Source of the DNA: an uncultured Gammaproteobacteria bacterium
Lineage (GTDB): Bacteria; Patescibacteriota; Patescibacteriia; UBA9934; CAZDDW01
NCBI GenBank assembly: GCA_965231015.1
Contig: OZ246408.1
Coordinates: 857,908 to 921,907, forward strand
Direction: 5' to 3'
Length of the DNA stretch: 64,000 nucleotides
Shown: one piece after another, positions 1 through 64,000 of the stretch
Layout of the letters: every line of letters begins with the position of its first letter
Position numbering within the stretch: position 1 is the stretch's first letter
Translations under genes and position numbers: made by a program
The notes under the pieces: model-generated
The model's input: the letters and a program-made list of their open reading frames with translations, nothing else
What the model was told of the DNA's origin: nothing
Databases searched by the model: none

Positions 1-644
1 TTATTGAATGGGAGAAAGAACGTTTTTAGCCCCTTCAACTCCGTTGTCATGTATATCAAATCCGTGTCTACAGCAAAATGAGCCAAGCATCGTTTGAACC
101 GTAGCAAGGGCTCTTTTGGATCTCGGTCAACTCGATATTGTTGCACGGCATTTTTAACGGTCTGACCGGTTAATTGATTTTTGAGTTCAACTGTAAAAAT
201 TGGCAGACCATTCAAAAACAAAACAATGTCAATAGAATTCTCATTCTGATCACTATAATGAACCTGACGCATAACACTAAAGATGTTTGCGTCATACAGT
301 CGCTGGCTTTCCGGATTCATACCGGAGTTTGGCTTGAAGTAGGCCAAGTCAATTTTTTGTCCATGATCGGAAAATCCGTTCCGCAACACATCCAAGGTTC
401 CACGTTCTCGAATCTCTTTATCTAAACGATTGAAAACTTTATCATTGATCTGGTCCCCGTGGATTTCCAGGAGGCGTCCATATTTTTCTGATTGTGTATT
501 TTCAATGAATTCTAAAACCAGTTCCGGATCCATACAGACATTCTTCATGTATGCACTCGCCGGCCGAGTTTGATACCCATTTTCCTCCGTGAGGAACTCC
601 TCAATAAATTCCTCAAACCCAATTTCTTTGATATTAGTAGTCAT
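1..644 (-). CDS. hsdR: Type I restriction enzyme R subunit (HsdR), N-terminal ~214 aa only; ORF runs open off the window start
   Basis: ATG at 644 (rc), reading frame open to position 1 with no stop; PD-(D/E)xK-like segment IDIVLFLNGLPIFTVELKN and HsdR-typical TFFLPFN motif; start overlaps stop of upstream ORF (ATGA-type coupling). Confidence 0.65.
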   Translation of the reverse strand, partial: MTTNIKEIGFEEFIEEFLTEENGYQTRPASAYMKNVCMDPELVLEFIENTQSEKYGRLLEIHGDQINDKVFNRLDKEIRERGTLDVLRNGFSDHGQKIDLAYFKPNSGMNPESQRLYDANIFSVMRQVHYSDQNENSIDIVLFLNGLPIFTVELKNQLTGQTVKNAVQQYRVDRDPKEPLLRFKRCLAHFAVDTDLIYMTTELKGLKTFFLPFN

Positions 645-646
645 AA

Positions 647-1363
647 TTATTTCTCATCCATCCAAGTAAAGTCTTGGTTTTGACATCTGATAGCTTTTTC
701 TGGACAATGAGCAGTTAATACTTCTAAGGATTGTTCTTCAAGTTTTTGTAGTTCACGATATTGTTTGTATTTACCTTCACCAATTCTAGTGTCTCCCACT
801 AACTCCTTTGGCATAATCGACAAATCGATCCATTTTGTCATAAGACTCAGAGCGATTAAGTCATAACGCAGTTGAGCTAATCGCTTCTTTAAAAATCGCT
901 CTTGTACTTCTTGGTTGTTGTGTTGCAAACCAAATTTATCATATTTTTCAATTTGTTCAATATCTAGCACAATTGTACTGATTTGGCTTTGCTCTTCAAT
1001 GGTATAAAATAAATCTAAATATTGACCACTTGCTAGAATGCGCTTTAAGTTTGGTGCGTTGTAAATTTTGCTTAGATATTTTGGAAAAGGTTTGAAGCCC
1101 TTTGTCGCTTCTTTGAGATCTGACATTACTTGTCCTAGATTAACAATATCTTCAAGGCTTGCAAAATATAGAGTTCTGATTTCAACTTTGATCACTTCTT
1201 TTAATCTGTGCCATTGTATCCGTTTTCGATTCCAGCTAATCCAATAAGTAACAACTGAGATAAATGCTGTGGCTGCAGCAATCCCAAAAGAAGCAATAGT
1301 CGCCCATTGTGTTACTAATTGAATTGTATCAACGGTTTCTTGGGCCATATTATTCCACAACAA
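647..1363 (-). CDS. hypothetical membrane-anchored protein (238 aa) embedded between hsdS and hsdR
   Basis: ORF with one predicted N-terminal TM helix (WATIASFGIAAATAFISVVTYWISW) then ~190-aa soluble domain; start overlaps hsdS 3' end by 14 nt, stop abuts hsdR start; no recognisable family. Confidence 0.55.
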   Translation of the reverse strand: MLWNNMAQETVDTIQLVTQWATIASFGIAAATAFISVVTYWISWNRKRIQWHRLKEVIKVEIRTLYFASLEDIVNLGQVMSDLKEATKGFKPFPKYLSKIYNAPNLKRILASGQYLDLFYTIEEQSQISTIVLDIEQIEKYDKFGLQHNNQEVQERFLKKRLAQLRYDLIALSLMTKWIDLSIMPKELVGDTRIGEGKYKQYRELQKLEEQSLEVLTAHCPEKAIRCQNQDFTWMDEK

Positions 1364-2708
1364 TCTTCCCAGTCACCGCGTGCGAAATCAGCGACGAGCG
1401 GTATTCTTGAATTAACCTGATCGACTTTTGGATTTTTTTGATAGCTCTATCAATCTCCAATGTTTTCTTATCTAAAAAATATGCAATGTTTTTTTGAATA
1501 GACGTACTGGGTACAGGTATTGATTCCGTAAAATATGATTTGACATCTAGATTCTGAATACCAGTTGTCTGCTTTATGAACTTTTTATTGACTCCTTTAA
1601 CGTACATAGCTCTATTGAGATATGTAAAGTACTTTGAGTCGACAGAATCATTTAATCGTATAGTTTCAATGAAATTTGAATTTACTGCGGTGTTGTTCAA
1701 ATCAAACTGGACAATTCTGCCAACTGGTGTCTTTTCTCCACCTCCAGACTTCTCAAGTAATAGATCACCAAGCTGCAGTTTTTTTGAGCTAAGATGATTC
1801 CTCGCTACATCTCGGAAAGTGTAACCCTCAGGCTTTAATCTAAGATTTGTATAAACAAAGTCAGCAACTCGGACACATAATGTTCCAGTTTCTTCAGTCG
1901 CTTCACCATCACCCCATGTTCCACCAAAGTGAGTGCTAATGAAATCCTTTTGCCTTTGGACATCCCACCCCTCTGGCATCTCGCCAATCCATTCAACACC
2001 CGAATCTTTCATCTTCACATTCGGATCCAGGCCTTTTGTAACAGCTTGCGTAATCAAAGCCGCGCGTTTTTCTTTCAGAAGCTCGATCTGCTTCTTTTTC
2101 TTTTTCTCCACCTCATCAATCACGGCCGTTTTTTCATCAAGAAAATCTGCAATGCGTTTTTGTTGATCTGCTGATGGAAGCAGAACGCCGAGTCGTTCAA
2201 AATCATGTCGTTTTACTTGAAGTGAATTTGGTCGAACCCCATAAAGTAGGCTGGTATATTTTTGAACATACTCATATGAACGTAATAAATAGTGAGCGAA
2301 ACGACTCTCGATCTTATTACTTAAATAGTAACTCTGATAGGCCGGGCTAACGTATCCGTCAAGGGCTGAAACTCCTAGTCCTTTAAAGTTCAACCACATA
2401 GTATTAACGACAAGTTGACCCTTATGAACAATGCGATAGTTACTATTATCTTCTGAGACTAATTGACCGTCATTTGTTGTCACATTCCTGGGCTCAACTC
2501 CTCGATACCCTGATACAGATAACGCAAGCTCAAAATCAGGGTGATCTTTAACGCGTTCATCACTTGCCCACATGACAAATTTTAATGGTTTAAAAATCCA
2601 GTCATTTGGAATATGCACAATCCATTCAACACCTGAATTTTTCATCTCCTTTTTGTCTCGTAATGTGTATTTCATATTTATTGCCACAAATTTACAAACC
2701 AATTCCAA
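1350..2708 (-). CDS. hsdS: Type I restriction-modification specificity subunit HsdS (two target-recognition domains)
   Basis: Duplicated TRD lead-in motifs GVEWIVHIPNDW / GVEWIGEMPEGW, conserved central and C-terminal coiled-coil repeats (LDEKTAVIDEVEKKKKKQIELLKEKRAALITQAVTGKL / YFLDKKTLEIDRAIKKIQKSIRLIQEYRSSLISHAVTGKI); alternative internal starts at 2675/2645 possible. Confidence 0.85.
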   Translation of the reverse strand: MELVCKFVAINMKYTLRDKKEMKNSGVEWIVHIPNDWIFKPLKFVMWASDERVKDHPDFELALSVSGYRGVEPRNVTTNDGQLVSEDNSNYRIVHKGQLVVNTMWLNFKGLGVSALDGYVSPAYQSYYLSNKIESRFAHYLLRSYEYVQKYTSLLYGVRPNSLQVKRHDFERLGVLLPSADQQKRIADFLDEKTAVIDEVEKKKKKQIELLKEKRAALITQAVTKGLDPNVKMKDSGVEWIGEMPEGWDVQRQKDFISTHFGGTWGDGEATEETGTLCVRVADFVYTNLRLKPEGYTFRDVARNHLSSKKLQLGDLLLEKSGGGEKTPVGRIVQFDLNNTAVNSNFIETIRLNDSVDSKYFTYLNRAMYVKGVNKKFIKQTTGIQNLDVKSYFTESIPVPSTSIQKNIAYFLDKKTLEIDRAIKKIQKSIRLIQEYRSSLISHAVTGKIVVE

Positions 2709-3070
2709 TCAAGACCGAAAAACGCCAGTAAACCAATGAGCAGGGCCAGGATAGCTAGAGCTGCTTGGAAATCATTTTTAACCCAACGCCAAAGACGATA
2801 TTTAATTTTGAGCTCACTTCTACCTGCATTTGTTATTCCAACGTAAATCCCTGGAATTCCGCCACCGCTTCTACCGTTCTGTTTAATTATGAAATTTTGT
2901 GACTCCAATGTATCACAGGCATGAGCGACACGGGATTTGAAATAGTCAACATGTTTTCTTACATCTTCTTTATACCCTCTATCAAGCAAGGCTTTTTTTA
3001 GATTAGAAACAGTAATCTTCATATCATCTCGTACTAACACCTTTAGAATGTCCTTGTGTAATTTTTCCAT
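2678..3070 (-). CDS. small protein (130 aa): N-terminal winged-helix-like region, C-terminal TM helix; embedded between hsdM and hsdS
   Basis: ORF begins 2 nt after hsdM stop and overlaps hsdS start by ~31 nt; C-terminal hydrophobic stretch AALAILALLIGLLAFFGL; no family recognised. Confidence 0.45.
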   Translation of the reverse strand: MEKLHKDILKVLVRDDMKITVSNLKKALLDRGYKEDVRKHVDYFKSRVAHACDTLESQNFIIKQNGRSGGGIPGIYVGITNAGRSELKIKYRLWRWVKNDFQAALAILALLIGLLAFFGLDWNWFVNLWQ

Positions 3071-3072
3071 AC

Positions 3073-5112
3073 CTACATCTGATCAATCAATGACTTAAGT
3101 TCTGATTCGACCTGCTCGATATCTTTCTGAATTTCATCCAGTGATCGTGGGGCTTCATACTTGTAGAAGAATCGTGTTACCGGGATTTCGTAGCCAACTT
3201 TTCCGACTTTATTATCCTTGTGATCCTTTTTACTTTCATCAATCCATGCATCAGCAACATAAGGTTTTACTTCTTCTTCAAAATAGTCGTTAACATCTTG
3301 ATTCAGTGGAACATTTTCCGTATCGCGTAAACTCGAATCAGCTTGCTGCTTGTCTTGGCTATCCAAAAAGACATCCGCTGTTTCATCATGCTCGGAAAGA
3401 GCATTAACGATTGCCTTTTTAAGCGGAGCGGGTAATTTGAGATCGTTATTTTTCCATATACCCTCAAGCAATTTTATGTATTCATTTCCATTCTTAAATA
3501 ACTCAGTGGACATCTCGCTAAGTGCTGAAATGATGCTGTCTTGAAGCTTAATTCCGGCTTCAATTTCTTCATTGCCTTTATCGCCTTTTTTCTTCGAAGT
3601 AGCCAGCTTTTGAAAAACCTGCTCCTCTTTTAGCGCTTCAACACGTTCTGGAGTTACCTGAAAATTGAGCCTTAGTGGGCGTTCGATTGTAATCTGACGG
3701 TATCCAAAACCTTCGTTGTTGAAGATTTTTGAGTATTCATTCTCTTCAAACTTTGAATATAGCTCAACAATCTTTTTTCTGTCTTCTTCGGTGATTTCAT
3801 TGCGTTTGTTGCCAAGACTTTTGCGCATCTTTTCAGACATGCCTCGAGCGTCAATGATTTGCACCTTGCCTTTGCGCTCGTCAGGCTTTCGGTTTGTTAT
3901 AAACCAGAGATAGGTTGGAATACCTGTATTGAAGAAAAGTTGATCTGGCAAGGCAATGATAGTCTCTAGCCAATCGTTCTCTAGAATCCAGCGTCGGATT
4001 TCACTTTCTCCGCTACCCGCATCTCCAGTGAAGAGTGGTGACCCGTTGAAGACAATGCCCAGACGCGATCCGCCTTCGTGCTCGGGTCGCATTTTTGAAA
4101 TGAGGTGTTGTAGGAATAACAACTGACCATCAGAAACCCGCGGTGTACCAGCTCCAAAACGACCGGCGTATCCACGTTCTTCTTCACGCTCGATTACTTG
4201 CTTGTCTTTTTTCCAATCTATACCAAACGGAGGGTTGGTGAGCATGTAGTCAAAGTCTTTACTGAAAAACTGATCATTAGAGAGGGTGGAGGCGATGGAA
4301 TGATCCTTTTCTCCGCCTTTGATATTATTCGGATCTTCACCCTTAATCAGCATATCCGCCTTACACATGGCATAGGTAACCGGGTTCAATTCTTGACCGT
4401 AAAGATAAATGTCAGCGTTACTTTTGATATCTTTCTTAATATGATCTTTGGCAACCGAGAGCATTCCACCAGTACCACAGGCACAGTCGTAAATGGTTTT
4501 AATCAGATGTTCTTTTTGAAGTTTTTTTTGGTCAGGGGCGAAGAGGACTTCAACCATGACTTTAATAACATCTCGTGGAGTGTAATGTTCTCCCGCGGTT
4601 TCGTTAGATTGTTCGGCAAACTTTCGAATAAGCTCTTCGAAGATTGAACCCATCTCATGATTGTCCACTCGGTCCGGGTGAAGATCAACCTTGTTGATGA
4701 TTTTGATAATTTCGTAAAGCAGATTACCACCTTCTAGGCGATCTAGCTGGCGGTCAAAGTCAAACTTCTCAATGATGTCAGTGATGTTTTCGCTAAACTT
4801 GCTCAGATAATCACGAAAGTTTTGTGCAATACCCGATGGATCCTCAAGTAAATTATTAAAATCATATTCTGAGATATTATAAAATCCAACTCCACTGGTT
4901 GCTTTCAGGATTGGGTCAAGATCATTAATTTCTCCACTGAGCTCGTTGTATTGCTCAAGTACAGCCTTCTTGGTTGGTGCAAGCAACAAATCCAAACGTC
5001 GAATCACGACCAAAGGGAGAATTACATCTTGGTACTCGTGCTGCTTCCAGCCACCTCGAAGAATGTCAGCGATATTCCAAATTAATTGTGCTTTTTCTTT
5101 GAAGTTGTTCAT
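3073..5112 (-). CDS. hsdM: Type I R-M N6-adenine DNA methyltransferase subunit HsdM (679 aa, with C-terminal extension)
   Basis: SAM-binding motif I DCACGTGGML and catalytic motif IV NPPFG; HsdM-N-like N-terminus; followed by hsdS and hsdR. Confidence 0.9.
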   Translation of the reverse strand: MNNFKEKAQLIWNIADILRGGWKQHEYQDVILPLVVIRRLDLLLAPTKKAVLEQYNELSGEINDLDPILKATSGVGFYNISEYDFNNLLEDPSGIAQNFRDYLSKFSENITDIIEKFDFDRQLDRLEGGNLLYEIIKIINKVDLHPDRVDNHEMGSIFEELIRKFAEQSNETAGEHYTPRDVIKVMVEVLFAPDQKKLQKEHLIKTIYDCACGTGGMLSVAKDHIKKDIKSNADIYLYGQELNPVTYAMCKADMLIKGEDPNNIKGGEKDHSIASTLSNDQFFSKDFDYMLTNPPFGIDWKKDKQVIEREEERGYAGRFGAGTPRVSDGQLLFLQHLISKMRPEHEGGSRLGIVFNGSPLFTGDAGSGESEIRRWILENDWLETIIALPDQLFFNTGIPTYLWFITNRKPDERKGKVQIIDARGMSEKMRKSLGNKRNEITEEDRKKIVELYSKFEENEYSKIFNNEGFGYRQITIERPLRLNFQVTPERVEALKEEQVFQKLATSKKKGDKGNEEIEAGIKLQDSIISALSEMSTELFKNGNEYIKLLEGIWKNNDLKLPAPLKKAIVNALSEHDETADVFLDSQDKQQADSSLRDTENVPLNQDVNDYFEEEVKPYVADAWIDESKKDHKDNKVGKVGYEIPVTRFFYKYEAPRSLDEIQKDIEQVESELKSLIDQM

Positions 5113-5963
5113 ATAAGTGGTTTGAATAGTTGTGTGTACTCATGGAGATGAAAAACTCTATGTCTATCTTTTCCGGTCACCTCTTTGAGAACGTTAAGTT
5201 TTACAAGCTCCTTAAACAATTCATTGATCGTCTGGTAAGTACTTTTCTCTTGATAGCTATTCTGAAGTTCCTTGATGGTAAACTGCGGCTTTTCCATCAT
5301 ACATGGTAACAGACCCTGAAAAAGATCTTTGCGTTGTTTGGCAAAGCCATTCGTCCGCTCCTTATATTTTCCATCTAGTGTCCTGATGTTGTGAAGTAGA
5401 CTGATGATTAATTCTGTCTGTTCCGCAACTTGTTGATTTGGGTCATGGGTGTTGTTCTGCATCCGTGAAAATATAAGAATGGGGGCCAAGAGAACACTTC
5501 GTTCGACAAGATACATGTTGGCAATCAAATCTGCCACTAGTTCATTGCCTTTATGAAATGGCGATATTTGTAAAAAATTCTGATATAACTGGATAGCGCT
5601 TTCGAAAATATTATCTTTCGAGTTGTGCTTGACTAACAACCTTTGCAGTGCCTTCTGTTTATCTTGGGAACGCCATTCACCCGGCTGGTAATTATATGTC
5701 TCTTTTTGCGAAAAGATCTGACGATGCAGTGAAGCGATGGCGTCTAAAAAATCTTCTCTGACCTTCGTCGGTTTAATAAAGGCAGTGATAAACCGCGATT
5801 CAGTCACTGGTAGCTGACCATGATTCTCATCAATTATTTGCTGTGTAAAAGCTAATTTAGCCAAAGAATAGCGCATTAATAGCGCAAATTGCGATGATTC
5901 TATCCATCCATTGATCTTCCCGATGTTGAGAAGTGCTAATTTTTCTGGCGCAATATGTTGCAT
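5109..5963 (-). CDS. Fic/Doc-family-like protein with degenerate active-site motif and C-terminal wHTH-like domain; first gene of the R-M operon
   Basis: Segment ISPFHKGNELVADLIANMYL aligns to the Fic HPFx[DE]GNGRxxR motif but with H->S, D->K, G->E, R->L substitutions; stop overlaps hsdM start (5109-5112). Confidence 0.45.
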   Translation of the reverse strand: MQHIAPEKLALLNIGKINGWIESSQFALLMRYSLAKLAFTQQIIDENHGQLPVTESRFITAFIKPTKVREDFLDAIASLHRQIFSQKETYNYQPGEWRSQDKQKALQRLLVKHNSKDNIFESAIQLYQNFLQISPFHKGNELVADLIANMYLVERSVLLAPILIFSRMQNNTHDPNQQVAEQTELIISLLHNIRTLDGKYKERTNGFAKQRKDLFQGLLPCMMEKPQFTIKELQNSYQEKSTYQTINELFKELVKLNVLKEVTGKDRHRVFHLHEYTQLFKPLI

Positions 5964-5977
5964 ATCTTATTCAGAGT

Positions 5978-6006
5978 TTGACAAAGATTACTGATTGTGA
6001 TAATAC
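5978..6006 (+). promoter_or_regulatory. sigma70-like promoter for the divergent DUF2130-like gene (TTGACA-N17-TAATAC), sharing its -10 hexamer region with the minus-strand promoter
   Basis: TTGACA at 5978-5983, 17-nt spacer, TAATAC at 6001-6006; overlaps the minus-strand -10 at 6000-6005. Confidence 0.45.
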
Positions 6007-6029
6007 CAAAAGGCTAATTAATTGTCAAG
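6000..6029 (-). promoter_or_regulatory. sigma70-like promoter for the Fic-hsdM-hsdS-hsdR operon (TTGACA-N17-TATTAT on minus strand)
   Basis: rc of 6024-6029 = TTGACA, 17-nt spacer, rc of 6000-6005 = TATTAT; ~28 nt upstream of Fic-like ATG at 5963. Confidence 0.5.
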
Positions 6030-6045
6030 TAAATACTCAAATAAT

Positions 6046-7263
6046 ATGACCGAACAAACTATAATTTGCCCTGAGTGTAGCGCAGAAATCCCCTTAAATA
6101 AAGCGCTTACAGGAAAAATTCATGCTGAGCTTCGCAAGGAAATGAACGCAGAGCTTCAGGACAAGAGGACTGAGCTTGCCCAAAAAGAAACACAATTTGC
6201 TAAACAGCAGGAGGATTTGCAAAAAACAATTGATGCCCGTGTAGCAAAGGAGCGAGCGGAAATTGCCAAGCAAGCGAAAGATGAGGCTACAAAAGTGCTT
6301 GATCTTCAACTCAAGGATCTCCAAAAAGCCAATGAAGAAAAGGGACAGGAGTTGAAAGCTATGAAGGAGGCCGAGTTAGAGCTTCGTAGGCAAAAACGTG
6401 AAATTGAAGCGCGAGAAAAAAACCTCCAGCTCGAGTTTGAACGCAAAATGGATACTGAACGAGAAAAAATTGCTGAAGATGTGAGAAAAGCTGCTGCAGA
6501 AGAGAGTCGGCTTAAGGTTGCAGAAAAGGACAAACAGATTGCCCAAATGAACAAAACGATTGTGGATCTAAAACGAAAAGGTGAACAAGGCTCCATGCAA
6601 ATCCAAGGTGACGTGCAAGAAGATGGCCTGAAGATTCAGCTGCAGAATATTTTCCCTATTGATACCATCGAGGATGTCCCGACTGGAATTAAAGGAGCTG
6701 ACTTGGTGCATCGCATACGAACCGACCTTGGTCAAGAAGCTGGTACGATTCTCTGGGAATCAAAAAATACTAGGGCATGGAATGGTGGCTGGGTGAAAAA
6801 ACTCAAGGATGACCAGGCGTCTGTTAAGGCTGATGCATGTATCTTAGTTTCTCAAGCATTACCTGATGGGATCGATGATTTTGGATATGTCGACGGAGTA
6901 TGGGTGTGCAAATATCGCTCAGCTGCGTCTTTGGCGTCTGTGCTACGCCACAGCGTTGTTGAAATCTCACAAGTTAAGCAGTCGTTAGTGGGTAAGGATC
7001 AAAAAATGGAGCTTCTTTATAACTATTTATCCGGAAGCGAATTCCGAAACCGTGTAGAAAACATCGTTTCTGCATTCACAGGCATGCAGTCGGATCTTGA
7101 AACCGAAAAGCGTTCCATACAGCGCACATGGAAGAAGCGTGAAAAAGAAATTGAACGTGTAATCACTAATACGTCTGGGATGTATGGAGACCTTCAAGGT
7201 CTCATTGGTGCTTCGCTTAAAACAATCCGGTCTCTCGAACTATCAAGTGGGGATGAAGATTAA
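6046..7263 (+). CDS. coiled-coil protein with N-terminal CxxC and C-terminal PD-(D/E)xK-like domain (DUF2130-like)
   Basis: ORF track start is TTG at 6022; first ATG at 6046 (MTEQTIICPECSAEIPL); ~180-aa K/E/Q-rich coiled coil; C-terminal GADLVHRI...ILWESKNT resembles D...ExK nuclease motif. Confidence 0.5.
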   Translation: MTEQTIICPECSAEIPLNKALTGKIHAELRKEMNAELQDKRTELAQKETQFAKQQEDLQKTIDARVAKERAEIAKQAKDEATKVLDLQLKDLQKANEEKGQELKAMKEAELELRRQKREIEAREKNLQLEFERKMDTEREKIAEDVRKAAAEESRLKVAEKDKQIAQMNKTIVDLKRKGEQGSMQIQGDVQEDGLKIQLQNIFPIDTIEDVPTGIKGADLVHRIRTDLGQEAGTILWESKNTRAWNGGWVKKLKDDQASVKADACILVSQALPDGIDDFGYVDGVWVCKYRSAASLASVLRHSVVEISQVKQSLVGKDQKMELLYNYLSGSEFRNRVENIVSAFTGMQSDLETEKRSIQRTWKKREKEIERVITNTSGMYGDLQGLIGASLKTIRSLELSSGDED

Positions 7264-7358
7264 GGAAACCCGAGATGGTTTAGGTGAGAAAATTTTCCTA
7301 TTCGATAGAATAATAATATAACTGTTAGTATTGGGTGAATGTGCCATAATGCCCGCGT

Positions 7359-7862
7359 ATGATGGAGCAAGCTGAACAACTGGTGCGCGAGCGGATTACG
7401 GGCACGCGCAAAGGCATGGACAAGCCGGCCTGCACGCATTCGTTCAATGTGCGGGATATTCTGGCGAGGCACGGGTTTTCCGGTGAGGTGCAACTGGCCG
7501 GGCTGTTGCACGATGTGATCGAGGACGGGGGCGTGAGTTTGGACGAGCTAACAGCGCTCGGGTTTGGCGATCGGGTGGTAGAGCTCGTTAATCTGGCTTC
7601 GCACGACCTCGCGGTCGAAGGCTCGTACGAGCGCTGGGTCAAAATGATCGCGCGGCTGATTGACGCGACTGACGCCGAGGCTTGGGCCATCAAGCTCGCT
7701 GACATCCGCGACAACCTGCGCGACAGCCATGCTATGCCGAACAAAGAACAACAACTCTTGCTCCGCGAAGTCAAGGTCCGGCTAATGCTGGAGCTAACTA
7801 AAAATTTCAATGACCTGTCCGGTCTGCGCCAAGAACTGGCAAACGAGCTTAAGGCAATCTAG
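7359..7862 (+). CDS. small HD-domain hydrolase of RelA/SpoT type (small alarmone hydrolase-like)
   Basis: HSFNV...LAGLLHDVIEDGGVSLDELTALGFGDRVVELVNLASHD matches the SpoT/RelA HD hydrolase core (H...LLHDvIED...FG..V..LV). Confidence 0.55.
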   Translation: MMEQAEQLVRERITGTRKGMDKPACTHSFNVRDILARHGFSGEVQLAGLLHDVIEDGGVSLDELTALGFGDRVVELVNLASHDLAVEGSYERWVKMIARLIDATDAEAWAIKLADIRDNLRDSHAMPNKEQQLLLREVKVRLMLELTKNFNDLSGLRQELANELKAI

Positions 7863-7896
7863 TTTTTACTATTCGTTCGAATTAGAGCAAAAACAA

Positions 7897-7916
7897 AGAA
7901 GCCCCGAAAGGCTTCT
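7897..7916. terminator. 7-bp hairpin (AGAAGCC-CCGAAA-GGCTTCT) between convergent genes
   Basis: Perfect inverted repeat; no clear U-tract. Confidence 0.3.
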
Positions 7917-7936
7917 GAAGTGAGGATAAAGAGTGG

Positions 7937-8287
7937 TCAAGGATCAGTAGGACAAAGTGCGAGATTGCGATTCTGGAGCTCACCACTCTGTTCGGCTTTG
8001 AAGGTGGCAGTGTAGGTGCCGTCGGCATTGGGAGTAAGTTCGGTCAGGAAGTGGCGCTTGTAGGCCTCAGGGTGTCCGACCGCCAGCTCCTTGGTGAAGC
8101 GGGTGTTGTTCATGAACATGCGCACGTTTTCGATGCACTTCACATGTTCGGTGTCGATCACGCACTCGGCCCATTCGAGCCGGTTCTGGCTTTGGCAGTG
8201 CAGGACCGGAAGTCCGATCATGATGCCGATAATCAGTAGCCCGCCGACCAGGCTGACCCAGATATTTTCTTGCTCGCGCTTTTCCAT
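7937..8287 (-). CDS. small membrane-anchored protein (start taken at MEKREQ..., N-terminal TM helix)
   Basis: ORF in GC-rich island; hydrophobic IWVSLVGGLLIIGIMIGLPVL; longer ORF-track start at 8365 less likely. Confidence 0.4.
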   Translation of the reverse strand: MEKREQENIWVSLVGGLLIIGIMIGLPVLHCQSQNRLEWAECVIDTEHVKCIENVRMFMNNTRFTKELAVGHPEAYKRHFLTELTPNADGTYTATFKAEQSGELQNRNLALCPTDP

Positions 8288-8485
8288 GACTACTCCTTCG
8301 AAAGATCGTGCCTCAAACCTAGCAGAAAAATGAACACTGGTCAAGCCCATAAATTGACAAACCAAGCTTAAATGCTATAGTTATTTTTGAGAGGAGAAAA
8401 CAGCGCTTCGCGGTGCCTTACACATACTGATCGCAGTGGTCATATTACTTCATTTCCTTCAAAATCGACGACTGGTTGGACTAAC

Positions 8486-8773
8486 ATGAACAAGAACGCC
8501 TATTTTAGCAGCCTGATCCGCGAGCACGGCTTTAGCCGAGTGGCACACCAGATCGTGTACGAGCACGAGCGGCCGAGCAGTTCCCGCGCTGACTACTGGC
8601 GCCTTGAATTCACTGCTCAGACTGAGGACGATATGTACGTGCAAGGCCAGTTCACATCCGTGGGCTCGTCTGCCGGACAGCCAGCGCAAATCACCGGTCA
8701 GGTCACGAACCTACAGCCGATTTCAGCACAACAGTACCAACGGCTGGTGGCTGAATACGGCGGATTGGACTAG
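8486..8773 (+). CDS. hypothetical protein (start at MNKNAYF)
   Basis: ORF in GC-rich island, no family recognised. Confidence 0.3.
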   Translation: MNKNAYFSSLIREHGFSRVAHQIVYEHERPSSSRADYWRLEFTAQTEDDMYVQGQFTSVGSSAGQPAQITGQVTNLQPISAQQYQRLVAEYGGLD

Positions 8774-8781
8774 GGGGAAAG

Positions 8782-9231
8782 ATGAACCTGTGGCTCAAAC
8801 TGCAACACCTGTTCAGCCGGCGCTTCCAGGCGCGTTGCGGACACCGGACTTACCGGCGTGATCGCATCCAGGCCTATGGCTACAGCACCATCGTCACGCT
8901 CAGGACCGAGCACGAAACCACTCCCTACTGCCACCGCTGCCTGGAAGCCATGACCGCGCTGTGCCCGATCTGCCATTCGTCAATCTTCATTGGTGAACCG
9001 GTGCGGATCGTGGTGCCGCTGCGCGAAGACTTCGAAGTTCAGGAGGGCATGCGCACCTTTGACATTGATCAAAACCACATCAAAATGGTGGCCTGCCTGC
9101 GTTGCGCGGATACCATTGCGCTGATCAGCGGCATCTGGGTACCGCCAGGGGTGGTCCAGCTGATCGAATCCCCGCTCGAGCATGCTTGGCGCACTGGACA
9201 GCCCACAGTGGCCGAAATCTACTACCACTAA
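8782..9231 (+). CDS. Cys-rich hypothetical protein (CHRC...CPIC zinc-ribbon-like)
   Basis: ORF with CxxC x2 spaced ~12 aa; GC-rich island. Confidence 0.4.
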   Translation: MNLWLKLQHLFSRRFQARCGHRTYRRDRIQAYGYSTIVTLRTEHETTPYCHRCLEAMTALCPICHSSIFIGEPVRIVVPLREDFEVQEGMRTFDIDQNHIKMVACLRCADTIALISGIWVPPGVVQLIESPLEHAWRTGQPTVAEIYYH

Positions 9232-9314
9232 CTCCCGAGCCCTTCCTGAAGGGCTCGTTTCTTTTTGACAAATTAAAAGCGACCCGCATGATAACAGGTC
9301 GCGATTACGTTGTG

Positions 9315-9740
9315 TTAGCGACAAAGGTAGTAGTCTAAATCCCAGTCATCAACCGGGTTACCACAGGTGTCTTGTTCCATGACACACTCCCAGTCGTTAG
9401 TGAGCAACTTGGAACGGTGATGTCGGGGATGATCTTCGAAATAACTGATCTCTTCGTCAGTCAAATTAAGCCGATCGCGCAGTTTATCGCGCTCGAACAG
9501 AATCGGGTCCGTTGATGAACATTCTCGGAACATCGAACTGCACAAGATGCACTTGCACATCTGTTCGTGTTCGTAGTGTAAGTCTGCGAGCAGATGTATC
9601 ACCTTCTGGTCATGCTTGTCTGGATTCGGTCCGCGCTCATACCACAGAAATATTCCCACGAATGGATCGATCAAGATTAGCAAATACACCCCAATGATTA
9701 GACAAGAAATTATTAGATCTTTCCAATCTTGACGACGCAC
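9315..9740 (-). CDS. small membrane-anchored protein, tandem paralog A
   Basis: N-terminal TM helix; shares ERDKLRDRLNLTDEEISYFED / ...DLDYYLCR with adjacent ORF (QRDQLRDRLQFTDVEYEEFVQ / ...SLDYEYFAR). Confidence 0.5.
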   Translation of the reverse strand: MRRQDWKDLIISCLIIGVYLLILIDPFVGIFLWYERGPNPDKHDQKVIHLLADLHYEHEQMCKCILCSSMFRECSSTDPILFERDKLRDRLNLTDEEISYFEDHPRHHRSKLLTNDWECVMEQDTCGNPVDDWDLDYYLCR

Positions 9741-9742
9741 AA

Positions 9743-10186
9743 CTACCTCGCGAAGTACTCGTAGTCCAGGCTACCGTCGGCCTTAGTGAAAGCCGGGGGC
9801 TTATCCGGACAATGCCAGCTGGCAAGCACCAACTGCTCGCGTGTGGAGTCAGCACGTTGCACGAACTCTTCATACTCGACGTCCGTGAACTGGAGCCGGT
9901 CGCGCAGCTGATCGCGTTGGGTCAAGGATTCGGCCGAAGTCGGAAGGTCTTCGAGGTCAGTACCGTAGTATTCGCAAGTACAGGCCAGGTAGAAGTTGTT
10001 GTGTACCTCGGCCAGCTCGTCGAGCACAGCCTGGTTATCCTCAGACAGTGGTGGTTGAGTCAGGCCGTGGATCAGACCAATCACCCCGCAGATCACGAAG
10101 ATGACAAAGATCCCACCGATGACGTACATTTCTTTACGCATACTCTCTCCCGGAAAAAGTTCTGAATTCAGCATAGCAAAAATCAC
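9743..10186 (-). CDS. small membrane-anchored protein, tandem paralog B
   Basis: Same architecture and conserved blocks as 9315..9740; 2-nt spacing between the two genes. Confidence 0.5.
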   Translation of the reverse strand: MIFAMLNSELFPGESMRKEMYVIGGIFVIFVICGVIGLIHGLTQPPLSEDNQAVLDELAEVHNNFYLACTCEYYGTDLEDLPTSAESLTQRDQLRDRLQFTDVEYEEFVQRADSTREQLVLASWHCPDKPPAFTKADGSLDYEYFAR

Positions 10187-10270
10187 GACTTTGTCAAGGT
10201 TATTTCCTTGACATCTATCACTCCCAGTGCTATACTACCGCCCGCGTTCATATCAACACGGGGAGAAAAC

Positions 10271-10438
10271 ATGAACGACCCGACAAACGAGATTCAAGAC
10301 GTACCGGCGGACGAACGTGTGTTCGTCTGCGACTGGGTACCAGGCAGTGCTCTGCGCATCTGCTTCGTGCCGCTCGAGCCTGACTCGCCCGAGCCCACAT
10401 CTTCGAACCCGGATCAGCAGACGGATCCCGAACTCTGA
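10271..10438 (+). CDS. small acidic hypothetical protein (55 aa)
   Basis: ATG at 10271 preceded by GGGGAGAAAAC RBS-like sequence. Confidence 0.3.
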   Translation: MNDPTNEIQDVPADERVFVCDWVPGSALRICFVPLEPDSPEPTSSNPDQQTDPEL

Positions 10439-10645
10439 ACCCCAACGCAAAACCGAGCCCACGACGAGCTCGGCCCGCCCGAGGAGTATGTGAACTAGGC
10501 ACGAACAACACACACTCAATCACCAGCCGGACCCGTCTTCAAGGGCCCGGCGCGTTTTTTTCTTTGTTAGATTAAAAACGAAATCCCCAAGGTGAATTCC
10601 TTGGGGGGGTGAGTTAGTCATCACGTATATAGTGGAAGAAAAGAC

Positions 10646-10942
10646 ATGAGTGGATGTAGCTCTGAAGAAAAGCGCGCCCTTTCGAGCAGCCTGGGTCGCT
10701 TTTTCCTGGCTGTTCTGATCGGCTATGGCAGTTGGCTGGCGCTCGCCTATATCACCGTCTTCTGGATCAAGCCCCAGAACCATCTTCCGGACGTTGCCAA
10801 CTACATCATCGGAGCCCTTTTCATGATTGCCCTAGTCTTCTTCCCCCGTGTATCCCTTCGAATCTTCGGGATTACCAAGAAGATCCAACGCAATCCCTTC
10901 ACCACCGATGACTCCACAACCAAAAACCGAGCTAACGACTAG
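10646..10942 (+). CDS. small membrane protein (2 predicted TM helices)
   Basis: Hydrophobic segments FFLAVLIGYGSWLALAYITVFWI and IIGALFMIALVFFP. Confidence 0.4.
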   Translation: MSGCSSEEKRALSSSLGRFFLAVLIGYGSWLALAYITVFWIKPQNHLPDVANYIIGALFMIALVFFPRVSLRIFGITKKIQRNPFTTDDSTTKNRAND

Positions 10943-10990
10943 CTCGGTTCTATTCTGTAAATCCCGTGGATTGATTTATTACTGATTTTC

Positions 10991-12154
10991 TCAACTTTCA
11001 ACTGCTCCCAATACTTTTTCGATCACTGTATCGCTTGGATAACGCTTAAATAAAACTAGGGTTTCAGCATGATCCAAATTGAAATCTGGCTCATTTAAAA
11101 AAACTACCGAAGCCCGATTGTTCGAAAAATCAATCATGGCCACCTCGCCGCCGCTTTCTACATACTCTTTCAAAGACGTCATCATCTCTCCTTCGCTACC
11201 TCGGTATATCGGCCAAAAGTAAGCCACCCCATCCTTTTTTAACAACCGATCCATCTCCTCCCAATACACCTGAAACTCTTTACTTTTCATATTCGGAAAC
11301 ATGTGCGTGGACAACGACCAAGAAGCAACTAATCGATCAAATGATTCGTCTTCAAATGGTGTAGCCGGGAAAGCAGCTTTGACAAGATCAGCGTACTGAT
11401 ACTTTTTTAAGAACCGGTGCTCGGTGATCAGACGTCGGATTAAATCCTCTTGTTTTTCCTGACCAAACCCTTTATCGCGCAACGCCTCTTTCAAAACCGC
11501 CGGTTCAATTACCGTTTTGACCAAATGTGTGTCAGCAAAACTACGTTCCAGTTTAACTGCATCATACCAAAGTTCTCGCAAAGCATTACTTTCTTCAGCT
11601 TCTTCATCGACACGCCCTCTTAATTCAGCAATGGCATGACGTAAATCGCCCAAAATTGCCGTAGCCTCTGGATATTTTTCTAGATCTTGTGCGTCAGCAA
11701 TGTTGTGTATCTGTTCCAAGGTTTCTTCAATCTGATGAACCAGGTCTGGAAATGCATCTTCCAAATATTTTGCCTTACTCTCCATCTGTTGACCCTTCCA
11801 TTCTAAATTACTCTCCAAATGTTCCTCGGTATAAACAAACTCCGCTTCATCACCTGACTCATAATCTAAATTGGTCACCCCTTCCCGATCCAAAGTCTGC
11901 CATGGATCCCCAATATTCAAAACTTTTCCTGATTCTGGGAACAATTCTTTTACCGGAACTAAAGACTCATTCTCGTAATCTTGTTCTACTCGTCCGGTCA
12001 AAGCCTTTTCCTTGGCATCAACCGCCACAACCTTATCTGCAATTTCTTTTTTTATCTGTTCGAAGCGCTCACGCTCAGCTTCAAAAGTCTGATCTTGTTG
12101 ATCGAGTTCAGTATCATGTTTTGAACGAACCCGACCCATGCCTTCAATATACAT
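10991..12154 (-). CDS. hypothetical protein with methyltransferase-like C-terminal region
   Basis: C-terminal FDRLVASWSLSTHMF ... LLKKDGVAYFWPIY resembles class I SAM-MTase motifs II/III, but no clear GxGxG motif I. Confidence 0.45.
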   Translation of the reverse strand: MYIEGMGRVRSKHDTELDQQDQTFEAERERFEQIKKEIADKVVAVDAKEKALTGRVEQDYENESLVPVKELFPESGKVLNIGDPWQTLDREGVTNLDYESGDEAEFVYTEEHLESNLEWKGQQMESKAKYLEDAFPDLVHQIEETLEQIHNIADAQDLEKYPEATAILGDLRHAIAELRGRVDEEAEESNALRELWYDAVKLERSFADTHLVKTVIEPAVLKEALRDKGFGQEKQEDLIRRLITEHRFLKKYQYADLVKAAFPATPFEDESFDRLVASWSLSTHMFPNMKSKEFQVYWEEMDRLLKKDGVAYFWPIYRGSEGEMMTSLKEYVESGGEVAMIDFSNNRASVVFLNEPDFNLDHAETLVLFKRYPSDTVIEKVLGAVES

Positions 12155-12163
12155 ATGAACAAA

Positions 12164-12895
12164 TTATTTAGTATACCTCTCCACAAACCTTTTCAAAATC
12201 TCCATTGGGACTTCGATTTTTTCTTTGGACACTGTTTCGATTAACTGCTCGGCATCTTCTGGTGGGAAGTAGCCGGCGTGTTTGTAGATATTAATCCGCT
12301 CAACAATTCCAGGAACGTCGAGTTCCGGATGAAACTGGGCAGCGTAGACGTTTTGTTTGATTCGAAACATTTGTACCAGACAAGTGTTCGAGCTGGCAAG
12401 AAGAACGGCCCCAGCCGGCAAGGAATTACAACCTTCTTTGTGTCCTACAAAAGCCTGGAACTCGGTTGGTAGTCCAGCGAGTATTGGATCTTTGATTCCG
12501 TCTTCGTTAATTTTAATGGTTACTCCACCAACCTCTTCTCCTTCTTCTTTGGACACCTTACCTCCCCCGTGAGCTGTCAAAAATCCTACTCCAAGACAAA
12601 CTCCCAAAAATGGAAAGTCCTGTTCCACAACTTGATCAAGCAAGGCAAACAAATCTTTAATCACTCGCTTCTGATTAGCATCTCTTCCACTGTCTTTATC
12701 CGTCATATTGTACGGACCACCACCCAGAATTATTCCTGAATAATTTTCCAACTTAACATCTGGAATCCCAATCTTTTCCATCCGAACCCTCTGGACGTCA
12801 AATACTTCAAGACCTCCATACTTTAAAAATGCATCAAACTCTCCTTTTGAAGCTTCTTCTTCTGGCCGTGACTGTAAAATCAAAAATGGTTTCAT
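12164..12895 (-). CDS. class I glutamine amidotransferase-like protein (GATase1)
   Basis: Catalytic triad context GVCLGVGFL ... AAQFHPELD. Confidence 0.8.
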   Translation of the reverse strand: MKPFLILQSRPEEEASKGEFDAFLKYGGLEVFDVQRVRMEKIGIPDVKLENYSGIILGGGPYNMTDKDSGRDANQKRVIKDLFALLDQVVEQDFPFLGVCLGVGFLTAHGGGKVSKEEGEEVGGVTIKINEDGIKDPILAGLPTEFQAFVGHKEGCNSLPAGAVLLASSNTCLVQMFRIKQNVYAAQFHPELDVPGIVERINIYKHAGYFPPEDAEQLIETVSKEKIEVPMEILKRFVERYTK

Positions 12896-12913
12896 AGGTT
12901 ATCAATATTCTAT

Positions 12914-12935
12914 CCCACATTCGCACGAATTTGGG
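12914..12935. promoter_or_regulatory. 22-bp imperfect palindrome CCCACATTCGCACGAATTTGGG, candidate ArsR-family operator upstream of the GATase1 gene
   Basis: Identical copy at 13307-13328 upstream of the ArsR gene; half-sites CCCAcATTCG / CGAATtTGGG. Confidence 0.45.
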
Positions 12936-12946
12936 GTATAAAAGTT

Positions 12947-13207
12947 TTAAAGTAAATCAATTATAACACGACTCGAGATTGGTATTTCTTTATTTATTGA
13001 ATAAAAAATTTCACGACGAACCTGCTCGGTTTGCACTATTCCTACCTGACGTAAAATCGACAAGTGCCGGCTCGTTGATTTAAACGATAGTTTAATAATT
13101 TCAGATATTTCAGTAACCGTGGTCATGCCTTCCTGTTTCAAATATCTGAGAATTAATAACCGCCGCTCATTAGCCAATGCTTTTATTATTTTAGTCATGT
13201 TTTTCAT
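12947..13207 (-). CDS. ArsR/SmtB-family HTH transcriptional regulator
   Basis: LANERRLLILRYL...TVTEISEIIKLSFKSTSRHLSILRQVGIV matches ArsR HTH. Confidence 0.8.
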   Translation of the reverse strand: MKNMTKIIKALANERRLLILRYLKQEGMTTVTEISEIIKLSFKSTSRHLSILRQVGIVQTEQVRREIFYSINKEIPISSRVIIDLL

Positions 13208-13306
13208 AAATAAAAACTCACCTAAATTAATGGGGAGTCTTATCTATAAAACGAACTTACCATGTTTTTTATTACATGTCAATCGAGGTATGAAGACACT
13301 ATATCC

Positions 13307-13328
13307 CACATTCGCACGAATTTGGGAT
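13307..13328. promoter_or_regulatory. second copy of the 22-bp palindrome, candidate autoregulatory operator of the ArsR gene
   Basis: Exact repeat of 12914-12935 (with ~4 flanking identical nt). Confidence 0.45.
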
Positions 13329-13337
13329 ATATCAACT

Positions 13338-14114
13338 CTATTCCACTAGGCTAGCGATTCGTAGGCTCGTGGCAGGAATAGTGGGAAAGTGACAGACCAT
13401 CAATGATTCGACGAGATCATGGAATTCTAGAATGAGCTCACCCTTGATGGCGGGTTTGAGTAAATCATCCGGGGTTTCTTTGATACTGAAACGAAGAAGC
13501 TTCAGGGCTTCATCCGATATATCTCGGGCCGAGAACCAACGCTCTTCATCAGCTCGGCAACAATTATCACACACAATTCCACCTTTGAGGGCGTGCCAGC
13601 GAAAGGTGTTTGGCGTGACTGAGCGCCGACAAGAGATACAATGTCCGAGCTCAGGTCGATATCCGGAAAGATCGAGCAGTTTCAAGGCGAAACTTGCCAG
13701 CAGGTAACCGGAGCGCTCGGCCGAGACCTCGGGCATGGATCCGATGAACTCGAGCCAGCTAGTGAGTTCAGTGTAAAGGACAGGATCAGTTTCTTCAGCC
13801 CGGGTTCCGATATCGACTAGATGCAAGACTTGTCGAGCTAGTAACATCTTGTTCAAGTCCGAGCAAATGGGATGATAGGCCGCAAGTCGCTCTACTCCAG
13901 CCACAGTGTCGTAAACCCGACCTCGTACTACGAGCAGATCGAGCACAGCAAACGATTCCAAGTGCGGACCGAGCTTGGCTTGCATCTTGCGCGAACCGCG
14001 GGCCTGGAGCGATAGTTTGCCCCTGTCCTCAGTCAAAACAGAATAGACGCGATCCACTTCCCTGTGCTCGCGCCTCCCTAACACTATTCCTTTGGTTCGA
14101 AACAGAGTAGACAT
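13338..14114 (-). CDS. recO: DNA repair protein RecO
   Basis: N-terminal OB-fold region MSTLFRTKGIVLGRREHREVDRVYSVLTEDRGKLSL and C-terminal zinc motif CISCRR...CDNCC. Confidence 0.8.
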   Translation of the reverse strand: MSTLFRTKGIVLGRREHREVDRVYSVLTEDRGKLSLQARGSRKMQAKLGPHLESFAVLDLLVVRGRVYDTVAGVERLAAYHPICSDLNKMLLARQVLHLVDIGTRAEETDPVLYTELTSWLEFIGSMPEVSAERSGYLLASFALKLLDLSGYRPELGHCISCRRSVTPNTFRWHALKGGIVCDNCCRADEERWFSARDISDEALKLLRFSIKETPDDLLKPAIKGELILEFHDLVESLMVCHFPTIPATSLRIASLVE

Positions 14115-14511
14115 TTATTTTGTTTCATCAAACCAAGCCTGTAAAATAATCGCTGCTGCGATAGCATCTTCTTCAGCGGTAGCTCCGATTTCTTTTTGTG
14201 AACGGATTGCTTCAGCGGTGGTGTAACGCTCATCGATTTCCTGAACCGGGATCGAGACCTCGGCCTGAAGCTTTTTAACAAACTCGCGGGTTTTCTTGAG
14301 CTGCTCCGAGACACATCCTTCTACGGTCGACAACGGAGCTCCGACCACAACCTCATCAATCTGTTCTTCTCGGATTATCTCGACGATTCGTTGTACGGGC
14401 GAACGGCCGTTCGCCCGTACGCGTACAACCTCAAGCGGCACAGCCACTCTGGCCTCGTCCCCAAGCGCCAAACCAATCTTTTTATCTCCGTAATCAATTC
14501 CTAGATAGCGC
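14115..14511 (-). CDS. ruvX: YqgF/RuvX Holliday-junction-resolvase-like nuclease
   Basis: MRYLGIDYGDKKIGLALGD N-terminal signature; start taken at MRYLG. Confidence 0.85.
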
Positions 14512-14580
14512 ATACTGTCAAAGAAGCAACGAAGCAACGAAGCAAGCTTGTTTCTTTGTTTCGTTGTTTTATTGATTGAA

Positions 14581-15357
14581 TCATAATTCTGGCTGCGGGG
14601 TTAAAGTCTCAAACCCGTCAGCGGTCACCACAACCGTTACCTCAAAATGAGCTGAAAGGGAACCGTCCATTGTCGCACAAGTCCATCCATCATCAAGAGT
14701 TGTGATTTGATAATCTCCAGCAGTAATCATGGGCTCAATCGCCAAGCACATTCCTTCTACCATTTTAATTTTGGGCAAACTTGGATCAATAAAATTAGGA
14801 ATGCGCGGATCTTCGTGCACCGCGTGTCCAACCCCGTGCCCCACAAGCGAACGTACAATCCCAAAACCGGTTGGAGCCACAAACTTTTCAATGGCCGCAC
14901 CAATATCCCCAATTTCATTGCCGGGTTTTACTGCATCAAGCCCGGCGTGCAACGCATCCCGAGTTACTTCAATTAACTTTTCGGCTTCGTCCGTTATTTC
15001 ACCTACCGGCACGGTCACAGCCATATCAGTGTACATACCCTTATACTTACACCCAAGATCAAGCCCAATAATATCTCCATCTTTTAACTCAATGTCTCGC
15101 AAAGCCGGCCCGTGCACAATTTCATCATTGACCGAAGCACAAAGCGAAGACGGAAACGGATCCGTATCATGATGTCCGCTAAATTGTAAAAACGATGGTT
15201 CTCCACCGGCGATACGCATTGCTTTGGTAGCGGCTAAATCAAGCTCTGGCAGTTTGACACCGGGCTTGACCGCCCTGGCCGCGGCCTCAAGAGAACGCGA
15301 CAGAATCTCTCCACCTTCGCGCATAATAGTTATTTCTTCTGCTGATTTTCTTTTTGC
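14581..15357 (-). CDS. map: methionine aminopeptidase type I
   Basis: Metal-binding residues and motifs (DIIGLDLG, VGHGVGHAVHEDP, GMCLAIEPM). Confidence 0.9.
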   Translation of the reverse strand, partial: AKRKSAEEITIMREGGEILSRSLEAAARAVKPGVKLPELDLAATKAMRIAGGEPSFLQFSGHHDTDPFPSSLCASVNDEIVHGPALRDIELKDGDIIGLDLGCKYKGMYTDMAVTVPVGEITDEAEKLIEVTRDALHAGLDAVKPGNEIGDIGAAIEKFVAPTGFGIVRSLVGHGVGHAVHEDPRIPNFIDPSLPKIKMVEGMCLAIEPMITAGDYQITTLDDGWTCATMDGSLSAHFEVTVVVTADGFETLTPQPEL

Positions 15358-15361
15358 CATA

Positions 15362-15991
15362 TTATTCAATCGCGGCTTTTATTTTTTTATAAACATTTTC
15401 AATACTACCTGACCCATCAATTTTTTTTAGAATTCCCATTTCCTTAAATTTTTCAACAAGTGGCTCTGTATCTTCATGGTAAATTCGTAACCGTTCGCGA
15501 ATCGCCTCTGGCTTGTCGTCGCTCCTCTGAAGCAGAGACCCGCCACAATCATCACAAATATCTGCCACCTTGGGACGATTGTAATCAAGGTGATAAATTT
15601 TGCCACAACCTCCACAAATTTTGCGTCCAGACAGCCGACGCACAGATTCGGCTTCATCAAGCTCAATCAAGATGGCTAAATCAGGTTGATCAAAATCCAA
15701 GTATTGATTCAGTTGGTTTATATTACGCGGGTAACCATCAAGAATATACCCGTTAACTACATCGGCTTCCTTGATTCTATTGGCCACCATTTCACTTGTG
15801 ATGTAATCCGGTACTAGTTTACCATCTTTAATAAGAGCCTGCACTTTAATGCCAAGCTGAGTGCCGGATCCAATTTCAGCTCGAAATAAATCTCCGGTTG
15901 AAACCTGTGGAATACCAAGGTCTTCTGATAATTTTTGAGCCTGGGTTCCCTTTCCTACCCCCTGCGGCCCCATGAAAACAAATTTATTCAT
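15362..15991 (-). CDS. adk: adenylate kinase with zinc-binding lid
   Basis: P-loop GPQGVGKGTQ; lid CGGCG...CDDCG. Confidence 0.95.
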   Translation of the reverse strand: MNKFVFMGPQGVGKGTQAQKLSEDLGIPQVSTGDLFRAEIGSGTQLGIKVQALIKDGKLVPDYITSEMVANRIKEADVVNGYILDGYPRNINQLNQYLDFDQPDLAILIELDEAESVRRLSGRKICGGCGKIYHLDYNRPKVADICDDCGGSLLQRSDDKPEAIRERLRIYHEDTEPLVEKFKEMGILKKIDGSGSIENVYKKIKAAIE

Positions 15992-16058
15992 ATGAAGCTA
16001 GTTTATACTAAAAAACAAGGTCTTTCAACCTCGTTTTTATCATTTGACATTTATCATT

Positions 16059-17321
16059 CTAGTACTCGTACTCTCGCATAGCAATTTGCCCCTCAATCTG
16101 TTTGATCATGTCAATAATCACGGATACCACAATCAGGATTGAGGTTCCACCAATGACGAGCTGTGAAGTTCCGGTAAACTGCTGAACCACAATCGGTAGT
16201 ACAGCGATAACAGACAAAAATACGGCACCACCAATCAAAATTCGGTTCTTGACCCATTCAAGATAATCAGCTGTTGGTTCACCCGGCCGAATTCCCGGAA
16301 TAAAAGCTCCTTGCTTTTGCAAATTTTCAGCCACCCGATCCGGATGGAAAACAACTGAAGCGTAAAAGAAAGTGAAACCAAAAACCAAACCGAAGTAAGT
16401 GAGTCCGTAAATCAACTGATTCTGGAAAGCCTGCATGATCCATGTGGCTGCTGAACGTAACCATTCGGTTTCGGCATTCACAAAAAACTGGGCAACCATG
16501 GTTGGGAACAGTACCAAAGAAATAGCAAAGATGATAGGAATAACTCCAGCCATGTTTACTCTGATTGGCAAATGTGAAGCCACCCCGCCAAGCAACCTAC
16601 TACCTGAAAGACGGCGGGCATACTGAATTGGAATGTTACGCTGACCTTCATTTATCACCACCACGGTCACGATTGTGACTATGGTTACAGCTGTGAACAA
16701 AATCAAAGTAAAGAGCTCCGAGCCATCAAAGGTAACAAAGGTTCGTTGGAAGAAAGTTGGTAGACCGGCAATAATTCCAGCGAAAATCATAAGTGAAATC
16801 CCGTTTCCTATGTTGCGCTCACTAATAAGCTCTCCGAGCCACATCAGGAAAATGGTTCCGGCGGTCATAATCACGAGTGCGGAAATAATGTTTAATCCCA
16901 CAAACGCTACTTCATTACCAAGCTGCTGATTAAGAAGAGCCATTAATCCGTATCCTTGTAAAATCGCAAGTGGCACCGTGGCCAAACGAGTCCACTGATT
17001 GATTTTTTTTCGTCCAGCCTCTTCTTTTTGCATTTCTTCAAGTTTAGGCACAATCATCCCCAGAAGCTGGAAAATAATTGATGAGGTAATATACGGAGCA
17101 ACTCCCAGAGCCACTACAGAAAAATTATCAAGAGTTCCACCGGAAAAGATATTAAGAAGCCCAAAAAACTGGCTACCTTCAAAAAGTGACTGCAAGGCTT
17201 CTGTATTCACTCCCGGAATCGGGATGTGAGCAGCAAATCTGAAGATTACCAGCATGGCAATGACAAACAGAATACTATTTCTAAGTTCTGGAATTTTGAT
17301 GATCTTGCGAAGGCTAATCAT
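16059..17321 (-). CDS. secY: preprotein translocase subunit SecY
   Basis: 10-TM profile, conserved N-terminal segment IPIPGV, position after rplO. Confidence 0.95.
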
Positions 17322-17346
17322 AGCAAGTTAGCTTCGTTCTAGTAAT

Positions 17347-17796
17347 TTAGGCTACCACTGACCCACCGGAGGCTTCAATCTTTTCACGGGCTGAAGCTGA
17401 AACCTGACATCCTTTCACGGTCAGTTTAATCTTAATCTCTCCGTTACCGAGCACTTTCACTCCGTCCTTGGTATCTTTCACCAAACCTTTATTCTTTAAG
17501 GCGGCCGGATTTACAGTAGCTCCATCTTTGAATCCTTTTCCAAGATCAGCCACATTAACAACGGCCTTTTTGGCGTGTGGACTCTTAAATCCCCTTGTTT
17601 TCGGAATATTTAACATTATGGCACGAAGACCCTTCAACTTCAAACCGGACTTACCGCCTGAACGAGCTCGCTGCCCCTTCATTCCTCGACCAGAGTATTT
17701 GCCACGGTTAGAACCCCAACCACGACCAACTCGTTGCTTGGTCTTTTTCGCACCCTTAGCAGGGCGCAGGTTACTCATGTTTAATTCTTCGGCCAT
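17347..17796 (-). CDS. rplO: 50S ribosomal protein L15
   Basis: GRGWGSNRGKYSGRGMKGQ motif; directly follows rpsE (no L30 gene). Confidence 0.9.
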   Translation of the reverse strand: MAEELNMSNLRPAKGAKKTKQRVGRGWGSNRGKYSGRGMKGQRARSGGKSGLKLKGLRAIMLNIPKTRGFKSPHAKKAVVNVADLGKGFKDGATVNPAALKNKGLVKDTKDGVKVLGNGEIKIKLTVKGCQVSASAREKIEASGGSVVA

Positions 17797-17802
17797 ATAA
17801 AT

Positions 17803-18522
17803 TTACTTCTTGTCTTCTTTCTTAACTGGCTTCTTGTCCGCCTTAGATTTAGCAGTGACGGATTTGGCTGCTGGTTTCTTGGCTTCAGTATTTTTTCCCG
17901 CCATCTTCTTCGTGGCGGAATCCCGCCATGTAGCTGGGCGGGGCTTTGGAGCAGCTTTCTTCTTATTCTCTTTCTTTTCAGAATCTGTCTTTACTCCTTC
18001 CGGAACCTTTAAAGCTTCCAGGGCTTCCAGGGTTGCTTTAGCAATGTTGATTTTGTTGTTACAGCCCTTAATTTTACTGACGGCGTTTGGTACTCCGGCC
18101 AAATCCAACACTACTCGAATAGCTCCACCGGCTTTAAGCCCGGTTCCTTTAGGAGCAGGTTTTAAAAGCACAATGGCAGCTCCGAACTTGTGTTCGATTG
18201 CGTGCGGAATAGTTTCATCAATAAGCGGTACAGTTAGCAGCGTCTTCTTGGCCTGACGAAAAGCTTTATCAACGGCAATGGCCACATCAGCCCCCTTGGC
18301 TAACCCCACACCAACACGACCCTTACGGTCTCCAATAACAAGGCAAGCCCGGAAACTCAAACGCTTACCACCGGCAGTCACACGAGTAACTCGAGCTAAA
18401 TCCAAAATCTTCTGCTCAAACTCACGAGGTTCTTGGTGTCGCTTTCCCCGGCGCGGCTTGCGCTTGCCAGTGAATCGTTTTTTATTACCCGGCTTCACCG
18501 GATTGTTTTTCTTATCTTCCAT
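17803..18522 (-). CDS. rpsE: 30S ribosomal protein S5 with ~70-aa Lys/Ala-rich C-terminal extension
   Basis: S5 core (GRVGVGLAKGADVAIAVDKA...GAIRVVLDLAGV), K-rich tail. Confidence 0.9.
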   Translation of the reverse strand: MEDKKNNPVKPGNKKRFTGKRKPRRGKRHQEPREFEQKILDLARVTRVTAGGKRLSFRACLVIGDRKGRVGVGLAKGADVAIAVDKAFRQAKKTLLTVPLIDETIPHAIEHKFGAAIVLLKPAPKGTGLKAGGAIRVVLDLAGVPNAVSKIKGCNNKINIAKATLEALEALKVPEGVKTDSEKKENKKKAAPKPRPATWRDSATKKMAGKNTEAKKPAAKSVTAKSKADKKPVKKEDKK

Positions 18523-18526
18523 AGGA

Positions 18527-18895
18527 TTAAATTTTCAGTCCTGCTTCACGAGCTGCATCAGCTAAAGCCTTTACCCGTCCGTGGTATTTGAAACTACCTC
18601 GATCAAAGATTGCCTCATTTATACCGGCTTCCTTAGCTTTTTCAGCGGTTAATTTTCCTAAAGCTGCTGCAACTTGAATTGGTTTTTTACCCTTGCGTTC
18701 CGCTTCTGGCAAATGCTTGTCAGAAACCGCCAACAGGGTCTTTCGGGCATCGTCATCAATCGCTTGCACAGAAAGATGCTTAAGGCTCCGAAAAACAGAA
18801 AGCCGTGGTCGCTTGGCAGTACCATGAAGCTTAGCCCTGGTTCGAAGCCGGCGACGTTCAGCTAACTTTCTTTTGTTCTCAATTTTCTTACTCAT
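18527..18895 (-). CDS. rplR: 50S ribosomal protein L18
   Basis: RLSVFRSLKHLSVQAIDD ... GRVKALADAAREAGLKI. Confidence 0.9.
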   Translation of the reverse strand: MSKKIENKRKLAERRRLRTRAKLHGTAKRPRLSVFRSLKHLSVQAIDDDARKTLLAVSDKHLPEAERKGKKPIQVAAALGKLTAEKAKEAGINEAIFDRGSFKYHGRVKALADAAREAGLKI

Positions 18896-18898
18896 ATT

Positions 18899-19456
18899 TT
18901 ATTCAGCTGCTTTAGCGGCCTTTCCTGCCTTGCGGCGAACGACCTCATCAGCATACTTAATACCTTTACCCTTATAAGGCTCTGGCTTTCTAATCTTTCG
19001 CATCCGAGCAGCCACTTCTCCGACCATCTGACGGTCAGCCCCACTGACGGTTACGTTATTCTTTTCAATCGCTACATTGATTCCTTCTGGTACCTTAAAT
19101 TCAACCGGGTGCGAATAACCAACATCAAAAACCACATCCTTTCCCTTCATATTGACTTTATATCCAACTCCCACAACTTCTAAAGACTTGCTAAATCCCT
19201 CTGTTACTCCGGTGACCAAATTAGCAATGTTAGCCCGTACTGTCCCCCACATAGCTTTAGCTACCGGGTCTCCTGCATCAATCGGGTTGACTACTACAGC
19301 CTTACCTTCTTCCAAATCCTGAAGCTCAACCTTCACGACCGGGTGTAATTCAGTCTTCAAAGTTCCGTTCGGTCCCTTAACTTCAACAGCTTCGTCAGAG
19401 AGTTTGACCTCAACGCCGGCAGGAATCATGACTGGTTGTTTTCCAATTCGTGACAT
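18899..19456 (-). CDS. rplF: 50S ribosomal protein L6
   Basis: MSRIGKQPVMIPAGVEVK start; two L6 repeats. Confidence 0.9.
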   Translation of the reverse strand: MSRIGKQPVMIPAGVEVKLSDEAVEVKGPNGTLKTELHPVVKVELQDLEEGKAVVVNPIDAGDPVAKAMWGTVRANIANLVTGVTEGFSKSLEVVGVGYKVNMKGKDVVFDVGYSHPVEFKVPEGINVAIEKNNVTVSGADRQMVGEVAARMRKIRKPEPYKGKGIKYADEVVRRKAGKAAKAAE

Positions 19457-19463
19457 AACCAAA

Positions 19464-19856
19464 TTAATAAACTTCACAAATTATTTCTCCACCAAGATGA
19501 CGCTTCCGAGCCTCCTTGTTGGTCATCAAACCATTCGGTGTGGAAATAATGGCCACTCCCATGTCAGACAGCACTCGTGGCAATTCATTATGTTTTGCAT
19601 AAATCCGTCGTCCCGGTCGGCTGATTCGAGACATTTTGGTAATCACTGAATCTTTACCCTTATACTTAAGCTCAATTACCAACTCTTTAAAACTACCACT
19701 TTCTTTTTCACTTACCTTACCCACGTATCCCTCGCGCTCTAAAATTTTTGCCATGGCAAACTTTAACTTTGAGTATGGCAAAGCCACTTCCTTCTTATTA
19801 GTTGCGGAAGCATTGCGAATGCGAGTTAACATGTCAGAAATAGGATCAGTCATCAT
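19464..19856 (-). CDS. rpsH: 30S ribosomal protein S8
   Basis: MMTDPISDMLTRIRNA signature. Confidence 0.95.
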   Translation of the reverse strand: MMTDPISDMLTRIRNASATNKKEVALPYSKLKFAMAKILEREGYVGKVSEKESGSFKELVIELKYKGKDSVITKMSRISRPGRRIYAKHNELPRVLSDMGVAIISTPNGLMTNKEARKRHLGGEIICEVY

Positions 19857-19862
19857 ACCTTT

Positions 19863-20048
19863 TTACCAACTTGATTTTTTAATTCCAGGGATCTCACCCT
19901 TGTTGGCCAGCTCTCGAAAACAAATACGGCACAGTTTAAAATCACGCATATACCCACGATTTCGACCGCAACGCCAACATCGGTTCACTTTTCTAGTCAT
20001 GAACTTCGGATTTTTCTTAGATTTTGCAATCTGTGCTTCAGTGGCCAT
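19863..20048 (-). CDS. rpsN: 30S ribosomal protein S14 type Z (zinc-binding, 61 aa)
   Basis: [23 protein letters not shown]. Confidence 0.95.
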
Positions 20049-20050
20049 AA

Positions 20051-20614
20051 TTATTTGTCTTGTTTTTTAAATGGGAACCCCAGGGCTTTAAACAGAGTCA
20101 ATCCCTGTTCATGATTTGGGGCACTGGTTGTAATGTTAACTTCCAATCCGTGCAAAGATTCAATCTCATCCGGGTTAATTTCAGGAAAGGCAATATGTTC
20201 CTTAAAACCGTATGAAAAGTTTCCATTATCGTCAACAGCTGACTCTTTTATCCCTCGAAAGTCTGTCACACGGGCAAAAGTAACATTAACCAGTTTGTAC
20301 AAAAAGTCCCACATTTTAGGACCACGCAGGGTCACCTTCATTCCTACTACCATTCCTTCACGAATGTTAAAGCCGGCAATAGACTGACGGGCCTTTGTTT
20401 TAATCGGCTGTTGACCGGTGATCCGACGCAGAGTATCCTCGGCCACTTCCTGCATTTTCTGATCCATCTTGCTCTGATTCAAACCAACGTTCAAAGTCAT
20501 TTTTTCGATTCGCGGCACAGCCATGTGGTTATCATAACCATACTCTTTTTTAAGAGCCGGGATTACTTCCTTAGCAAATTGTTCTTTTAAAATAGCTGAC
20601 ATATTATTCTGCAT
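20051..20614 (-). CDS. rplE: 50S ribosomal protein L5
   Basis: L5 family sequence, operon position. Confidence 0.95.
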
Positions 20615-20936
20615 CTTCTACTTTACCATTTGAATGTACCACGCGAATTTTTTTACTTTTTCCATCCGCTTCTAAAGTTTTATAACCTACCCGACCGGTA
20701 GCTCCGGTTTTTGTTGAAACCAATTTTACATTGGAAATGTGAACTGGGACCGGAAATTGAATTTTTTGACCAGGCTGATCACGGCGCGGACTACGCAGGT
20801 GCCGAGTGGCCATATTCAAACCTTCCACCACAACTTTTTCAAGCTTAGGGAAAACCTGAATCACCTTACCCTCTTTTCCTTTGTCTTTTCCGGCAGTGAT
20901 TTTTACCTTGTCTCCGGTTTTGATCTTCAAAGCCAT
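20604..20936 (-). CDS. rplX: 50S ribosomal protein L24
   Basis: KIKTGDKVKITAGKDKGKEGKV KOW motif. Confidence 0.9.
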   Translation of the reverse strand: MALKIKTGDKVKITAGKDKGKEGKVIQVFPKLEKVVVEGLNMATRHLRSPRRDQPGQKIQFPVPVHISNVKLVSTKTGATGRVGYKTLEADGKSKKIRVVHSNGKVEDAE

Positions 20937-20940
20937 AGGT

Positions 20941-21312
20941 TTATAAAACTTCAGGAGCTAATGAAATAATCTTACTGTATCCGGCAGCGCGAAGTTCACG
21001 AGCCACTGGACCAAAGATACGAGTTCCTTTTGGTTCTTTGTTTTCTTTATCAATAATAACTGCTGCGTTTTCATCAAAACGGATGTATGAACCGTCGGCT
21101 CGTCGAGTCTCCTTTTTAGTTCGTACAATTACCGCCTGAACCACATCAGATTTCTTAACCGCTGAATGTGGTACGGCTTCTTTGACAACCGCGGTAACCA
21201 CGTCACCAATTCTAGCGTAGCGTTTCTTGTATCCACCGAGTACTCGAATAACTTTGAGGCGTTTTGCCCCGGTGTTATCGGCTACCATTAATCGTGATTC
21301 TTGCTGGACCAT
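20941..21312 (-). CDS. rplN: 50S ribosomal protein L14
   Basis: [27 protein letters not shown]. Confidence 0.95.
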
Positions 21313-21313
21313 A

Positions 21314-21580
21314 TTATTTTACTATTGATACCAGTCGCCATCGCTTATCCTTGGATAACGGACGACACTCTTCAAAGACAATCTTATCTCCGACCTTTAA
21401 TTCATTTTTTTCATCATGAACTTTAAATTTATTCGAGCGAACGTAACGCTTCAGGTACTTCGGATGGATCACCGTTCGTTCAACCTGAACCAAAGCTGTT
21501 TTATCCATCTTGGTTCCCACTACTTCACCGGTTAAACGGCGGTGTGTGTTTTTCTTCTTTTCTTCGCTCATATTATTCAC
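21314..21580 (-). CDS. rpsQ: 30S ribosomal protein S17
   Basis: [31 protein letters not shown]. Confidence 0.9.
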
Positions 21581-21794
21581 TTACTTTTTCACTTACTGCA
21601 ACTTGTCCCAAGGCGGTTTTAACTCGTGCGATCTCCCGCTTCACCTGTCGTACCTCTCGTACCTGAGCCAACTGGTTAGAAGCCAACTTAAACTTCAACT
21701 CATTCAATCGCTCAGTAAGCTCGGCGAGAGTTTTCTCTAGATCAGTCTTAGATTTTCCCTGAAACTTCTTAATCTGCATATGTTTAATTATCAA
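21573..21794 (-). CDS. rpmC: 50S ribosomal protein L29
   Basis: helical L29 profile, operon position between rplP and rpsQ. Confidence 0.85.
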
Positions 21795-22200
21795 GTCCGA
21801 TAATTTTAGTCTTCATCGGCAACTTGTGTGAAGCCAAACGCATGGCTTCTTCGGCTACGTCGTCTGGAACACCATCGATTTCAAACATAACTGTTCCTGG
21901 ACGAACCGGTACCATGTAATAGTCAACCGCACCTTTTCCTTTACCCATTGGCACCTCGGCACCCTTGGCTGTAACCGGATGATCAGGAAAGATTCGAATC
22001 CAGATAGATCCGCCACGCTTAACGTATCGAGTAATGGCTCGTCGAGCCGCCTCAATTTGACGCGAAGTTACCCAAGATTCTGTCTGAGCCTTAAGACCAA
22101 TCTTCCCAAAGGCAAGTTTAGTCTTGTTGGTAGCCAATCTTTTGCCGCTGGCGCGACCCTTGTGCCACTTTCTGTGTTTGACTTTTTTTGGCATCAACAT
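21784..22200 (-). CDS. rplP: 50S ribosomal protein L16
   Basis: [16 protein letters not shown] start. Confidence 0.95.
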
Positions 22201-22209
22201 ACGCGTGGG

Positions 22210-22878
22210 TTAGGCGGTCTTGTCAATTTTTTTATTATCTTCTTCAAAGACTTCGCCTCGGTTAATCCAGACCTTTACTCCAATTGTACCGTAGGTGGTC
22301 CAAGCCCTTACTCTCGCAAAGTCAATATCGGCTCGCAAGTTGTGCAAAGGAATACTACCATCTGAAATCTGCTCGGTTCGGGCAATGTCAGCACCGTTTA
22401 ATCGTCCGGCCACTGACACCTTCACACCCTTGGCTCCGGCTTTCATGACCCGTTCAATAGCTTGCTTCATACTGCGTCGGAACGGCATACGCTTTTCAAG
22501 CTCCGAAGCAATTTGCTGAGCCACAATCCTGGCCGAGAGCGAAGGCTTAGACACCTCTTGTACGTTTAGATTAATGTTAATTTTTCTACCGCGAAAATAC
22601 TTTTTCATTAATTTCTTTTTTAGGTCTTCAATCCCGGCTCCGGATCGACCAATGATAAATCCAGGCTTTGAGGAGTGAATGGTCACGGTAATACTTTTTG
22701 TTGCCCGTTCAATAACCACATGATCAACTGAAGCATCTTTCAATTCCTTTTCTAAGAAAGTCCGAATCTTGTGATCTTCTTCAAGCAGAGTCGGGAAGTC
22801 CTTGTTGGCAAACCAATTAGAATCCCAGCCACGAATAGTGGCAATACGGAAGGCTTTTGGATTTACTTTTCTACCCAT
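22210..22878 (-). CDS. rpsC: 30S ribosomal protein S3
   Basis: MGRKVNPKAFRIATIRGWDSNWFA; KH domain. Confidence 0.95.
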   Translation of the reverse strand: MGRKVNPKAFRIATIRGWDSNWFANKDFPTLLEEDHKIRTFLEKELKDASVDHVVIERATKSITVTIHSSKPGFIIGRSGAGIEDLKKKLMKKYFRGRKININLNVQEVSKPSLSARIVAQQIASELEKRMPFRRSMKQAIERVMKAGAKGVKVSVAGRLNGADIARTEQISDGSIPLHNLRADIDFARVRAWTTYGTIGVKVWINRGEVFEEDNKKIDKTA

Positions 22879-22880
22879 AA

Positions 22881-23441
22881 TTACTTTTTATCAGTTTGTC
22901 CGGCACCGCCGGACTTAGTAGTCTTTGTGGTTTTTTTGGCTGGAGCCTTTTTGACAACCGGTTTCTTAGCTGCTGGTTTCTTAGTTTTCCCGCCATCTTC
23001 AGCTTGGCGGGATCCTGCCACGCCTTTTGTCGGCGGGACTTTCTTAGTTTCTTTCTTTTCACTTTTAACTTCCTTGCCAACCTTTGTATCTTTTACATCT
23101 TTTGCATCCTTTCCATCACTCAACACCACCAAAATGTGCGAGGTTCGCTTTCGGATCGGAAATGCTCGACCATGAGCGCGAGGCTTCCAACGCTTAATAG
23201 TCGGTCCCTCATCAGCCATAATGGTTTTCACTACCAGGTCTTCTTCTTTCAGGTTGAAATTATGAACCGCATTGGCCGCAGCAGAATTGATCAGCTTCAA
23301 TACCGGCTTGGCCGCTGCTTTGTTCATAAACTGAAGCTGGTTTCGAGCTTCAGCCAACTTATTACCCCGCACAACATCAACCACCAACCGCACTTTACGC
23401 GGTGACATTCGAATAAATTTTGCGGTTGCTTTAACGTCCAT
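22881..23441 (-). CDS. rplV: 50S ribosomal protein L22 with ~70-aa Lys-rich C-terminal tail
   Basis: L22 core then KKxxKK-rich extension. Confidence 0.9.
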   Translation of the reverse strand: MDVKATAKFIRMSPRKVRLVVDVVRGNKLAEARNQLQFMNKAAAKPVLKLINSAAANAVHNFNLKEEDLVVKTIMADEGPTIKRWKPRAHGRAFPIRKRTSHILVVLSDGKDAKDVKDTKVGKEVKSEKKETKKVPPTKGVAGSRQAEDGGKTKKPAAKKPVVKKAPAKKTTKTTKSGGAGQTDKK

Positions 23442-23444
23442 ATC

Positions 23445-23720
23445 TTATTTCTGTTCTTTAGCCATTTTACCGCCATGACCCACAAACTTCCGAGTTGGCG
23501 CAAATTCACCTAGCTTATGACCAACCATGTTCTCAACAATCTTCACCGGCACATGAGTTCGTCCGTTGTGTACGGCAATGGTAAAGCCAACCATCTCTGG
23601 AGTGATGGATGAGGCTCGAGCCCAGGTCTTGATAACAGTTTTATCTCCCTGTTTCAAAGCCGTAATCTTTTTCTGTAATTTGGCGTCCACGTATGGACCT
23701 TTCTTTAAACTACGTGACAT
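23445..23720 (-). CDS. rpsS: 30S ribosomal protein S19
   Basis: [12 protein letters not shown]...HNGRTHVPV. Confidence 0.95.
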
Positions 23721-23731
23721 AATTGTTTTTA

Positions 23732-24574
23732 TTAGCGGCGCTTCTTCTTACGTCTTTCAATAATAAGCGCATCAGACGGTTTTTTACGGCGGGTTTTTAC
23801 TCCGAGAGCCGGCTTACCGGTTGGAGTCTTAGGGTGCTTCATACCAATAGCATTTGCACCTTCACCACCACCGTGGGGGTGGTCTACCGGGTTCATTACC
23901 TTACCACGAACAGTAGGTCGAAAACCGCGGTGACGCATTCTACCAGCTTTACCCCAGCGAATCAAACGTCGGTCAGGATTAGAGGTCTGACCAATGGTAG
24001 CCATACATGTTTTTGGCACCATCCGCACTTCTCCACTTGGGAGCTTCAAGGTTGCGTTCTTTCCTTCAACAGCCATAATCTGGGCTGTGGTACCGGCACC
24101 GCGCACCATCTGGCCACCCTTCCCTGGCTCAATCTCGATGTTGTAAACACCGATACCGGCAGGGATGTGCTCTAAGGCAAAACGGTTTCCAAGTTTAATC
24201 TCGCCTTTCTTTTGGCTAGACACAACTTCATCACCGGCCTTGAGCCCGATTGGGGCCACCATATAGCGCTTTTCACCATCTGCATAGTGCAAGAGGGCGA
24301 TGCGGGCGCCACGGCCTGGATCATACTGAATCTCAACCACCTTGGCTGGGACATCAAATTTATCTCGCTTAAAATCGACCACACGAACTTGTCGTTTAGC
24401 TCCGCCGCCACGGTGGCGTACGGTAATCTTCCCCTGGTTGTTACGTCCAGCCTTTTGCTTTTTTGATTTCAAAAGCTTTTTCACAGGCTTAGCCTTTGAA
24501 TCCACGTCCACAAAGGCGTCCACACTTGAAATGCGACGACCCGGGGTAGTTGGTTTGTAGCGTTTAACTGGCAT
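23732..24574 (-). CDS. rplB: 50S ribosomal protein L2 (start at ATG 24574; ORF-track GTG at 24592 less likely)
   Basis: [14 protein letters not shown] start; GHPHGGGEG motif. Confidence 0.95.
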
Positions 24575-24642
24575 AATTTTGGCTCGTCGCACGTCGCACG
24601 TCGTTTAGCAACGACGGGCGATTTGCTACGGGCGATTTTCTT
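24575..24642 (-). repeat. (GACGTGC)n heptamer repeat plus conserved hairpin module (CGUCGUU-loop-AACGACG, GCGAUUUGC) between rplW and rplB
   Basis: Transcript sense reads CGACGUGCGACGUGCGACGAG; same module at 26371-26440; heptamer also at 55679-55706. Confidence 0.5.
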
Positions 24643-25098
24643 TTATACTCCTTCGTAAACATCAATCTTAGTTCCTTTTGGCAAAGTCACAATGGCTTTT
24701 TTCCAATCGTTCTGACGACCTTGCACTCGACCAAAGCGAACCTTCTTTCCCTTATAATTGGCAATATTAACCTTGACCGGCTGAACGCCATACATGGCCT
24801 TGATTGCCTGAGCCACCTGAACCTGATTTGCATTCCTCTTAACCACGAATACGTACTGTCCGGCATCCGCTAAAACGGCTGACTTTTCAGTTACATGAGG
24901 GCGGATAATCACATTCTCCAAACCTTCGATCATGGTTCCTTTTGGTCGAATTGAACCCTCAGCCTTCTCGGTTTTCTTAGCTTTTTTTGCCTTCTTGACC
25001 TTATCAGTCTTATCAGACTTCTTGGTATTCTCAGCCTTCTTGCCCTCAGCTACCTCTTGCTCTTTTTGCTTGCGAAATTTGTCGAAAAATCCAGCCAT
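24643..25098 (-). CDS. rplW: 50S ribosomal protein L23 with Lys-rich N-terminal extension
   Basis: L23 core at C-terminus (IIRPHVTEKSAVL...); start taken at MAGFFDKF overlapping rplD stop. Confidence 0.9.
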   Translation of the reverse strand: MAGFFDKFRKQKEQEVAEGKKAENTKKSDKTDKVKKAKKAKKTEKAEGSIRPKGTMIEGLENVIIRPHVTEKSAVLADAGQYVFVVKRNANQVQVAQAIKAMYGVQPVKVNIANYKGKKVRFGRVQGRQNDWKKAIVTLPKGTKIDVYEGV

Positions 25099-25099
25099 A

Positions 25100-25738
25100 T
25101 TACTTAGTAGCTTTATAGGTTTCGTTAACGAGAGCAGCTGCATCCTTACTGATAAGAATGTAGTCGTGAGAAAGAACGTCGACTACGTTCAAACTCTTGG
25201 CTCCGATCGTGCTAAGCTTGGGGATGTTGCGAGCGGCTCGCTTCACCACCTGATTAGCCGGATCAATAACCACCAAGGTTTTTTTGCCTGCGTTTGGTAA
25301 TTTACCAAGTAAATTAGCAAAAACTTTGGTCTTGGCCTCGGACAGCTCCAAAGTATCCACGACCACAAATCGGTCATGAGCCACCTTGTCACTCAAGGTC
25401 ATGGCCAAAGCTTTTCGCTTGGCTTTCTTGTTAATTTTACGAGAAAAATTCTGATTCTTACTAGGTCCAAAAGTTACTCCACCACTTCGCCACAAAGGAG
25501 AACGAATGGTACCGGCTCGAGCTCGGCCAGTTCCCTTCTGACGCCATGGCTTACGACCACCGCCTCGAACCTCTGATCGGTCTTTGGCGTGAGCAATAGC
25601 CTGACGAGCGTTGGCCTGTTGAATCACCACTGCTTCGTGAACCAAATTTGGATCAACTACAACTTCAAACATATCCTTAGCCAGTTCCATTTCACCGGTT
25701 GCCTCACCTTTCTGATTGTAGACTTTTACTTTTGCCAT
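25100..25738 (-). CDS. rplD: 50S ribosomal protein L4
   Basis: L4 family sequence, operon position. Confidence 0.95.
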   Translation of the reverse strand: MAKVKVYNQKGEATGEMELAKDMFEVVVDPNLVHEAVVIQQANARQAIAHAKDRSEVRGGGRKPWRQKGTGRARAGTIRSPLWRSGGVTFGPSKNQNFSRKINKKAKRKALAMTLSDKVAHDRFVVVDTLELSEAKTKVFANLLGKLPNAGKKTLVVIDPANQVVKRAARNIPKLSTIGAKSLNVVDVLSHDYILISKDAAALVNETYKATK

Positions 25739-25743
25739 ATTAT

Positions 25744-26370
25744 TTAGTTACCCCAAATATTCTTACCGGTTCGGGAACGAACAAAAACTAAACTGTTTCG
25801 TGCCCCTGGAACAGCACCTTTTATCGCCAAAGTGTTGGTTTTTGGATCAATCGCGACAACCTCTAAATTCTTGACAGTTACTCGATCATTTCCCATACGA
25901 CCTGGCATACGAGTTCCTTTCAAAACTCGCTGTGGACCCTGAGCTCCAATGGAACCTGGCATTCGTAACTGATCTTTGTGACCGTGAGATGCAGGACTTC
26001 CATGAAAACCGTGTCGCTTCACAACACCTTGAAAACCCTTTCCTTTTGAAGTACCGACAATGTCTACCTTATCACCTTCTTCAAACAGATTGACTTTAAT
26101 TTTGTCTCCCGGTTTTAGATCCGTTTCATCAACTCTGAACTCACGAGTTAAACCTACCGGACCAAACTCCTTAGCCCGTGATACCTGAGCTTTGTTGACC
26201 TTTTTGGTTTCACCGAATCCAACCTGAACCGCTGAATATCCGTCTTTGTCTTTAGTTCGCACATCAGTAACAACACATGGGCCAGCCTGAATCAAGGTAA
26301 CCGGAATTACGGTACCGTCTTCCTTGAAGATCTGACTCATTTCGAGTTTTTTACCAATGATGAATTTCAT
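25744..26370 (-). CDS. rplC: 50S ribosomal protein L3 (start at ATG 26370)
   Basis: MKFIIGKKLEMSQIF start typical of L3. Confidence 0.95.
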   Translation of the reverse strand: MKFIIGKKLEMSQIFKEDGTVIPVTLIQAGPCVVTDVRTKDKDGYSAVQVGFGETKKVNKAQVSRAKEFGPVGLTREFRVDETDLKPGDKIKVNLFEEGDKVDIVGTSKGKGFQGVVKRHGFHGSPASHGHKDQLRMPGSIGAQGPQRVLKGTRMPGRMGNDRVTVKNLEVVAIDPKTNTLAIKGAVPGARNSLVFVRSRTGKNIWGN

Positions 26371-26440
26371 AAGAGATCGCACGTGGCACGTCGTTCAAAA
26401 CGACGAGCGATTTGCGACAAGCGACGTGCTTTTTCCAGCT
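26371..26440 (-). repeat. second copy of heptamer-repeat + hairpin module immediately upstream of rplC start
   Basis: Transcript sense GCACGUCGCUUGUCGCAAAUCGCUCGUCGUUUUGAACGACGUGCCACGUGC; aligns with 24575-24642 element. Confidence 0.5.
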
Positions 26441-26782
26441 TCTTAACACAAAAGCCAGAGATCGTTTTACAGAAATTTATAAAACAGTCTCTGACCCCAT
26501 GCGGCTATTGGGTTGCTGATGTGATTTATTGAAAACTTGTCTCCTACCCAATCTCTAGAAGCTGCAGGAAGGTTTTCGCGACTTATGCCCGCCCGTAATT
26601 CACGCGATCTTTCTTCTTGGTTCTAAGGTTGGTGTTTCTTTGGTGTTTCTACTGATAATTCTTTCAAAATTCTTCACCCTACAAGGCGTGGGGTAACAAA
26701 TTCGGAGATGTACTTAATGGTACATTGACGGATTTGTGGGGCCCCGCAACGAAGTAGGTGGAGTAATTTCGGGAGAATTGTA

Positions 26783-27169
26783 TTACATTTTTATTTCTAC
26801 GTCAACCCCTGCCGGTAAATTCAAACTCATCAATGAATCAACTGTTTTTTCGCTTGGGTTAACGATATCGATCAAACGCTTGTGCACACGCATTTCGTAC
26901 TGATCACGACTGGTTTTGTGAACGAAGGTAGACCGGTTCACGGTATACTTACGCTTTTCAGTTGGTAATGGAATTGGACCCAAAACCTTAGCCCCGGTTC
27001 GCTCAGCAGTTTTGATAATGGTTGCTGTAGCCTGGTCGATGATCTTGTGGTCGTAAGCACGAATCTTAATTCGAATTCGCTGCTTGGTTTTGTCTTCAGT
27101 TTTGTTGGTTGCTTTGTCAGTCACAAATTTCTTCGAAAGAACAGGTTCAATGTTAGCGAGGCGAGCCAA
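26783..27169 (-). CDS. rpsJ: 30S ribosomal protein S10 with ~28-aa N-terminal extension (start codon uncertain; TTG at 27167-27169 in ORF track)
   Basis: [31 protein letters not shown] core; no in-frame ATG near the canonical start. Confidence 0.9.
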
Positions 27170-27182
27170 AAGGCTCGCCTCG
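27157..27182 (-). promoter_or_regulatory. 11-bp GC-rich hairpin (CGAGGCGAGCC-AAAA-GGCTCGCCTCG) spanning the tuf-rpsJ junction / putative rpsJ start
   Basis: Perfect inverted repeat; no U-tract. Confidence 0.35.
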
Positions 27183-27192
27183 AAAACTTGAT

Positions 27193-28383
27193 TTAATTAA
27201 CAATCTTGGTTACTACACCAGCTCCAACAGTTCGTCCACCTTCACGAATAGCAAAACGCTGCTGTTCCTCAAGAGCAATCGGCTGGATAAGCTTAACGGT
27301 TGCACCATTAATGGTGTCACCTGGCATAGCCATTTCTACTCCTTCTGGCAAGGTTACTTCACCGGTAACGTCAGTAGTTCGGATGTAGAACTGTGGCTTG
27401 TAACCCTTAAAGAATGGCTTGTGTCGTCCACCCTCTTCTTTGGTAAGAGCATACAGTTCACACTCAAACTCGGTATGTGGGGTTACAGTACCAGGAGCAG
27501 CCAAGACCTGACCACGCTCAACTTCATCCTTCTTGGTTCCACGGAGCAGGATTCCAGCGTTGTCACCGGCCTGACCTTGATCAAGAGTCTTGTTAAACAT
27601 TTCCACACCAGTAACAGTGGTCTTGGTAGTGTCTTTAATACCAACCATTTCAACTTCCTCACCGGTCTTAACAATTCCACGCTCGATTCGTCCAGTTACA
27701 ACTGTTCCACGTCCCTCAATTGAGAAAACGTCTTCAATCGGCATCAGGAATGGCTTATCAACGTCACGTTGTGGTTCAGGAATATATTCATCAAGCTTGG
27801 CAAGTAGTTCTTTAATTGGCTTGGCAGCCTCTTCGTCTGAAGGATTCTCAAGAGCCTTAAGAGCAGAACCACGAATAATTGGAGTTTCATCTCCTGGGAA
27901 TTCGTACTGCTTAAGAAGGTCTCGAATTTCTTCTTCAACCAGGTCAATAAGCTCCGGGTCATCTACCATGTCAACTTTGTTTAAGAAAACAACAATGGCA
28001 GGAACACCAACCTGACGAGCGAGCAAAATATGCTCACGAGTCTGTGGCATTGGACCATCAGCTGCTGACACAACGAGAATTGATCCGTCCATCTGAGCAG
28101 CACCGGTAATCATGTTTTTTACGTAGTCGGCGTGTCCTGGACAGTCAACGTGAGCGTAGTGACGCTTATCGGTTTCGTACTCAACGTGAGAAGTAGCAAT
28201 GGTAATTCCACGCTCTTTTTCTTCCGGAGCGTTGTCAATCTGGTCAAAACCCTTGGCCTGACCACCACCCATGACAGAAGCCACGGCGGTAATAGCCGCA
28301 GTAAGAGTGGTTTTACCGTGGTCAACGTGACCAATGGTACCCACGTTTACGTGCGGTTTTGATCGTTCAAATGTATCGGCCAT
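27193..28383 (-). CDS. tuf: elongation factor Tu
   Basis: [23 protein letters not shown]-motifs. Confidence 0.98.
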
Positions 28384-28444
28384 AAATTTGGCTAAAATTG
28401 GTTATTAATATAGTTAAATAATTGCCTTTTTTGTAGGCGGCACT

Positions 28445-28473
28445 AGTATAACAAAAAGCCTAAAACAATGCAA
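28445..28473 (-). promoter_or_regulatory. sigma70-like promoter for tuf (TTGCAT-N17-TATACT on minus strand)
   Basis: rc of 28468-28473 = TTGCAT, rc of 28445-28450 = TATACT; ~55-nt leader to tuf ATG. Confidence 0.45.
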
Positions 28474-28513
28474 GCCCCAATTCCCCATGTTTTCCACCTA
28501 GAATTAGGGAATT

Positions 28514-28891
28514 TTACTCCACTGGTTCGAGGTAGAATTGCTCGTCTTCGCCGTCATCGTTCTCTTCTGTACTTTCTTCACTTAAATTAGCTAAATTTTC
28601 GTTCGGAAAAGCTTCATCAGTCAAGTTTGGGCTATATGATGGAGATTCTGGCTCATAATTTGGAGTTTGAACCGGGGGTTCTGGAGTTGGTGGAACTGGC
28701 TGAGTGGTCTGTTCCAGAGCTAAATCATCATCAAAATAGTCGAATTCCGCGGTTCCCAGGGCCTCAATAATAGCCTCATACTCATCAAAATCCATGATAA
28801 CAACAGCCTGTTCCCCTTCCGGGTCAGTCACCACCATGCGGTCGCCAGTGCGGCGAACCAGGTCTAAAATGCGCTTAAATTGGTTATTCAT
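28514..28891 (-). CDS. acidic protein: Phd/YefM-antitoxin-like N-terminal ~50 aa + disordered Pro/Glu-rich C-terminal tail
   Basis: FKRILDLVRRTGDRMVVTDPEGEQAVVIMDFDEYEAIIEAL resembles YefM/Phd fold; no adjacent toxin gene. Confidence 0.35.
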   Translation of the reverse strand: MNNQFKRILDLVRRTGDRMVVTDPEGEQAVVIMDFDEYEAIIEALGTAEFDYFDDDLALEQTTQPVPPTPEPPVQTPNYEPESPSYSPNLTDEAFPNENLANLSEESTEENDDGEDEQFYLEPVE

Positions 28892-29254
28892 ATTAGGCTT
28901 ATCTTACCGATTTTTAGGGGATTGTCAAGGGAAGGCTTGGAAGGTCAGGAAGGCCCAGCCTTCTTGGCCTTCTCTCGCCCGTGGTTCCCTAACCGGACCC
29001 GCGGGTGTTTTTTGTTTCCGCTACTTCGAGCACGACGGAGGTTAATGGACATTTTTGACCGTTCCGGTCAGACGGGGTGACGAGGACTGTTTGAAGCCGA
29101 GCGTCCACCAAAACAAAAAAAGCGAGGCAAGTCCCGCAGTCAAGAGAAAAATGTTCATTTTCTACCTCCGGCGAGCACAGAAAGGCGGCCGGTTTCTTTT
29201 TTCCGGTTTTCTTTGCCGGTCCAAAGAAAACCGGGCTATTTTTCCAACTCGAAA

Positions 29255-29277
29255 GCCCCAGGGTTAGACCCTGGGGC
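29255..29277 (-). terminator. 10-bp hairpin GCCCCAGGGT-TAG-ACCCTGGGGC downstream of GC-island gene 29326..30609
   Basis: Perfect stem; followed on minus strand by UUUCGAGUUGG (weak U-tract). Confidence 0.35.
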
Positions 29278-29325
29278 TGACGTGGATCTCCCACGAGGGG
29301 AGATAATGTGAGGAGGGTTGGTAGT

Positions 29326-30609
29326 CTACTTGACCTGCTCGGTCTTGTAGACCGTGCAGGTCTTGTAGGTACCAGTGGCGTCCTTGCTGTTGCGAGCGCA
29401 ACGACGGTCAACGCCGTCCGGGCACTCGAAGAGCAAGATGTGGTGGTCCAACAACTGGTAGCTCTGGCAGGTGGTCGATTCCTGATCGACCAGCTCGGAG
29501 CTCGACGTGCACTCGTCGGCGTGAGCCGGCGGATTCTTGCTCCCGTAGTCCATGATCGGCACGAGGAGCGCGAAGGCCAGCACAGCTGCGGCCACCGCGG
29601 CCTTGGCCACGGTACGACCGACCTGACGCGGCTGGCGCGTCGACATGATCTCGGTGATCTCGGTCTCGTCGTAGGTGACGTCGTCGTCCGGGTCCAGGCT
29701 CTCGATGACGGGCTCGGTGGCGGCCAGGCGTGCCTGGGCCATCAAACCATCCTCGATCCCGTTCACTCGACCCTTGAGCGCGTCGTGTTCGTCAGTCTGG
29801 ATCCGGATGATCTCGCGAAGCTCCGCGAGGTCTCGCTCCGACATCTGTCGGACGAACTCGGCGATCATCTCGGTCTCTTCTGATCGCACCTCGGCCTCGG
29901 TTCGGACAGTTCCGGCCAGATCCGTGAGACGCTGATCGATCTGTGCGATCTGCCGCGAACGGTCGGCGCCGTGCTCGAACAGTCGCTTGATGTCGGCGTG
30001 ATGCTCGGCCGTACGGGTCTTGAGCCCCGTCACGTCGCGGCCGTGTCCGTCCACGCGGTTCGTCAGCTTCTCCGCATCAGCTCGGATCTCGGTCCGCTCT
30101 TTGTCGGCCCGGTTGATCTGCGTCACCATATGCCGGGTCAGATGAACGAACGCTCGCTGGCGCTCTGCCAGCTCGAGCCGCTGGCGTCGAGCCGTCCGTT
30201 GCTCGTCCTCGATCGCCTTGAGCTTGTTGTGCACCTTCAGGTTCAAGTTCCCGAGTTGTCTCTTGATCCCGGCCCGCTCGTCGTTGGCGATCTTCCGGCC
30301 GGTGAGGAGCTTGGCCAGCTCCTTACGGAACTCGTCGAAGTCCTGCCTGAGCTTGGGAACCTCGCGCCGCTCGATCTGCTTGATCCTGGCTTTCAGGGTC
30401 TTCTGCTTGCGCACGAGCAGATTCAACTCCTCGTCCACATCGAGCTCCAGCACGAGGTCGTCCAGCTCTTCACCAAGGTCGACATCATCCGCATCGTCCG
30501 GCTCGGCACCACAGAACTCGGGCACATCGATGTAGCTCTGACTGGCTCGTTCGGTCTCGCACCTGTTCAAGGTCTCGAGCCAATGAGCAGCCTGCTTATC
30601 ACTCGTCAT
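29326..30609 (-). CDS. coiled-coil protein with C-terminal TM anchor and Cys-rich extracytoplasmic tail (start at MTSDKQ, RBS GGGAGGAGGAA)
   Basis: Long E/R/K-rich heptad region, hydrophobic AAVAAAVLAFALLVPIM, terminal Cys cluster; G/C-ending codon bias. Confidence 0.5.
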   Translation of the reverse strand: MTSDKQAAHWLETLNRCETERASQSYIDVPEFCGAEPDDADDVDLGEELDDLVLELDVDEELNLLVRKQKTLKARIKQIERREVPKLRQDFDEFRKELAKLLTGRKIANDERAGIKRQLGNLNLKVHNKLKAIEDEQRTARRQRLELAERQRAFVHLTRHMVTQINRADKERTEIRADAEKLTNRVDGHGRDVTGLKTRTAEHHADIKRLFEHGADRSRQIAQIDQRLTDLAGTVRTEAEVRSEETEMIAEFVRQMSERDLAELREIIRIQTDEHDALKGRVNGIEDGLMAQARLAATEPVIESLDPDDDVTYDETEITEIMSTRQPRQVGRTVAKAAVAAAVLAFALLVPIMDYGSKNPPAHADECTSSSELVDQESTTCQSYQLLDHHILLFECPDGVDRRCARNSKDATGTYKTCTVYKTEQVK

Positions 30610-30873
30610 CGGGGGTTCCTCCTCCCGTTGTTGGTTGCAAATTTTAAATGCCACTGCCCTACTTTTAAGCCAAAACTGGGCTTAATTTCGAACTAAGTAA
30701 ATTATCAGAAAAAGGGTAGTTTGTCAACCCCCTGTCGTACGGGACTGACCTCGTTCAACAAGGTCAAGAGTTATCCTATAATTAGAAGCCCCCGACACAA
30801 GCGTCACACATTCGTTCGTGTGAGCCCATGTCAGGGGCAGAGCCGCCGAGATCTTCGGCGGGAAGGGGGTTTT

Positions 30874-31938
30874 TTAGGACTGGGGGTGAAGCGCGTTCCA
30901 GTCCGCTTCGAGTGCCTGGAGCATCTCGTCGCGGTGCGGGAACGCCTGATCCACGAGCCGCAGCTCGTAGTGGGCGCGCTTGACGCGCGCTTCGGACTTG
31001 GTCTTGTCGAACCGGGTCGACAGCGTGGCGATCGCCCACTTGTAACGAGCGATCTGATCCGCGCCGGAGTGACCTCGACCGGCGTCCACGTACCGGTTCA
31101 AATACGTGAGCTCCATCTCGCCGAGGCTCGTCTTGATCTCGGAGACCGTCTTGTCCTCCTGCTGGAGGACCCCGAGCTTGAACTCGAGGTCACGGAAGTC
31201 GGCTCCCGCGGCCCGCCAGTGGCTTGCGAGCACGGTCCCGGATTCGAGGGAATCGAGCCCGATGGCCGTCACGACCTCCGGGTCGGCGTTGCGGATGGCG
31301 GTCACGACCTGGAACACGACGTTCGGGTCGGCCGTGGCGTGCGCCATGATCGCCGGCAGCTCCGGACACTCCGGGAGCAGACCGAGCTGGGTCGGCACCT
31401 CGACGGGCATACCCGCGGCCACGTAGGCCGCGAACACGTTGGACCAGTTCTGGAGGTAAATGGGTACCTCCTGCTCCCCGGCCACCACGGCGCCGTCACG
31501 ATCGAACTCGCGGAGCATGACCGTGACGATGTTCGGTCCGACTTCGCGCGGGAGCTGGGGCCAGCCGGTCGTGTCGATCGACTCGAACAGCTTGGCCGCG
31601 GCGTAGTAGGGCCGCAGCTTCTTCAGGGCCCTGGCGTTCATCTCGTCCACGTGAACCTGCGGGTCCACGGGAACTTCGATCGCGGGTTCAGGCTCGGACT
31701 TGGGCTCGACCGCGGGTGCGGGTGCGGCCGGACTCGCCGGCTGTCCGGTGGCCGTCTCGACGACCTGCTCGGGCTGCTCCACAGCCCGCTTGTTCTTGAC
31801 CGCCTTGACGATCAAGAAGGTCGCGGTCAGTCCGACCATGATCAAGAACACCACCAGACCGCCGACGGCGGGCCACATCCAGCGCGGCAGCGGTGCCTCT
31901 TCCGTGAGAACGGGGGATGAAACATGTTCCGTGGTCAT
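30874..31938 (-). CDS. membrane-anchored hypothetical protein (start at MTTEHV; N-terminal TM helix WMWPAVGGLVVFLIMVGLTATFLIV)
   Basis: Longest ORF in this GC-rich segment, sensible composition; antisense 399-aa ORF is R/G/L-rich. Confidence 0.5.
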   Translation of the reverse strand: MTTEHVSSPVLTEEAPLPRWMWPAVGGLVVFLIMVGLTATFLIVKAVKNKRAVEQPEQVVETATGQPASPAAPAPAVEPKSEPEPAIEVPVDPQVHVDEMNARALKKLRPYYAAAKLFESIDTTGWPQLPREVGPNIVTVMLREFDRDGAVVAGEQEVPIYLQNWSNVFAAYVAAGMPVEVPTQLGLLPECPELPAIMAHATADPNVVFQVVTAIRNADPEVVTAIGLDSLESGTVLASHWRAAGADFRDLEFKLGVLQQEDKTVSEIKTSLGEMELTYLNRYVDAGRGHSGADQIARYKWAIATLSTRFDKTKSEARVKRAHYELRLVDQAFPHRDEMLQALEADWNALHPQS

Positions 31939-32105
31939 CTCTTCCTCCTTGCTATTTTGGGCCCTTTCGGGCTCCCGTTTTGGGGCCCGTACAGGGCGAA
32001 TCAAAGCGTCCGAGGGTGAAAAATTTCACCTGTTACGAACGACGTAATGTATCATATTTTAGCCAAAAAGTCAACCCCTAAAGGTTGTTTTTGGCCAAAA
32101 TATAA

Positions 32106-32136
32106 CTAAAAAGGGGTACCCACAAGGGGCACCCCT
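32106..32136 (-). terminator. rho-independent terminator immediately downstream of fusA
   Basis: minus-strand AGGGGUGCCCCUUGUGGGUACCCCU hairpin followed by UUUUUA. Confidence 0.5.
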
Positions 32137-32154
32137 ACAATAATTTCCTTTTCC

Positions 32155-34245
32155 TTACTCCGCTTTCTTGCTTCCCCGCTTTTCAATAATCTCATCTGCC
32201 ACATTCTTTGGCACATCTTCATAGTGATCAAATTCCATGCTGTAGCTGGCACGACCCTGGGTAATACTTCTAAGCTCCGTAGCGTAACCAAACATTTCAG
32301 CCAGTGGAACATGAGCCTCAACAACCTTCATGTTTCCCCGGTCTCGCATTTCCTGAATTTGAGCCCGTTTTGCGTTCAAGTCTCCGACCACAGTTCCCAT
32401 AAACTCTTCCGGGGTCACAACTTCAACCGCCATGATCGGCTCAAGCAAAGTAATTCCAGCATTCTTGGCCGCAGCCTGAAAAGCCATAGAACCGGCGATC
32501 TTAAAGGCGGCTTCAGACGAGTCAACTTCGTGATAGCTTCCGTCATATACAGTACACTTGATGTCGAGCACCGGATATCCGGCCAGAACTCCGCGTTCCA
32601 TAGCTTCCTTAACACCCTTTTCAATAGGTCCAATAAATTCCTTTGGAATCACACCACCCTTAATTTCATCATAAAACTCAAACCCGGTTCCCTGCTCAAG
32701 CGGTTCCAAGCGTAACCAACAGTGCCCATACTGTCCACGGCCACCTGATTGGCGGACAAATTTTCCTTCAGCCTCAGCGGTTTTCTTAATACTTTCTTTG
32801 TAGGCCACTTGCGGAGCACCCACGTTGGCCTCCACTTTGAACTCACGTTTCATGCGATCCACGATAATGTCCAAGTGCAGCTCTCCCATTCCGGAAATGA
32901 TGGTCTGGAGAGTATCATCATCAGTTCTCACCTGGAAGGTTGGATCTTCTTCGGCTAACTTGGTAAGCGCCACACCCATCTTTTCCTGGTCAGCTTTGGT
33001 CTTTGGCTCAATCGCCACAGAAATAACCGGTTCTGGGAAAGTAATGGATTCAAGCACTACTGGATTATCCGGGTCACACAAAGTCTGACCGGTTGTAGTG
33101 TTCTTAAGTCCTACCACAGCAGCAATATCTCCGGCATAAATTTCATCGATTTCCTCACGCGAGTTAGCGTGCATTCGCAGCAATCGACCAATTCGTTCCT
33201 TGTTTCCGGTTGAAGCATTCAAAACATACGATCCTGACTTCAAGACGCCGGAATAAACTCGGACAAAAGCCAGTTTTCCAACGAAAGGATCGGTTGCAAT
33301 CTTGAAAGCCAAAGCCGCAAACGATTCTTCATCACTCGCATGGTGCTCAATCTTTTTCTCTTCATCATCCGGATCAGTTCCCTCAACTGCCGGTACCTCA
33401 AGTGGGCTTGGCAGGTAATCAACCACGGCATCAAGCAAAGGCTGAACTCCCTTATTTTTCAGAGCTGACCCACAGAACACAGGAATAAGTTGCAAGCTAA
33501 CCACAGCTTTGTGTAATACCTTTTTTAAATCTTCATGAGGGATATCTTCGCCGGACAAATACTTTTCCATTAAGGCTTCATCATTTTCTACAATGGCTTC
33601 AATCAACTTGCCACGCCATTCTTCTGCGGTTGCCTTCATGTCCTCCGGAACATCAACCACGTCCATATCTTTTCCAAGGTCATCATTGTAAATAGTGGCC
33701 TTCATGGTTAGAAGATCAATGATTCCCTTAAAGTTATCTTCAGCACCGATTGGTAGTTGAGCTGGCAGGGCCTTGGTAGTCAATCGTTCGTGGATTGAAT
33801 CCAAGTCTGCAAAGAAGTCAGCTCCAGTTCGATCAAGTTTATTGATATAACAAATTCGCGGCACGTTGTATTTATCAGCCTGGTGCCAAACAGTTTCTGA
33901 CTGTGGCTCAACACCGGCCACACCGTCAAACACAACCACACCACCGTCGAGCACACGCAAAGAACGCTCCACCTCAACAGTGAAGTCAACGTGTCCCGGG
34001 GTGTCGATAATGTTCACACGGTGATCTTTCCAAAAACAGGTAGTCGCCGCAGAGGTAATGGTAATTCCACGCTCCTGCTCCTGCTCCATCCAGTCCATTT
34101 CCGCTTCACCTTCGTGCACCTCACCGATTTTATGCTTCTTGCCGGTGTAGAAAAGCACACGCTCGGTCACGGTTGTTTTACCAGCATCAATGTGAGCAAT
34201 GATTCCGATGTTACGAGTTTTTTCAAGAGAATATTCTCGAGGCAT
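32155..34245 (-). CDS. fusA: elongation factor G
   Basis: [18 protein letters not shown]-motifs; 696 aa. Confidence 0.98.
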
Positions 34246-34283
34246 ATTGAGTAATTTTCAATTTACTAAGTTTCAATTTTCAA

Positions 34284-34748
34284 TTATCTTGCAAAGTGGG
34301 CAAACGCTCGGTTGGCCTCAGCCATCCTCTGCACGTCTTCTTTCTTTTTAACAGCGTCGCCTTCGTTGTTAGCAGCAGCCATGAGTTCATCAGCTAATCT
34401 TTCTGCCATAGGCCGACCACTTTTTGATCGAGCCGCAGACAGGATCCAACGATAGGCTAAGGTGAGCCGACGCTCACCCCGCACCGGGTGCGGAATCTGA
34501 TAGTTAGCTCCACCAACTCGACGTGAACGAACCTCAAGGGCCGGTCCCACGTTCTTAATGGCGGCCTCGAAGACTTCGACCGGATCTTTTTTGGTTTTAT
34601 CCGCAATAATATCAAAACAATTATAGACCACCTGACGAGCAGTGGTCTTTTTTCCGTCATACATGACGTAATTAATCAGCTTGGCAATTTCCAGATTGCC
34701 AAACTTTGGATCCGGATTTAACCGGCGTTTAGAGGCACGTTTTCCACG
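34284..34748 (-). CDS. rpsG: 30S ribosomal protein S7
   Basis: [18 protein letters not shown] start, S7 profile. Confidence 0.95.
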
Positions 34749-34827
34749 CATAGTATTCTTCAAGTTACCGCTTACTTCCCCCGTGGAACAAGGTACTCGG
34801 CAACTGACAGTTAGTAATTAGTGAGTG

Positions 34828-35250
34828 TTAACTCTTTTTTGGCTTTTTAGTTCCGTACTTGCTTCGTCCCTGATTTCTTCCTTCAACTCCGGCGGTATCA
34901 TATACTCCACGGACAATGTGATATCGCACACCTGGCAGGTCAGGCACTCGGCCACCTCGAAGAAGCACAATTGAGTGCTCCTGAAGGTTGTGACCTTCCC
35001 CTGGGATATAAGCAGTAACTTCAGTTCCGTTAGAGAGCCGAACACGAGCAATCTTTCGGATAGCTGAGTTTGGTTTCTTTGGGGTAGTTGTGGTCACCTT
35101 CACACAAACTCCACGTTTAAACGGACTACCTTTGGGAAGATTGGTAGTTTTTCGGTGCAGAGTATCCAAAGTATACTGCATGGCAGGTGACTTACTCTTG
35201 GTTTTGGTTGTCTTCCGCCCTTTGCGGATCAATTGACTAGTAGTAGGCAT
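34828..35250 (-). CDS. rpsL: 30S ribosomal protein S12
   Basis: [12 protein letters not shown]...PKKPNSA..RVRL. Confidence 0.95.
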
Positions 35251-35313
35251 AATTTCAATATATCTCGAAGTGCCGAAATATTAACACAAGGCTAAATTTA
35301 GGTCAACCCCGAA

Positions 35314-35994
35314 TTATCCAGCAAATATTAAAGACAGGAATGATAAACAATTGGTGCCCACAAGAGCCGAACAGGCCGCAAAGGAAGGCACACTAATAAA
35401 GGCAAAAATTGGAATATTGGTAATAATAGCTATTAAAACTGCGATCAAAAGAATGGTTGGCCCTTTTTGTAAAACAAAAGCGCGAAGTTTGGTGTATTTT
35501 GGTGCGTCAAAAATCGCTAGAAACAACTTAGAACCATCAAGCGGGTGAATCGGAATGATATTAAAAAGCAACAAAAACATGTTGATTAAGATAAACAACA
35601 CCAAAAAAATAACCAACAAATTTAACTCAGTGAAGACATTTGCTGCTAAAAGTCCTCGTAAAACAAGGGCTGAAACAATAGCGAGGATCAAATTAGAAGC
35701 CGGTCCGGCCAAACCCACAATAACCGAGTCCCACTTTGGATTCTTTAAATTATTAGGGTTATACGGTACAGGCTTTGCCCAACCAAAACCGAGCAACAAC
35801 AAAGGAATAAAACCAAACCAATCAATATGGGACAACGGATTCAAAGTAAGCCGCCCGGCCCGCTCGGCAGTCAGATCTCCGCGCCATTTAGAAGCTGCAG
35901 CGTGGGAAAATTCATGTACGGTCAAAGCCATCAAAATGGCTACTACCCACACAACACCCACTGCCGGATCATTGAAAAAAAAATTAAGAAACAT
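35314..35994 (-). CDS. site-2 protease family zinc metalloprotease (peptidase M50)
   Basis: HEFSHA (HExxH) and NIIPIHPLDGSK motifs in polytopic membrane protein. Confidence 0.8.
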   Translation of the reverse strand: MFLNFFFNDPAVGVVWVVAILMALTVHEFSHAAASKWRGDLTAERAGRLTLNPLSHIDWFGFIPLLLLGFGWAKPVPYNPNNLKNPKWDSVIVGLAGPASNLILAIVSALVLRGLLAANVFTELNLLVIFLVLFILINMFLLLFNIIPIHPLDGSKLFLAIFDAPKYTKLRAFVLQKGPTILLIAVLIAIITNIPIFAFISVPSFAACSALVGTNCLSFLSLIFAG

Positions 35995-36070
35995 ACGTCA
36001 GGTATTCTACACGACTTGCCAAAAATGGTCGACCATGATATTCTCTCGTCGTTCGTTAATTGAATTTTAT

Positions 36071-36298
36071 ATGGCTCAATTTTGTGATTTTTGTGGCCGT
36101 GGCCCGCTGACAGCTCAAAATCGAAGCAAGTCAATGGTGGCTACCCGCAAACGAATGAAGATAAACTTGCAGAACAAAACCATTGATGGGAAAAAAGTAA
36201 AAGTTTGCACTAAATGTCTTAAAACCCAGAGCAAGGGAAAGACTCTGAAGCAGACCGAAACAAAATCAGTGGGTACACGCAGCAAGAGAGGCAAATAG
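36071..36298 (+). CDS. rpmB: 50S ribosomal protein L28
   Basis: MAQFCDFCGRGPLTAQNRSKSMVATRKR... matches L28; only the 3' part of ORF 35555..36298 is real. Confidence 0.85.
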   Translation: MAQFCDFCGRGPLTAQNRSKSMVATRKRMKINLQNKTIDGKKVKVCTKCLKTQSKGKTLKQTETKSVGTRSKRGK

Positions 36299-36322
36299 GA
36301 AAACCGCGGAAGTCCGCGGTTT

Positions 36323-37060
36323 TTACTTTGATTTTTTCACTACTTTTTCAATAAACAAATTTGGAATACGGTTAGCGTGCGGTGAACGCATTAATTTTTT
36401 TTCTACTTCCTTGCGTTCGCCTGAATTAAAAAAATATTTTCTTTCGTAGTACGTTAAACGGATCACCACATCCGAATGATCTAATTCAGGATGAAACTGA
36501 AAGGCATAAATTGGTTCACCCGGAAAAACAAACGCTTCACAGCACTTATTTGCAGAGCTAACCAATTCAATAGCTCCATCCGGCACTTTTGTCACAGAAT
36601 GATTATGCCCAATTTGCACATGAAAAGATCCTGGCAACTCACCAAGCAACTGATCCGTTACTGCGTGAAGGGTTTTTTTCATTTCAATTGAACCAATTTC
36701 TTTTAAATTATCATCTTGTACTACAGTTCCTCCAAAAGCAAGAGCTGCCACTTCATGTCCGTAACCAATAGCTAATAAAGGAATTTGCTTCGCCCGAATA
36801 ATTTTTAAAAGTTCCATAATTTGAGGCAAGCTTTCTGGATGACCTCCCCCTTTAACATAACGGCCAGTCCCAGCCAGGATCACAGCATCCTTACCTTCCA
36901 ACAAGTGCTCTCCAATTTCATCAGTGAAAACATTAACGCGAAAAAAATTTTCCTGTGGCACGTCAATCATTCGGTCAAAACACAAAAATTCATGTTCACT
37001 CATTTCATCATCACGCGCTTGCAGGAAAAGAATTTTAATATTGTCTTTTTCTTTGCTCAT
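36323..37060 (-). CDS. GATase1-like protein, paralog of 12164..12895 with nucleophile Cys replaced by Tyr
   Basis: LLAIGYGHEVAALAFGG aligns to FLGVCLGVGFLTAHGGG (C->Y); AFQFHPELD retained. Confidence 0.7.
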   Translation of the reverse strand: MSKEKDNIKILFLQARDDEMSEHEFLCFDRMIDVPQENFFRVNVFTDEIGEHLLEGKDAVILAGTGRYVKGGGHPESLPQIMELLKIIRAKQIPLLAIGYGHEVAALAFGGTVVQDDNLKEIGSIEMKKTLHAVTDQLLGELPGSFHVQIGHNHSVTKVPDGAIELVSSANKCCEAFVFPGEPIYAFQFHPELDHSDVVIRLTYYERKYFFNSGERKEVEKKLMRSPHANRIPNLFIEKVVKKSK

Positions 37061-37112
37061 AGGTCTTCCAAGACGCTAGCAGATTTTTTGGTTTTTGTCC
37101 ATTGTTCGGGTC

Positions 37113-37138
37113 TAAAAAACGCGCCTGTGCGCGTTTTT
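37113..37138 (-). terminator. rho-independent terminator (AAAAAACGCGC-ACAG-GCGCGUUUUUU) at 3' end of ncRNA candidate
   Basis: perfect GC stem flanked by A-run and U-run. Confidence 0.6.
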
Positions 37139-37440
37139 TATTCATCCATCCAAGATGGTCGCGTCGACCCCCTGTGGGCTTGTCGAACCACACGGAATCG
37201 ACACACCATCTTACGCCATAATGCGGTAAGCACGCCGACGTATTGGAGCTTCGCCAGATTGGGCTGCAATGGCTCTTTCCCAATATGGGTGTATCCCGCT
37301 TCCAAGTCACGGTGGGTGCAGCCGTAGCCACAGGACCGTGTTGGATGCGGTGCGAACCGCTTTCAGATCTTACCCCGCGCGGACGGGGGTCCAATCTTAG
37401 TTTTGAAAGTTAATGCCCGTTGCAGTTACCAATCTGTGAA
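37139..37440 (-). ncRNA. structured ncRNA candidate (~260-300 nt, ~56% GC); RNase P RNA-like helix layout but unclassified
   Basis: Minus-strand extended -10 TGTTATAAT (rc of 37448-37456) upstream and intrinsic terminator downstream. Nested long-range helices AAGAUUGG/CCAUCUU and GACCCCC/GGGGGUC, hairpin GCGGU-UCGC-ACCGC, long-range 7-bp CCUGUGG/CCACAGG pairing next to 3' end (P4-like). Canonical RNase P motifs not clearly present; no tmRNA tag ORF. Confidence 0.4.
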
Positions 37441-37477
37441 GCATTGATATTATAACATATATTTAGCTAAATCAAGG

Positions 37478-37505
37478 ACTAAAATAGAGGGTTTATACCC
37501 CTCTA
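37478..37505 (-). terminator. rho-independent terminator downstream of the M20 peptidase gene
   Basis: AUAGAGGG-loop-CCCUCUAU hairpin followed by UUUUAGUCC on minus strand. Confidence 0.5.
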
Positions 37506-37543
37506 TTCCACAACTTTTTCCCCAGGTTTATCAACAGCTAAAC

Positions 37544-38635
37544 TTATTTTTGACTGGACCTATGCTTAAGAAAAGCTTCAATGAATTTAGCCAACCGAAC
37601 CAATTGACGCACCGGCTGCTCCTCAAAACGGCTGTGCATTTTACGCGCACCATACCCGGTATTAACTGTTACGATTCCCTTGCCATTAAAAATATTGGCA
37701 TCGGCTCCGGCGTTAGAAACATTCTGTTTTGTCTTCCATCCAAGCAACTTGTGAACTGAACGGATTTCTTTAATCAGTGGATCAGTCATTTTAAACTGAT
37801 AGCCGGGTAGCTCGAAACTGACCTCGAGCTTCGAGCTAACCACATGTTGTTTTTTGATTCGAAACAACTCGGCCTTTACCTTGTTGTTTAATTGATCAAG
37901 TCTTGTTTTACGAAGGCTCCGAATTTCCCCCCTCACCATACACTCATCCGGAACAATATTACTCGCTTCCCCCCCTTCGATCCGACCAAAGTTCATGGTT
38001 GTATCTTTATCGACACGACCAAGTTTGAAACTTGATATAAAATCAGCGGCAGCAGCAATAGCGTTACGTCCGTCTTCCGGATGTGCCCCGGCGTGAGCAG
38101 ATTTGCCTTTGAAGTTCACGGTGAACATGGTGGCATAGGGTGAAGCCAGAACTACAGTCGGCACATCAGTTCCGCGATCAAAACACAAAGCTTGTTTTGA
38201 TTTCAATTTGGAAGTGTCTAGCTCGCGGGCTCCAAACAAACCAATCTCCTCTTGAACCGTAATAACGATTTCGGTTGCTGGAAACTTTTCACCGTCTTCC
38301 TTAAGCGAAGTCAGGGCCTCAATAATTCCAGCTATAGCAGATTTATTATCCGCGCCACAAACTCCCTTGCCCCAGTTACCAATCACCCCATTACGAACGG
38401 TCGGAGTTGACCCACCGTTATTTAAAACTGTATCCATGTGCGCAGCCAGCATAATAGGTCGTCCAGAACCATTAATCTTCCCAATAATGTTTCCCATCTT
38501 GTCCTGACAGAGAGAATTACAAAACGGCTTTAACTGCCGCATAATTTCTTTGGCAATCTTAGCTTCTTTAAGTGAGGGACTATCAATCCCTCCGAGTTTA
38601 ATGAAATTTTTAGTGATTCGTTTTTGGTTGATCAT
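37544..38635 (-). CDS. M20-family metallopeptidase (peptidase T / tripeptidase-like); start at MINQKR
   Basis: HMDTV, GADNKS, EEIG metal-binding motifs. Confidence 0.8.
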   Translation of the reverse strand: MINQKRITKNFIKLGGIDSPSLKEAKIAKEIMRQLKPFCNSLCQDKMGNIIGKINGSGRPIMLAAHMDTVLNNGGSTPTVRNGVIGNWGKGVCGADNKSAIAGIIEALTSLKEDGEKFPATEIVITVQEEIGLFGARELDTSKLKSKQALCFDRGTDVPTVVLASPYATMFTVNFKGKSAHAGAHPEDGRNAIAAAADFISSFKLGRVDKDTTMNFGRIEGGEASNIVPDECMVRGEIRSLRKTRLDQLNNKVKAELFRIKKQHVVSSKLEVSFELPGYQFKMTDPLIKEIRSVHKLLGWKTKQNVSNAGADANIFNGKGIVTVNTGYGARKMHSRFEEQPVRQLVRLAKFIEAFLKHRSSQK

Positions 38636-38643
38636 AGTTTTAA

Positions 38644-38672
38644 AAAGTAGATGGCTGCGCGCAGTGGGCCTA
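38644..38672 (-). terminator. GC hairpin (GCUGCGCG...CGCGCAGC) + U-run downstream of ATP-grasp-like gene
   Basis: inverted repeat 38644-38672 followed on minus strand by CAUCUACUUUUUAAAA. Confidence 0.4.
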
Positions 38673-38748
38673 CTACGCGCAGCCGGAGGATCGAGACGAA
38701 GGAGAGTTACACCTCGTATCTTCACTATAGCACAGCGGGGCGCTTTGG

Positions 38749-40068
38749 CTAAGGAGTGAGTTCTGATTGATCAGCTTGTTCGACTTCGAGAGCATAGAGC
38801 TCCTGAAGCGATCCGGCGATCATGTACATGCTAACCTTGCCCTCAGCAAGTGAAGCCGCATTTGCCAAAGCAATCCCGGGCTTTCCATCACCCTGATAAG
38901 CTCGGCCATTCAAAACATTATCCACCACGTCCTTGTAGGCCATGCCTTTTGGAACCTGGGTGTTCAGAAGCGTCACCGCCACGTTGCCACCGAAGCGATC
39001 AATGACCTGCATGGCACAAGCCGCCGCACTGTCAGCCGCGATCTTGCGAGCGTTGACTTCGAGCACGAAGACAACAACCTCGCCTGCGTGGTGCACCACG
39101 ATCAGATCGACTCCGATAGTGCGTGGACGATCAACCCCAATGCCGAGCTGAACCGCCTGCCGACCGATCACGTCTACAATGGGTCGGGCGACGATCCATT
39201 CCTTGGCCGGAATAACAGACTCGCCAAACGCGGTACGGTCACCAATGTGGGCGTCTCCGTCCGTGAGCTGTTCGGCCGAAAACAACACCCGATGTCGATC
39301 CTTTTCTACGAGAAGCACCACGGCTACCTCGTGCATGTCAAAGCGGTCTCGCGGATATCCAGCCTCAGCAATCAACCCGTGGTGCAGGTGAGTACGCAGA
39401 AAATCACTAACTTCGGCCCTGTCCTTCTCCGGAGTCCATCGAAGGATACCATCTCCCCCATCAAAGCCCGGTCGCTTCAAAAAGATGGTGTCCGTCTCGG
39501 GCAAACCACGATCGGCCACGTCATGCTCAATGAGACGGCGCACTCGTTTGATCTCTTCGATCGTGCTCACAAAACGCCAAGGAGCAAATACTCCGGTTCC
39601 GTTGGCAAGCACTCGAGCTTCCAATTTATCATCGAGCTTGACGGCAATCTTGGGGTGAGGCGCAGTGATCTGTTCGGGACGCAGACCAAGTGCCTGGGGT
39701 AGCTGCTCAACATCACGACGGATGAAAAAGTCCAAGTCATGTCCGGCTTCAGTAAAACTCTGCATGATTCGCAGTAATTCCGGTGAGTCGGTAATAGCCT
39801 GGCTGATGTTAGCCTCACTAACCAGGATGAGATCTTTGGCCCCGACCTGCATTCGCTGATGATCAGTATGACAGGCCTCGATGTTTGATCGGGCTTGTTC
39901 ATTTGCTACACAGACCGCGGCTACATGCGGGTAGATCATACCGCGGCTCGGGTACCCGGGCAGAAGTCCCGAGATCCCGTGCAGAAAATGAAACGGATAC
40001 ATGTCGTGAACGTGCACCTCGGGATTGAGATACACCTGATCCAACAAGGCTCGTTTGTTAGAATCCAT
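38749..40068 (-). CDS. ATP-grasp-like protein (putative carboxylate-amine ligase); start at MDSNKR
   Basis: C-terminal LIVVHHAGEVVVFVLEVNARK resembles ATP-grasp Mg/ATP-binding strand (vlEvN). Confidence 0.4.
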   Translation of the reverse strand: MDSNKRALLDQVYLNPEVHVHDMYPFHFLHGISGLLPGYPSRGMIYPHVAAVCVANEQARSNIEACHTDHQRMQVGAKDLILVSEANISQAITDSPELLRIMQSFTEAGHDLDFFIRRDVEQLPQALGLRPEQITAPHPKIAVKLDDKLEARVLANGTGVFAPWRFVSTIEEIKRVRRLIEHDVADRGLPETDTIFLKRPGFDGGDGILRWTPEKDRAEVSDFLRTHLHHGLIAEAGYPRDRFDMHEVAVVLLVEKDRHRVLFSAEQLTDGDAHIGDRTAFGESVIPAKEWIVARPIVDVIGRQAVQLGIGVDRPRTIGVDLIVVHHAGEVVVFVLEVNARKIAADSAAACAMQVIDRFGGNVAVTLLNTQVPKGMAYKDVVDNVLNGRAYQGDGKPGIALANAASLAEGKVSMYMIAGSLQELYALEVEQADQSELTP

Positions 40069-40227
40069 GTTATTCTGGGCCCCCTGTTTTGTTGTATGGT
40101 CCTTGACTTTTAACAAAGTCACAAATAAGTAAAAACAATTTTTAACCATTTGTGAATTTGTTAAACAGTCGGCCGCGGACTCAAGGTTCATTTATGAAAC
40201 CCTGGGTCCGCGAACCGAGAAGACTAG

Positions 40228-41469
40228 TCACCAGTTGAGCTCGGCGTGACGCTCGTACACCGCATCCCGCACCCGAGCCATGCTGTCAAAATCCGGACCA
40301 AAAGTCGCGAAGTAACAACTTCCGCACTGTGGCAGGAAGTTATAAGGGACAAGCCCGAGCCGGGTCTGCACGGTGAGCAACTGATCTGCGAAGGCGTTCA
40401 GAATCTCGGAGTAGTCAATGTCCTGCGGAATCTTCATGTTGCGATTATCAAAAGCCGCCACCCGACCGTACAGGAAATAGCTGGCCGTCACCGGATAGTA
40501 GGTGGCCGTGGCTCGACCATCGACCTCGCAGGTGGCCACCTCCCCGGTCGTGAAGTTGATCATGTGGTCAGCCCCACCGCGGCCGAAAAAACCCATTGCC
40601 TTCAAACACGCAATAGACTTTTCCGTAGCACACATGACCTTCTTGTAGATCTTGGACGGCAGATTCTTTGGCAAAGTGAAGCTACCGGCGAAATCCGTTT
40701 CGTCACCATCGGTCAAGATGTGCTGACCAAATACACCAAGAATCTCATGGGCTCCCCTCGGGTAAATTACGAACGGGGTCGAGATATCCTGGTCGTGCGG
40801 GAAGTATTCCTGAACCACTACCAGTTCGTCAGTCAGATTTCTGAGTCGCTCATCCTCTTCGCTCGTGACATTGAACTGTCCAAGACTGCTAGCCTGGCTG
40901 GTCGGCTTGATTCGTACCTTCTCGAAACGCCCAAGACTGAGCAAGTGGCGCACGAGTGAGCCAACATGAGCCGGTGTGGTGAAACCGCCCACCGGCACCC
41001 GCAGACCCTTAATGCTCCGACCTACCGTTTTGAAACCAGCTCCGTTTCGAAAATAGCACTCACCCATATTCTGCTGAAACACATCCTTGCTGTTGGCCTG
41101 CCGGCATGTTTTGAACGGCGGCAAGTTCACAGGTACATCCAGCCAACAAAATGCTTCACGTAGCCGTGTGGTACGACCGGAAAAAAATTCAATGTCAGAC
41201 CGGCGAAGCACCTCCAAATGGGCTTGCTTTTCCACAGACACGCTCCGACTCAATCCGGCATCATGAATTCGCAGTCGAATGAGGTGATCTGGCGGACAGC
41301 AAAGACCAAGTGAAGCCAAATGAGGCAGTTCGGGCAAATCGTCCTCTCCGACCACCAACAGATAATTGTTTGGCCCAGTCGCTATCGCGGCTCGACGCCA
41401 GTACTCCATCAACTGCCAAGGCATGTTGTCGATAGAATCGACAGTATCATGAGCCAACACGATGGTCAT
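40228..41469 (-). CDS. second ATP-grasp-like / GspS-like hypothetical protein; start at MTIVLAHD
   Basis: ELVVVQEYF and GADHMINFTTGEVATCEVDGR segments reminiscent of ATP-grasp core; weak. Confidence 0.35.
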   Translation of the reverse strand: MTIVLAHDTVDSIDNMPWQLMEYWRRAAIATGPNNYLLVVGEDDLPELPHLASLGLCCPPDHLIRLRIHDAGLSRSVSVEKQAHLEVLRRSDIEFFSGRTTRLREAFCWLDVPVNLPPFKTCRQANSKDVFQQNMGECYFRNGAGFKTVGRSIKGLRVPVGGFTTPAHVGSLVRHLLSLGRFEKVRIKPTSQASSLGQFNVTSEEDERLRNLTDELVVVQEYFPHDQDISTPFVIYPRGAHEILGVFGQHILTDGDETDFAGSFTLPKNLPSKIYKKVMCATEKSIACLKAMGFFGRGGADHMINFTTGEVATCEVDGRATATYYPVTASYFLYGRVAAFDNRNMKIPQDIDYSEILNAFADQLLTVQTRLGLVPYNFLPQCGSCYFATFGPDFDSMARVRDAVYERHAELNW

Positions 41470-41919
41470 TAAAACCCCCTGGTGATTAGTTGTATTTAAA
41501 AGAGCAAGATTACTCTCCCCAAGTGAAGACGCGCTCAAATGGGGCACCGATTCCCGTTAGAAGGGACGAGCGCTTGTAAAAAGCTGCTCAGCCAGTTCGA
41601 CTGGCATTGGTGAACACGTCTTCGCTTGGAAAGGCCACTTAGTAAAACAAAACTGCCGCACTTCATTTAGCGCGGCAGTTGAAATCAAACTAACAGGAAC
41701 TAGTTTATTCAACCACCGACGCACCAATGACAAAGTAAAAAGCGCGGCAATTGTGCCAGAGCATAATGGTCTTGTCAATTGATACGTGGGAATTTTTCAT
41801 ATTTCAATGGATAAAATGATACCCTACGCTTAAATACGTGTCAAATAGGCTTATCTACACCTCTTGAAAAAAATACACATATGGACTATAATGAGGCCAA
41901 AATTAGATATACTCTATTT

Positions 41920-42516
41920 ATGGCAAAAGACAGACCAAGCCCAAAACAGGAGACCACCTATCTAATGGTCAAGCCGGATGGTGTTCGTCGCGGCATCATT
42001 GGTGATATTGTAAAGCGAATTGAAGAACGTGGCCTTAAGATTGTTGCCATGCGCATGGAACAAGCTGACCACGACAAGATGGACAACCATTATCCTAAGG
42101 ATGAAGAGTGGATCGCTCGAGTTGGAGGAAAGACCTTGAAGACTTACGAAAAAGCCGGATGGGATGCTAACGAAGAACTCGGCACCGATGACCCGCTAGA
42201 AATTGGAAAAATGGTTCGAGGATGGTTGATTGACTTCATGACTTCAGCCCCAGTTGTAAAAATGGCTGTGCAAGGAGTCCGAGCCGTTGATATGGTTCGA
42301 AAAATTGCTGGACCGACTATTCCAGCTGACGCTGACATGGGAACCATTCGTGGTGACTACTCAATCGACAGTCCGTTGATCGCCAACGAAGAAAAACGAC
42401 CAATCTTGAACATTGTGCATGCGTCTGAAACACCAGAAGAAGCAGAGCACGAGTTGAAGCACTGGTTTGAAGAAGATGACATTTGCGAATACAGTCGCAT
42501 GGACGAGAACATGTAA
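41920..42516 (+). CDS. ndk: nucleoside diphosphate kinase with ~40-aa internal insertion
   Basis: TYLMVKPDGVRRGIIGDI, IRGDY, NIVHASE motifs. Confidence 0.85.
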   Translation: MAKDRPSPKQETTYLMVKPDGVRRGIIGDIVKRIEERGLKIVAMRMEQADHDKMDNHYPKDEEWIARVGGKTLKTYEKAGWDANEELGTDDPLEIGKMVRGWLIDFMTSAPVVKMAVQGVRAVDMVRKIAGPTIPADADMGTIRGDYSIDSPLIANEEKRPILNIVHASETPEEAEHELKHWFEEDDICEYSRMDENM

Positions 42517-42581
42517 GAATGTCAAATTGATAAATATCAAATGTCAAAAAAGGCGGGGTGCAAAACCTGTCTTTTTGGTTT

Positions 42582-44978
42582 CTAAAACATCAACGGGTTA
42601 GCTTTGACCGTATACTCTATCCCGTCGGTAATCATAAGAACGTCTCCGTCTATGTCTGTTCGATATAATTTTGTTTCGTTGTTTTGATACCGAGCTACAA
42701 CTGCCGGATGCGGGTGACCGTATGAATTCTCGCCTACTGTAATGACTCCAATCTCAGGATCAACCACTTGAATGAACTCGACTGAACTTGAAGTTAGGCT
42801 TCCTTGGTGTGGAACTTTCAGCACATCAACGTCTCCGATCGAATATGCAAGTTCGTTTTCCTGCTCAACATACATATCACCAGTCAGAAGTACTGAACTT
42901 TCTTCATAATCAACTCGCAATACTATTGAAGTCTCGTTAATATCCGAAGCATTTTTATTTTCAAATGATTCCTCTGGCCAAAGGGCTTGAATTGTAATTG
43001 AACCGATTGAGATGTCCTGTGGATAATCAACCAAGATGAGTTCAGACGGTTCAAGCTTCACTCGGCTCAACCATTCTTCATAAATATTTGATCCATAATT
43101 CACTCCGGTCATCACAATCTGATCTACCTGATAGCGTTCCAGTACCTCGACGAGTCCTGAAACGTGATCCGCATGCGGATGTGTAAGCACCACCATGTCA
43201 AGCGAACGATCCCAGGCCGGCATGACGGTCCCCAGTTTTGAAAGCACAACCTCGCCTGGTCCCCCGTCCACAAGGATCTGTTCCCCGTCCGGGGTTTCAA
43301 TGAAGATGGCGTCTCCTTGCCCGACGTCAAAAAACCAAACTCGCATTTTATCTCCGGTGTTTAAACTGGTTCCGGCTGTATCAAAAGACCCAAACAAGAT
43401 CGAGAAAATTATCAAAAAAGAAATTGAAACTGAAGCGAGGACCGGACGGCGCCGATCAATCACAGATTCATAATCAGGTTTTGGTTTTTGAAATAATATT
43501 CCAATCACTAATAACAATAACAAGGCAGCAAGCGCGGCCACAATTTCTTGAAATGGAATTTGCACCAAGGCGTTTGGAATAGCCGCAAACCAGCGAACAA
43601 CATAAAGCACGATCGAAAGAAGTGACCAAGCCGGAACAACCAAAATCGAAGCGACTCCAGTTGAAACAAAGCTCACAGCAATTGCTAAAGCCCCAAGAGC
43701 CATGGTGTACGGCACAAGTGGCAGCACAAGCAGATTAACCAGAACCGAAACTATCGAGACTGCTCCGAATTGCCAGATAAGAATCGGTAAAGACATGCCA
43801 GTGGCTGCAACTGTGGAGACAATGGCTTCACGAAAACCGCCGGTCGTCGGAATGAATTGGAACCAGTGCTCAATACGCGGCACAAGTAACACGAGTCCGA
43901 TGGTGGAAACAAATGAGAGTTGGAACCCAACATCATCGAGCAATAGGTACGGATTCACTGCAAGCATCACCACCGCAGTGAGCGCCAGAATGTTTCGCAC
44001 TGACGCTGTTGAACTCGCGCGTCCCAGACCACGACCAAACAAAACTACGAGCCCCATGATTCCAGCACGTGTCACAGCTGGATCCAATCCGCTCATGATC
44101 ACGTAGATCCCGATCATGGCTGCCACAATAGCGAGCGCGGTTTTGCGACGAAACACCAGAGCCACGAGAGCCAAAAACAAAAAACGAGAAAAGATTGAGA
44201 CATTGTAACCCGATGCGGCGAGAATGTGCGAGGTGCCAGTTGATACAAAGTCATCGCGAATGTCGGATGAGAGTGAGCCCTTGCCTCCGAATAATAACCC
44301 GGCAAGAAAGGTTGACTGTGGTTCTGAAAAAATTTGCTCAGTTTTGTTGAGCACGCTACGTTTGAAACCAAAAATTACTCCGCGCCAACCGTCACTGGTT
44401 CTTTCTTGAATACTTAAAGATTCCGGTCGCCAACAAACCGCCAACACCCCACGTGAACGCAAATATTTGTCATAAGCAAACCCTTCAAACGGCTCTGGAA
44501 CTTCTAGCTGACACCGAAAAGCAATCTGGTCTTCGTATTCAAGCTGCGGATACTTGGGAGCCCAAATCATTACTTGCCCAAGCGAATGAGTCTGACCAAT
44601 TACAACATCATCAATCACCACCTGCTGAGCTTCTGCCTTTTCAACCACTTCATCTGAAATTATCCCCTCAACCCTTATCTGACGATTCACAGAGTCAGAC
44701 ACAAGATTAGCTTCAACTGGAAATGAGGTTTCGGAAAAACGCCACAGACCCAAAATAAAAAATAAGCACACAAGCAACAAGACTCGGGCTGGCTTATTGG
44801 ACCACATAATAATTACAACTGCTGCAATAATAAAAATCGGTACAATCAACCAAAGGCTTGGCAGAGCAACCTCATTTAATGCCCCGATCAATATTCCAAA
44901 CAAAAAACCAAGCAGCACTACAAAGAGTGACTTGGACTTAGAATTAACCATGTCGTAAACCCATTCCTTCATAATCAA
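42582..44978 (-). CDS. comEC: ComEC/Rec2-family DNA internalisation protein (membrane competence domain + metallo-beta-lactamase domain)
   Basis: multiple TM helices; VLTHPHADHVSGL HxHxDH motif. Confidence 0.85.
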   Translation of the reverse strand: MIMKEWVYDMVNSKSKSLFVVLLGFLFGILIGALNEVALPSLWLIVPIFIIAAVVIIMWSNKPARVLLLVCLFFILGLWRFSETSFPVEANLVSDSVNRQIRVEGIISDEVVEKAEAQQVVIDDVVIGQTHSLGQVMIWAPKYPQLEYEDQIAFRCQLEVPEPFEGFAYDKYLRSRGVLAVCWRPESLSIQERTSDGWRGVIFGFKRSVLNKTEQIFSEPQSTFLAGLLFGGKGSLSSDIRDDFVSTGTSHILAASGYNVSIFSRFLFLALVALVFRRKTALAIVAAMIGIYVIMSGLDPAVTRAGIMGLVVLFGRGLGRASSTASVRNILALTAVVMLAVNPYLLLDDVGFQLSFVSTIGLVLLVPRIEHWFQFIPTTGGFREAIVSTVAATGMSLPILIWQFGAVSIVSVLVNLLVLPLVPYTMALGALAIAVSFVSTGVASILVVPAWSLLSIVLYVVRWFAAIPNALVQIPFQEIVAALAALLLLLVIGILFQKPKPDYESVIDRRRPVLASVSISFLIIFSILFGSFDTAGTSLNTGDKMRVWFFDVGQGDAIFIETPDGEQILVDGGPGEVVLSKLGTVMPAWDRSLDMVVLTHPHADHVSGLVEVLERYQVDQIVMTGVNYGSNIYEEWLSRVKLEPSELILVDYPQDISIGSITIQALWPEESFENKNASDINETSIVLRVDYEESSVLLTGDMYVEQENELAYSIGDVDVLKVPHQGSLTSSSVEFIQVVDPEIGVITVGENSYGHPHPAVVARYQNNETKLYRTDIDGDVLMITDGIEYTVKANPLMF

Positions 44979-46263
44979 TCTCTGACTCTGAAAGTCCTAA
45001 ATCAGACAACAAATTCTTCCCATCAATCACCACCGGTTGATTCATTGACTCTGCTATTTTTTGAAAATCAACCGCTCGGAACTCCGGCCATTCGGTTAAC
45101 ACGAGTAATACATCAGCTTTATTAGCCGCCTCAAACGCACTTTGTGCGTATTCGATTCGAGAACCGAAAATTTTTCGCGCATTGTTTTCAGCTTGCGGGT
45201 CATAAGCCACAATATCAGCCCCGTCTGCATAACATTTCGAGATCACGTCAATCGCCGCAGACTCACGAACATCATCCGTTCCATTTTTAAAAGCCAACCC
45301 CCAAACCGCAATTCGCCTTCCGTTTAAGTCACCTATTTTAGACCGAACTTTCGAAACAAAACGCTCTCGTTGTCGGTTATTCACCTCAATAACTGAACCA
45401 AGTAATTGAAAGTCATATCCATCTGAACCTGCTATCTGATACAGGGCTGAAACATCCTTGGGGAAGCAAGACCCGCCATAACCTATTCCGGCCTTTAAGA
45501 AGGACTCACCGATCCGTTTATCAAGCCCAATAGCGTGAGCGACTTCGCGCACGTCGGCTCCGTTTTGTTCTGCCACGTTAGCAATCTCGTTAATAAAACT
45601 GATCTTGGTAGCTAAAAATGCATTAGCTGCGTACTTGGCAAGTTCTGCTGATTCTGGACTCATCACCAGTTTAGTGCACTCAATGGGTTTATATAATTCC
45701 ATGATTAGGTCGCCTGCCCAAATCTCATCTACTCCGACCACTATTCGGTCCGGCTTGATAAAATCGTTGATAGCTGAACCTTCTCGTAAAAATTCTGGAT
45801 TCGATGCAACCACAATCGAGACCAACTTAGGATCCCGCCCAGCATCAGTTATGGCTTGATCGATTATCTTTTTAACCCTTCGAGAAGTCCCAACTGGCAC
45901 GGTTGATTTATCAATGACGTAAGCATTGTGATCAATATTCGATCCAATCTCGCGAGCCACGTTTTCTACAAAACTCAAATCTACTTTTCCGGTCTCAAGA
46001 GGTGGCGTGCCGACACAAATAAAAATAAAAGAGGCTTCATGCACTCCTTCGGCTAACGTCGTTGTAAATCGTAAGGTTTTATTTTTTACCCCCTCGGCTA
46101 CAAGCTCGGCTAAGCCCGGTTCATAAAACGGAACCTGACCGGCCTCGAGCTCGGCAATCTTTTCTTCATTATTATCAACACAAACTACCTTATGCCCAAA
46201 AGACGCCAAACACGCCCCGGTCACGAGTCCCACATATCCTGTACCAATGATTGCGATATCCAT
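44944..46263 (-). CDS. UDP-glucose/GDP-mannose 6-dehydrogenase family nucleotide-sugar dehydrogenase
   Basis: MDIAIIGTGYVGLVTGACLA Rossmann start; GGSCFPKD catalytic Cys motif. Confidence 0.85.
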   Translation of the reverse strand: MDIAIIGTGYVGLVTGACLASFGHKVVCVDNNEEKIAELEAGQVPFYEPGLAELVAEGVKNKTLRFTTTLAEGVHEASFIFICVGTPPLETGKVDLSFVENVAREIGSNIDHNAYVIDKSTVPVGTSRRVKKIIDQAITDAGRDPKLVSIVVASNPEFLREGSAINDFIKPDRIVVGVDEIWAGDLIMELYKPIECTKLVMSPESAELAKYAANAFLATKISFINEIANVAEQNGADVREVAHAIGLDKRIGESFLKAGIGYGGSCFPKDVSALYQIAGSDGYDFQLLGSVIEVNNRQRERFVSKVRSKIGDLNGRRIAVWGLAFKNGTDDVRESAAIDVISKCYADGADIVAYDPQAENNARKIFGSRIEYAQSAFEAANKADVLLVLTEWPEFRAVDFQKIAESMNQPVVIDGKNLLSDLGLSESEIDYEGMGLRHG

Positions 46264-46297
46264 AGGCCGCCACCTTACCAAAAAAATTGACCCTCGT

Positions 46298-47479
46298 CTA
46301 ATCGAGCTGATTCATAAGAAGCGACGCAATCGCTCCGACAATAAAGGCAATGTAAAGTGGGACAAAAAGAAGCAGAACAAAAACGAGAGCAATCGAAATC
46401 ACGCGCCCCAGACAGATCGCCATTTCACGGATCACGGTATATTCGTCCACGTAATGTCCGGCGTCAGCCGCGCGTTCGTACATCAAAACATCAAAAGGTG
46501 TCCGTAGCACAATCAAAGCAAAATTATGAAAAGTGGAGGCAATGAAAATCGTAAAAGCAGTGTTGACGAACATCTTGGCCAGATAACCAAAAGCATACAA
46601 ACCAGAACCCCACTTCATCATTTTGTGACGAGGATGTTTGTCTGCCCAATTTCCCATTACAATACGCAAAATGACGCCAACCAGAACAATCACTGAAGTG
46701 AGCGCTCCAACCTCAAGATAGTTTCCCTGTAAGATCTCAAAAATAAACACCGGCCAAATCAATGCTCCCACAGTAATCTCGGCACCTTCTGCGGCGTAGG
46801 CCGTAACCATTCGTCGGTTCTTTTTACTAAAAAATTCTTTGAAGGTTTGCCAATAGGTAAAAGAATACTCTTCTTCAAACTTTTTTGTAAAAAAGAGCGG
46901 CATAATGGAAGAAATAATAATCGCAGCCGCAACCAAAAACAATGAATCATAATCGTACCAAGCCAGAATAAAGCCTGCCGCTAAAGGCATCACAACACTG
47001 ACCACTGAAGAAAGTCCATTTAGGAGTCCAAGGGTTCGACCTCGTTTTCCTTTTTCGGTCAACTCGGCAAACTCAGTGTGAAACGGAGTCCAATAAAGCA
47101 TCCGCCAAGCATTTTGCAAAACTGAAGCTGTGATCAAAAACCAAATCGCAAAATTGGGATCCCAAAAAGAAAAGACCAAATAGAAACCGGTCACAAATAC
47201 CACCGCCAACATTTTACTTGTTCGCAAACCGATCTTAGACATGATCATAGCACCGGGTGCCATCAAGAAAAAGCTTGCTAAAAATGTAAAGAAGTAGTAA
47301 CCGAGCAGGTAATCAGTCGAATTATTAAATTGCTCGTAAAGAAAGATTGGCAAGAACAGCCCGAGCAGACCGGCACCGATTTGAATGATCAACCGGTTAG
47401 AGTAGAGCAAAGATAGTCCCGGTGAAAGATGCGGGACTATATGAAAACGGCTGTATCCTTTTAATTTCCTCCAAGGCAT
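46298..47479 (-). CDS. MFS-type transporter
   Basis: ~12 hydrophobic segments. Confidence 0.7.
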   Translation of the reverse strand: MPWRKLKGYSRFHIVPHLSPGLSLLYSNRLIIQIGAGLLGLFLPIFLYEQFNNSTDYLLGYYFFTFLASFFLMAPGAMIMSKIGLRTSKMLAVVFVTGFYLVFSFWDPNFAIWFLITASVLQNAWRMLYWTPFHTEFAELTEKGKRGRTLGLLNGLSSVVSVVMPLAAGFILAWYDYDSLFLVAAAIIISSIMPLFFTKKFEEEYSFTYWQTFKEFFSKKNRRMVTAYAAEGAEITVGALIWPVFIFEILQGNYLEVGALTSVIVLVGVILRIVMGNWADKHPRHKMMKWGSGLYAFGYLAKMFVNTAFTIFIASTFHNFALIVLRTPFDVLMYERAADAGHYVDEYTVIREMAICLGRVISIALVFVLLLFVPLYIAFIVGAIASLLMNQLD

Positions 47480-47483
47480 TAAT

Positions 47484-49877
47484 TTATAGTACGAAGTTAA
47501 TCATGCGACCGGGAACGTAGACCGTCTTTTTGACCTGCTTCCCTTCTAAGTATTTTTGAACGTTAGTGTCAGCCTGGGCGCGTTCAGATGCTTCTTCTTC
47601 AGGCAAATCTGGGGCAACCTCAATAGTGGCACGCAACTTGCCATTGACTTGCACCGGTAAATTCACGAGTTCGTCTTTGGCGAGTTCTTCATCAAACTCT
47701 GGCCAGGGTTGTTCGGTCACCGAATTTGGGTGTCCGGTCTTTTCCCAGAGTTCCTCGGCAATGTGTGGTGCAAATGGGTTTAACAAAACAATCAGGCCAT
47801 CAAAAACTTCAGCTGGTACAGCCTCAGCCTTTTGCATTTCGTTTACGAGAATCATCAACGCCGAGATGGCCGTATTAAACTTGGTTTCTTCAATATCCTT
47901 ACCGACTTTCTTGATAGTCTTGTGCAGCAAGCGGACTAAATCTTTGTTTTCAACTTCGTCTGAAACGTCACTTTGCAAATTCCAAACTTTTTCCAAAAAG
48001 CGTCGCACTCCAACTACTCCGTTAGTGCTCCAAGGAATGGCTTCTGAAAACGGACCCATAAACATTTCATAAACCCGAAGTGTATCAGCGCCATACTGCT
48101 CAACTACTTCATCCGGGTTTACCACATTTCCCCAAGACTTACTCATCTTGCGACCGTCTTCTGCTAATACCAGACCGTGACTTGTTCGTTTGGCATACGG
48201 CTCAGTAGTTGGCACAAGACCTCGATCAAACAAAAACTTGTTCCAAAAACGTGAGTACAACAAGTGTAAAGTTGTGTGCTCCATTCCACCATTATACCAA
48301 TCAACCGGCATCCAGTACTTGAGCTTGTCGCTCGCCGCAAATTGCACGTCGTTCTTTGGATCACAGTAACGCAAGAAGTACCAGCTTGATCCGGCCCAGT
48401 TTGGCATGGTGTCGGTTTCGCGTTCTGCTTCCCCACCGCACTCTGGACACGTTGTCTTCACCCAATCGTCAATTGCGGCCAGCGGCGACTCGCCAGAATC
48501 GGTCGGTTCATACTTTTCAACCTCAGGCAATTCAACTGGCAACTGATCATCCGGCACAGCCACCCAACCACATTTGTCACAATGCACGAGTGGAATCGGC
48601 TCACCCCAGTAGCGCTGGCGGGAGAACACCCAATCACGCAATTTAAAATTTGTTTCAGCCTGACCGAGTTTATTTTTTTCTAACCAATCAATGATTTTCT
48701 TCTTGGCTTCTCCAACATTTTGACCATCTAACATTTCTGAGTGTACCAACTTCCCGTCCCCAATATAAGCTTCCTTTTCGATGTTCCCTCCTGAGATTAC
48801 TTCTCGAATCGGTAAATCAAATTTCTTAGCAAACTCATAATCACGCTCATCATGTGCCGGCACAGCCATAATCGCTCCGGTTCCATACCCCATCATGACA
48901 TAATCCGCCACCCACACCGGAATCTTTTCTCCATTCACCGGATTCACCGCATACGCCCCGGTGAACACTCCGGTCTTTTCTTTAGTATCATCCCCACGAT
49001 CGATCTCGGTCATAGCAGCAGCTTTTTGACGGTACTGTCTCACTTCATCGCGGTGCTCATTTCTCGTAATCTTGTCCAAGAGTCCGTGCTCTGGAGCCAG
49101 CACCATGTAGGTTGCGCCAAATAATGTATCAGGGCGAGTAGTAAAGACTTCGATCTGTTGATTCGAGTCAGCAACTTCAAACTTTACTCGAGCTCCTTCA
49201 TTCCGCCCGATCCAATTTATTTGTTGAGCCTTGATCTTATCCAGGTAATCAAGTCCATCCAAGTCTTCGATCAATCTGTCCGCGTACTTGGTAATCGCGA
49301 TCATCCATTGTTCCTTATCCCGCTTTTCTACTTCGCCGTGACACCGTTCACACTTTCCATCCACTACTTCTTCATTGGCCAGTCCAATCTTACAAGACAG
49401 ACACCAATTAATTGGTTGACCGGCTTTGTAAGCCAGTCCGGCTTTGAAAAACTGAATGAATTGCCACTGCGTCCATTTATAATAATCCGGATCAGTGGTA
49501 TTTACTTCGCGTGACCAATCAAAAGAAATTCCGAGCGACTTCAACTGTCGTCGAAAAGTATCGATATTTTCACGTGTCACTTCTTGAGGCTTGCGACCGG
49601 TTTTGATAGCAAAGTTTTCGGTTGGCAAACCGAAGGCATCCCAACCAATTGGATACAAAACGTTGTATCCCTCCATGCGGCGTTTGCGGGCTACCACATC
49701 AAGTGCTGAATAACTGCGCGGGTGTCCTACATGAAGTCCGGCTCCGGACGGATACGGAAACTCAATCAAACAAAAAAACTTAGGCTTCTTTGAGCCATCC
49801 TCGGCTTGATAAAAATTCTTTTCCTCCCAAAACTTCTGCCACTTGGGCTCAATTTCATGATGATTATATCTGTCCAT
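47484..49877 (-). CDS. leuS: leucyl-tRNA synthetase
   Basis: HVGH (HIGH) and KMSKS motifs; N-terminal IEPKWQKFWEEKNFY. Confidence 0.95.
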   Translation of the reverse strand: MDRYNHHEIEPKWQKFWEEKNFYQAEDGSKKPKFFCLIEFPYPSGAGLHVGHPRSYSALDVVARKRRMEGYNVLYPIGWDAFGLPTENFAIKTGRKPQEVTRENIDTFRRQLKSLGISFDWSREVNTTDPDYYKWTQWQFIQFFKAGLAYKAGQPINWCLSCKIGLANEEVVDGKCERCHGEVEKRDKEQWMIAITKYADRLIEDLDGLDYLDKIKAQQINWIGRNEGARVKFEVADSNQQIEVFTTRPDTLFGATYMVLAPEHGLLDKITRNEHRDEVRQYRQKAAAMTEIDRGDDTKEKTGVFTGAYAVNPVNGEKIPVWVADYVMMGYGTGAIMAVPAHDERDYEFAKKFDLPIREVISGGNIEKEAYIGDGKLVHSEMLDGQNVGEAKKKIIDWLEKNKLGQAETNFKLRDWVFSRQRYWGEPIPLVHCDKCGWVAVPDDQLPVELPEVEKYEPTDSGESPLAAIDDWVKTTCPECGGEAERETDTMPNWAGSSWYFLRYCDPKNDVQFAASDKLKYWMPVDWYNGGMEHTTLHLLYSRFWNKFLFDRGLVPTTEPYAKRTSHGLVLAEDGRKMSKSWGNVVNPDEVVEQYGADTLRVYEMFMGPFSEAIPWSTNGVVGVRRFLEKVWNLQSDVSDEVENKDLVRLLHKTIKKVGKDIEETKFNTAISALMILVNEMQKAEAVPAEVFDGLIVLLNPFAPHIAEELWEKTGHPNSVTEQPWPEFDEELAKDELVNLPVQVNGKLRATIEVAPDLPEEEASERAQADTNVQKYLEGKQVKKTVYVPGRMINFVL

Positions 49878-50050
49878 ACCCTGTAGTACAACTTCGGACT
49901 TGAGTCGTCAGTTATTTCCAGTTAACGTTGCAAAGTAAACAACCTAAATTGGTTTTCAGCAATCGTGGATTAAATCTACCCGGATACTCAACATCCGAAG
50001 TTGTCCTACCGGGCATACGCTTCCGATCGTATCATAAATAAGCCTAAAAT

Positions 50051-50085
50051 TAAAGAGTGGACCGAACCGGACCACTCGCTTTTTC
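50051..50085 (-). terminator. rho-independent terminator downstream of rhodanese-like gene / upstream of leuS leader
   Basis: GAGUGGUCCGGUUCGGUCCACUC hairpin followed by UUUAAUUUUAGG on minus strand. Confidence 0.5.
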
Positions 50086-50090
50086 TTTGC

Positions 50091-50432
50091 CTAACTACCT
50101 CCGCCGAACTCTAGCGGAAAACCGTTATCCAACCAGGCTCTAAATCCATCTTTTAATAATTTTACGTTAGTGTATCCAAGTTTGAGAAGCTCTTCGTATG
50201 GTTGGCCGTATTTTTCCGACTCTTCCATTTCAACATGAATCACCATGTTGGTATCTTTGTCCGGATAGATTTCAGTTAAATTTTTTACAAAATCATTCTC
50301 AAACGGGACGTTAACTGCGCCCGGGATATGGTTATGCTCAAAATCGTGCGCATCACGCGCATCAACCACCTCGATCTCATGTTTATCAACGAGCTCTTTG
50401 AGCTCCGGAGCAGTTATGTAGTTTTGTGACAT
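50091..50432 (-). CDS. rhodanese-like domain protein lacking the catalytic cysteine
   Basis: DARDAHDFEHNHIPGAVNVP and C-terminal GYTNVKLLKDGFRAW; active-site loop MVIHVEMEESEKYG has no Cys. Confidence 0.65.
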   Translation of the reverse strand: MSQNYITAPELKELVDKHEIEVVDARDAHDFEHNHIPGAVNVPFENDFVKNLTEIYPDKDTNMVIHVEMEESEKYGQPYEELLKLGYTNVKLLKDGFRAWLDNGFPLEFGGGS

Positions 50433-50459
50433 AGGCCTTATTGATTATTGTCACTGATA

Positions 50460-51695
50460 CTATATCACGTTTTTCTCTTTCATTGCAGACTCGATTCGCT
50501 CCATGGCTACAATAAATGCTGCGCGTCGCATGTCAATCTTGAGTTCCTCGGCCTTATTCCAAACCGCGTTGAATGCTTCCTGCATGATCGGTTTAAGCTT
50601 GGCAAAAACCTCCTCTTCACTCCAATGTTCCCCTTTCAAGTTCTGATCCCACTCAAAGTAACTCACGGTCACACCGCCAGCGTTAGCCAGAATGTCTGGA
50701 GCAACATGAATTCCTTTTTGGAATAAAACCTCATCGGCTTCTGGAGTAGTTGGCCCGTTAGCGAGCTCGACGAGAACTTTAGCTTTAACTCGATCTGCAT
50801 TCTCGGCAGTGATCACGTTTTCCAAAGCAGCAGGCACCAAGACGTCACATTCTGTTTCGAACACTTGCATCGGATCACTAATTGTTTCCCCGCCAGCAAA
50901 TTCACTGACCGGGTTTCGAGCTGTCTTGTGTTCAACAAGCGCTGGAATATCAAGCCCATCAAAATTTGTAACGCCACCTCGGGAATCAGCTACAGCCACA
51001 ACTTTGAATCCAGCTGCGTGCATTAAGCTGGCCATGTGCATTCCCGCGTTCCCAAAACCATGAATCGCCACAGTTGCACCGTCAGTAATCCCAACCTTGG
51101 CTTTTAACTCTTCAAACACGTAGAATCCGCCTTGTGCGGTTGCAGTTCCCCGGCCCTCGCTTCCACCATTTTCAATCGGCTTACCTGTAATCACAGCTCC
51201 ACTAGTGTCGCCGGTAATCTTGCTGTACTCGTCAGCCATCCAGGCCATAATCTGCGGGGTGGTGTAAACGTCTGGGGCAGGAATATCTTTGTCCGGTCCA
51301 ATCACTGGCACCATTCCGCGGATCCAACCACGAGACAATTTTTCAAGCTCAGTTTCCGAAAGCTCTTTCGGGTTCACCGTGATACCGCCCTTTCCGCCAC
51401 CAAGCGGGATGTTTACTACCGCACACTTTAAAGCCATCCAAAAAGACAAAGCTTTTACTTCATTGATGTCAGTATCCTGATGATAGCGAATTCCACCCTT
51501 GTACGGACCTCGAGCTGAATTGAATTGAACTCGATACCCCTCATAAATTTCTAGACTCCCATCGTTACGACGAAGCGGAATGTTAATTCTAACTTCTCGT
51601 TCTGGTGATGCTAACGCTTTTAGAAAATCATCTGAAAAGTCAGCGGCTTTTGCAGCTCGAGACAACTGCTCGAGTGCATTGGTAAATGGATTCAT
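50460..51695 (-). CDS. gdhA: Glu/Leu/Phe/Val dehydrogenase family (glutamate dehydrogenase)
   Basis: PLGGGKGGI glycine-rich catalytic motif; Rossmann GFGNAG. Confidence 0.9.
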   Translation of the reverse strand: MNPFTNALEQLSRAAKAADFSDDFLKALASPEREVRINIPLRRNDGSLEIYEGYRVQFNSARGPYKGGIRYHQDTDINEVKALSFWMALKCAVVNIPLGGGKGGITVNPKELSETELEKLSRGWIRGMVPVIGPDKDIPAPDVYTTPQIMAWMADEYSKITGDTSGAVITGKPIENGGSEGRGTATAQGGFYVFEELKAKVGITDGATVAIHGFGNAGMHMASLMHAAGFKVVAVADSRGGVTNFDGLDIPALVEHKTARNPVSEFAGGETISDPMQVFETECDVLVPAALENVITAENADRVKAKVLVELANGPTTPEADEVLFQKGIHVAPDILANAGGVTVSYFEWDQNLKGEHWSEEEVFAKLKPIMQEAFNAVWNKAEELKIDMRRAAFIVAMERIESAMKEKNVI

Positions 51696-51696
51696 A

Positions 51697-52620
51697 TTAT
51701 TCTATTTCTTCTAAGTATCGTTTAGCATCAAGCGCGGCGGCGCAACCATCTCCGGCGGCCCACACAGCTTGACGATATACCCAGTCACGAACATCCCCGG
51801 CTGCGAACACACCCGGAATATCTGTGGCGGTAGTGTCAGGCTTGGTTTTAATATATCCTTTTTGTAATTCAAGTTGGTCAGAAAAAATTTCTGTACTCGG
51901 CTTGCGGCCAATGGCCACAAATAATCCTTGTACATCCAGTTCTGTCTCTTCATTGGACTGATTATTGATTATCTTCAGCTTGGTGATTCCTTTTTCATCT
52001 CCCAAAATTTCTTTCACTTCAGTGTTGTACATGAATTCAATTTTTTGATCATCTTCCGCTCGCTTTTGCATAATCTCTGAGGCTTTTAACTCATCTCCCC
52101 GAACTAAAACTGTTACCTTAGACGCAAAACGAGTCAGAAACGTGGCTTCTTCCATAGCAGAATCTCCTCCGCCTACCACAGCAATTTCTTTATCCTTGAA
52201 AAAGAACCCATCACAGGTGGCACAAGCCGATACTCCTCGTCCGCGATATTCGTTTTCACCCGACACACTAAGCCAGCGAGCTTCAGCCCCGGTAGCAATA
52301 ATCACACTTTTGCCTTGATATTCAGCTTCGGCAGTCTTAACTAGCTTAGGATCTCCTTTAAGATCAACTGACTCAACCGTTTCGGCCACCACCTTGGTTC
52401 CAAAACGCTCTGCCTGCTTTTTAAAATTCTCCATTAATTCCGGACCCATAATCCCTTCCGGAAACCCTGGATAGTTTTCTACTTCCGTGGTGGTCATGAG
52501 TTGTCCGCCGATCTGCCCACCCCCGAACAACAAAACTCGAAGATCAGCCCGCGAAGCATAAATCGCGGCCGTGTAGCCGGCTGGACCGGAACCAATAATA
52601 ATAATGTCGTATAGCTCCAT
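51697..52620 (-). CDS. trxB: thioredoxin-disulfide reductase
   Basis: IIIGSGPAGYTAA FAD site; CATC redox motif. Confidence 0.9.
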   Translation of the reverse strand: MELYDIIIIGSGPAGYTAAIYASRADLRVLLFGGGQIGGQLMTTTEVENYPGFPEGIMGPELMENFKKQAERFGTKVVAETVESVDLKGDPKLVKTAEAEYQGKSVIIATGAEARWLSVSGENEYRGRGVSACATCDGFFFKDKEIAVVGGGDSAMEEATFLTRFASKVTVLVRGDELKASEIMQKRAEDDQKIEFMYNTEVKEILGDEKGITKLKIINNQSNEETELDVQGLFVAIGRKPSTEIFSDQLELQKGYIKTKPDTTATDIPGVFAAGDVRDWVYRQAVWAAGDGCAAALDAKRYLEEIE

Positions 52621-52647
52621 ATGTCCAAAATAAATTTTTAGAGCACC

Positions 52648-52959
52648 CTAGAGGTGCTTAGAGATTTTCTCTTCAAGAACATCTTTTCCCATTGCTCCAG
52701 CAAACTGATCAACTACCTGGCCGCCTTTAAAAATCATAAAAGTTGGAATTGAAAGAATATTGTGCTCCTGAGCCAGAGCCTGATTCTCATCTACATTCAC
52801 CTTCACCACTTTAGCCTTGCCTTCCATATCTTTACTAAGCTCCTCCACAATCGGAGCCATCATTTTACATGGACCACACCAGGGAGCCCAAAAATCTACG
52901 AGCACTGGCATATCAGCACTCATTACCTCGTCTTGAAAGTTGTCTTGAGTAACTTCCAT
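52648..52959 (-). CDS. trxA: thioredoxin
   Basis: WAPWCGPCK. Confidence 0.95.
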   Translation of the reverse strand: MEVTQDNFQDEVMSADMPVLVDFWAPWCGPCKMMAPIVEELSKDMEGKAKVVKVNVDENQALAQEHNILSIPTFMIFKGGQVVDQFAGAMGKDVLEEKISKHL

Positions 52960-52978
52960 AAAAATTCATTTAATTTTT

Positions 52979-55009
52979 TTATCGTTTAGAAACGCCTTCA
53001 ATTTTCAACTGACGCTGTTTTTGTTCTTCAGTATAAATCTCTAAAATATCACCCACATCAGCCTTTACCTTTCCTTTGTATTGAATACCACACTCCTGTC
53101 CTTTCAAAACCTCTGAGGTATCCTGTTTATTAGCTTGCAATTTAAGCATCTCTGCTTCACCAATAATATCCTCTCCGCGCATTATGCGCAACTTTGAGTC
53201 TTTTACTGCTGTTCCCTCGATAACCTTACCCCCGATAATAAAGCCATTGTCCAACTTCTTAAAGTTGGCCAGGACTTCAGCCTTACCATGTTCCTTCACA
53301 ATCGTTTCCATTGGCATGATCTTTTCTATGCGTTCAATCACGTCTTCAAAAAGTTTATAAATCACAGAAACTTCCTTGATCTCCACTTCTTTATCTCGAG
53401 CCAATTCCGCGGCTGTTGCTGAAGGGGTGACATTGAAAGCATAAATCACTGCATCACTGGCTTCTGCATTCATAACCTCAACATCAGTAACTGAACCAAG
53501 ACCCTTGTTAATCACATTAACCTCCACATCCGGATTCTTTTGAACTTTTTCCAGCATGCCAAGCACTGCTTCAAGTGAACCTAACACATCAGCTTTGATA
53601 ATGATATTTAGTTCCGGTTTTTTGTCTTCCTCATCTTCTGTTGCAACGTGTTGAGTTTTAGCCGCCCCTAATTCTTCAAACACGGCCGTCTTGGCTGTCT
53701 TTAACCGGTCTTTCTTCAAATCCTTAATATTATCTGGAACCTCCACAATATCACCCACGGTCGGAGCAGCCTTAAACCCTAAAATACGAATTGGGGTTGA
53801 CGGCGGAGCCTCTTTTACGTCTCGACCTAGATAATTTTTCATCGACTTCACTCGTCCATACAAAACACCATGTAAACCAAGTGTATCTCCTACTTTTAAT
53901 GTCCCGGTCTGAATCAAAACCGTGGCCACAGGTCCGGCTCCGGCATCAATCTGCGAATCAATCACAGTACCAATTGCCGGACGATCCGGATTAGCCACAA
54001 TTTTGTCTTTTTCCAAGTCAGCCACCAAAAGCAACATATCAAGCACCTCATCAATTCCTTGCATTTGTTTGGCAGAAATCGGTACCATGATGGTTTTGCC
54101 ACCCCAATCTTCCGGGGTAAGACCGTATTCAGCCAGTTGCCCCTTAACCATATCAATATTATTTGGAGCTTTATCAATTTTATTAAGAGCAACAATAAAC
54201 GGCATCCCTGAAGCCTTAATAATATCGATTGCCTCCTTAGTCTGGGGCTGAACCCCATCGTCAACCGCCACAACGAGAATGGCAATATCTGCCACCTTGG
54301 CACCTCGTGAACGCATGACCGTAAAAGCTTCGTGTCCCGGGGTATCAATAAAAGTAAGAGGGTGATTTTTGCGCTCCACCTGGTACGCTCCAATATGCTG
54401 AGTGATTCCACCAGCCTCTTCATCAACTACGTTAGTAGAACGGATAGCGTCCAAAAGTTTAGTTTTTCCATGATCAACGTGCCCCATTACCACTACAACC
54501 GGTGGGCGCGGCTTAACAGTCTCTTCAGCTGACATTATTTCTTCAGCTCTTTCTTGGGCCTCTACCTGTTCTTCGGTCTCTTGACTCTCACCTGCCGATA
54601 CAGCCTCAAATCCAAGATCACCAGCAAGAATAGAAGCGGTTTCAAAATCGATCTTATCATTCAACGAAAGCAACATTCCGGCCTTCATGATTTCCTGCAT
54701 GACGCGAGCGACCGGCAAATTCAAATAACCGGCCAATTCCCGAACAGTGGTTGAAGAAGGTAATTCCACTTGTGGCACATCCTTGGGTGATTCTTCCACG
54801 TCAGTTTCTACTTGGGTTTTTTGTAAATCTCTTTTAGCCTTTAATCTTTCTCGCTTCCGATATTCTGCCCAGGCCTCAATAATCTGATGAGCAATTCGGT
54901 CATCAACTTTAATGGCCCGACGACCAATACTAAAACCAAGCTCCGGTAATTTATCCCGTAGCTCTTCAGGGTTTACGTTCAGTTTTCTGGCTAGTTCAGT
55001 TACGTTCAT
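52979..55009 (-). CDS. infB: translation initiation factor IF-2 (short N-terminal region)
   Basis: [20 protein letters not shown]1 motif; 676 aa. Confidence 0.95.
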   Translation of the reverse strand: MNVTELARKLNVNPEELRDKLPELGFSIGRRAIKVDDRIAHQIIEAWAEYRKRERLKAKRDLQKTQVETDVEESPKDVPQVELPSSTTVRELAGYLNLPVARVMQEIMKAGMLLSLNDKIDFETASILAGDLGFEAVSAGESQETEEQVEAQERAEEIMSAEETVKPRPPVVVVMGHVDHGKTKLLDAIRSTNVVDEEAGGITQHIGAYQVERKNHPLTFIDTPGHEAFTVMRSRGAKVADIAILVVAVDDGVQPQTKEAIDIIKASGMPFIVALNKIDKAPNNIDMVKGQLAEYGLTPEDWGGKTIMVPISAKQMQGIDEVLDMLLLVADLEKDKIVANPDRPAIGTVIDSQIDAGAGPVATVLIQTGTLKVGDTLGLHGVLYGRVKSMKNYLGRDVKEAPPSTPIRILGFKAAPTVGDIVEVPDNIKDLKKDRLKTAKTAVFEELGAAKTQHVATEDEEDKKPELNIIIKADVLGSLEAVLGMLEKVQKNPDVEVNVINKGLGSVTDVEVMNAEASDAVIYAFNVTPSATAAELARDKEVEIKEVSVIYKLFEDVIERIEKIMPMETIVKEHGKAEVLANFKKLDNGFIIGGKVIEGTAVKDSKLRIMRGEDIIGEAEMLKLQANKQDTSEVLKGQECGIQYKGKVKADVGDILEIYTEEQKQRQLKIEGVSKR

Positions 55010-55049
55010 AAGTGCGGCTAGTGTACAAAAAATGAGCTAAAAAGTCAAT

Positions 55050-55340
55050 TATAAAGGGGCGGTTAAGTTGGAATCGGACCAAGCTTAACCGCCCCGGCGC
55101 GTGTGGCTGACGCAAGACAACTGCATCAACCGGGCAACGAACCGTCGAAGTGGGAGGAATCGCGGCTCGTAAAGAACTTGGGAAGGTGCGGCAGGGAGCG
55201 GGGTATCCCTGCCGCACCCGGGTGAGTCCGGTGAGGGAGCCGGACGTAGGAGCCTGGAATGGTCGGGGCAACCGGAGAGCACGCCAAGCGCCCGTGTATC
55301 GCTCTCCGGCGCCCCTGCACCATGTCGCTAAATTAACGCT
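55050..55340 (-). ncRNA. structured ncRNA candidate (~285 nt, ~62% GC) in infB/truB divergent intergenic region; class unresolved
   Basis: Consensus -35 TTGACA on minus strand (rc of 55359-55364) preceded by AT-rich heptamer repeats. 16-bp hairpin (55055-55094) followed on minus strand by UUUAUAAUU = intrinsic terminator. Perfect 13-bp hairpin GGUGCGGCAGGGA/UCCCUGCCGCACC (55185-55218); 9-bp CCGGAGAGC/GCUCUCCGG helix; no coding potential. Confidence 0.35.
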
Positions 55341-55365
55341 AACACCCACCTATAATTATGTCAAG

Positions 55366-55405
55366 ATACTTTATACTTTATACTTTATACTTAATACTTT
55401 ATACT
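55366..55405. repeat. tandem heptamer repeat (ATACTTT)x5.5 immediately upstream of truB ATG
   Basis: atacttt atacttt atacttt atactta atacttt atact. Confidence 0.6.
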
Positions 55406-55413
55406 GCTCACAT

Positions 55414-56109
55414 ATGCAAGGCTTTATTTTAATTGACAAACCAACTGACTGGACCAGCCACGATGTTGTGAATCGAGTTCGAAAGCTGACCGGCGAACGC
55501 AAAGTCGGCCACGCCGGCACCCTGGATCCGTTTGCGACCGGGTTGCTGATTATTGGGGTTGGAAAAAAATACACTAAACAACTAGGTGAACTGATTGGGC
55601 TCAACAAAGAATACGAGGCAACGTTTGTTCTTGGTGCCACGAGCGCTACCGATGACCCGGAAGGACCAATCACTGAACGACGTGCGACGTGCGACGTGCG
55701 ACGTGCCCAAATCGAGGAGGCCATGAAAAAATACATGGGCGAAATCGACCAAGTTCCTCCGCGTTTTGCTGCCATTAAAAAAGACGGCAAGAAGTTATAC
55801 GAAAAAGCTCGAGCTGGAGAAGAATTTGAACCTGAATCTCGCAAGGTCAGAGTCGATGAATATGAGCTTCTCAAAACATCAGACGATAATCACAAATTAA
55901 AAGTCCGGATCAAATGTGGATCCGGGACCTATATTCGAGCTTTAGCGCGAGACTTAGGAAACGATCTTGGAGTCGGCGGTTATGTAAGTGAGCTTAGACG
56001 AACTAGGGTGGGAGACTTTGATGTTTCCGATTCAACACCCCTTGAGGAACTCGCCCCTAACAACATCGAGTCAAAAATTTTTCAAAAAGAAGAAGCGGGA
56101 TCCCGGTAG
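55414..56109 (+). CDS. truB: tRNA pseudouridine(55) synthase TruB, containing an in-frame (GACGTGC)x4 repeat
   Basis: MQGFILIDKPTDWTSHDVVNRVRKL...GHAGTLDP catalytic Asp motif; repeat encodes ERRATCDVRRAQ. Confidence 0.9.
   Translation: MQGFILIDKPTDWTSHDVVNRVRKLTGERKVGHAGTLDPFATGLLIIGVGKKYTKQLGELIGLNKEYEATFVLGATSATDDPEGPITERRATCDVRRAQIEEAMKKYMGEIDQVPPRFAAIKKDGKKLYEKARAGEEFEPESRKVRVDEYELLKTSDDNHKLKVRIKCGSGTYIRALARDLGNDLGVGGYVSELRRTRVGDFDVSDSTPLEELAPNNIESKIFQKEEAGSR
55679..55706 (+). repeat. (GACGTGC)x4 heptamer repeat inside truB coding sequence
   Basis: same heptamer family as rplB/rplC upstream modules, in transcript sense. Confidence 0.6.
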
Positions 56110-56128
56110 GATTCCGCTTCGGAAGAAA

Positions 56129-56232
56129 TGGTGAGGCCAGATGGAATCGAACCATCGACCGCTGGGGCTCCTCTGGACCATCTAGAACTTGACGACCCAT
56201 ACCCAGTGCTCTACCAGCTGAGCTATAGCCTC
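56129..56232 (-). tRNA. tRNA gene (104 nt, CCA-encoded) with ~28-nt insertion/intron-like segment in the anticodon-loop region; isotype undetermined
   Basis: acceptor GAGGCUA/UGGCCUC, U8A9, D-arm GCUC-AGCUGGUA-GAGC, anticodon stem CUGGG/CCCAG separated by 35 nt instead of 7, variable CGGUC, T-arm GAUGG-UUCGAUU-CCAUC, discriminator A + CCA. Confidence 0.55.
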
Positions 56233-56251
56233 ACTTAAAAGTACTTTTTGT

Positions 56252-56322
56252 GTTGCGGTCAAGTCATGCCGGCCAGATGTGCCAGGGGGAGGTCACATGT
56301 GACCCAAGGACCTGACCGCAAC
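56252..56322. promoter_or_regulatory. nested palindromic structure (10-bp outer stem GTTGCGGTCA/TGACCGCAAC enclosing perfect 14-nt palindrome GGTCACATGTGACC) just upstream of the tRNA
   Basis: inverted repeats read directly. Confidence 0.3.
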
Positions 56323-56662
56323 GAAACAATTTATACCAAACTCTCAAAAAACTGTCAAGCCCAGCTAAAATAGGCCTGTTTTTGGTTCCCTTGCCAAAAA
56401 GAAAAAAGCGTGCTAGTGTGCTTTTGTAATTAATGATTATATTATTGAAGGTCGGTTGATTTTTGAGGATACGAAAAATCCCTGAAACGGACGTGTACGA
56501 ACGAAACATTATGACGTTTAACTTCAACTTTTTGAAACTTTCGTCGAGCCTGACTCGACTAAAGCGACAATTGAACGCCTTAAACTAAGGGACAGCGAGT
56601 CCTAATTTTTCGTACCTAGATATCCCGTCGAGGGACAATCCGACCTCCAAGCTAAAAACTCT

Positions 56663-58192
56663 ATGGATCCAATTTTTGCCATAGCTGCTCTTGGGGGACT
56701 TTTGTTAGGGCTTATTGGTGGATACGCCATTCGCAAAACCGTAGCGAAGGGTAATTTGAATTCCGCTGAAGCCAAGGTAGACAAAATGCTGGCCGAGGGT
56801 AAAGCTAAATATCAGGAAGTTCTCCTAAAGGCTAAAGAAAAAGCCATTGCTATTATTGATGAGGCTAAAAAAGAAGAACGGGATCGCCGACGCGAACTTC
56901 AGGAAACTCAAAAGCGTTTAGAAAAACGTGAATCACTGTTTGATAAAAAAATTATCGAGGTTGAATCAAAGCAGGGTGAAATTGAGAAGAAAGCCAAACG
57001 AATTGAAGAAATCAAGACTCAAATTAAAGACTTGCACGCTCAAGAAATGGCCAAACTGCAAGAAGTAGCCGGCATGAGTCAGGACGATGCAGCCAAACGA
57101 CTTTTTGAACTGGTTGAAAAAGATCAGCAAGAAGCTCTGATGAGTCGAGTAAGAAAATTAGAACAAATGACTGAGGAGGAGCTAGAGCGCGAGAGCCGTA
57201 AACTGGTTTCCTTGGCCATCACTCGTTACGCTTCTTCCCAAGCTACTGATACCACCACCACATCTGTTGATCTACCAAGTGATGAGATGAAGGGTCGTAT
57301 CATTGGAAAAGAAGGTCGAAATATTAAAGCATTGGAACAATTAACCGGGTGCGAAATCATTGTGGATGACACTCCGGAGATGATCACTATCAGCGGTTTC
57401 TCCCCTATCCGTCGCCAGGTAGCCAAACGAGCTCTTGATATTTTGATCAAGGATGGGCGCATTCATCCGGCTCGCATTGAGGAAGCGGTTGGCGAGGCCA
57501 AAAAGAGTTTGGCACTCGATATCAAAAAGGCTGGTGAAGATGCACTGTATGAACTTGGCATCCCGGTTTCATCTATTGATCCGAAACTTGTGTCAATTCT
57601 GGGTCGTCTGCGCTTTAGAACTAGCTATGGACAAAACGTCTTGCAACACTCAATTGAGGTGGCTCAACTTTCAGCCTTGATTGGTGAGGAATTGGGAGCG
57701 GACGTGGCCATCTGTCGCAAAGGCGGATTGTTCCATGACGTTGGAAAAGCGGTTGATCATGACATGCAGGGAGCTCATCCTGAAATTGGTTATAACATCA
57801 TGAAAAAGTTTGGCCTTCCAGAAGAGATCTGCTATCAATCAATCGCCCACCACGAAGACCGACCAAAAACAATTGAAGGGGCTATCATTAAAGCCGCTGA
57901 CGCGATTTCCGGTGCTCGCCCAGGAGCTCGAAAACAGACACTGGAACAATTTATTCAACGCATGGAAGAGCTGGAACAAACTGCTAGTCAGTTCCCTGGA
58001 GTGGAAAAAGCCTACGCTATTCAAGCCGGACGCGAAATACGTGTCTTTGTGACTCCACAAGAAGTAGACGATTTTACTGCTTACAAGATGGCTAAGGAAA
58101 TTGCCAGTAAAATTGAATCTGAACTACAATACCCTGGAGAAGTTAAAGTGACTTTGATCCGAGAAACTCGAGTAGTTGAATATGCCAAATAA
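56663..58192 (+). CDS. rny: ribonuclease Y
   Basis: N-terminal TM anchor, coiled coil, KH domain (GRIIGKEGRNIK), HD domain (HSIEVA...HDVGK). Confidence 0.95.
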   Translation: MDPIFAIAALGGLLLGLIGGYAIRKTVAKGNLNSAEAKVDKMLAEGKAKYQEVLLKAKEKAIAIIDEAKKEERDRRRELQETQKRLEKRESLFDKKIIEVESKQGEIEKKAKRIEEIKTQIKDLHAQEMAKLQEVAGMSQDDAAKRLFELVEKDQQEALMSRVRKLEQMTEEELERESRKLVSLAITRYASSQATDTTTTSVDLPSDEMKGRIIGKEGRNIKALEQLTGCEIIVDDTPEMITISGFSPIRRQVAKRALDILIKDGRIHPARIEEAVGEAKKSLALDIKKAGEDALYELGIPVSSIDPKLVSILGRLRFRTSYGQNVLQHSIEVAQLSALIGEELGADVAICRKGGLFHDVGKAVDHDMQGAHPEIGYNIMKKFGLPEEICYQSIAHHEDRPKTIEGAIIKAADAISGARPGARKQTLEQFIQRMEELEQTASQFPGVEKAYAIQAGREIRVFVTPQEVDDFTAYKMAKEIASKIESELQYPGEVKVTLIRETRVVEYAK

Positions 58193-58976
58193 AACACTTC
58201 TCGTTTTTGGAGACATTATTGGCCGCCTTGGCCGGGAAACCCTCGCTCGCGAGCTTCCCGGCCTTTTGGCTGAACACAAACCGGATCTTGTTGTTGCCAA
58301 CGCGGAAAACTTGGCGCACGGCTTTGGGGTCACTAAAAAAATTATTGAAAAATTAAGAGATGCAGGGATAGACATTTTTACAAGCGGTAATCACATTTGG
58401 TCCAATCCCGGCTTTCAGGATTGTTTAGATGAACCTGAACTTGCTAAGCGTATAATCCGGCCACTCAATGACCTTTGCTCTGAAGGCCTGGGTTATACTG
58501 TAATTGAAAAAAATACTGATCGGTTTCTTATCATTAATTTATCCGGTACCGTCTTCATGAACCAGGAATATCCAAGCCCGTTTTATGCCGTTGACAAGGT
58601 ATTAAAAGATTTAAAGGACGAAAAATTTGATGCAATCCTGGTTGACTTTCACGCTGAGGCAACAAGTGAAAAAGCCGTGCTTGGACTTTACCTGGATGGA
58701 CGGGTGACCGGATTTTACGGCACACATACTCATGTTCCCACAGCAGATGAAAGAATCCTACCCCAAGGAACAGCTTTCATCACGGATATCGGCATGGTTG
58801 GAGTTCACAATGAAGCCATTGGTGGTCGTTATGATATGATTGTTGAAGAAATGAAAGATGGTAGATTGGGAAAATATGAAGTACCAGAAAAGGGTTCTGT
58901 AGAAATCAACGGACTTGTTGTTAAAGCTCAAGACGGGTTAGCCAAAGAGGTAAAAAGAATTCGCAAAATCGTATAA
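58182..58976 (+). CDS. ymdB: YmdB-like metallophosphoesterase (2',3'-cyclic-nucleotide phosphodiesterase family)
   Basis: LLVFGDIIGRLGRE...VVANAENLAHGFG...SGNHIW; conserved position after rny. Confidence 0.8.
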   Translation: MPNKTLLVFGDIIGRLGRETLARELPGLLAEHKPDLVVANAENLAHGFGVTKKIIEKLRDAGIDIFTSGNHIWSNPGFQDCLDEPELAKRIIRPLNDLCSEGLGYTVIEKNTDRFLIINLSGTVFMNQEYPSPFYAVDKVLKDLKDEKFDAILVDFHAEATSEKAVLGLYLDGRVTGFYGTHTHVPTADERILPQGTAFITDIGMVGVHNEAIGGRYDMIVEEMKDGRLGKYEVPEKGSVEINGLVVKAQDGLAKEVKRIRKIV

Positions 58977-59055
58977 TCCGCTAAGTCTTGCATAATTATC
59001 AGTATTCCGCTATAATAACACAAGAAATTAAAACTACACTTAATCCTTTTTCAAT

Positions 59056-59349
59056 ATGAACAAAGCAGAGCTTGCCGCGCGTATAGCCGACAAAACCAAT
59101 GTTCCCAAGAAAACGGCCGAAGAGTTTGTCGAGGCATTTCAAGAAATCGTCACCCGAACTCTCATGGAAGGGGGCGAAGTAACCATTGCCGGGTTTGGAA
59201 CCTTTTCTGCCCGCACCCGCAAAGGCCGCATTGGTGTAAATCCTCAAAATCCTTCAGAAAAAATTGAAATTCCACCGGTTGTTGTCCCGAAATTCAAAGC
59301 CGGTAAGGCACTTAAAGATTCTCTCAAGGGAAAGCGAGAAATCATATAA
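59056..59349 (+). CDS. hup: DNA-binding protein HU
   Basis: MNKAELAARIADKTNVPKKTAEEFVEAF...GFGTFSARTRKGRIGVNPQN. Confidence 0.95.
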   Translation: MNKAELAARIADKTNVPKKTAEEFVEAFQEIVTRTLMEGGEVTIAGFGTFSARTRKGRIGVNPQNPSEKIEIPPVVVPKFKAGKALKDSLKGKREII

Positions 59350-59411
59350 GCAGATAATTTAAAACGAGCCTCCAATTCGGAAGCTCGTTTTGATTTTACT
59401 GAAACCGTAAT

Positions 59412-59966
59412 CTATTCAGCACCGCGCATGGTTGCAAAAATCTCAGCAAAGTTCTCGACTTCGTATAAGAAGACGGAGAAGATTAGCAGTCCGTTTTTGT
59501 GTTCGTGCAAATAGTGGATTTTATTGTTACTGACAGAAGTTGTGTTTTCCATTTCAGTAACCATAAATCCGCCCTGATTTATTTTCTCTTCACGCAAAAT
59601 TTCTGTTCCACCGGCATATTCGTTATTAAGGGCGGCTTTAAATTCGTCCATGTTCATGCCTTCAGCAAAATACACAAAAACGATTGGATCATCTTTTTCT
59701 CCTCGAGTGGGATCAACCAATGACAAAATGAAACGCATCTCCTGGTCAAGATATTTGGTAGTGTCATCAATCTCCTTTTCTTTCAAATTATACATTCCCG
59801 GATATTGAAAAGAAAAACCAAACTCTTCATTGGAGTATGCCGGCCAAGTTGGAACTGTAGTGGCGGTCTCATACGGAGTTTCTTCCCCCTTACATCCTGC
59901 TCCCATCCCAACCACCAGGGCAAGAGCCGCGAAAGCCAAAACGACTTTTTTCATATTATTCTTCAT
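59412..59966 (-). CDS. putative lipoprotein
   Basis: signal peptide + lipobox VGMGAGC. Confidence 0.55.
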   Translation of the reverse strand: MKNNMKKVVLAFAALALVVGMGAGCKGEETPYETATTVPTWPAYSNEEFGFSFQYPGMYNLKEKEIDDTTKYLDQEMRFILSLVDPTRGEKDDPIVFVYFAEGMNMDEFKAALNNEYAGGTEILREEKINQGGFMVTEMENTTSVSNNKIHYLHEHKNGLLIFSVFLYEVENFAEIFATMRGAE

Positions 59967-61227
59967 TTAGATATGTTTCGATCTCACTTTCAAGATCGTT
60001 TAATTTAACTAGTCTGGTTTCATCACTACTTCGATACTTCCATTCAACTGAATCCTCAGCCAAAGTCTTTTCTGAGACAACGAGTCGTAGTGGGATTCCG
60101 ATCAAATCAGCGTCAGCAAACTTAGCCCCGGCCGAGGTGTCCCGCTCGTCCCACAGTACCTCGACTCCTTCTTCTTCCAAGTCATCGTGCAAAGCGCTGG
60201 CCACTTCTTCGATCCGACCTTGAACTGTTTCATCTTTCGAACTCAAAGTCACAATCTCAATATCAAATGGGGCCACGGTCTTTGGCCACACTATTCCCTT
60301 TTCATCATGATGGACCTCAGTGATTGACCCAACCAAACGAGAAATACCGATTCCATAACAACCCATGATAAGCCGGATTGGTTTTCCATCTTCACCTGCC
60401 ACATCAAAGTTAGTAGCATCAGTGTATTTTGTTTCGAGTGGAAAAATATTACCGACCTCAATAGATTTAATAGCCTCGATTTTTCCCTTGCCGCAACTTG
60501 GGCACTTATCACCATTTTCGTGTTCAACTAACTCCTTATTCTTGGCGTAATCACATGAATCACACCCAAAGACAATATCTTCTCCGTATGGAGTCGCAAC
60601 CTGAAACTCGTGTGTTACAAGATCAGTGAACGACCCTCCGCCCGCTTCAACAATTCTGGCATCCAACCCACATCGGTCAAATACATTCAAATACGCTTCT
60701 TTAGACTTTTCGTAATAATCTTCAAAGTCGGCTTCATTAAGATGGAAGCTATACATATCTTTCATAACAAACTCTCGACCTCGAAGCAGACCAGACTTTG
60801 CCCGGGCTTCATTTCGAAACTTTGTCTGAATCTGATACATGGATACAGGAAAATCTTTGTAAGATTTTACATATGTCTTAACAAGAGGTGTAACAACTTC
60901 TTCATGAGACCAGCCGAGGGCATAGTCCTTTTTTCCGTATCCTTCGGTTTTGAAAGCAACTTCTTCCTCCCATCGTCCGGTTCGTTCCCATTCAGATTTA
61001 GGGATTAGGGCTGGCATTAAAATTTCCTGGCCGTCAATGGCATCCATTTCATCACGGACAATATCTTTAACTCGTTCGAGCACACGAAGTCCGAGCGGAA
61101 GGTAGGTATAAATCCCAGCCGCAAGTTGATTAATAAATCCTCCCTGAAGCAGAAGTCTGGCGTTAGCTGAATTTGCGTCAGTTGGCTTCATTTTATTAGT
61201 TTTTCCGAAAAGTTTTGAGTATTTCAT
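59956..61227 (-). CDS. proS: prolyl-tRNA synthetase (short bacterial type lacking editing insertion)
   Basis: class II aaRS motifs (FRNEARAKSGLLRGREFVMKDMYSF; GCYGIGISR). Confidence 0.9.
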   Translation of the reverse strand: MKYSKLFGKTNKMKPTDANSANARLLLQGGFINQLAAGIYTYLPLGLRVLERVKDIVRDEMDAIDGQEILMPALIPKSEWERTGRWEEEVAFKTEGYGKKDYALGWSHEEVVTPLVKTYVKSYKDFPVSMYQIQTKFRNEARAKSGLLRGREFVMKDMYSFHLNEADFEDYYEKSKEAYLNVFDRCGLDARIVEAGGGSFTDLVTHEFQVATPYGEDIVFGCDSCDYAKNKELVEHENGDKCPSCGKGKIEAIKSIEVGNIFPLETKYTDATNFDVAGEDGKPIRLIMGCYGIGISRLVGSITEVHHDEKGIVWPKTVAPFDIEIVTLSSKDETVQGRIEEVASALHDDLEEEGVEVLWDERDTSAGAKFADADLIGIPLRLVVSEKTLAEDSVEWKYRSSDETRLVKLNDLESEIETYLNEE

Positions 61228-61296
61228 ACGCGGCTATACTACCAAAATCAGGACTCGGCGGCAAGCCCGGCAGAGCCGGGTCTGGCTTCGCCAGAC

Positions 61297-61324
61297 AAAA
61301 AATCCGTTTTTTGAACGGATTTTT
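61297..61324 (-). terminator. rho-independent terminator downstream of tRNA-Arg
   Basis: AAAAAAUCCGUU-loop-AACGGAUUUUUU on minus strand. Confidence 0.65.
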
Positions 61325-61401
61325 TGGTACAGGCGGAAGGATTCGAACCCTCGGCCTTCTGGTCCGAAGCCAGACGCTCTATCCAGCTGAGCTACGCCTG
61401 C
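61325..61401 (-). tRNA. tRNA-Arg (anticodon UCG), CCA encoded
   Basis: GCAGGCG acceptor, D-arm GCUC-AGCUGGAUA-GAGC, anticodon loop CUUCGGA, T-arm GAGGG-UUCGAAU-CCUUC. Confidence 0.85.
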
Positions 61402-61677
61402 ATGGTTTCCAGTTTCGATCTTCGGAATCGATTAATTTGAGCCTATCCCAATTCTTTTTTGAGGATTAATTTCATAAATTCGAGCAGATTGATTCAAATA
61501 ATTTTTGAGTCAATACAATTGTATTGGTGAGAAAATTTTTGGATCAAGATGCAAAATTTTGGAATTCAGACCAAAAACGGAATTTGGGAATAGGTTCAAT
61601 TTGTAGCCGCAGTATAGCGAAGATATTGACATTTGTCAACCAATCAGGTATATTCGTGGCACGCAAGGACAAATATT

Positions 61678-61755
61678 GCCCTGTTAGCTCAGCCTGGTTA
61701 GAGCAGTTGCCTCTTAAGCAAACGGTCGTAGGTTCAAATCCTACACAGGGCACCA
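61678..61755 (+). tRNA. tRNA-Lys (anticodon CUU), CCA encoded
   Basis: GCCCUGU acceptor, D-arm GCUC-AGCCUGGUUA-GAGC, anticodon loop CUCUUAA, T-arm GUAGG-UUCAAAU-CCUAC, ACAGGGC-A-CCA. Confidence 0.85.
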
Positions 61756-61788
61756 AAAAACCACGGGTTTATTCCCGCGGTTTTTTTC
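61756..61788 (+). terminator. rho-independent terminator after tRNA-Lys
   Basis: AAAAAACCACGGG-UUUAUU-CCCGCGGUUUUUUU. Confidence 0.6.
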
Positions 61789-62347
61789 TTGTCCCGTTTG
61801 GCGGGATGTTTGTTCTCGAATACACACAACCGCAATACTCTTGCCGGTATACGTCGAATTCTTTTGCGAGTAACTGAGACAGGTCTTCTCCTCCACCTTT
61901 CTTCCAATCTCGATCCACAAACTCGATCCCATACTCTTGGGCCGCTTCGAACCCGATCGGATTTACCTTGGTAGCCGACTTTCGTCGACCGACCGTGAGC
62001 GTGGTCGCAAACGCGTCGTATCCGTGTTCAGAAGCGTAACATGCGGTGGTACCGAGCCGGTGACTAAAACAGAGACTGCATCGATTTTCACCCTCTCGAT
62101 CCGAAGCATGACCCCGAACCGCTTCGAACCAACCCTGCGGATTATATTCTACTTCGATCAAAACCAGATCAAGCTCACGTGCCATTTCTCGAACCGATTC
62201 CAACCGTCGGACATACTCCTCTTTCGGATGGATGTTTGGATTAAAATAAAAAAGGTCAAGGTCATAATCATGCACCAACCTCCTGGGCACCCATGATCCA
62301 CAGGTGCCACAACAAACATGTAATAACAGCTTTGGTTTCATTACCAA
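61769..62347 (-). CDS. queH: epoxyqueuosine reductase QueH (DUF208 family)
   Basis: N-terminal KLLLHVCCGTCGS Cys cluster typical of QueH. Confidence 0.7.
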   Translation of the reverse strand: MVMKPKLLLHVCCGTCGSWVPRRLVHDYDLDLFYFNPNIHPKEEYVRRLESVREMARELDLVLIEVEYNPQGWFEAVRGHASDREGENRCSLCFSHRLGTTACYASEHGYDAFATTLTVGRRKSATKVNPIGFEAAQEYGIEFVDRDWKKGGGEDLSQLLAKEFDVYRQEYCGCVYSRTNIPPNGTRKKPRE

Positions 62348-63036
62348 CCCTTCTTTTCAATGGCATTCGCGGCCGCATCAACTTGTGCCTCATGTTTACT
62401 AGTCCCCTCTCCTTCAGCCACGAGCTCCTTTCCAAGATATACTCCAACCACAAATTTTTTATTATGATCCGGTCCGGTTTCTTCCATAACCTTATAACTT
62501 GGAGTAACCCCGAATTTGTCCTGAGCCGCTTCCTGAAAACGGCTTTTTGGATCAATATATAATTTTTGCTCCAAAACCCTGGGCAACTCTGACAAAATTG
62601 TGCGTCCGATAAAATCTTTTGACACGTCCCAGCCATGATCAACATAAATGGCTCCAATTATCGCCTCAAGAGCATTGGCCAAAATGTAACGCCTGGCTTT
62701 GGTGCTTGTATCCTTGGCCTCCCCCTTAGACAAATACATATATTCGTTCACGCCTAAGTTGTTGCAAACATCGGCACACATTTCCGCGTTTACAAGAGCC
62801 GCTCGCCAATTAGTTAACTCTCCTTCGGGATTATCATAATTATCATAAAGATGCTCGGTTACCACGAGCTCTAAAACCGCGTCTCCTAAGAACTCGAGAC
62901 GCTCATTGTGCCCCAAATGAAAACTTGGGTGTTCATTGATATATGAACGATGAACAAGCGCTTGGCGCAGCGTATCCTTATCCTGAAACGTCACACCGAG
63001 AGCTTCTTCCAACGCACTTAGATCTTTTTCTGACAT
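62341..63036 (-). CDS. rnc: ribonuclease III
   Basis: ERLEFLGDAVLELVVTEHLY catalytic signature; C-terminal dsRBD. Confidence 0.95.
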   Translation of the reverse strand: MSEKDLSALEEALGVTFQDKDTLRQALVHRSYINEHPSFHLGHNERLEFLGDAVLELVVTEHLYDNYDNPEGELTNWRAALVNAEMCADVCNNLGVNEYMYLSKGEAKDTSTKARRYILANALEAIIGAIYVDHGWDVSKDFIGRTILSELPRVLEQKLYIDPKSRFQEAAQDKFGVTPSYKVMEETGPDHNKKFVVGVYLGKELVAEGEGTSKHEAQVDAAANAIEKKGW

Positions 63037-63066
63037 GTGATTTGGTTAATGATAGATAAATAATGG

Positions 63067-63573
63067 TTAATTGGACTCCTTTGGATCTCCTGAGTCTTTT
63101 GAATCCTTTGTCTCCTTTTTCTTAGGCGGCTCCTTATCTACTTTCTTTTCTTCTCCATTCTTTAACATGTCTTTATAAATTGCTCCGAGTACCCCATTTA
63201 TGAAACGTCCTGAAGCCTCACCACCGAAACTCTTTCCAAGCTCAATCGCTTCATTGATCGCCACCTTGCTAGGTACGTTTTCTGAAAATTTGAGTTCATA
63301 TGTTCCAAGTCGCAAAATATTTCGATCAATCGTCGTAATAGTTTCAAGTGGCCAGTCCGGAGCAAATTGTGTAATCAAACTGTCGATCTCATCTTGGTTA
63401 TTTAAAACTCCCTCGACCAATTCCATAATAAAACCGCCGTCGTCAAACTGCGGAGCAAATTCTTGTTTATTGTTCTCTACAAATTCTGGGATTCGATCTG
63501 TTGGTTGTTCCAAAAAATCCCACTGATATAAAGATTGAAGGGCAATGTTTCGGGCAAGGTGTCGATTGGACAT
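63067..63573 (-). CDS. nusB: transcription antitermination factor NusB with K/E-rich C-terminal extension
   Basis: MSNRHLARNIALQSLYQWDF N-terminus. Confidence 0.85.
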   Translation of the reverse strand: MSNRHLARNIALQSLYQWDFLEQPTDRIPEFVENNKQEFAPQFDDGGFIMELVEGVLNNQDEIDSLITQFAPDWPLETITTIDRNILRLGTYELKFSENVPSKVAINEAIELGKSFGGEASGRFINGVLGAIYKDMLKNGEEKKVDKEPPKKKETKDSKDSGDPKESN

Positions 63574-63637
63574 AAATGTACGTAAGAACTAAGGGGCTTA
63601 TTGATTAAAGGATACCACAGAAAGCTAAAACCGGGAA

Positions 63638-63949
63638 TTACTTCCCCGGCTTGTCAGCTTTGGTATTGGCTGCTTGATTAACCTGAGCTTTTTTCTCTGC
63701 CTCAGCACTAGCGGTCTCAATGTCAGCTGGAGCTTCGGCTTTGGCCTCGCGGCGCATCGCTCGTTCGGCTTCTCGACTGGTATCCACTACCTGCTTTTTA
63801 CTGTAAAAACCACAGTTTTCACAAGCGTGGTGTGGCTGCACCGGCTTATCACACTTAGGACAACTTGTAATAGTAGCTGAACTAAGAGCGTGATGGGCCC
63901 GGCGACGGCGGGTTTTTCCATGAGTTTGTCGTCTTACAGGTACGGACAT
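63638..63949 (-). CDS. rpmF: 50S ribosomal protein L32 with C-terminal extension
   Basis: MSVPVRRQTHGKTRRRRAHHAL...CPKC...CENCGFY. Confidence 0.85.
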   Translation of the reverse strand: MSVPVRRQTHGKTRRRRAHHALSSATITSCPKCDKPVQPHHACENCGFYSKKQVVDTSREAERAMRREAKAEAPADIETASAEAEKKAQVNQAANTKADKPGK

Positions 63950-64000
63950 ACAAATTGATTCAAATTATTGTGGCAGAATAGTATCAATTTAGCTAAATTT

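What the first reader, a model, noticed from the sequence alone, without database searches (positions are those of the whole stretch)
1..5963. Type I R-M operon with three embedded non-R-M genes (Fic-like / hsdM / wHTH-TM ORF / hsdS / TM ORF / hsdR), all translationally coupled
The sequence shows six consecutive minus-strand ORFs with overlapping or abutting stop/start codons. They are driven by a consensus TTGACA-N17-TATTAT promoter. Two small membrane proteins are inserted exactly at the hsdM-hsdS and hsdS-hsdR junctions. The hsdS-hsdR slot is the position occupied by the latent PrrC anticodon nuclease in the E. coli prr locus (established knowledge). By analogy, these ORFs could be cryptic defence effectors or regulators held in check by the R-M complex. 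Neither ORF resembles PrrC or any family I recognise.
Basis: partly seen in the sequence, partly recalled or inferred. Interest (0 to 1): 0.8.

Follow-up and report, generated by a model that had tools for sequence, protein, structure and literature searches.

The report
Restriction operon carrying two membrane-anchored passengers
A horizontally acquired Type I restriction-modification operon carries two small, real but unannotated membrane-anchored genes in its two internal junctions, and relatives of both turn up next to restriction-modification genes in other organisms, so they are new candidates of an already known kind (genes embedded in defence operons), with function still untested.

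Summary
Six minus-strand genes (Fic-like, hsdM, ORF3, hsdS, ORF5, hsdR) follow each other with junctions of -4, +2, +2, +1 and +2 nt, behind an 11/12 sigma-70-like promoter. The locus is a low-GC island.

In 55 complete related operons, 44 carry co-oriented genes at the hsdM-hsdS or hsdS-hsdR junction. The cargo is mostly toxin, nuclease or defence domains, so these junctions are cargo slots. Embedding in Type I R-M operons is published ('guilt-by-embedding').

Both small ORFs are real and match no Pfam, NCBIfam, PADLOC or PHROGs model.

- **ORF3 (130 aa)** is a divergent PadR-like winged helix with a C-terminal membrane anchor. Four of six informative family contexts place it directly 5' of an hsdS gene, next to at least two unrelated methyltransferase families.
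- **ORF5 (233 aa)** has an N-terminal hydrophobic anchor (above the hydropathy cut-off in 10 of 13 members) and a predicted cytoplasmic four-helix bundle with no specific fold relative. Four of five informative contexts border Type I, II or IIG R-M genes, elsewhere apparently as a stand-alone gene.

The two families never co-occur outside this window. The PrrC analogy is right about position only: no nuclease or ATPase, and no sign of dependence on a Type I complex. The Fic-like gene is a conserved leader gene with a dead active-site motif.

The parts
6000..6028 (-). Sigma-70-like promoter of the operon: TTGACA (6028..6023), 17-nt spacer ending in TG, TATTAT (6005..6000)
   Evidence: 11/12 match, the best in 1..8000. 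Sequence read. An inverted repeat TTGACAA/TTGTCAA (6022-6028 / 5978-5984) brackets it. Function not tested.
5109..5963 (-). Leader gene: shortened Fic-fold protein (284 aa) with a degenerate active-site motif and a SoFic-like C-terminal region
   Evidence: Pfam Fic 26.9 bits; PADLOC SoFic 1.4e-14 over residues 178-280. The motif reads SPFHKGNELVAD, against HPFLDGNGRIGR in ~380-aa relatives placed next to hsdM (mostly upstream) in 29 ORFs among the 80 related loci. 49% identical to the equally degenerate L003 copy.
3073..5112 (-). hsdM, Type I methyltransferase subunit (679 aa)
   Evidence: Pfam HsdM_N plus N6_Mtase (E 2e-66); PADLOC MTase_I PDLC03029 4e-277. An NPPF motif is visible in the translation. 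The ATGA start overlaps the Fic-like stop.
2678..3070 (-). ORF3 (130 aa): PadR-like winged-helix domain plus C-terminal tail-anchor transmembrane helix (about residues 97-126)
   Evidence: No Pfam, NCBIfam, PADLOC or PHROGs hit. Six homologues by exhaustive phmmer plus one in L019. AF2 pLDDT 78, wHTH plus a long C-terminal helix. Foldseek top hits are PadR family, E 8e-5. Family profile against PDB sequences gives PadR at E 1e-4. Hydropathy and flanking K/R counts. The ATG 3070 start is supported by invariant K6/I8/L9.
1350..2675 (-). hsdS, Type I specificity subunit (441 aa, two target-recognition domains)
   Evidence: Pfam Methylase_S in two stretches; PADLOC Specificity_I 4.6e-94. Its start lies 2 nt after the ORF3 stop.
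647..1348 (-). ORF5 (233 aa): N-terminal hydrophobic anchor (about residues 15-37) plus predicted cytoplasmic four-helix bundle
1..644 (-). 5' part of hsdR (first 214 codons; the gene continues beyond the window)
   Evidence: Pfam HSDR_N 1.1e-18. Full 983-aa product with ResIII, SWI2_SNF2 and T1R_D3-like domains in the identical contig L001. 84% identical to L003 HsdR.
6046..7263 (+). Divergent DUF2130 gene, probably part of the same acquired island
   Evidence: Pfam DUF2130 8.4e-68. Low-GC block extends to about 7300. A DUF2130-like gene sits in the same divergent position in L003 and inside the M-S slot in L013.

Best explanation
**Cargo-slot model.** The region is an intact, horizontally acquired Type I R-M operon. 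In its lineage the hsdM-hsdS and hsdS-hsdR junctions act as insertion slots for exchangeable accessory genes, which are then expressed from the operon promoter.

The two small ORFs are independent cargo modules from two previously unannotated protein families. Both recur next to R-M genes elsewhere.

- **ORF3** is a tail-anchored, PadR-like winged-helix protein whose family characteristically sits immediately 5' of an hsdS gene. The most likely role (inferred) is a membrane-tethered DNA-binding regulator of the hsdS(-hsdR) part of the system. It would be analogous in role, not in fold, to C-proteins or RptR.
- **ORF5** is a membrane-anchored cytoplasmic four-helix-bundle protein that elsewhere appears to be a stand-alone gene beside Type II, IIG or CBASS loci. 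The most likely role (inferred) is an autonomous single-gene defence or exclusion candidate acting at the inner face of the membrane. Here it was captured in the S-R slot and so is co-expressed with hsdR.

**Shown:** gene order and junctions; reality and conservation of both families; folds; membrane-anchor propensity; cargo-slot behaviour; R-M-biased neighbourhoods.

**Inferred:** co-transcription, DNA binding, regulation and any anti-phage activity.
For: - **Slots.** Of 55 complete M..S..R relatives, 44 carry co-oriented ORFs in a slot: 20 in M-S, 38 in S-R, 14 in both.
- **Cargo.** It is heterogeneous and defence- or toxin-like: PIN, NYN, Fic, trypsin-like protease, DUF3800, YhcG, AAA_15/21, reverse transcriptases, PemK, AbiEii, GmrSD, TIR, HEPN.
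- **Cassette exchange.** The closest operon, L003 (HsdM 79%, HsdR 84%), has no M-S gene and a DUF6119 gene in place of ORF5. Nucleotide homology stops within a few bases of the gene junctions.
- **Island.** GC is 36-46% against 50-59% beyond about 7.5 kb.
- **ORF3 family contexts.** M-[x]-S in the window and in L019. In L092 the order is MTase-[x]-half-HsdS with 4-nt overlaps, and the methyltransferase belongs to a different family. In L095 the order is RhuM-[x]-HsdS.
- **Possible own promoter.** In L095 the homologue has a promoter-like site of its own and 10-bp tandem repeats upstream.
- **ORF3 fold.** PadR relationship by fold and by profile.
- **ORF5 family contexts.** L083 is followed by an EcoRI-type MTase. 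L085 is followed by a TM protein, a Type II MTase and a IIG-type REase. L096 lies beside a C5-MTase, an HTH_3 gene plus a 367-aa gene, and CBASS.
- **Independence.** No ORF3 relative is present in any ORF5 locus, and none the other way round.
- **Published precedent** for embedding in Type I R-M: bioRxiv 10.1101/2024.01.29.577857, PMC12255303, PMC12707154.
Against: - No experiment and no expression data.
- The context samples are small: 6 informative contexts for ORF3 and 5 for ORF5. L019 was found through an HsdM-based search, so it is biased toward R-M.
- Two ORF3 relatives (L088, L093) and one ORF5 relative (L089/L090) are not next to R-M genes.
- No operator-like repeat was found near ORF3 or the promoter in the window itself.
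- A membrane anchor is unusual for a simple repressor.
- ORF5 has no recognisable functional site, so its assigned role rests on neighbourhood alone.
- Three of 13 ORF5-family members have only weakly hydrophobic N-termini.
Confidence: 0.5

Rival explanations
1. PrrC-like guard model. One or both small proteins are latent toxic effectors, for example membrane-disrupting ones. The assembled HsdMSR complex keeps them inactive, and they are released when a phage anti-restriction protein inhibits the enzyme, causing abortive infection.
For: ORF5 occupies the hsdS-hsdR position that prrC holds in the prr locus (PMC12707154, plus the textbook gene order recalled from memory). Sister operons carry mostly toxin-type cargo in these slots. 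Membrane anchors are common in abortive-infection effectors (general knowledge). Tight coupling would give stoichiometric co-expression.
Against: No ATPase, nuclease or HEPN motif: the four libraries give nothing, and the ORF5 alignment has no Rx4-6H. ORF5 relatives appear to be stand-alone genes next to Type II and IIG systems or housekeeping genes, so they cannot depend on a Type I complex. ORF3 has a DNA-binding fold and a single tail anchor. No toxicity data exist.
Confidence: 0.2
2. Membrane-localisation model. ORF3, through DNA or HsdS/HsdM contact, and/or ORF5, through HsdR contact, tether the R-M complex or incoming DNA to the inner membrane. Restriction would then act at the site of phage DNA entry, making them structural accessory subunits and not regulators or effectors.
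For: Both proteins are predicted to have one membrane anchor with the folded domain in the cytoplasm. ORF3-family genes are translationally coupled to M and S genes in three systems: the window, L019 and L092. Membrane association of EcoKI has been reported (recalled from memory, not retrieved here).
Against: Only 1 of the 80 closely related operons has an ORF3 relative and none has an ORF5 relative, so the enzyme does not need them. ORF5 relatives neighbour unrelated R-M types. No interaction evidence; complex prediction could not be run.
Confidence: 0.13
3. Neutral passengers. The two genes are unrelated membrane proteins that landed in recombination-prone junctions of a mobile R-M island and have no role in defence or in the R-M system.
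For: Some relatives lie in non-defence neighbourhoods: L088 beside HtrA and ABC transporter genes, L093 in a polysaccharide and radical-SAM cluster, L089 beside cell-wall and housekeeping genes. Both families are rare, with 6 and 12 cluster representatives among 1.84 billion.
Against: R-M adjacency recurs in 4/6 and 4/5 informative contexts and across different R-M types, far above what the rarity of hsdS and MTase genes would give (inference). ORF3 relatives occupy the same position, directly 5' of hsdS, in four different systems. Published work finds that most genes embedded in Type I R-M are defence-related or unknown, not housekeeping (bioRxiv 10.1101/2024.01.29.577857).
Confidence: 0.12
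4. The two small ORFs are annotation artefacts in overlong intergenic spacers.
For: The word-indexed homology search found only self-hits, and no HMM library recognises them.
Against: The exhaustive search found conserved full-length homologues with invariant residues. AF2 models are confident. The ORFs fill the gaps exactly, with 1-2 nt junctions.
Confidence: 0.01

Closest known systems
Genes embedded in Type I R-M operons ('guilt-by-embedding' candidates; DarTG2 between hsdS and hsdR in EPEC; RhuM, PDC-S05)
   Same: Co-oriented genes sit exactly between the R-M subunit genes, in slots that hold different cargo in related operons. The hsdS-hsdR site is described as a hotspot (PMC12255303; bioRxiv 10.1101/2024.01.29.577857). 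An ORF3 relative shares the M-S slot with RhuM in L095.
   Different: Neither ORF matches any PADLOC-DB v2.0.0 model, including the PDC sets, at E <= 0.01. Neither has a recognisable toxin, nuclease or ATPase domain. Both are small single-anchor membrane proteins.
PrrC / RloC anticodon nucleases of the E. coli prr (EcoPrrI) locus
   Same: ORF5 is positioned between hsdS and hsdR and is co-expressed with the R-M genes. The idea of an accessory linked to R-M status comes from this system (PMC12707154).
   Different: PrrC is a soluble ABC-ATPase-like protein with a C-terminal anticodon nuclease (established knowledge). ORF5 is a 233-aa membrane-anchored helical bundle with no such domains. Its relatives are not confined to Type I loci, whereas PrrC is almost exclusively embedded there (bioRxiv 10.1101/2024.01.29.577857).
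PadR family, single-C-terminal-helix type (LmrR, BC4206, Rv3488, Listeria 6abt/6abq)
   Same: The ORF3 model superposes on these structures (Foldseek E 8e-5 to 1e-3, TM-score 0.6-0.76 on the target). The family profile hits PadR PDB sequences at E about 1e-4. The architecture is the same: wHTH followed by one long C-terminal helix.
   Different: In ORF3 the C-terminal helix continues into an approximately 20-residue hydrophobic membrane-spanning segment preceded by a conserved W-Y-K-K-F-W belt. The Pfam PadR model does not reach E 0.1 on the single sequence. The genomic partner is hsdS, not an efflux or stress gene.
R-M transcriptional controllers (Type II C-proteins; RptR of Type I islands)
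   Same: A small DNA-binding protein is encoded inside or at the head of an R-M operon. In L095 the ORF3 relative has a promoter-like site and short tandem repeats containing a 6-bp palindrome upstream, reminiscent of the RptR operator layout (PMC12255303).
   Different: The fold differs: PadR-type wHTH, against the Xre-type HTH of C-proteins or the 79-aa all-helical RptR. ORF3 is membrane-anchored and located between M and S, not at the operon start. No operator was identified in the window.
SoFic / Fic-domain genes associated with R-M and defence islands
   Same: The first gene has the Fic fold and a SoFic-like C-terminal region. A Fic gene next to hsdM, mostly just upstream, is typical of this operon lineage.
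   Different: The catalytic motif HxFx(D/E)GNGRxxR is destroyed (SPFHKGNELVAD) and the N-terminal ~100 residues are missing. L003 shows the same. AMPylation activity is therefore unlikely.

Membership tests
Type I restriction-modification system | HsdM with an N6-adenine methyltransferase domain (HsdM_N plus N6_Mtase, NPPF motif) | tested here: met
   (E 2e-66; PADLOC MTase_I 4e-277). NPPF is visible in the translation.
Type I restriction-modification system | HsdS with two target-recognition domains | tested here: met
   Methylase_S in two stretches; PADLOC Specificity_I 4.6e-94 over residues 7-437.
Type I restriction-modification system | HsdR with an N-terminal nuclease region and an SF2 helicase motor | tested here: met
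   HSDR_N in the window part. The full 983-aa product in the identical contig L001 carries ResIII, SWI2_SNF2 and T1R_D3-like domains.
PrrC / RloC anticodon nuclease | N-terminal ABC-ATPase-like NTPase domain and C-terminal anticodon-nuclease domain (about 400 aa, soluble) | tested here: not met
   ORF5 and ORF3 have no hit in Pfam, NCBIfam or PADLOC. The ORF5 model is an anchor helix plus a four-helix bundle. Only the position is shared.
PadR family (for ORF3) | Winged helix-turn-helix followed by a C-terminal dimerisation helix | tested here: met
   AF2 secondary structure. Foldseek top 30 hits are almost all PadR family.
PadR family (for ORF3) | Significant sequence match to the family model | tested here: inconclusive
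   The Pfam scan of the single sequence gives nothing at E <= 0.1. The 8-member family profile hits PadR PDB chains at E 1.2e-4 to 5e-4.
PadR family (for ORF3) | Sequence-specific DNA binding and repression | not testable with these tools
   Needs EMSA, ChIP or a reporter assay.
Fic / SoFic AMPylases (for the first gene) | Active-site motif HxFx(D/E)GNGRxxR | tested here: not met
   SPFHKGNELVAD in the window and KPFNNGNEIIAA in L003, against HPFLDGNGRIGR in 27 relatives.
Fic / SoFic AMPylases (for the first gene) | Fic fold / family HMM match | tested here: met
   Pfam Fic 26.9 bits (cut-off 24); PADLOC SoFic 1.4e-14. NCBIfam SoFic scores 34.9 bits, far below its 550-bit cut-off.
HEPN RNases (considered for ORF5 because of the four-helix bundle) | Conserved Rx4-6H motif | tested here: not met
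   The family alignment shows a conserved R-x-x-x-x-R-x-x-L and no conserved His.
Type II R-M controller (C) proteins | Xre-type HTH of about 80 aa, upstream of the R gene, with C-box operators | tested here: not met
   ORF3 is PadR-type, 130 aa and membrane-anchored. No repeated operator was found near it in the window.
Embedded phage-defence candidate (guilt-by-embedding criteria) | Co-oriented gene nested between genes of a Type I R-M system, with no mobility or housekeeping function | tested here: met
   Positions and strands. No transposase, integrase or housekeeping domain. Criteria as given in bioRxiv 10.1101/2024.01.29.577857.
Embedded phage-defence candidate (guilt-by-embedding criteria) | Demonstrated anti-phage activity | not testable with these tools
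   Needs plaque assays.

The most novel reading that the evidence does not exclude
The ORF3 family is a previously unrecognised, membrane-tethered PadR-type component dedicated to M/S modules of R-M systems. It would act as a regulator or fourth subunit that couples methylation and restriction to the membrane or to envelope signals at the site of DNA entry. ORF5 would define a new single-gene, membrane-anchored anti-phage family with a novel helical-bundle domain.
Probability: 0.15. Interest if true: 0.75.

Novelty: new variant of a known kind. Interest (0 to 1): 0.5.

Why it matters
Genes nested inside R-M operons have been a productive source of new anti-phage systems, and more than half of such embedded genes remain unexplained (bioRxiv 10.1101/2024.01.29.577857).

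This locus adds two compact candidate families that are absent from Pfam, NCBIfam, PADLOC and PHROGs. One has an unusually specific position, a tail-anchored PadR-like protein directly upstream of hsdS next to unrelated methyltransferases. If that reflects function, it would be a new way of regulating or localising Type I-like enzymes. The other is a small membrane-anchored protein that recurs beside R-M systems of three types.

Both are short and easy to test. The families are also concentrated in low-GC, largely uncultivated (Patescibacteria-like) genomes, whose defence repertoires are poorly charted.

Tried and rejected
**Searches that gave nothing or little**
- Word-indexed protein searches with each ORF returned only self.
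- A degenerate DNA pattern for ORF5 in JGI metagenomes gave one 1.3-kb contig with uninformative context.
- Patterns for both families in IMG/VR gave 0 hits. tblastn against PLSDB plasmids and INPHARED phages gave none, so there is no sign that either family is phage- or plasmid-borne.
- PHROGs gave nothing meaningful.
- hhalign of the ORF5 family against two other membrane proteins found in slots of sister operons (L006, L057) showed no relationship.
- Operator-like repeats around ORF3 and the promoter in the window were not convincing.
- Rfam found no RNA element in the region.

**Ideas rejected**
- That ORF3 and ORF5 form a two-gene system: they never co-occur elsewhere.
- That ORF5 is HEPN-like: there is no Rx4-6H.
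- That the ORFs are spurious.

**Not determined**
- The host organism was not identified.

Full report
**1. The observation**

The minus strand of 1..5963 carries six consecutive genes:

| Gene | Coordinates | Product |
|---|---|---|
| Fic-like | 5963..5109 | 284 aa |
| hsdM | 5112..3073 | 679 aa |
| ORF3 | 3070..2678 | 130 aa |
| hsdS | 2675..1350 | 441 aa from the ATG (the mechanical ORF starts at TTG 2708) |
| ORF5 | 1348..647 | 233 aa |
| hsdR | 644..1 | cut by the window edge |

The junctions read from the sequence are an ATGA overlap, then gaps of 2, 2, 1 and 2 nt. The promoter-like site TTGACA-17-TATTAT with a TG extension at 6028..6000 is the best match (11/12) in the first 8 kb. No convincing internal terminator is present: 13 terminator-like sites were found against 6.7 +/- 3.2 expected, all weak.

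Two metagenomic contigs (L001, L002) are 100% identical to the window over 11.3 and 7.4 kb. They show that hsdR is complete (983 aa; HSDR_N, ResIII, SWI2_SNF2, T1R_D3-like). Domain scans confirm HsdM, HsdS, HsdR and a marginal Fic match. Co-transcription and translational coupling remain inferences from spacing.

**2. The locus is an acquired island of a recognisable operon lineage**

GC is 36-46% from position 1 to about 7300 and 50-59% beyond about 7.5 kb.

A scan of species-representative genomes with HsdM returned 80 related loci. The closest is a Gammaproteobacteria MAG (L003: HsdM 79%, HsdR 84%, Fic-like 49% identity). The next closest, at 62-68%, are mostly Patescibacteria.

In this lineage a Fic gene lies next to hsdM, mostly just upstream; 29 Fic-like ORFs were found among the 80 loci. 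Those copies are about 380 aa with an intact HPFLDGNGRIGR motif. The window and L003 copies are shortened (284 and 293 aa), with the motif degraded to SPFHKGNELVAD and KPFNNGNEIIAA. The first gene is therefore a conserved leader gene that has lost the catalytic signature. It is not an embedded gene.

A DUF2130 gene lies divergently upstream here (6046..7263). One sits in the same position in L003 and another inside the M-S slot of L013.

**3. The two junctions are cargo slots**

I called ORFs in the 80 loci and labelled HsdM, HsdS and HsdR by phmmer. Among the 55 loci with a complete co-oriented M..S..R:

- 44 have at least one additional co-oriented ORF of at least 50 aa in a junction;
- 20 have one in M-S, 38 in S-R, and 14 in both.

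The 96 slot proteins share no common family. They are dominated by toxin and defence domains: PIN, NYN, Fic, trypsin-like protease, DUF3800, YhcG PDDEXK, Hypoth_Ymh, AAA_15/21, reverse transcriptases (DRT-like), PemK/MazF, AbiEii, GmrSD, TIR and HEPN.

In L003 the M-S junction is empty (a 4-nt overlap) and the S-R slot holds a 585-aa DUF6119 protein. Nucleotide homology with the window runs to within a few bases of the hsdS stop and resumes 3 nt before the hsdR start. ORF5 and the DUF6119 gene are therefore alternative cassettes at the same site.

This behaviour is published. Type I R-M systems frequently contain embedded genes, 96.7% of them co-oriented. PrrC is almost exclusively found embedded. 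More than half of embedded genes have no assigned function (bioRxiv 10.1101/2024.01.29.577857). DarTG2 lies between hsdS and hsdR in EPEC, and that site is called a potential recombination hotspot (PMC12255303). prrC is embedded in the EcoPrrI locus (PMC12707154).

**4. ORF3**

*Homologues.* No library recognises ORF3, and a word-indexed search found only itself. An exhaustive phmmer search of 1.84 billion cluster representatives found six homologues of 121-139 aa at 26-33% identity. A seventh lies in L019.

*Start codon.* The alignment has invariant K6, I8, L9 and G83 and a conserved W-Y-K-K-F-W-x-F-F belt before a hydrophobic C-terminus. Residues 6-9 lie upstream of the GTG start used in the 120-aa public gene call. 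The ATG at 3070 is therefore the true start.

*Structure.* AlphaFold2 with the family alignment gives pLDDT 78: three helices, a beta-hairpin wing and one long C-terminal helix spanning residues 81-129. Foldseek against PDB returns almost only PadR-family regulators (6abt, 3hhh, LmrR, Rv3488; E 8e-5 to 1e-3). Independently, the family profile hits PadR chains by sequence at E about 1e-4.

*Membrane anchor.* All eight members have a C-terminal 19-residue window with Kyte-Doolittle H of 2.1-2.8. The N-terminal flank has 2-5 K/R residues, and the tail beyond the hydrophobic core is 1-4 residues in six of the eight members (10 in the window protein, 15 in P0023). This indicates a tail-anchored protein with the winged helix in the cytoplasm.

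*Genomic contexts.*

| Locus | Arrangement |
|---|---|
| Window | hsdM-[ORF3]-hsdS |
| L019 (Saccharibacteria) | hsdM-[x]-hsdS, gaps of 4 and 1 nt; the S-R slot there holds a trypsin-like protease |
| L092 (P0021) | LexA-like, then a 615-aa HSDR_N_2/N6_Mtase/Eco57I methyltransferase of a different PADLOC family, then [x], then a 226-aa half-HsdS; 4-nt overlaps on both sides |
| L095 (P0025) | RhuM-[x]-hsdS, 6-nt gap |
| L088 | After htrA, before small unknown genes and an ABC transporter (not R-M) |
| L093/L094 | Polysaccharide and radical-SAM cluster (not R-M) |
| L084, L087 | Contigs too short to judge |

Four of six informative contexts place the gene immediately 5' of a specificity gene. 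Only L019 came from an R-M-biased search.

In L095 the gene is preceded by 202 nt of intergenic DNA. This contains 3.9 tandem copies of GTTATAAGAA (each with the palindrome TTATAA) and a TTGAAA-18-TATAAT site. The layout recalls the RptR operator (PMC12255303). No comparable element was found in the window.

**5. ORF5**

*Homologues.* No library recognises ORF5. The exhaustive search found 12 homologues of 208-255 aa at 26-37% identity. Invariant residues are W36, E56, R58, R161, L167 and P180, within the motifs T-Y-W, E-L-R-T-x-Y and D-L-S-I-M-P-K-E, and a frequent C-terminal P-x-Q-Y-F-G.

*Membrane anchor.* Ten of 13 members pass a hydropathy threshold of 1.6. In nearly all of them the C-terminal flank of the hydrophobic core is K/R-rich (up to 7) and the N-terminal flank is not. 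This indicates an N-out anchor with the bundle in the cytoplasm. The anchor is weak in three members.

*Genomic contexts.*

| Locus | Arrangement |
|---|---|
| Window | hsdS-[ORF5]-hsdR |
| L083 (P0008) | Divergent from dnaG; followed after an 83-nt gap by an EcoRI-family adenine methyltransferase, cut by the contig end |
| L085 (P0009) | First gene of a co-oriented cluster: [x], a 287-aa TM protein, a Type II MTase (PADLOC 2e-115), then a T5orf172/ResIII IIG-type enzyme (2e-88) |
| L096 (P0015) | Divergent from an HTH_3 gene plus a 367-aa gene (putative C-protein and REase); next to a C5-MTase, a LexA-like gene and a CBASS pair (CD-NTase plus Cap15) |
| L089/L090 (P0020) | Followed by DUF817, a peptidase, a Mur ligase, CorA and CysRS; only 670 nt visible upstream (not R-M) |
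| L086, L091 | Contigs too short to judge |

Four of five informative contexts border R-M genes of three different types. Outside this window the gene follows an intergenic gap of 84-325 nt or is divergently oriented. That is why I treat it as probably stand-alone elsewhere; no promoter was mapped.

**6. Relationship between the two**

No ORF5 relative occurs in any of the 80 sister operons, and only L019 has an ORF3 relative. No locus fetched for one family contains the other. They are independent modules. Neither family was found in IMG/VR, INPHARED phages or PLSDB plasmids. Most homologue-bearing contigs are low-GC (26-37%), consistent with Patescibacteria-like hosts.

**7. Mechanism: what is shown and what is inferred**

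*Shown:* an intact Type I R-M operon; junctions that behave as exchangeable cargo slots; two real, conserved, unannotated families; a PadR-like fold with a tail anchor for ORF3; an anchored helical bundle for ORF5; R-M-biased neighbourhoods.

*Inferred for ORF3:* it is a dimeric, membrane-tethered DNA-binding protein functionally tied to M/S modules. Regulation of hsdS(-hsdR) expression is the most economical reading. This rests on PadR-family behaviour, on the L095 homologue's possible own promoter and repeats, and on the fixed position ahead of hsdS. I put that specific role at about 0.35. A membrane-tethering role is the main alternative.

*Inferred for ORF5:* it is an autonomous single-gene accessory of defence islands acting at the inner membrane face, captured here in the S-R slot. 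Its activity (sensing, exclusion or abortive effector) cannot be deduced from sequence.

*The PrrC-type guard model:* it remains possible (about 0.2), but it is not favoured. ORF5 relatives do not depend on Type I partners, and neither protein has an effector domain.

**8. Comparison with known systems and novelty**

What this works like: an R-M operon with embedded accessory genes, which is a known kind. Whether the ORFs belong to a known embedded family: no. They match no PADLOC model, including the PDC sets, and they fail the defining features of PrrC/RloC, C-proteins and HEPN. ORF3 is a divergent member of the PadR fold class with an unusual membrane anchor.

A full-text search combining PadR, hsdS, hsdM and transmembrane found no description of such a protein. 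That library is incomplete.

I rate this a new variant of a known kind. The finding is solid as a description and moderately interesting (0.5). The phenomenon is established, but these two families, and in particular the recurrent [PadR-like tail-anchored gene]-hsdS arrangement, appear undescribed and are directly testable.

Noticed in passing
window 5109-5963 (-); L003 9123-10004: The Fic-like leader gene has lost the catalytic motif (SPFHKGNELVAD against HPFLDGNGRIGR) and about 100 N-terminal residues. It is still conserved (49% identity) with the equally degenerate copy in the closest operon, which suggests a retained non-catalytic role, for example through its SoFic-like C-terminal region.
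   Followed up: partly
window 6046-7263 (+); L003 7821-9029 (-); L013 11943-13199: A DUF2130 gene (Zn-ribbon N-terminus, coiled coil) lies divergently upstream of the operon here and in L003, and inside the hsdM-hsdS slot in L013. This family of unknown function looks R-M-associated.
   Followed up: partly
L095 747-785 and 838-867: There are 3.9 tandem copies of GTTATAAGAA (each containing the palindrome TTATAA), plus one more copy about 50 nt upstream. They lie ahead of a TTGAAA-18-TATAAT promoter-like site and the start of the ORF3 homologue. The layout is operator-like and reminiscent of the RptR direct repeats.
   Followed up: partly
L092 4516-5118; L096 2148-2813: LexA-like genes (LexA_DNA_bind plus Peptidase_S24) sit immediately upstream of DNA methyltransferase genes in two unrelated loci that also carry an ORF3 or ORF5 relative. 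They may be SOS-type regulators of R-M modules.
   Followed up: no
window 3040-3070: A public gene call for ORF3 (120 aa, GTG start at 3040) removes the invariant residues K6, I8 and L9. The ATG at 3070, 2 nt after the hsdM stop, is the better-supported start.
   Followed up: yes
window 5978-5984 and 6022-6028: A perfect 7-nt inverted repeat TTGACAA/TTGTCAA brackets the operon promoter, with one arm forming the -35 box. A TAATTA palindrome lies in the spacer. This may be an operator or may be chance.
   Followed up: no
window 1-7300 versus 7500-10500; loci L004-L033: The island is low-GC (36-46%) inside a 50-59% GC flank. After one Gammaproteobacteria MAG, its closest relatives are mostly Patescibacteria/CPR operons (62-68% HsdM identity), which suggests transfer across very distant lineages. 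The host organism of the window was not identified.
   Followed up: partly
L085 1304-4652: A co-oriented four-gene cluster: the ORF5 homologue, a 287-aa multi-TM protein, a Type II MTase, and a T5orf172/ResIII Type IIG-like enzyme. This could be a distinct composite system in which the ORF5 family is the leading gene.
   Followed up: no
L019 6318-7010; L088 3-1037: Trypsin/HtrA-type serine proteases occur near ORF3-family genes twice: in the S-R slot of L019 and directly upstream in L088. A regulated-proteolysis link to the tail-anchored wHTH is conceivable but untested.
   Followed up: no
window 56132-56232 (-), 61328-61401 (-), 61678-61752 (+); 7359-7862 (+): Three tRNA genes lie far from the finding. 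An HD_4-domain gene lies just outside the island boundary.
   Followed up: no

Follow-up and report, generated by a model that had tools for sequence, protein, structure and literature searches.

The gene that separates hsdS from hsdR in a type I restriction-modification (R-M) operon, at positions 647..1348 on the minus strand of the 64,000-nucleotide stretch of DNA analysed here (the window), codes for a single-pass membrane protein of a very small, previously unannotated family that is found in none of the libraries searched. It is a real gene, tightly coupled to both of its neighbours within the operon. Our tentatively preferred reading, to which guilt-by-embedding leads, is that the protein is a self-contained, membrane-acting defence passenger and not an R-M subunit or tether.

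The limits of the gene were read directly from the sequence. The hsdS stop codon (TAA, 1352-1350) is followed by one nucleotide and then by an ATG at 1348. Contigs with the same sequence as the window carry two independent gene calls, both of which start at this ATG, for a protein of 233 amino acids. The original prediction of 238 amino acids and a 14-nt overlap with hsdS holds only for the alternative TTG start at 1363 in the ORF list (647..1363, minus strand); with the ATG start, a 1-nt gap takes the place of the overlap. At the other end, the stop codon (TAA, 649-647) does stand close against hsdR as had been stated, with a spacer of 2 nt before the hsdR ATG at 644.

In the order of transcription, the operon comprises six co-directional genes on the minus strand, namely a Fic-like gene, hsdM, orf130, hsdS, the embedded gene and hsdR, and all junctions measure between -4 and +2 nt. 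The Fic-like gene (5109..5963, minus strand; 284 amino acids; Pfam Fic, 9e-6; PADLOC SoFic, 1.4e-14) ends in a stop codon that overlaps the ATG of hsdM (ATGA). The hsdM gene itself (3073..5112, minus strand) encodes 679 amino acids with matches to HsdM_N and N6_Mtase (the latter at 2e-66) in Pfam. Between hsdM and hsdS lies a second orphan ORF, orf130 (2678..3070, minus strand), which has a C-terminal hydrophobic segment, no family match in Pfam, PADLOC, NCBIfam or PHROGs, and no homologue beyond itself. The hsdS gene (1350..2675, minus strand) encodes 441 amino acids from the ATG at 2675 according to the gene call, the mechanical ORF reaching further, to a TTG at 2708; its product matches Methylase_S in Pfam and contains an internal two-TRD repeat (D1). 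Only the N-terminal 214 codons of hsdR (1..644, minus strand; ATG at 644; Pfam HSDR_N, 1e-18) lie within the window, whose edge cuts the gene. In L001, an identical contig, hsdR is full-length and encodes 983 amino acids with ResIII, SWI2_SNF2 and T1R_D3 domains, and its closest solved relative in the PDB is the EcoR124I HsdR (3e-14). The flanking genes are thus hsdS and hsdR, as originally predicted, and the embedded gene has the position of prrC in the EcoprrI locus. The sole strong promoter match of the region, a sigma-70-like TTGACA-17-TATTAT with an extended -10 TG (6000..6028, minus strand; 11/12, a consensus match only), is found a short way upstream of the Fic-like gene. The insertion has no flanking repeats, and no RNA family was found in the region.

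The restriction island has a GC content of ~36-41%, against ~46% for the rest of the window. Within the operon, third-position GC content (GC3) splits the genes into two groups, with 27.5% for the embedded gene, 32% for orf130 and 34.5% for hsdS on one side, and 41% for hsdM, 41% for the Fic-like gene and 43% for hsdR on the other. Since GC3 is lower in the first group, the interchangeable parts of the operon appear, by their composition, to be younger or foreign. The host belongs to the Patescibacteria (CPR): the window also encodes EF-G, SecY, LeuRS, IF-2 and ComEC, and the closest match of its EF-G is in a Candidatus Falkowbacteria metagenome-assembled genome (77% identity), the next matches being mostly from Patescibacteria. 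To our knowledge, few defence systems beyond R-M are recognised in these bacteria, and almost nothing there has been tested experimentally.

The embedded ORF is not a chance one, because a stop-free run of 238 codons at ~36% GC has a probability of ~3e-8 by our own arithmetic, because HMMER, run exhaustively against 1.84 billion cluster representatives, retrieved 12 remote homologues (E from 1e-28 to 1e-4; 208-255 amino acids), and because its predicted structure gains greatly in confidence when the family alignment is supplied (see below). With the protein itself, these make a family of 13 clusters at 50% identity, and any reading of it as a defence passenger draws on a sample of this small size. 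It is extremely improbable that the ORF is non-functional, either by chance or as a decayed remnant. Such a view could point to the single exact copy in a collection of 5.8 billion proteins, where a word-seeded search with the sequence returned only the sequence itself, to a seven-residue insertion in the transmembrane helix of the window copy and to the degenerate state of its C-terminal P-x-Q-[YF]-F-G, an ending that most members retain. Against it stand the conserved motifs of the homologues, the confident family-based model, the exact fit of the ORF in the intergenic space and its identity on independently assembled contigs.

Other searches for relatives added little to the family. A word-seeded search with the family profile returned only three proteins. 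A hand-made degenerate DNA pattern, which recovers 7 of the 10 known members, gave two matches in metagenome contigs, one of them a new partial member (L016), and none in genome contigs (GTDB species representatives) or in viral contigs. Comparison of the family with phages and plasmids by tblastn also gave no match; the family is therefore not found in the phage, plasmid and viral collections, so that mobility is not directly supported, a point against the defence passenger.

The original prediction saw no recognisable motifs in the cytoplasmic domain. This holds with respect to Pfam, PADLOC, NCBIfam and PHROGs, in none of which the protein has a match, but the family has motifs of its own. 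The 13-sequence alignment contains T-Y-W, E-x-R-T, D-I, L-R and D-L-S-I-M-P-K, and its invariant residues are W36, E56, R58, R161, L167 and P180. The E56-x-R58-T59 motif (1172..1183, minus strand), with invariant or near-invariant columns, lies in the stalk helix described below, with D67-I68 eight residues further on, while the conserved loop D175-L-S-I-M-P180-K181 (806..826, minus strand), supported by the alignment and by regional conservation, is placed after helix 4.

Known families were considered one by one. PADLOC-DB 2.0.0, including its models for embedded candidates (PDC), gave no match to the protein and no consistent match across the 13 members; among these, Pfam and PADLOC yielded only scattered single weak matches (SPC12, Phage_holin_2_3, HBM and 2TM effector). 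The protein is encoded, like the anticodon nucleases PrrC and RloC, in the hsdS/hsdR slot of a type I locus, yet it is not one of them, as it matches no ATPase family, its predicted structure is all-helical without a P-loop fold, and the family has no invariant His that could belong to the Arg/His catalytic set of the C-terminal nuclease domain. HEPN proteins, helical bundles that are often embedded in R-M loci, carry an R-x(4-6)-H motif at the start of the last core helix; the protein has neither this motif nor a conserved His and is not of the canonical HEPN kind. With one transmembrane helix in place of two adjacent ones, the protein was also rejected as a SLATT or 2TM effector, the PADLOC 2TM effector model being matched weakly by only one member of the 13 (E 0.011). 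A holin was rejected as well, the protein having 233 amino acids where holins have under ~150, with no lysis genes nearby; Phage_holin_2_3 is matched weakly by two of the 13 members (best E 0.0046). No match to S23-IVP/Avd-like proteins (PF05635, TIGR02436) was found for the protein at E ≤ 1 or for any member at E ≤ 5. Finally, it is not a fragment of hsdS, hsdM or hsdR: it has no Methylase_S, N6_Mtase, HSDR_N or helicase match, and its neighbours are complete, hsdS keeping the usual C-terminal helix and hsdR beginning with a full HSDR_N domain.

The architecture of the protein was predicted with AlphaFold2, which gave a pLDDT of 35 from the single sequence and a pLDDT of 86.5 with a pTM of 0.78 from the 13-sequence family alignment. 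In the latter model, residues 2-83 form one continuous helix that comprises the transmembrane (TM) segment and a stalk, and further helices span residues 99-113, 117-139, 146-170 and 191-214. Hydropathy, flanking charges and the alignment place the TM helix at residues ~11-39 (1232..1318, minus strand), ending in T34-Y35-W36. The rest (residues ~45-214; 707..1216, minus strand) is predicted to be a four-helix bundle made of the stalk of helix 1 and the helices at 99-139, 146-170 and 191-214. The Kyte-Doolittle mean over 19 residues reaches 1.8 in the N-terminal segment and no second segment exceeds 1.3; each family member likewise has a single hydrophobic segment, the second-best 19-residue window being ≤1.26, and there is no hidden hydrophobic hairpin. 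Since the 15 residues C-terminal to the TM segment carry a net positive charge in 12 of the 13 members, the topology is indicated to be N-out and C-in with the bundle in the cytoplasm. These data agree with the single N-terminal TM helix and cytoplasmic domain first proposed. An extracytoplasmic sensor was rejected, as the family-wide charge distribution puts the bundle inside the cell.

The TM helix is conserved as much as the best cytoplasmic regions, with a mean top-residue frequency of 0.53 compared with 0.39-0.43 for helices 2-3 and helix 5, and one of its sides carries small residues in the order A-x3-S/T-x3-A-x2-T-Y-W. This face may be a helix-packing surface, which would be unusual for a passive anchor. 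The insertion that distinguishes the window copy (residues 19-25, about two turns, small residues) is absent from all relatives. Fold searches with the model returned generic helical bundles only, with no enzyme fold among the matches and no match among viral structures; Foldseek found nothing significant, and a sequence-profile search of the PDB found nothing. The profile, PDB-sequence and fold searches also gave no resemblance to a housekeeping membrane protein; such a resemblance is what the original prediction would have taken as evidence against itself.

What related type I systems carry in this slot was examined in the plasmid collection, whose nearest HsdR proteins share ~44% identity. 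On the Bacillus thuringiensis and Hymenobacter plasmids, hsdS abuts hsdR and the slot is empty. The operon of Meiothermus pMtWR-220, on the other hand, reads hsdM, DUF262, hsdS, DUF4433, macro, AAA, DUF4276, hsdR, so that both inter-subunit slots are filled by unrelated cassettes, of kinds usually linked to defence. Because the slot of the relatives is either empty or holds unrelated cassettes, the hsdS/hsdR junction is a variable cargo site, and the embedded gene is not a conserved component of its type I lineage. Its low GC3, together with a slot that is empty or differently filled in relatives, is the signature of a passenger. Conservation in homologous loci, which had been proposed as a check, is thus seen in one sense and not in another: the ORF is conserved as a family of 13 clusters, but not in the homologous type I loci of the HsdR relatives.

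Genomic contexts were retrieved for 12 members, including the new partial one; several contigs are shorter than 2 kb, and nine contexts are informative. R-M genes lie beside or around the family member in five of the nine. Besides the window, where the gene is inside the type I operon, P0009 (L012) is the first gene after a non-coding stretch and lies 13 nt upstream of a type I hsdS (PADLOC, 3e-53). P0007 (L014) is part of an operon of a type II-like N6 methyltransferase (MTase_II), a 353-aa gene, P0007 and a 285-aa gene, whose junctions overlap or span 7 nt, in an island that also contains an AbiV/HEPN-like gene, a Fic gene and a PD-(D/E)XK gene. P0003 (L007) is co-directional with and upstream of a 287-aa gene, an MTase_II gene (2e-115) and the N-terminus of a type IIG REase-MTase (2e-88), and P0008 (L009), in a type II context, stands beside HTH, putative REase and C5-methylase genes; at a distance of 3 kb there is also a CBASS pair, CD-NTase and Cap15. 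If ~10% of genes lay within three genes of an R-M gene, five such contexts out of nine would have a binomial probability of ~1e-3, a figure that is only indicative as the 10% background is an assumption. The association would also be inflated if, as may be the case, R-M systems simply made up most of the variable DNA in the small, low-GC genomes of the family's hosts. The check for co-occurrence with type I hsdR that had originally been proposed gives a mixed result: R-M loci do recur, but their types vary and some members are found by housekeeping genes.

Indeed, the non-R-M contexts show P0002 adjoining dnaG, P0010 upstream of SppA, P0011 at the beginning of a contig, followed by genes for DUF817, VanY and Mur ligase, P0005 in the same region as DUF3800 and an IS, and P0006 after a VWA-containing cluster. 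That four members lie by such housekeeping or unassigned genes (dnaG, SppA, DUF817 and the VWA cluster) counts against a defence passenger, as does the missing PADLOC match. The protein might instead be a lineage-restricted membrane protein without a defence role, for example in the envelope or in regulation, that hitch-hikes in the operon, its embedding being an accident of a compact genome. To this reading, which we consider rather improbable though with an appreciable chance, the same neighbours and the missing match to a defence library lend support, as do the tiny size of the family and the use of the generic bundle fold by sensors and scaffolds too. It does not readily account for the R-M loci in five of nine informative contexts, nor for the positions of the window, L014 and L012 members, which lie 1-13 nt from, or overlap, R-M genes or genes of R-M operons. 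Moreover, a random membrane gene inserted after hsdS could disturb the downstream hsdR through polar effects, and housekeeping genes are rarely embedded in defence operons (10.1101/2024.01.29.577857).

An all-vs-all comparison of the ORFs from 11 family loci revealed no shared partner besides the family itself and only a weak match between Fic genes; the genes 3' of P0007 (285 aa) and P0003 (287 aa) are unrelated to each other, and the L014 neighbours had no PDB or NCBIfam matches. The family thus has no obligate partner gene. This result bears directly on a membrane tether or adaptor, whose bundle would bind the R-M enzyme or its DNA substrate and hold restriction at the inner face of the membrane, perhaps assisted by orf130. 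The translational coupling of the gene between hsdS and hsdR agrees with such a role, and so does the presence of the other orphan, with its hydrophobic C-terminus, between hsdM and hsdS. A protein with no catalytic fold would naturally bind something, and its association is specifically with R-M genes; in addition, DNA uptake is thought to be important in CPR bacteria, and the window encodes ComEC. However, the R-M types beside the family differ (I, II-like and IIG-like) with no homologous subunit in common, several members stand away from any R-M gene, the related type I enzymes manage without a gene of this kind, no other family locus contains a homologue of orf130, and HsdR and HsdS are complete here with no domain missing. 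We regard the tether as unlikely: it is weakened because there is no shared partner, because several R-M types and housekeeping genes are the neighbours and because the slot is not conserved. An independent embedded passenger fits better than a tether of the restriction complex.

The same contexts make an R-M regulator very unlikely. Such a protein could, for example, sequester or delay HsdR and so protect the host chromosome during establishment or restriction alleviation, and type I systems do need control of HsdR, as in ClpXP-dependent restriction alleviation (PMC4231737). The position immediately upstream of hsdR, across the 2-nt spacer, and the non-enzymatic binding fold would suit this role. 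Yet the family also occurs with R-M types that lack HsdR, and alone, and the close type I relatives do without the gene. Nor are we aware of any precedent for a controller anchored in the membrane. A bolder reading, and a quite unlikely one, is a dedicated 'R-M companion' of ultra-small low-GC bacteria, that is, a membrane-anchored bundle that would serve any restriction type at the site of DNA entry. It might hold or slow incoming DNA at the inner face of the membrane, or recruit restriction to that place, with orf130 as a possible second component; were this true, restriction in such cells would be a membrane-localised process.

Coming back to the defence passenger, the following course of events may be envisaged. 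An accessory gene would have been inserted as cargo into the hsdS/hsdR slot and be co-expressed with the type I R-M operon, in agreement with the tight junctions and with the lone strong promoter match ahead of the first gene. Its product would expose a short N-terminus outside the cell, the TM helix running unbroken into the cytoplasmic bundle and T-Y-W forming an aromatic belt. As a second-line, membrane-level anti-phage function, the bundle might sense a cue of infection, upon which the rigidly attached TM helix would repack, either against further copies of the protein or against a different membrane protein. This could lead to either permeabilisation of the membrane (abortive infection) or a block to DNA entry (exclusion). 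Because no partner protein is common to the family loci, the activity would have to sit in the single polypeptide, and given that the family has neither a partner nor an enzymatic fold, while its conserved TM helix is fixed rigidly to the bundle, a membrane sensor and effector in one protein appears the most economical solution. The defence role, the sensing and the membrane mechanism are all what we infer for this protein; the abortive-infection-type effector of the original prediction is likewise possible, by guilt by association.

If the protein is active in this way, restriction would gain from a single gene a further layer at the membrane, and the protein would offer a handle on phage defence in CPR bacteria; if inactive, it is just another orphan membrane protein. 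New immune functions have repeatedly been traced to genes inside R-M operons, PrrC, TgvAB and the HEC/PDC candidates among them. With relatives that also tend to lie beside R-M genes, the gene is a reasonable candidate for an extra anti-phage gene, from the Patescibacteria.

Among known proteins, the generic four-helix bundles (FAT, PsbQ, chemoreceptor 4HB and de novo designs) have 3-18% sequence identity to the bundle. In chemoreceptors the 4HB domain is extracytoplasmic and lies between two TM helices, whereas the bundle described here is predicted to be cytoplasmic and C-terminal to one TM helix. The Sie/Imm proteins of superinfection exclusion are similarly small and membrane-anchored, and the protein could, like them, act at DNA entry without enzyme activity. 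It has no homology to them and no viral structural match, however, and Sie proteins are typically encoded by prophages, whereas the family was not found in viral collections. Small non-enzymatic membrane proteins in defence loci include Cap14/Cap15 of CBASS, the 2TM proteins of Pycsar and retrons, SLATT, RexB and AbiZ, effectors of abortive infection; like them, the protein could act by disturbing the membrane. Those effectors have at least two TM helices or a beta-barrel sensor and most need a separate signal-producing partner, whereas here a single TM helix is joined to a four-helix bundle and no partner is conserved. The single helix speaks against a defence passenger, as most known membrane-acting defence effectors have two or more.

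The closest parallels are found in genomic organisation, and the gene fits the known embedding of defence genes in R-M operons. PrrC is embedded in a type IC locus (PMC12707154), and TgvAB is embedded in a type I R-M cluster of V. cholerae (PMC11411939). According to the guilt-by-embedding survey, type I R-M systems often hold embedded genes, most of them apparently related to defence; more than 50% of the embedded genes are without an assigned function, and even one case of embedding is considered worth following up (10.1101/2024.01.29.577857). As in PrrC/RloC, there is one extra, co-expressed gene between hsdS and hsdR (EcoprrI: hsdM-hsdS-prrC-hsdR), and a back-up to restriction would be the idea common to both (PMC12707154). 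PrrC, however, is a soluble protein with an ABC-type ATPase and a tRNA nuclease domain, in contrast to a single-pass membrane bundle with neither signature, and the relatives of the latter are not confined to type I loci. The resemblance to TgvAB and to HEC/PDC (Payne et al. 2024) lies in an unassigned gene that interrupts a multi-gene R-M operon, the situation that the guilt-by-embedding approach looks for in R-M, BREX or DISARM operons and that is found here, with further embedded or adjacent instances in L012, L014 and L007. Like HEC/PDC, moreover, the slot holds varying cargo in relatives and the homologues are also found outside embedded positions. Unlike those families, the protein matches no published PDC or HEC model and no PADLOC 2.0 model, and its family is far rarer. 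An unassigned gene embedded in a type I R-M operon is therefore a known and common phenomenon. What is new, and absent from the libraries searched, is the family itself, its architecture of a single TM helix and a cytoplasmic four-helix bundle, and its recurrence beside several types of R-M systems.

Codon composition divides the type I R-M operon that carries the target, a 233-aa membrane-anchored four-helix-bundle protein encoded between hsdS and hsdR (647-1348 of the window, minus strand). Between positions 647 and 5963, all on the minus strand, three genes have a low GC3, namely the target itself (27.5%), orf130 (32%) and hsdS (34.5%), whereas hsdM and the Fic-like gene (both 41%) and hsdR (43%) form a higher group. 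Because of this sharp contrast inside a single operon, the composition suggests that hsdS and the two orphan genes, the target and orf130, were exchanged in from a lower-GC source. A 50-nt direct repeat within hsdS (1965-2014 and 2598-2647, 78% identity, 633 nt apart) is unrelated to the insertion; it represents the conserved region that is normally present in duplicate beside the two target-recognition domains.

The second orphan, orf130 (2678-3070, minus strand), encodes 130 aa between hsdM and hsdS, with only 2 nt separating it from either neighbour. It had no family match in Pfam, PADLOC, NCBIfam or PHROGs, and a homologue search returned orf130 alone. Its C-terminal segment, FQAALAILALLIGLLAFFGL, is hydrophobic, and the R-M operon therefore contains two orphan putative membrane proteins. 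The operon begins with the Fic-like gene (5109-5963, minus strand; Pfam Fic 9e-6, PADLOC SoFic 1.4e-14), the stop codon of which overlaps the hsdM ATG. The active-site region of its product reads SPFHKGNELVAD in place of the canonical HPFx(D/E)GNGRxxR. Judged from this sequence, the product has apparently lost the catalytic His together with the two Arg residues. A second Fic gene is found in the island of the family member P0007 (locus L014, 13208-14215).

Divergent from the R-M operon lies a pair of plus-strand genes, the first encoding a DUF2130 protein in which a long coiled coil makes up the N-terminus (6022-7263, Pfam 8e-68) and the second a small HD_4/RelA-SpoT-like hydrolase-domain protein (7359-7862). 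The region at about 7500-10500 has a GC content of 51-59%, clearly above its flanks, and the gene calls of an identical contig place only small ORFs there, of 55-149 aa. Elsewhere in the window, a tRNA match on the minus strand (56132-56232) is 101 nt long, above the usual length; an insertion could account for this, as could a long variable arm.

Another member of the target's family, P0006, ends a run of six large co-directional genes (L101, 1-7936) without matches in the defence library; the run includes a 677-aa VWA_4 protein and a protein of 255 aa that weakly matches 23S_rRNA_IVP (four-helix-bundle) and Zn-ribbon profiles. The GC content of this contig is 57%, compared with 29-44% at other family loci. 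The P0007 locus (L014, 4721-12388) looks like an uncharacterised defence island, in which a type II-like N6-MTase, a 353-aa gene, P0007 and a 285-aa gene are accompanied by a 360-aa gene, a 155-aa AbiV/HEPN-like gene and a 578-aa gene weakly matching TIR-like ThsB. Downstream follow the Fic gene mentioned above and a gene for a PD-(D/E)XK protein. The majority of these proteins have no family assignment.

A related type I operon on the Meiothermus taiwanensis plasmid pMtWR-220 (NZ_CP021131.1, 49796-66648) is a clear case of cargo stacked within one R-M operon: both inter-subunit slots are occupied, in the order hsdM, DUF262, hsdS, DUF4433, macro domain, AAA ATPase, DUF4276 and hsdR.

What the first reader, a model, noticed from the sequence alone, without database searches (positions are those of the whole stretch)
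2678..3070. 130-aa wHTH-like + C-terminal TM protein wedged between hsdM and hsdS
It begins 2 nt after the hsdM stop and overlaps the hsdS start by ~31 nt. A DNA-binding-like N-terminus fused to a membrane anchor is unusual inside an R-M operon. It could be a controller-like (C-protein) element or a membrane localisation factor.
Basis: inference. Interest (0 to 1): 0.55.

Follow-up and report, generated by a model that had tools for sequence, protein, structure and literature searches.

The report
Membrane-anchored winged-helix gene inside restriction operon
A small gene between the methylase and specificity genes of a Type I restriction-modification operon is real and encodes a membrane-anchored PadR-like winged-helix protein from an unannotated family that recurs inside restriction operons, with its function still only inferred.

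Summary
The ORF at 2678-3070 (- strand, 130 aa) is a real gene. It is one of six tightly packed genes: Fic-like, hsdM, X, hsdS, ORF238, hsdR. An alignment-based AlphaFold model (pLDDT 88) shows a winged helix followed by one long helix ending in a C-terminal transmembrane segment. The closest folds are PadR subfamily-2 regulators. Pfam, NCBIfam, PADLOC and PHROGs do not recognise it. Exhaustive searches find only about 35 relatives (116-142 aa, same architecture). In 11 of 16 distinct contexts the gene sits just after the methyltransferase gene of a Type I system (hsdM-X-hsdS) or a Type III system (mod-X-res). Two other contexts place it just after an XRE-HTH or HTH-M78 (RmrA-like) gene. The reported 31-nt overlap with hsdS is an artefact; hsdS starts at ATG 2675. 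It is not a C protein: it lacks the XRE fold and has no operator upstream. Palindromes at related operon promoters track the Fic protein's own winged helix, not X. The winged helix evolves as fast as HsdS (33% identity), whereas the juxtamembrane and transmembrane helix is conserved (72%). My best inference, at about 0.3, is a membrane-acting effector or "guardian" linked to restriction-modification. A membrane tether and a membrane-tethered regulator remain open.

The parts
2678..3070 (-). Gene X: 130-aa tail-anchored PadR-like winged-helix protein (ATG 3070, TAA 2680-2678)
   Evidence: ORF; homologues align from residue 2; leave-one-out profile 69.5 bits; AF2 pLDDT 87.9
2831..3070 (-). X residues 1-80: winged helix (H1 2-14, H2 21-30, H3 43-57, beta-hairpin wing 61-79)
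   Evidence: AF2 model; Foldseek top hits PadR subfamily-2, E 5e-5, TM 0.65-0.74; family profile vs PDB sequences hits PadR-like proteins at E 1.3e-4; net charge +5
2771..2830 (-). X residues 81-100: basic, aromatic juxtamembrane helix (NAGRSELKIKYRLWRWVKND), equivalent to PadR helix alpha4 and to the family motif GYKEFDPWYKKFWNF
   Evidence: AF2 continuous helix 81-117; alignments; most conserved part of the family
2708..2770 (-). X residues 101-121: transmembrane segment (FQAALAILALLIGLLAFFGLD)
   Evidence: Kyte-Doolittle 19-residue mean up to 2.42; aligned with the conserved TM of all homologues
2681..2707 (-). X residues 122-130: Trp-rich extracytoplasmic tail (WNWFVNLWQ), absent from most homologues
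   Evidence: alignment
3073..5112 (-). hsdM, long-form Type I methyltransferase (679 aa)
   Evidence: Pfam HsdM_N + N6_Mtase; PADLOC MTase_I PDLC03029 E 4e-277
1350..2675 (-). hsdS (441 aa from ATG 2675)
   Evidence: Pfam Methylase_S; PADLOC Specificity_I E 4e-94; start fixed by N-terminal homology
5109..5963 (-). First gene of the operon: truncated Fic-like protein (284 aa) with a degenerate Fic motif and a retained C-terminal winged helix
   Evidence: Pfam Fic E 9e-6, PADLOC SoFic E 1e-14; alignment with 378-387-aa homologues
647..1348 (-). ORF238 (233 aa from ATG 1348): orphan protein with an N-terminal TM helix, cargo between hsdS and hsdR
   Evidence: ORF and hydropathy; only a self-hit in 5.8 billion proteins; no family in any library
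1..644 (-). 5' part of hsdR (ATG 644), which runs off the window's left end; full length is 983 aa in L001
   Evidence: translation; L001 gene table HSDR_N/ResIII/T1R_D3; junction
6000..6028 (-). Promoter-like site for the operon (TTGACA-17-TATTAT with TG, 11 of 12 matches), 36 nt upstream of the Fic-like ATG
   Evidence: sequence

Best explanation
SHOWN. X is a real gene. It is separated by only -4 to +2 nt from its neighbours in a six-gene Type I restriction-modification (R-M) operon: Fic-like, hsdM, X, hsdS, ORF238, hsdR. It encodes a tail-anchored protein with a cytoplasmic PadR-like winged helix and a long helix (PadR alpha4 equivalent) that runs into a single C-terminal transmembrane segment. 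It is the most divergent member of a small unannotated family. That family most often sits directly after the methyltransferase gene of ATP-dependent R-M systems (Type I hsdM-X-hsdS; Type III mod-X-res). Elsewhere it sits directly after an XRE-type HTH gene or an HTH-M78 (RmrA-like) gene. INFERRED, and the mechanism I commit to. X is a membrane-acting accessory effector of the R-M system, a 'guardian' in the sense of PrrC. The conserved juxtamembrane and TM helix would be the working part, oligomerising in the membrane and perturbing it. The fast-evolving winged helix would be the sensing or partner-binding part. The protein would be made together with, and held in check by, the product of the gene just upstream (methyltransferase core, or an XRE / HTH-M78 antitoxin-like protein). 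It would be released when that partner is disabled by a phage. It is not a C-protein-type transcriptional controller of the operon.
For: Real gene and architecture. Operon packing; promoter. Context: 8 distinct Type I loci with X downstream of hsdM (immediately after it in all but L006, where 3 small ORFs intervene) and upstream of hsdS, and 3 distinct Type III mod-X-res loci. X is kept at the M-S junction while the S-R junction carries different cargo in each operon. Function seems to reside in the membrane-proximal part. Within the same operons HsdM is 81%, HsdR 77% and Fic 66% identical, but the X winged helix is only 33% (like HsdS at 36%), while the X juxtamembrane and TM region is 72%. 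Family-wide the figures are 26% vs 57%. In the main clade the TM carries a one-sided Ser/Ala/Thr stripe (R 0.83, p<0.001 vs shuffles). Toxin-like pairing: X lies 6 nt after an HTH_3 + M78 protein matching PD-Lambda-2_B (E 1e-38) and RmrA (E 8e-14) in L002, and 6 nt after a 73-aa XRE protein in L020/L021. RosmerTA pairs such protease antitoxins with diverse toxins, one of which has a C-terminal membrane region and depolarises cells (PMC10440598). Precedent for effectors embedded in Type I operons that fire when restriction is inhibited: PrrC (PMC12707154).
Against: No toxicity, membrane or interaction data exist; every functional step is inference. The window protein is the family outlier. Its juxtamembrane and TM region is only about 24-29% identical to the others and it lacks the PWYKK motif. 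Its TM has no significant small-residue stripe (p 0.19). Its winged helix and juxtamembrane segment are strongly basic (+5 and +4), which fits nucleic-acid binding at least as well. TM conservation could reflect dimerisation of a PadR-like dimer rather than pore formation. Stable retention at the M-S junction looks more like an integral subunit than swappable guardian cargo. The two closest relatives of the window protein whose contexts could be read (P0002, P0004) are not in R-M loci. Context counts come from a small, non-random sample of contigs.
Confidence: 0.32

Rival explanations
1. Membrane tether or adaptor. X is a dimeric tail-anchored subunit that holds the methyltransferase core, or the DNA it works on, at the inner face of the membrane. 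Restriction would then act where foreign DNA enters.
For: X is packed within a few nt of the methyltransferase gene in both Type I and Type III operons and is stably retained at that junction across an operon lineage. It is tail-anchored with a cytoplasmic domain. The window protein has a very basic cytoplasmic part.
Against: The winged helix is far more variable (33%) than HsdM and HsdR (81% and 77%) in the same operons, which is unexpected for a domain docking on them. In most members it is neutral or acidic, so generic DNA binding is not conserved. HsdM and Mod belong to different methyltransferase families. The family also occurs without any R-M genes. Relatives of this hsdM subtype in other phyla have no such gene.
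Confidence: 0.2
2. Membrane-tethered PadR-type DNA-binding regulator. It would be either a functional analogue of a C protein timing hsdS/hsdR (or res) expression, or a membrane-stress sensor released or activated at the membrane, as proposed for HAAS-PadR pairs.
For: The fold, and weakly the sequence, are PadR-like, including the LT..G wing and the aromatic alpha4. The gene order M-X-(S)-R resembles M-C-R. Proteases recur nearby: M78 directly upstream in L002; trypsin-like in L006, L010, L014 and L028. Membrane-linked PadR signalling has a precedent (10.1101/2020.09.24.301986). The window protein is basic.
Against: Inverted repeats upstream of X are at chance level in 12 loci and none recurs between loci, and there is none upstream of the Type III mod genes apart from a terminator-like hairpin. 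The conserved promoter palindromes of related Type I operons are near-identical among loci whose X recognition helices differ (DQVQH, ANIFH, NEITH, QQINH), and they sort with the Fic wHTH instead. No basic residues are conserved in the wing, and most members are neutral or acidic. The conservation pattern is the reverse of that expected for a transcription factor.
Confidence: 0.2
3. Self-standing mobile-element gene, such as a superinfection-exclusion or addiction factor acting at the membrane, that merely lodges in a permissive insertion site of R-M operons and has no functional link to the enzyme.
For: The M-S and S-R junctions are insertion sites for unrelated cargo, both here and in other phyla. 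Five of 16 contexts are non-R-M, and at least two of those lie on integrative or defence islands. The R-M island has lower GC than its surroundings.
Against: 11 of 16 contexts are R-M, in two different R-M types and always in the same relative position, and X diverges along with the operon. The family is absent from 2.9 million viral contigs and from PHROGs.
Confidence: 0.12
4. Spurious ORF or decaying remnant with no function.
For: No hit in any curated library. A gene caller chose a different start.
Against: Homologues at 25-33% identity keep the same length, fold and position. The leave-one-out profile scores 69.5 bits. The AF2 model is confident. The codon-position GC pattern is coding-like and matches the neighbours. 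A near-identical copy is preserved in a second assembly.
Confidence: 0.02

Closest known systems
PadR-family regulators, subfamily 2 (LmrR, Listeria PadR 6abq/6abt, B. cereus 4esf, Rv3488)
   Same: About 110-aa layout: winged helix (H1-H2-H3-hairpin with an LT..G wing) followed by one long C-terminal helix rich in aromatic residues. Best structural matches have E 5e-5 to 1e-3 and TM 0.6-0.74. The family profile hits PadR-like PDB sequences at E 1e-4, including the post-wing W..W.F segment.
   Different: The C-terminal helix continues into a transmembrane segment. Pfam PadR is below threshold (best E 0.007 in 4 of 34 members; none for the window protein). No operator was found. The recognition helix is poorly conserved, and conservation is concentrated in the C-terminal helix.
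Controller (C) proteins of Type II R-M systems (e.g. C.PvuII, C.AhdI, C.Esp1396I)
   Same: A small helix-turn-helix-type protein encoded between the methyltransferase and restriction-determining genes of an R-M operon.
   Different: C proteins are soluble XRE/HTH_3-type dimers of roughly 80 aa that bind C-box palindromes upstream of their own gene (general knowledge). X has a winged-helix PadR-like fold and a membrane anchor, has no upstream palindrome, and sits in Type I and Type III systems.
R-M 'guardians' embedded in Type I operons: PrrC / RloC anticodon nucleases
   Same: An extra gene embedded inside a Type I R-M operon. The proposed logic is the same: latent while the R-M enzyme is intact, triggered when it is inhibited (PMC12707154).
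   Different: There is no sequence or fold relationship. PrrC is an ABC-ATPase-like anticodon nuclease located between hsdS and hsdR. X is a 130-aa membrane protein between hsdM and hsdS, and no trigger or activity is known.
Membrane-depolarising toxins paired with XRE / M78 antitoxins (RosmerTA RmrT_D5, PanT_D11)
   Same: A small protein with a C-terminal membrane segment encoded next to an HTH-M78 (RmrA-like) or XRE gene. This holds for family members in L002 and L020/L021. RmrT_D5 depolarises membranes (PMC10440598).
   Different: No detectable homology. The window copy has no such neighbour. Toxicity of X is untested.
HAAS-PadR membrane-linked signalling pairs, and ToxR/CadC-type membrane-bound transcription factors
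   Same: A winged-helix DNA-binding module functionally or physically tied to the membrane (10.1101/2020.09.24.301986).
   Different: In HAAS-PadR the wHTH is a separate soluble protein. ToxR and CadC have OmpR-type wHTH plus a periplasmic sensor domain. X has only 0-9 residues outside the membrane and no HAAS partner.

Membership tests
PadR family (Pfam PF03551), subfamily 2 | Winged helix-turn-helix fold, alpha1-alpha2-alpha3-beta-beta | tested here: met
   AF2 pLDDT 87.9 with H1, H2, H3 and hairpin. The top 29 Foldseek PDB hits are all PadR-type proteins (including LmrR and one archaeal putative regulator), and 31 of the 34 hits with E <= 0.001.
PadR family (Pfam PF03551), subfamily 2 | Sequence match to the family model above its curated threshold | tested here: not met
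   The window protein has no Pfam hit at E <= 1. Four of 34 family members hit PadR, best E 0.0068, sub-threshold. The profile against PDB sequences reaches only E 1.3e-4.
PadR family (Pfam PF03551), subfamily 2 | Single C-terminal helix mediating dimerisation | not testable with these tools
   The helix is present and aligns with PadR alpha4. No multimer prediction was available.
PadR family (Pfam PF03551), subfamily 2 | Binds a palindromic operator at a regulated promoter | tested here: not met
   Inverted repeats upstream of X occur at chance level with none shared between loci, and there is none at the window promoter. Palindromes in related operons do not co-vary with X. This is a sequence-level test only.
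R-M controller (C) proteins | XRE/HTH_3-type helix-turn-helix, soluble, roughly 80 aa | tested here: not met
   No HTH_3 hit. The fold is a PadR-like winged helix. It is 130 aa with a TM helix.
R-M controller (C) proteins | C-box palindromes immediately upstream of the C gene | tested here: not met
   Counts of 7-nt inverted repeats in the 200 nt upstream of X in 12 loci match shuffle expectation (0-2 observed vs 0.15-1.0 expected), and no repeat is shared between loci.
Type I restriction-modification operon | hsdM, hsdS and hsdR present in one transcription unit | tested here: met
   Pfam and PADLOC hits. The hsdR N-terminus is in the window and the full gene is in L001. Junction spacings are -4 to +2 nt.
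Tail-anchored membrane protein | Single hydrophobic TM segment near the C-terminus with no N-terminal signal sequence | tested here: met
   TM at aa 101-121 of 130, KD 2.4. The N-terminus is a folded polar winged helix. Homologues end 2-4 residues after the TM. Insertion itself is untested.
PrrC/RloC-type R-M guardian | ABC-ATPase-like N-domain plus anticodon-nuclease C-domain | tested here: not met
   No such domains in Pfam, NCBIfam or PADLOC. Only the operon-embedded position is shared.
RosmerTA toxin (RmrT) | Encoded next to an RmrA (HTH + M78 peptidase) antitoxin | tested here: inconclusive
   Met for family member P0011 in L002 (RmrA models E 8e-14; PD-Lambda-2_B E 1e-38). Not met in the window.
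RosmerTA toxin (RmrT) | Toxic when expressed alone and neutralised by the partner | not testable with these tools
   Requires an experiment.

The most novel reading that the evidence does not exclude
The X family is a new kind of restriction-modification guardian. It would be a tail-anchored 'sensor-pore' whose fast-evolving winged helix monitors the methyltransferase core, or a phage anti-restriction factor. Its conserved transmembrane helix would collapse the membrane potential when Type I or Type III restriction is disabled. This would be a backup abortive-infection layer, so far seen almost only in metagenomic contigs, the one named genome being a Candidatus Saccharibacteria MAG.
Probability: 0.25. 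Interest if true: 0.75.

Novelty: new variant of a known kind. Interest (0 to 1): 0.55.

Why it matters
Extra genes embedded in Type I restriction operons are a known source of second-line defences, but very few have been characterised (PrrC, RloC). This finding defines an unannotated protein family with a clear and testable architecture: a PadR-like winged helix fused to a tail anchor. Its position is recurrent, directly after the methyltransferase gene in two different classes of ATP-dependent restriction systems. One locus comes from a Candidatus Saccharibacteria genome, and several others sit among housekeeping genes on metagenomic contigs that look like small genomes. Defence biology in such organisms is largely unexplored. 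If the family links restriction enzymes to the membrane, as effector, tether or sensor, it would be a new accessory function for R-M systems. If it is only a passenger, it still marks the hsdM-hsdS junction as a cargo site. The work also shows that the operon's likely autoregulator is the Fic-like protein's own winged helix rather than this gene.

Tried and rejected
1. Curated libraries (Pfam, NCBIfam, PADLOC, PHROGs) gave nothing for X. The only hit was a chance-level CARF match, E 0.016.
2. The single-sequence AF2 model was unusable (pLDDT 51). It was replaced by an alignment-based model.
3. The word-indexed protein search with X alone found only a near-identical copy. The exhaustive HMMER search was needed.
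4. The search for related loci with the full alignment failed because no stretch was conserved enough. A closer subset worked, but its patterns cannot retrieve the divergent window branch.
5. The viral contig scan found no relatives.
6. C-box or operator search: no inverted repeats in the window promoter region and none above chance upstream of X in 12 loci. I considered that the palindromes found upstream of Fic in related operons might be X operators. I rejected this because X recognition helices do not co-vary with them, whereas the Fic wHTH does.
7. I looked for co-variation between X winged-helix identity and HsdS identity across operon pairs and found none (10 pairs; too few to be conclusive).
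8. I tested whether the Ser/Ala/Thr stripe of the family's TM helix is present in the window protein. It is not significant there.
9. I checked whether annotated relatives of this hsdM subtype on plasmids carry a similar small gene. They do not; hsdM and hsdS are adjacent or separated by other cargo.
10. ORF238, the other membrane protein in the operon, was tested as a possible conserved partner. It is an orphan.
11. The organism of the window could not be determined.
12. Literature searches found no description of this family or of a membrane-anchored PadR-like protein in R-M operons.
Full report
THE OBSERVATION

The - strand carries a 130-aa ORF at 2678-3070. Its ATG (3070-3068) lies 2 nt after the TAG of a 679-aa gene. 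That gene is a long-form Type I methyltransferase (Pfam HsdM_N + N6_Mtase; PADLOC MTase_I E 4e-277). The ORF's TAA (2680-2678) lies 2 nt before an ATG at 2675. That ATG opens a 441-aa specificity subunit (Pfam Methylase_S; PADLOC Specificity_I E 4e-94).

The ATG at 2675 gives MKYTLRDKKE..NSGVEW. This matches the MQTLKLTKKYE..DSGVEW N-termini of homologous HsdS proteins, and where hsdS directly follows the small gene in the related operons it also starts 1-2 nt after it. The overlap is therefore an artefact.

The whole unit reads, on the - strand:
- a promoter-like site (TTGACA-17-TATTAT, 6028-6000);
- a Fic-like gene (5963-5109);
- hsdM (5112-3073);
- X (3070-2678);
- hsdS (2675-1350);
- ORF238 (1348-647);
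- hsdR, which starts at 644 and runs off the window (983 aa in the near-identical locus L001).

Junction spacings are -4, +2, +2, +1 and +2 nt. This is one tightly packed transcription unit. It lies in a lower-GC island (36-43% against about 45% for most of the window).

IS IT A GENE?

Yes. A word-indexed search found only a 99%-identical copy. An exhaustive HMMER scan of 1.84 billion representatives found eight distant relatives (26-37% identity over the matched regions, about 25-32% in the full alignment; 121-139 aa) that align from residue 2. A profile search raised the family to about 35 clusters of 116-142 aa (alignment). A profile built without the window protein scores it 69.5 bits across residues 2-118. 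Alignment from residue 2 supports the ATG at 3070 rather than the downstream GTG that one gene caller chose. Pfam, NCBIfam, PADLOC and PHROGs do not recognise the protein.

WHAT THE PROTEIN IS

Hydropathy gives one transmembrane segment at residues 101-121, with a Kyte-Doolittle mean of 2.4. With the family alignment, AlphaFold2 gives a confident model (pLDDT 87.9). It has H1 at 2-14, H2 at 21-30, H3 at 43-57, a beta-hairpin wing at 61-79, and a single long helix at 81-117 that runs into the membrane segment.

Foldseek against the PDB returns almost only PadR-family subfamily-2 regulators, such as LmrR, Listeria 6abq/6abt and Brachyspira PadR (E 5e-5 to 1e-3, target TM 0.6-0.74). The family profile also hits PadR-like PDB sequences at E 1.3e-4. 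That alignment extends through the wing (LT..G) and the aromatic start of the C-terminal helix. The Pfam PadR model is reached only below threshold, by 4 of 34 members.

X therefore has the PadR subfamily-2 layout, but the C-terminal helix, which is the dimerisation helix in PadR, continues into a tail anchor. Most homologues end 2-4 residues after the membrane segment. The window protein has an extra Trp-rich 9-residue tail.

WHERE THE FAMILY OCCURS

I read 16 distinct genomic contexts.

- Eight are Type I operons of the same design: Fic, hsdM, X, (cargo), hsdS, (variable cargo), hsdR. X starts 2-5 nt after hsdM in seven of them. In L006, three small ORFs intervene and X directly abuts hsdS.
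- Three are Type III systems with the order mod, X, res. X overlaps mod by 4 nt or follows it by 6 nt.
- In L002, X follows by 6 nt an HTH_3 + M78 peptidase protein that matches PD-Lambda-2_B (E 1e-38) and RmrA (E 8e-14).
- In L020/L021, X follows a 73-aa XRE protein by 6 nt.
- The remaining three are an integrative element (L010), a site downstream of an HtrA-like protease (L028), and a short contig (L027).

No relative occurs in 2.9 million viral contigs. Among GTDB species representatives, the pattern-based scan found only two loci. One is from a Candidatus Saccharibacteria genome. That scan cannot retrieve divergent members such as the window protein. The window's own organism is undetermined. 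Its contig is at least 1.0 Mb and the window encodes ComEC, RNase Y, SecY, EF-Tu and EF-G. Relatives of this hsdM subtype in other phyla have no such gene between hsdM and hsdS, although that junction can carry other cargo.

TESTING THE CONTROLLER IDEA

The window promoter region has no inverted repeat. Counts of 7-nt inverted repeats in the 200 nt upstream of X in 12 loci match the shuffle expectation, and none recurs between loci.

Related Type I operons do carry striking palindromes on the promoter upstream of Fic:
- ACTTTTAAT-N13-ATTAAAAGT, with small variations, in L004, L006, L012 and L014, often in two copies;
- AGTTAAAGT-N10-ACTTTAACT in L011 and L013.

However, the X recognition helices of the four operons that share the first palindrome differ widely (DQVQH, ANIFH, NEITH, QQINH). 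The Fic protein's own C-terminal winged helix sorts with palindrome type. It reads TFPTA..A / KKDRIFYL in the first group and .KPTA..LV / .RNR.F.L in the second. The window, which lacks both palindromes, has TYQTINELF / DRHRVFHL. The Fic groups also follow overall similarity, so this does not prove that Fic binds the palindromes. It is clear evidence that X does not read them. X also lacks the XRE fold of C proteins. The C-protein interpretation is therefore not supported.

WHAT THE CONSERVATION PATTERN SAYS

Mean pairwise identities within the same set of operons, excluding the window, are as follows:

| Protein or region | Identity |
|---|---|
| HsdM | 81% |
| HsdR | 77% |
| Fic | 66% |
| HsdS | 36% |
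| X, overall | 48% |
| X winged helix | 33% |
| X juxtamembrane + transmembrane region | 72% |

Family-wide, the winged helix is 26% identical and the C-terminal region 57%. The most constrained part is therefore the membrane-proximal helix, with consensus GYKEFDPWYKKFWNFINDDFAKLLSLISIILSIIAT. In the main clade this helix carries a one-sided Ser/Ala/Thr stripe. The winged helix diverges as fast as the hypervariable specificity subunit. In most members it is neutral or acidic.

This pattern argues against a domain that docks on the conserved HsdM or HsdR, which weakens the tether model. It also argues against a sequence-specific regulator of a conserved operator. It fits a variable sensing or partner-binding domain fused to a conserved membrane module.

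MECHANISM

I commit to the following, at about 0.3 confidence. X is an R-M-linked membrane effector or 'guardian'. It would be made together with the product of the upstream gene and held in check by it. That product is the methyltransferase core in R-M loci, or an XRE / HTH-M78 antitoxin-like protein elsewhere. X would act through oligomerisation of its juxtamembrane and TM helix when that control is lost.

Two precedents support the logic:
- PrrC is embedded in a Type IC operon and is triggered when restriction is inhibited (PMC12707154).
- RosmerTA systems pair HTH-M78 antitoxins with diverse toxins, one of which has a C-terminal membrane region and depolarises cells (PMC10440598).

All functional steps are inference. 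The window protein is the family outlier. It has a basic winged helix (+5) and juxtamembrane segment (+4), lacks the PWYKK motif, and has no significant stripe in its TM. For this particular copy, a DNA-binding membrane-tethered role remains a serious rival. A precedent of a different build exists in the HAAS-PadR pairs (10.1101/2020.09.24.301986).

NOVELTY AND SCORE

The family is unannotated, and I found no description of it in the literature searched. It combines known parts: a PadR-like winged helix, a tail anchor, and an accessory gene embedded in an R-M operon. I therefore rate it a new variant of a known kind. The interest score is 0.55. The gene and its association with R-M systems are solid and testable, but the function is open.

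Noticed in passing
L004:4790-4850, L006:3465-3545, L012:3660-3745, L014:1465-1545, L011:3670-3705, L013:4015-4050 (upstream of the Fic genes); window 5964-6040 for comparison: Related Type I operons carry conserved palindromes over the promoter upstream of Fic. These are ACTTTTAAT-N13-ATTAAAAGT (with small variations, often two copies about 41 nt apart) or AGTTAAAGT-N10-ACTTTAACT. The palindrome type sorts with the sequence of the Fic protein's C-terminal winged helix, suggesting Fic autoregulates the operon. The window has neither palindrome, only a 7-nt inverted repeat TTGACAA..N36..TTGTCAA bracketing its promoter.
   Followed up: partly
window 5109-5963 (-): The Fic-like first gene is truncated (284 aa, against 377-387 aa in related operons, with no Fic_N). 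Its catalytic motif is degenerate: ISPFHKGNELVADL in place of IHPFxDGNGRxGRL. It keeps the C-terminal winged helix, so it is probably no longer an AMP-transferase.
   Followed up: partly
window 6022-7263 (+); L011:7398-8912: A DUF2130 gene lies divergently next to the operon in the window. A DUF2130 homologue (504 aa, E 8e-79) is embedded between X and hsdS in L011. DUF2130 therefore recurs with this R-M lineage.
   Followed up: no
window 647-1348 (-): ORF238 lies between hsdS and hsdR. It is an orphan with an N-terminal transmembrane helix and only a self-hit in 5.8 billion proteins. The same junction holds different cargo in each related operon: trypsin-like protease, AAA_15 ATPase, PDC-S54, or a pair of unknown genes.
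   Followed up: partly
window 7500-11000: A 50-56% GC block lies next to the 36-43% GC R-M operon. It contains an HD_4 gene and many short ORFs with no family, so the island appears composite.
   Followed up: no
window 29300-32000: This stretch has about 62% GC (window average about 45%). It has long overlapping ORFs on both strands (29326-30654 -, 29971-30696 +, 30721-31920 +, 30874-32004 -). None has a Pfam or NCBIfam match. It sits between the EF-Tu and EF-G genes.
   Followed up: partly
window 56132-56232 (-): tRNA-Arg(TCT) is called at 88 nt by ARAGORN and 101 nt by Rfam. That is unusually long for a tRNA-Arg and may reflect an insertion or intron.
   Followed up: no
L002:8368-15529: The X homologue in L002 is convergent with, and overlaps by 17 nt, a retron-type reverse transcriptase (PADLOC RT_VII-A2, E 2e-76). 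The same island also carries a second RVT_1 reverse-transcriptase gene adjacent to a bAvd gene (a DGR-like pair) and two integrases.
   Followed up: no
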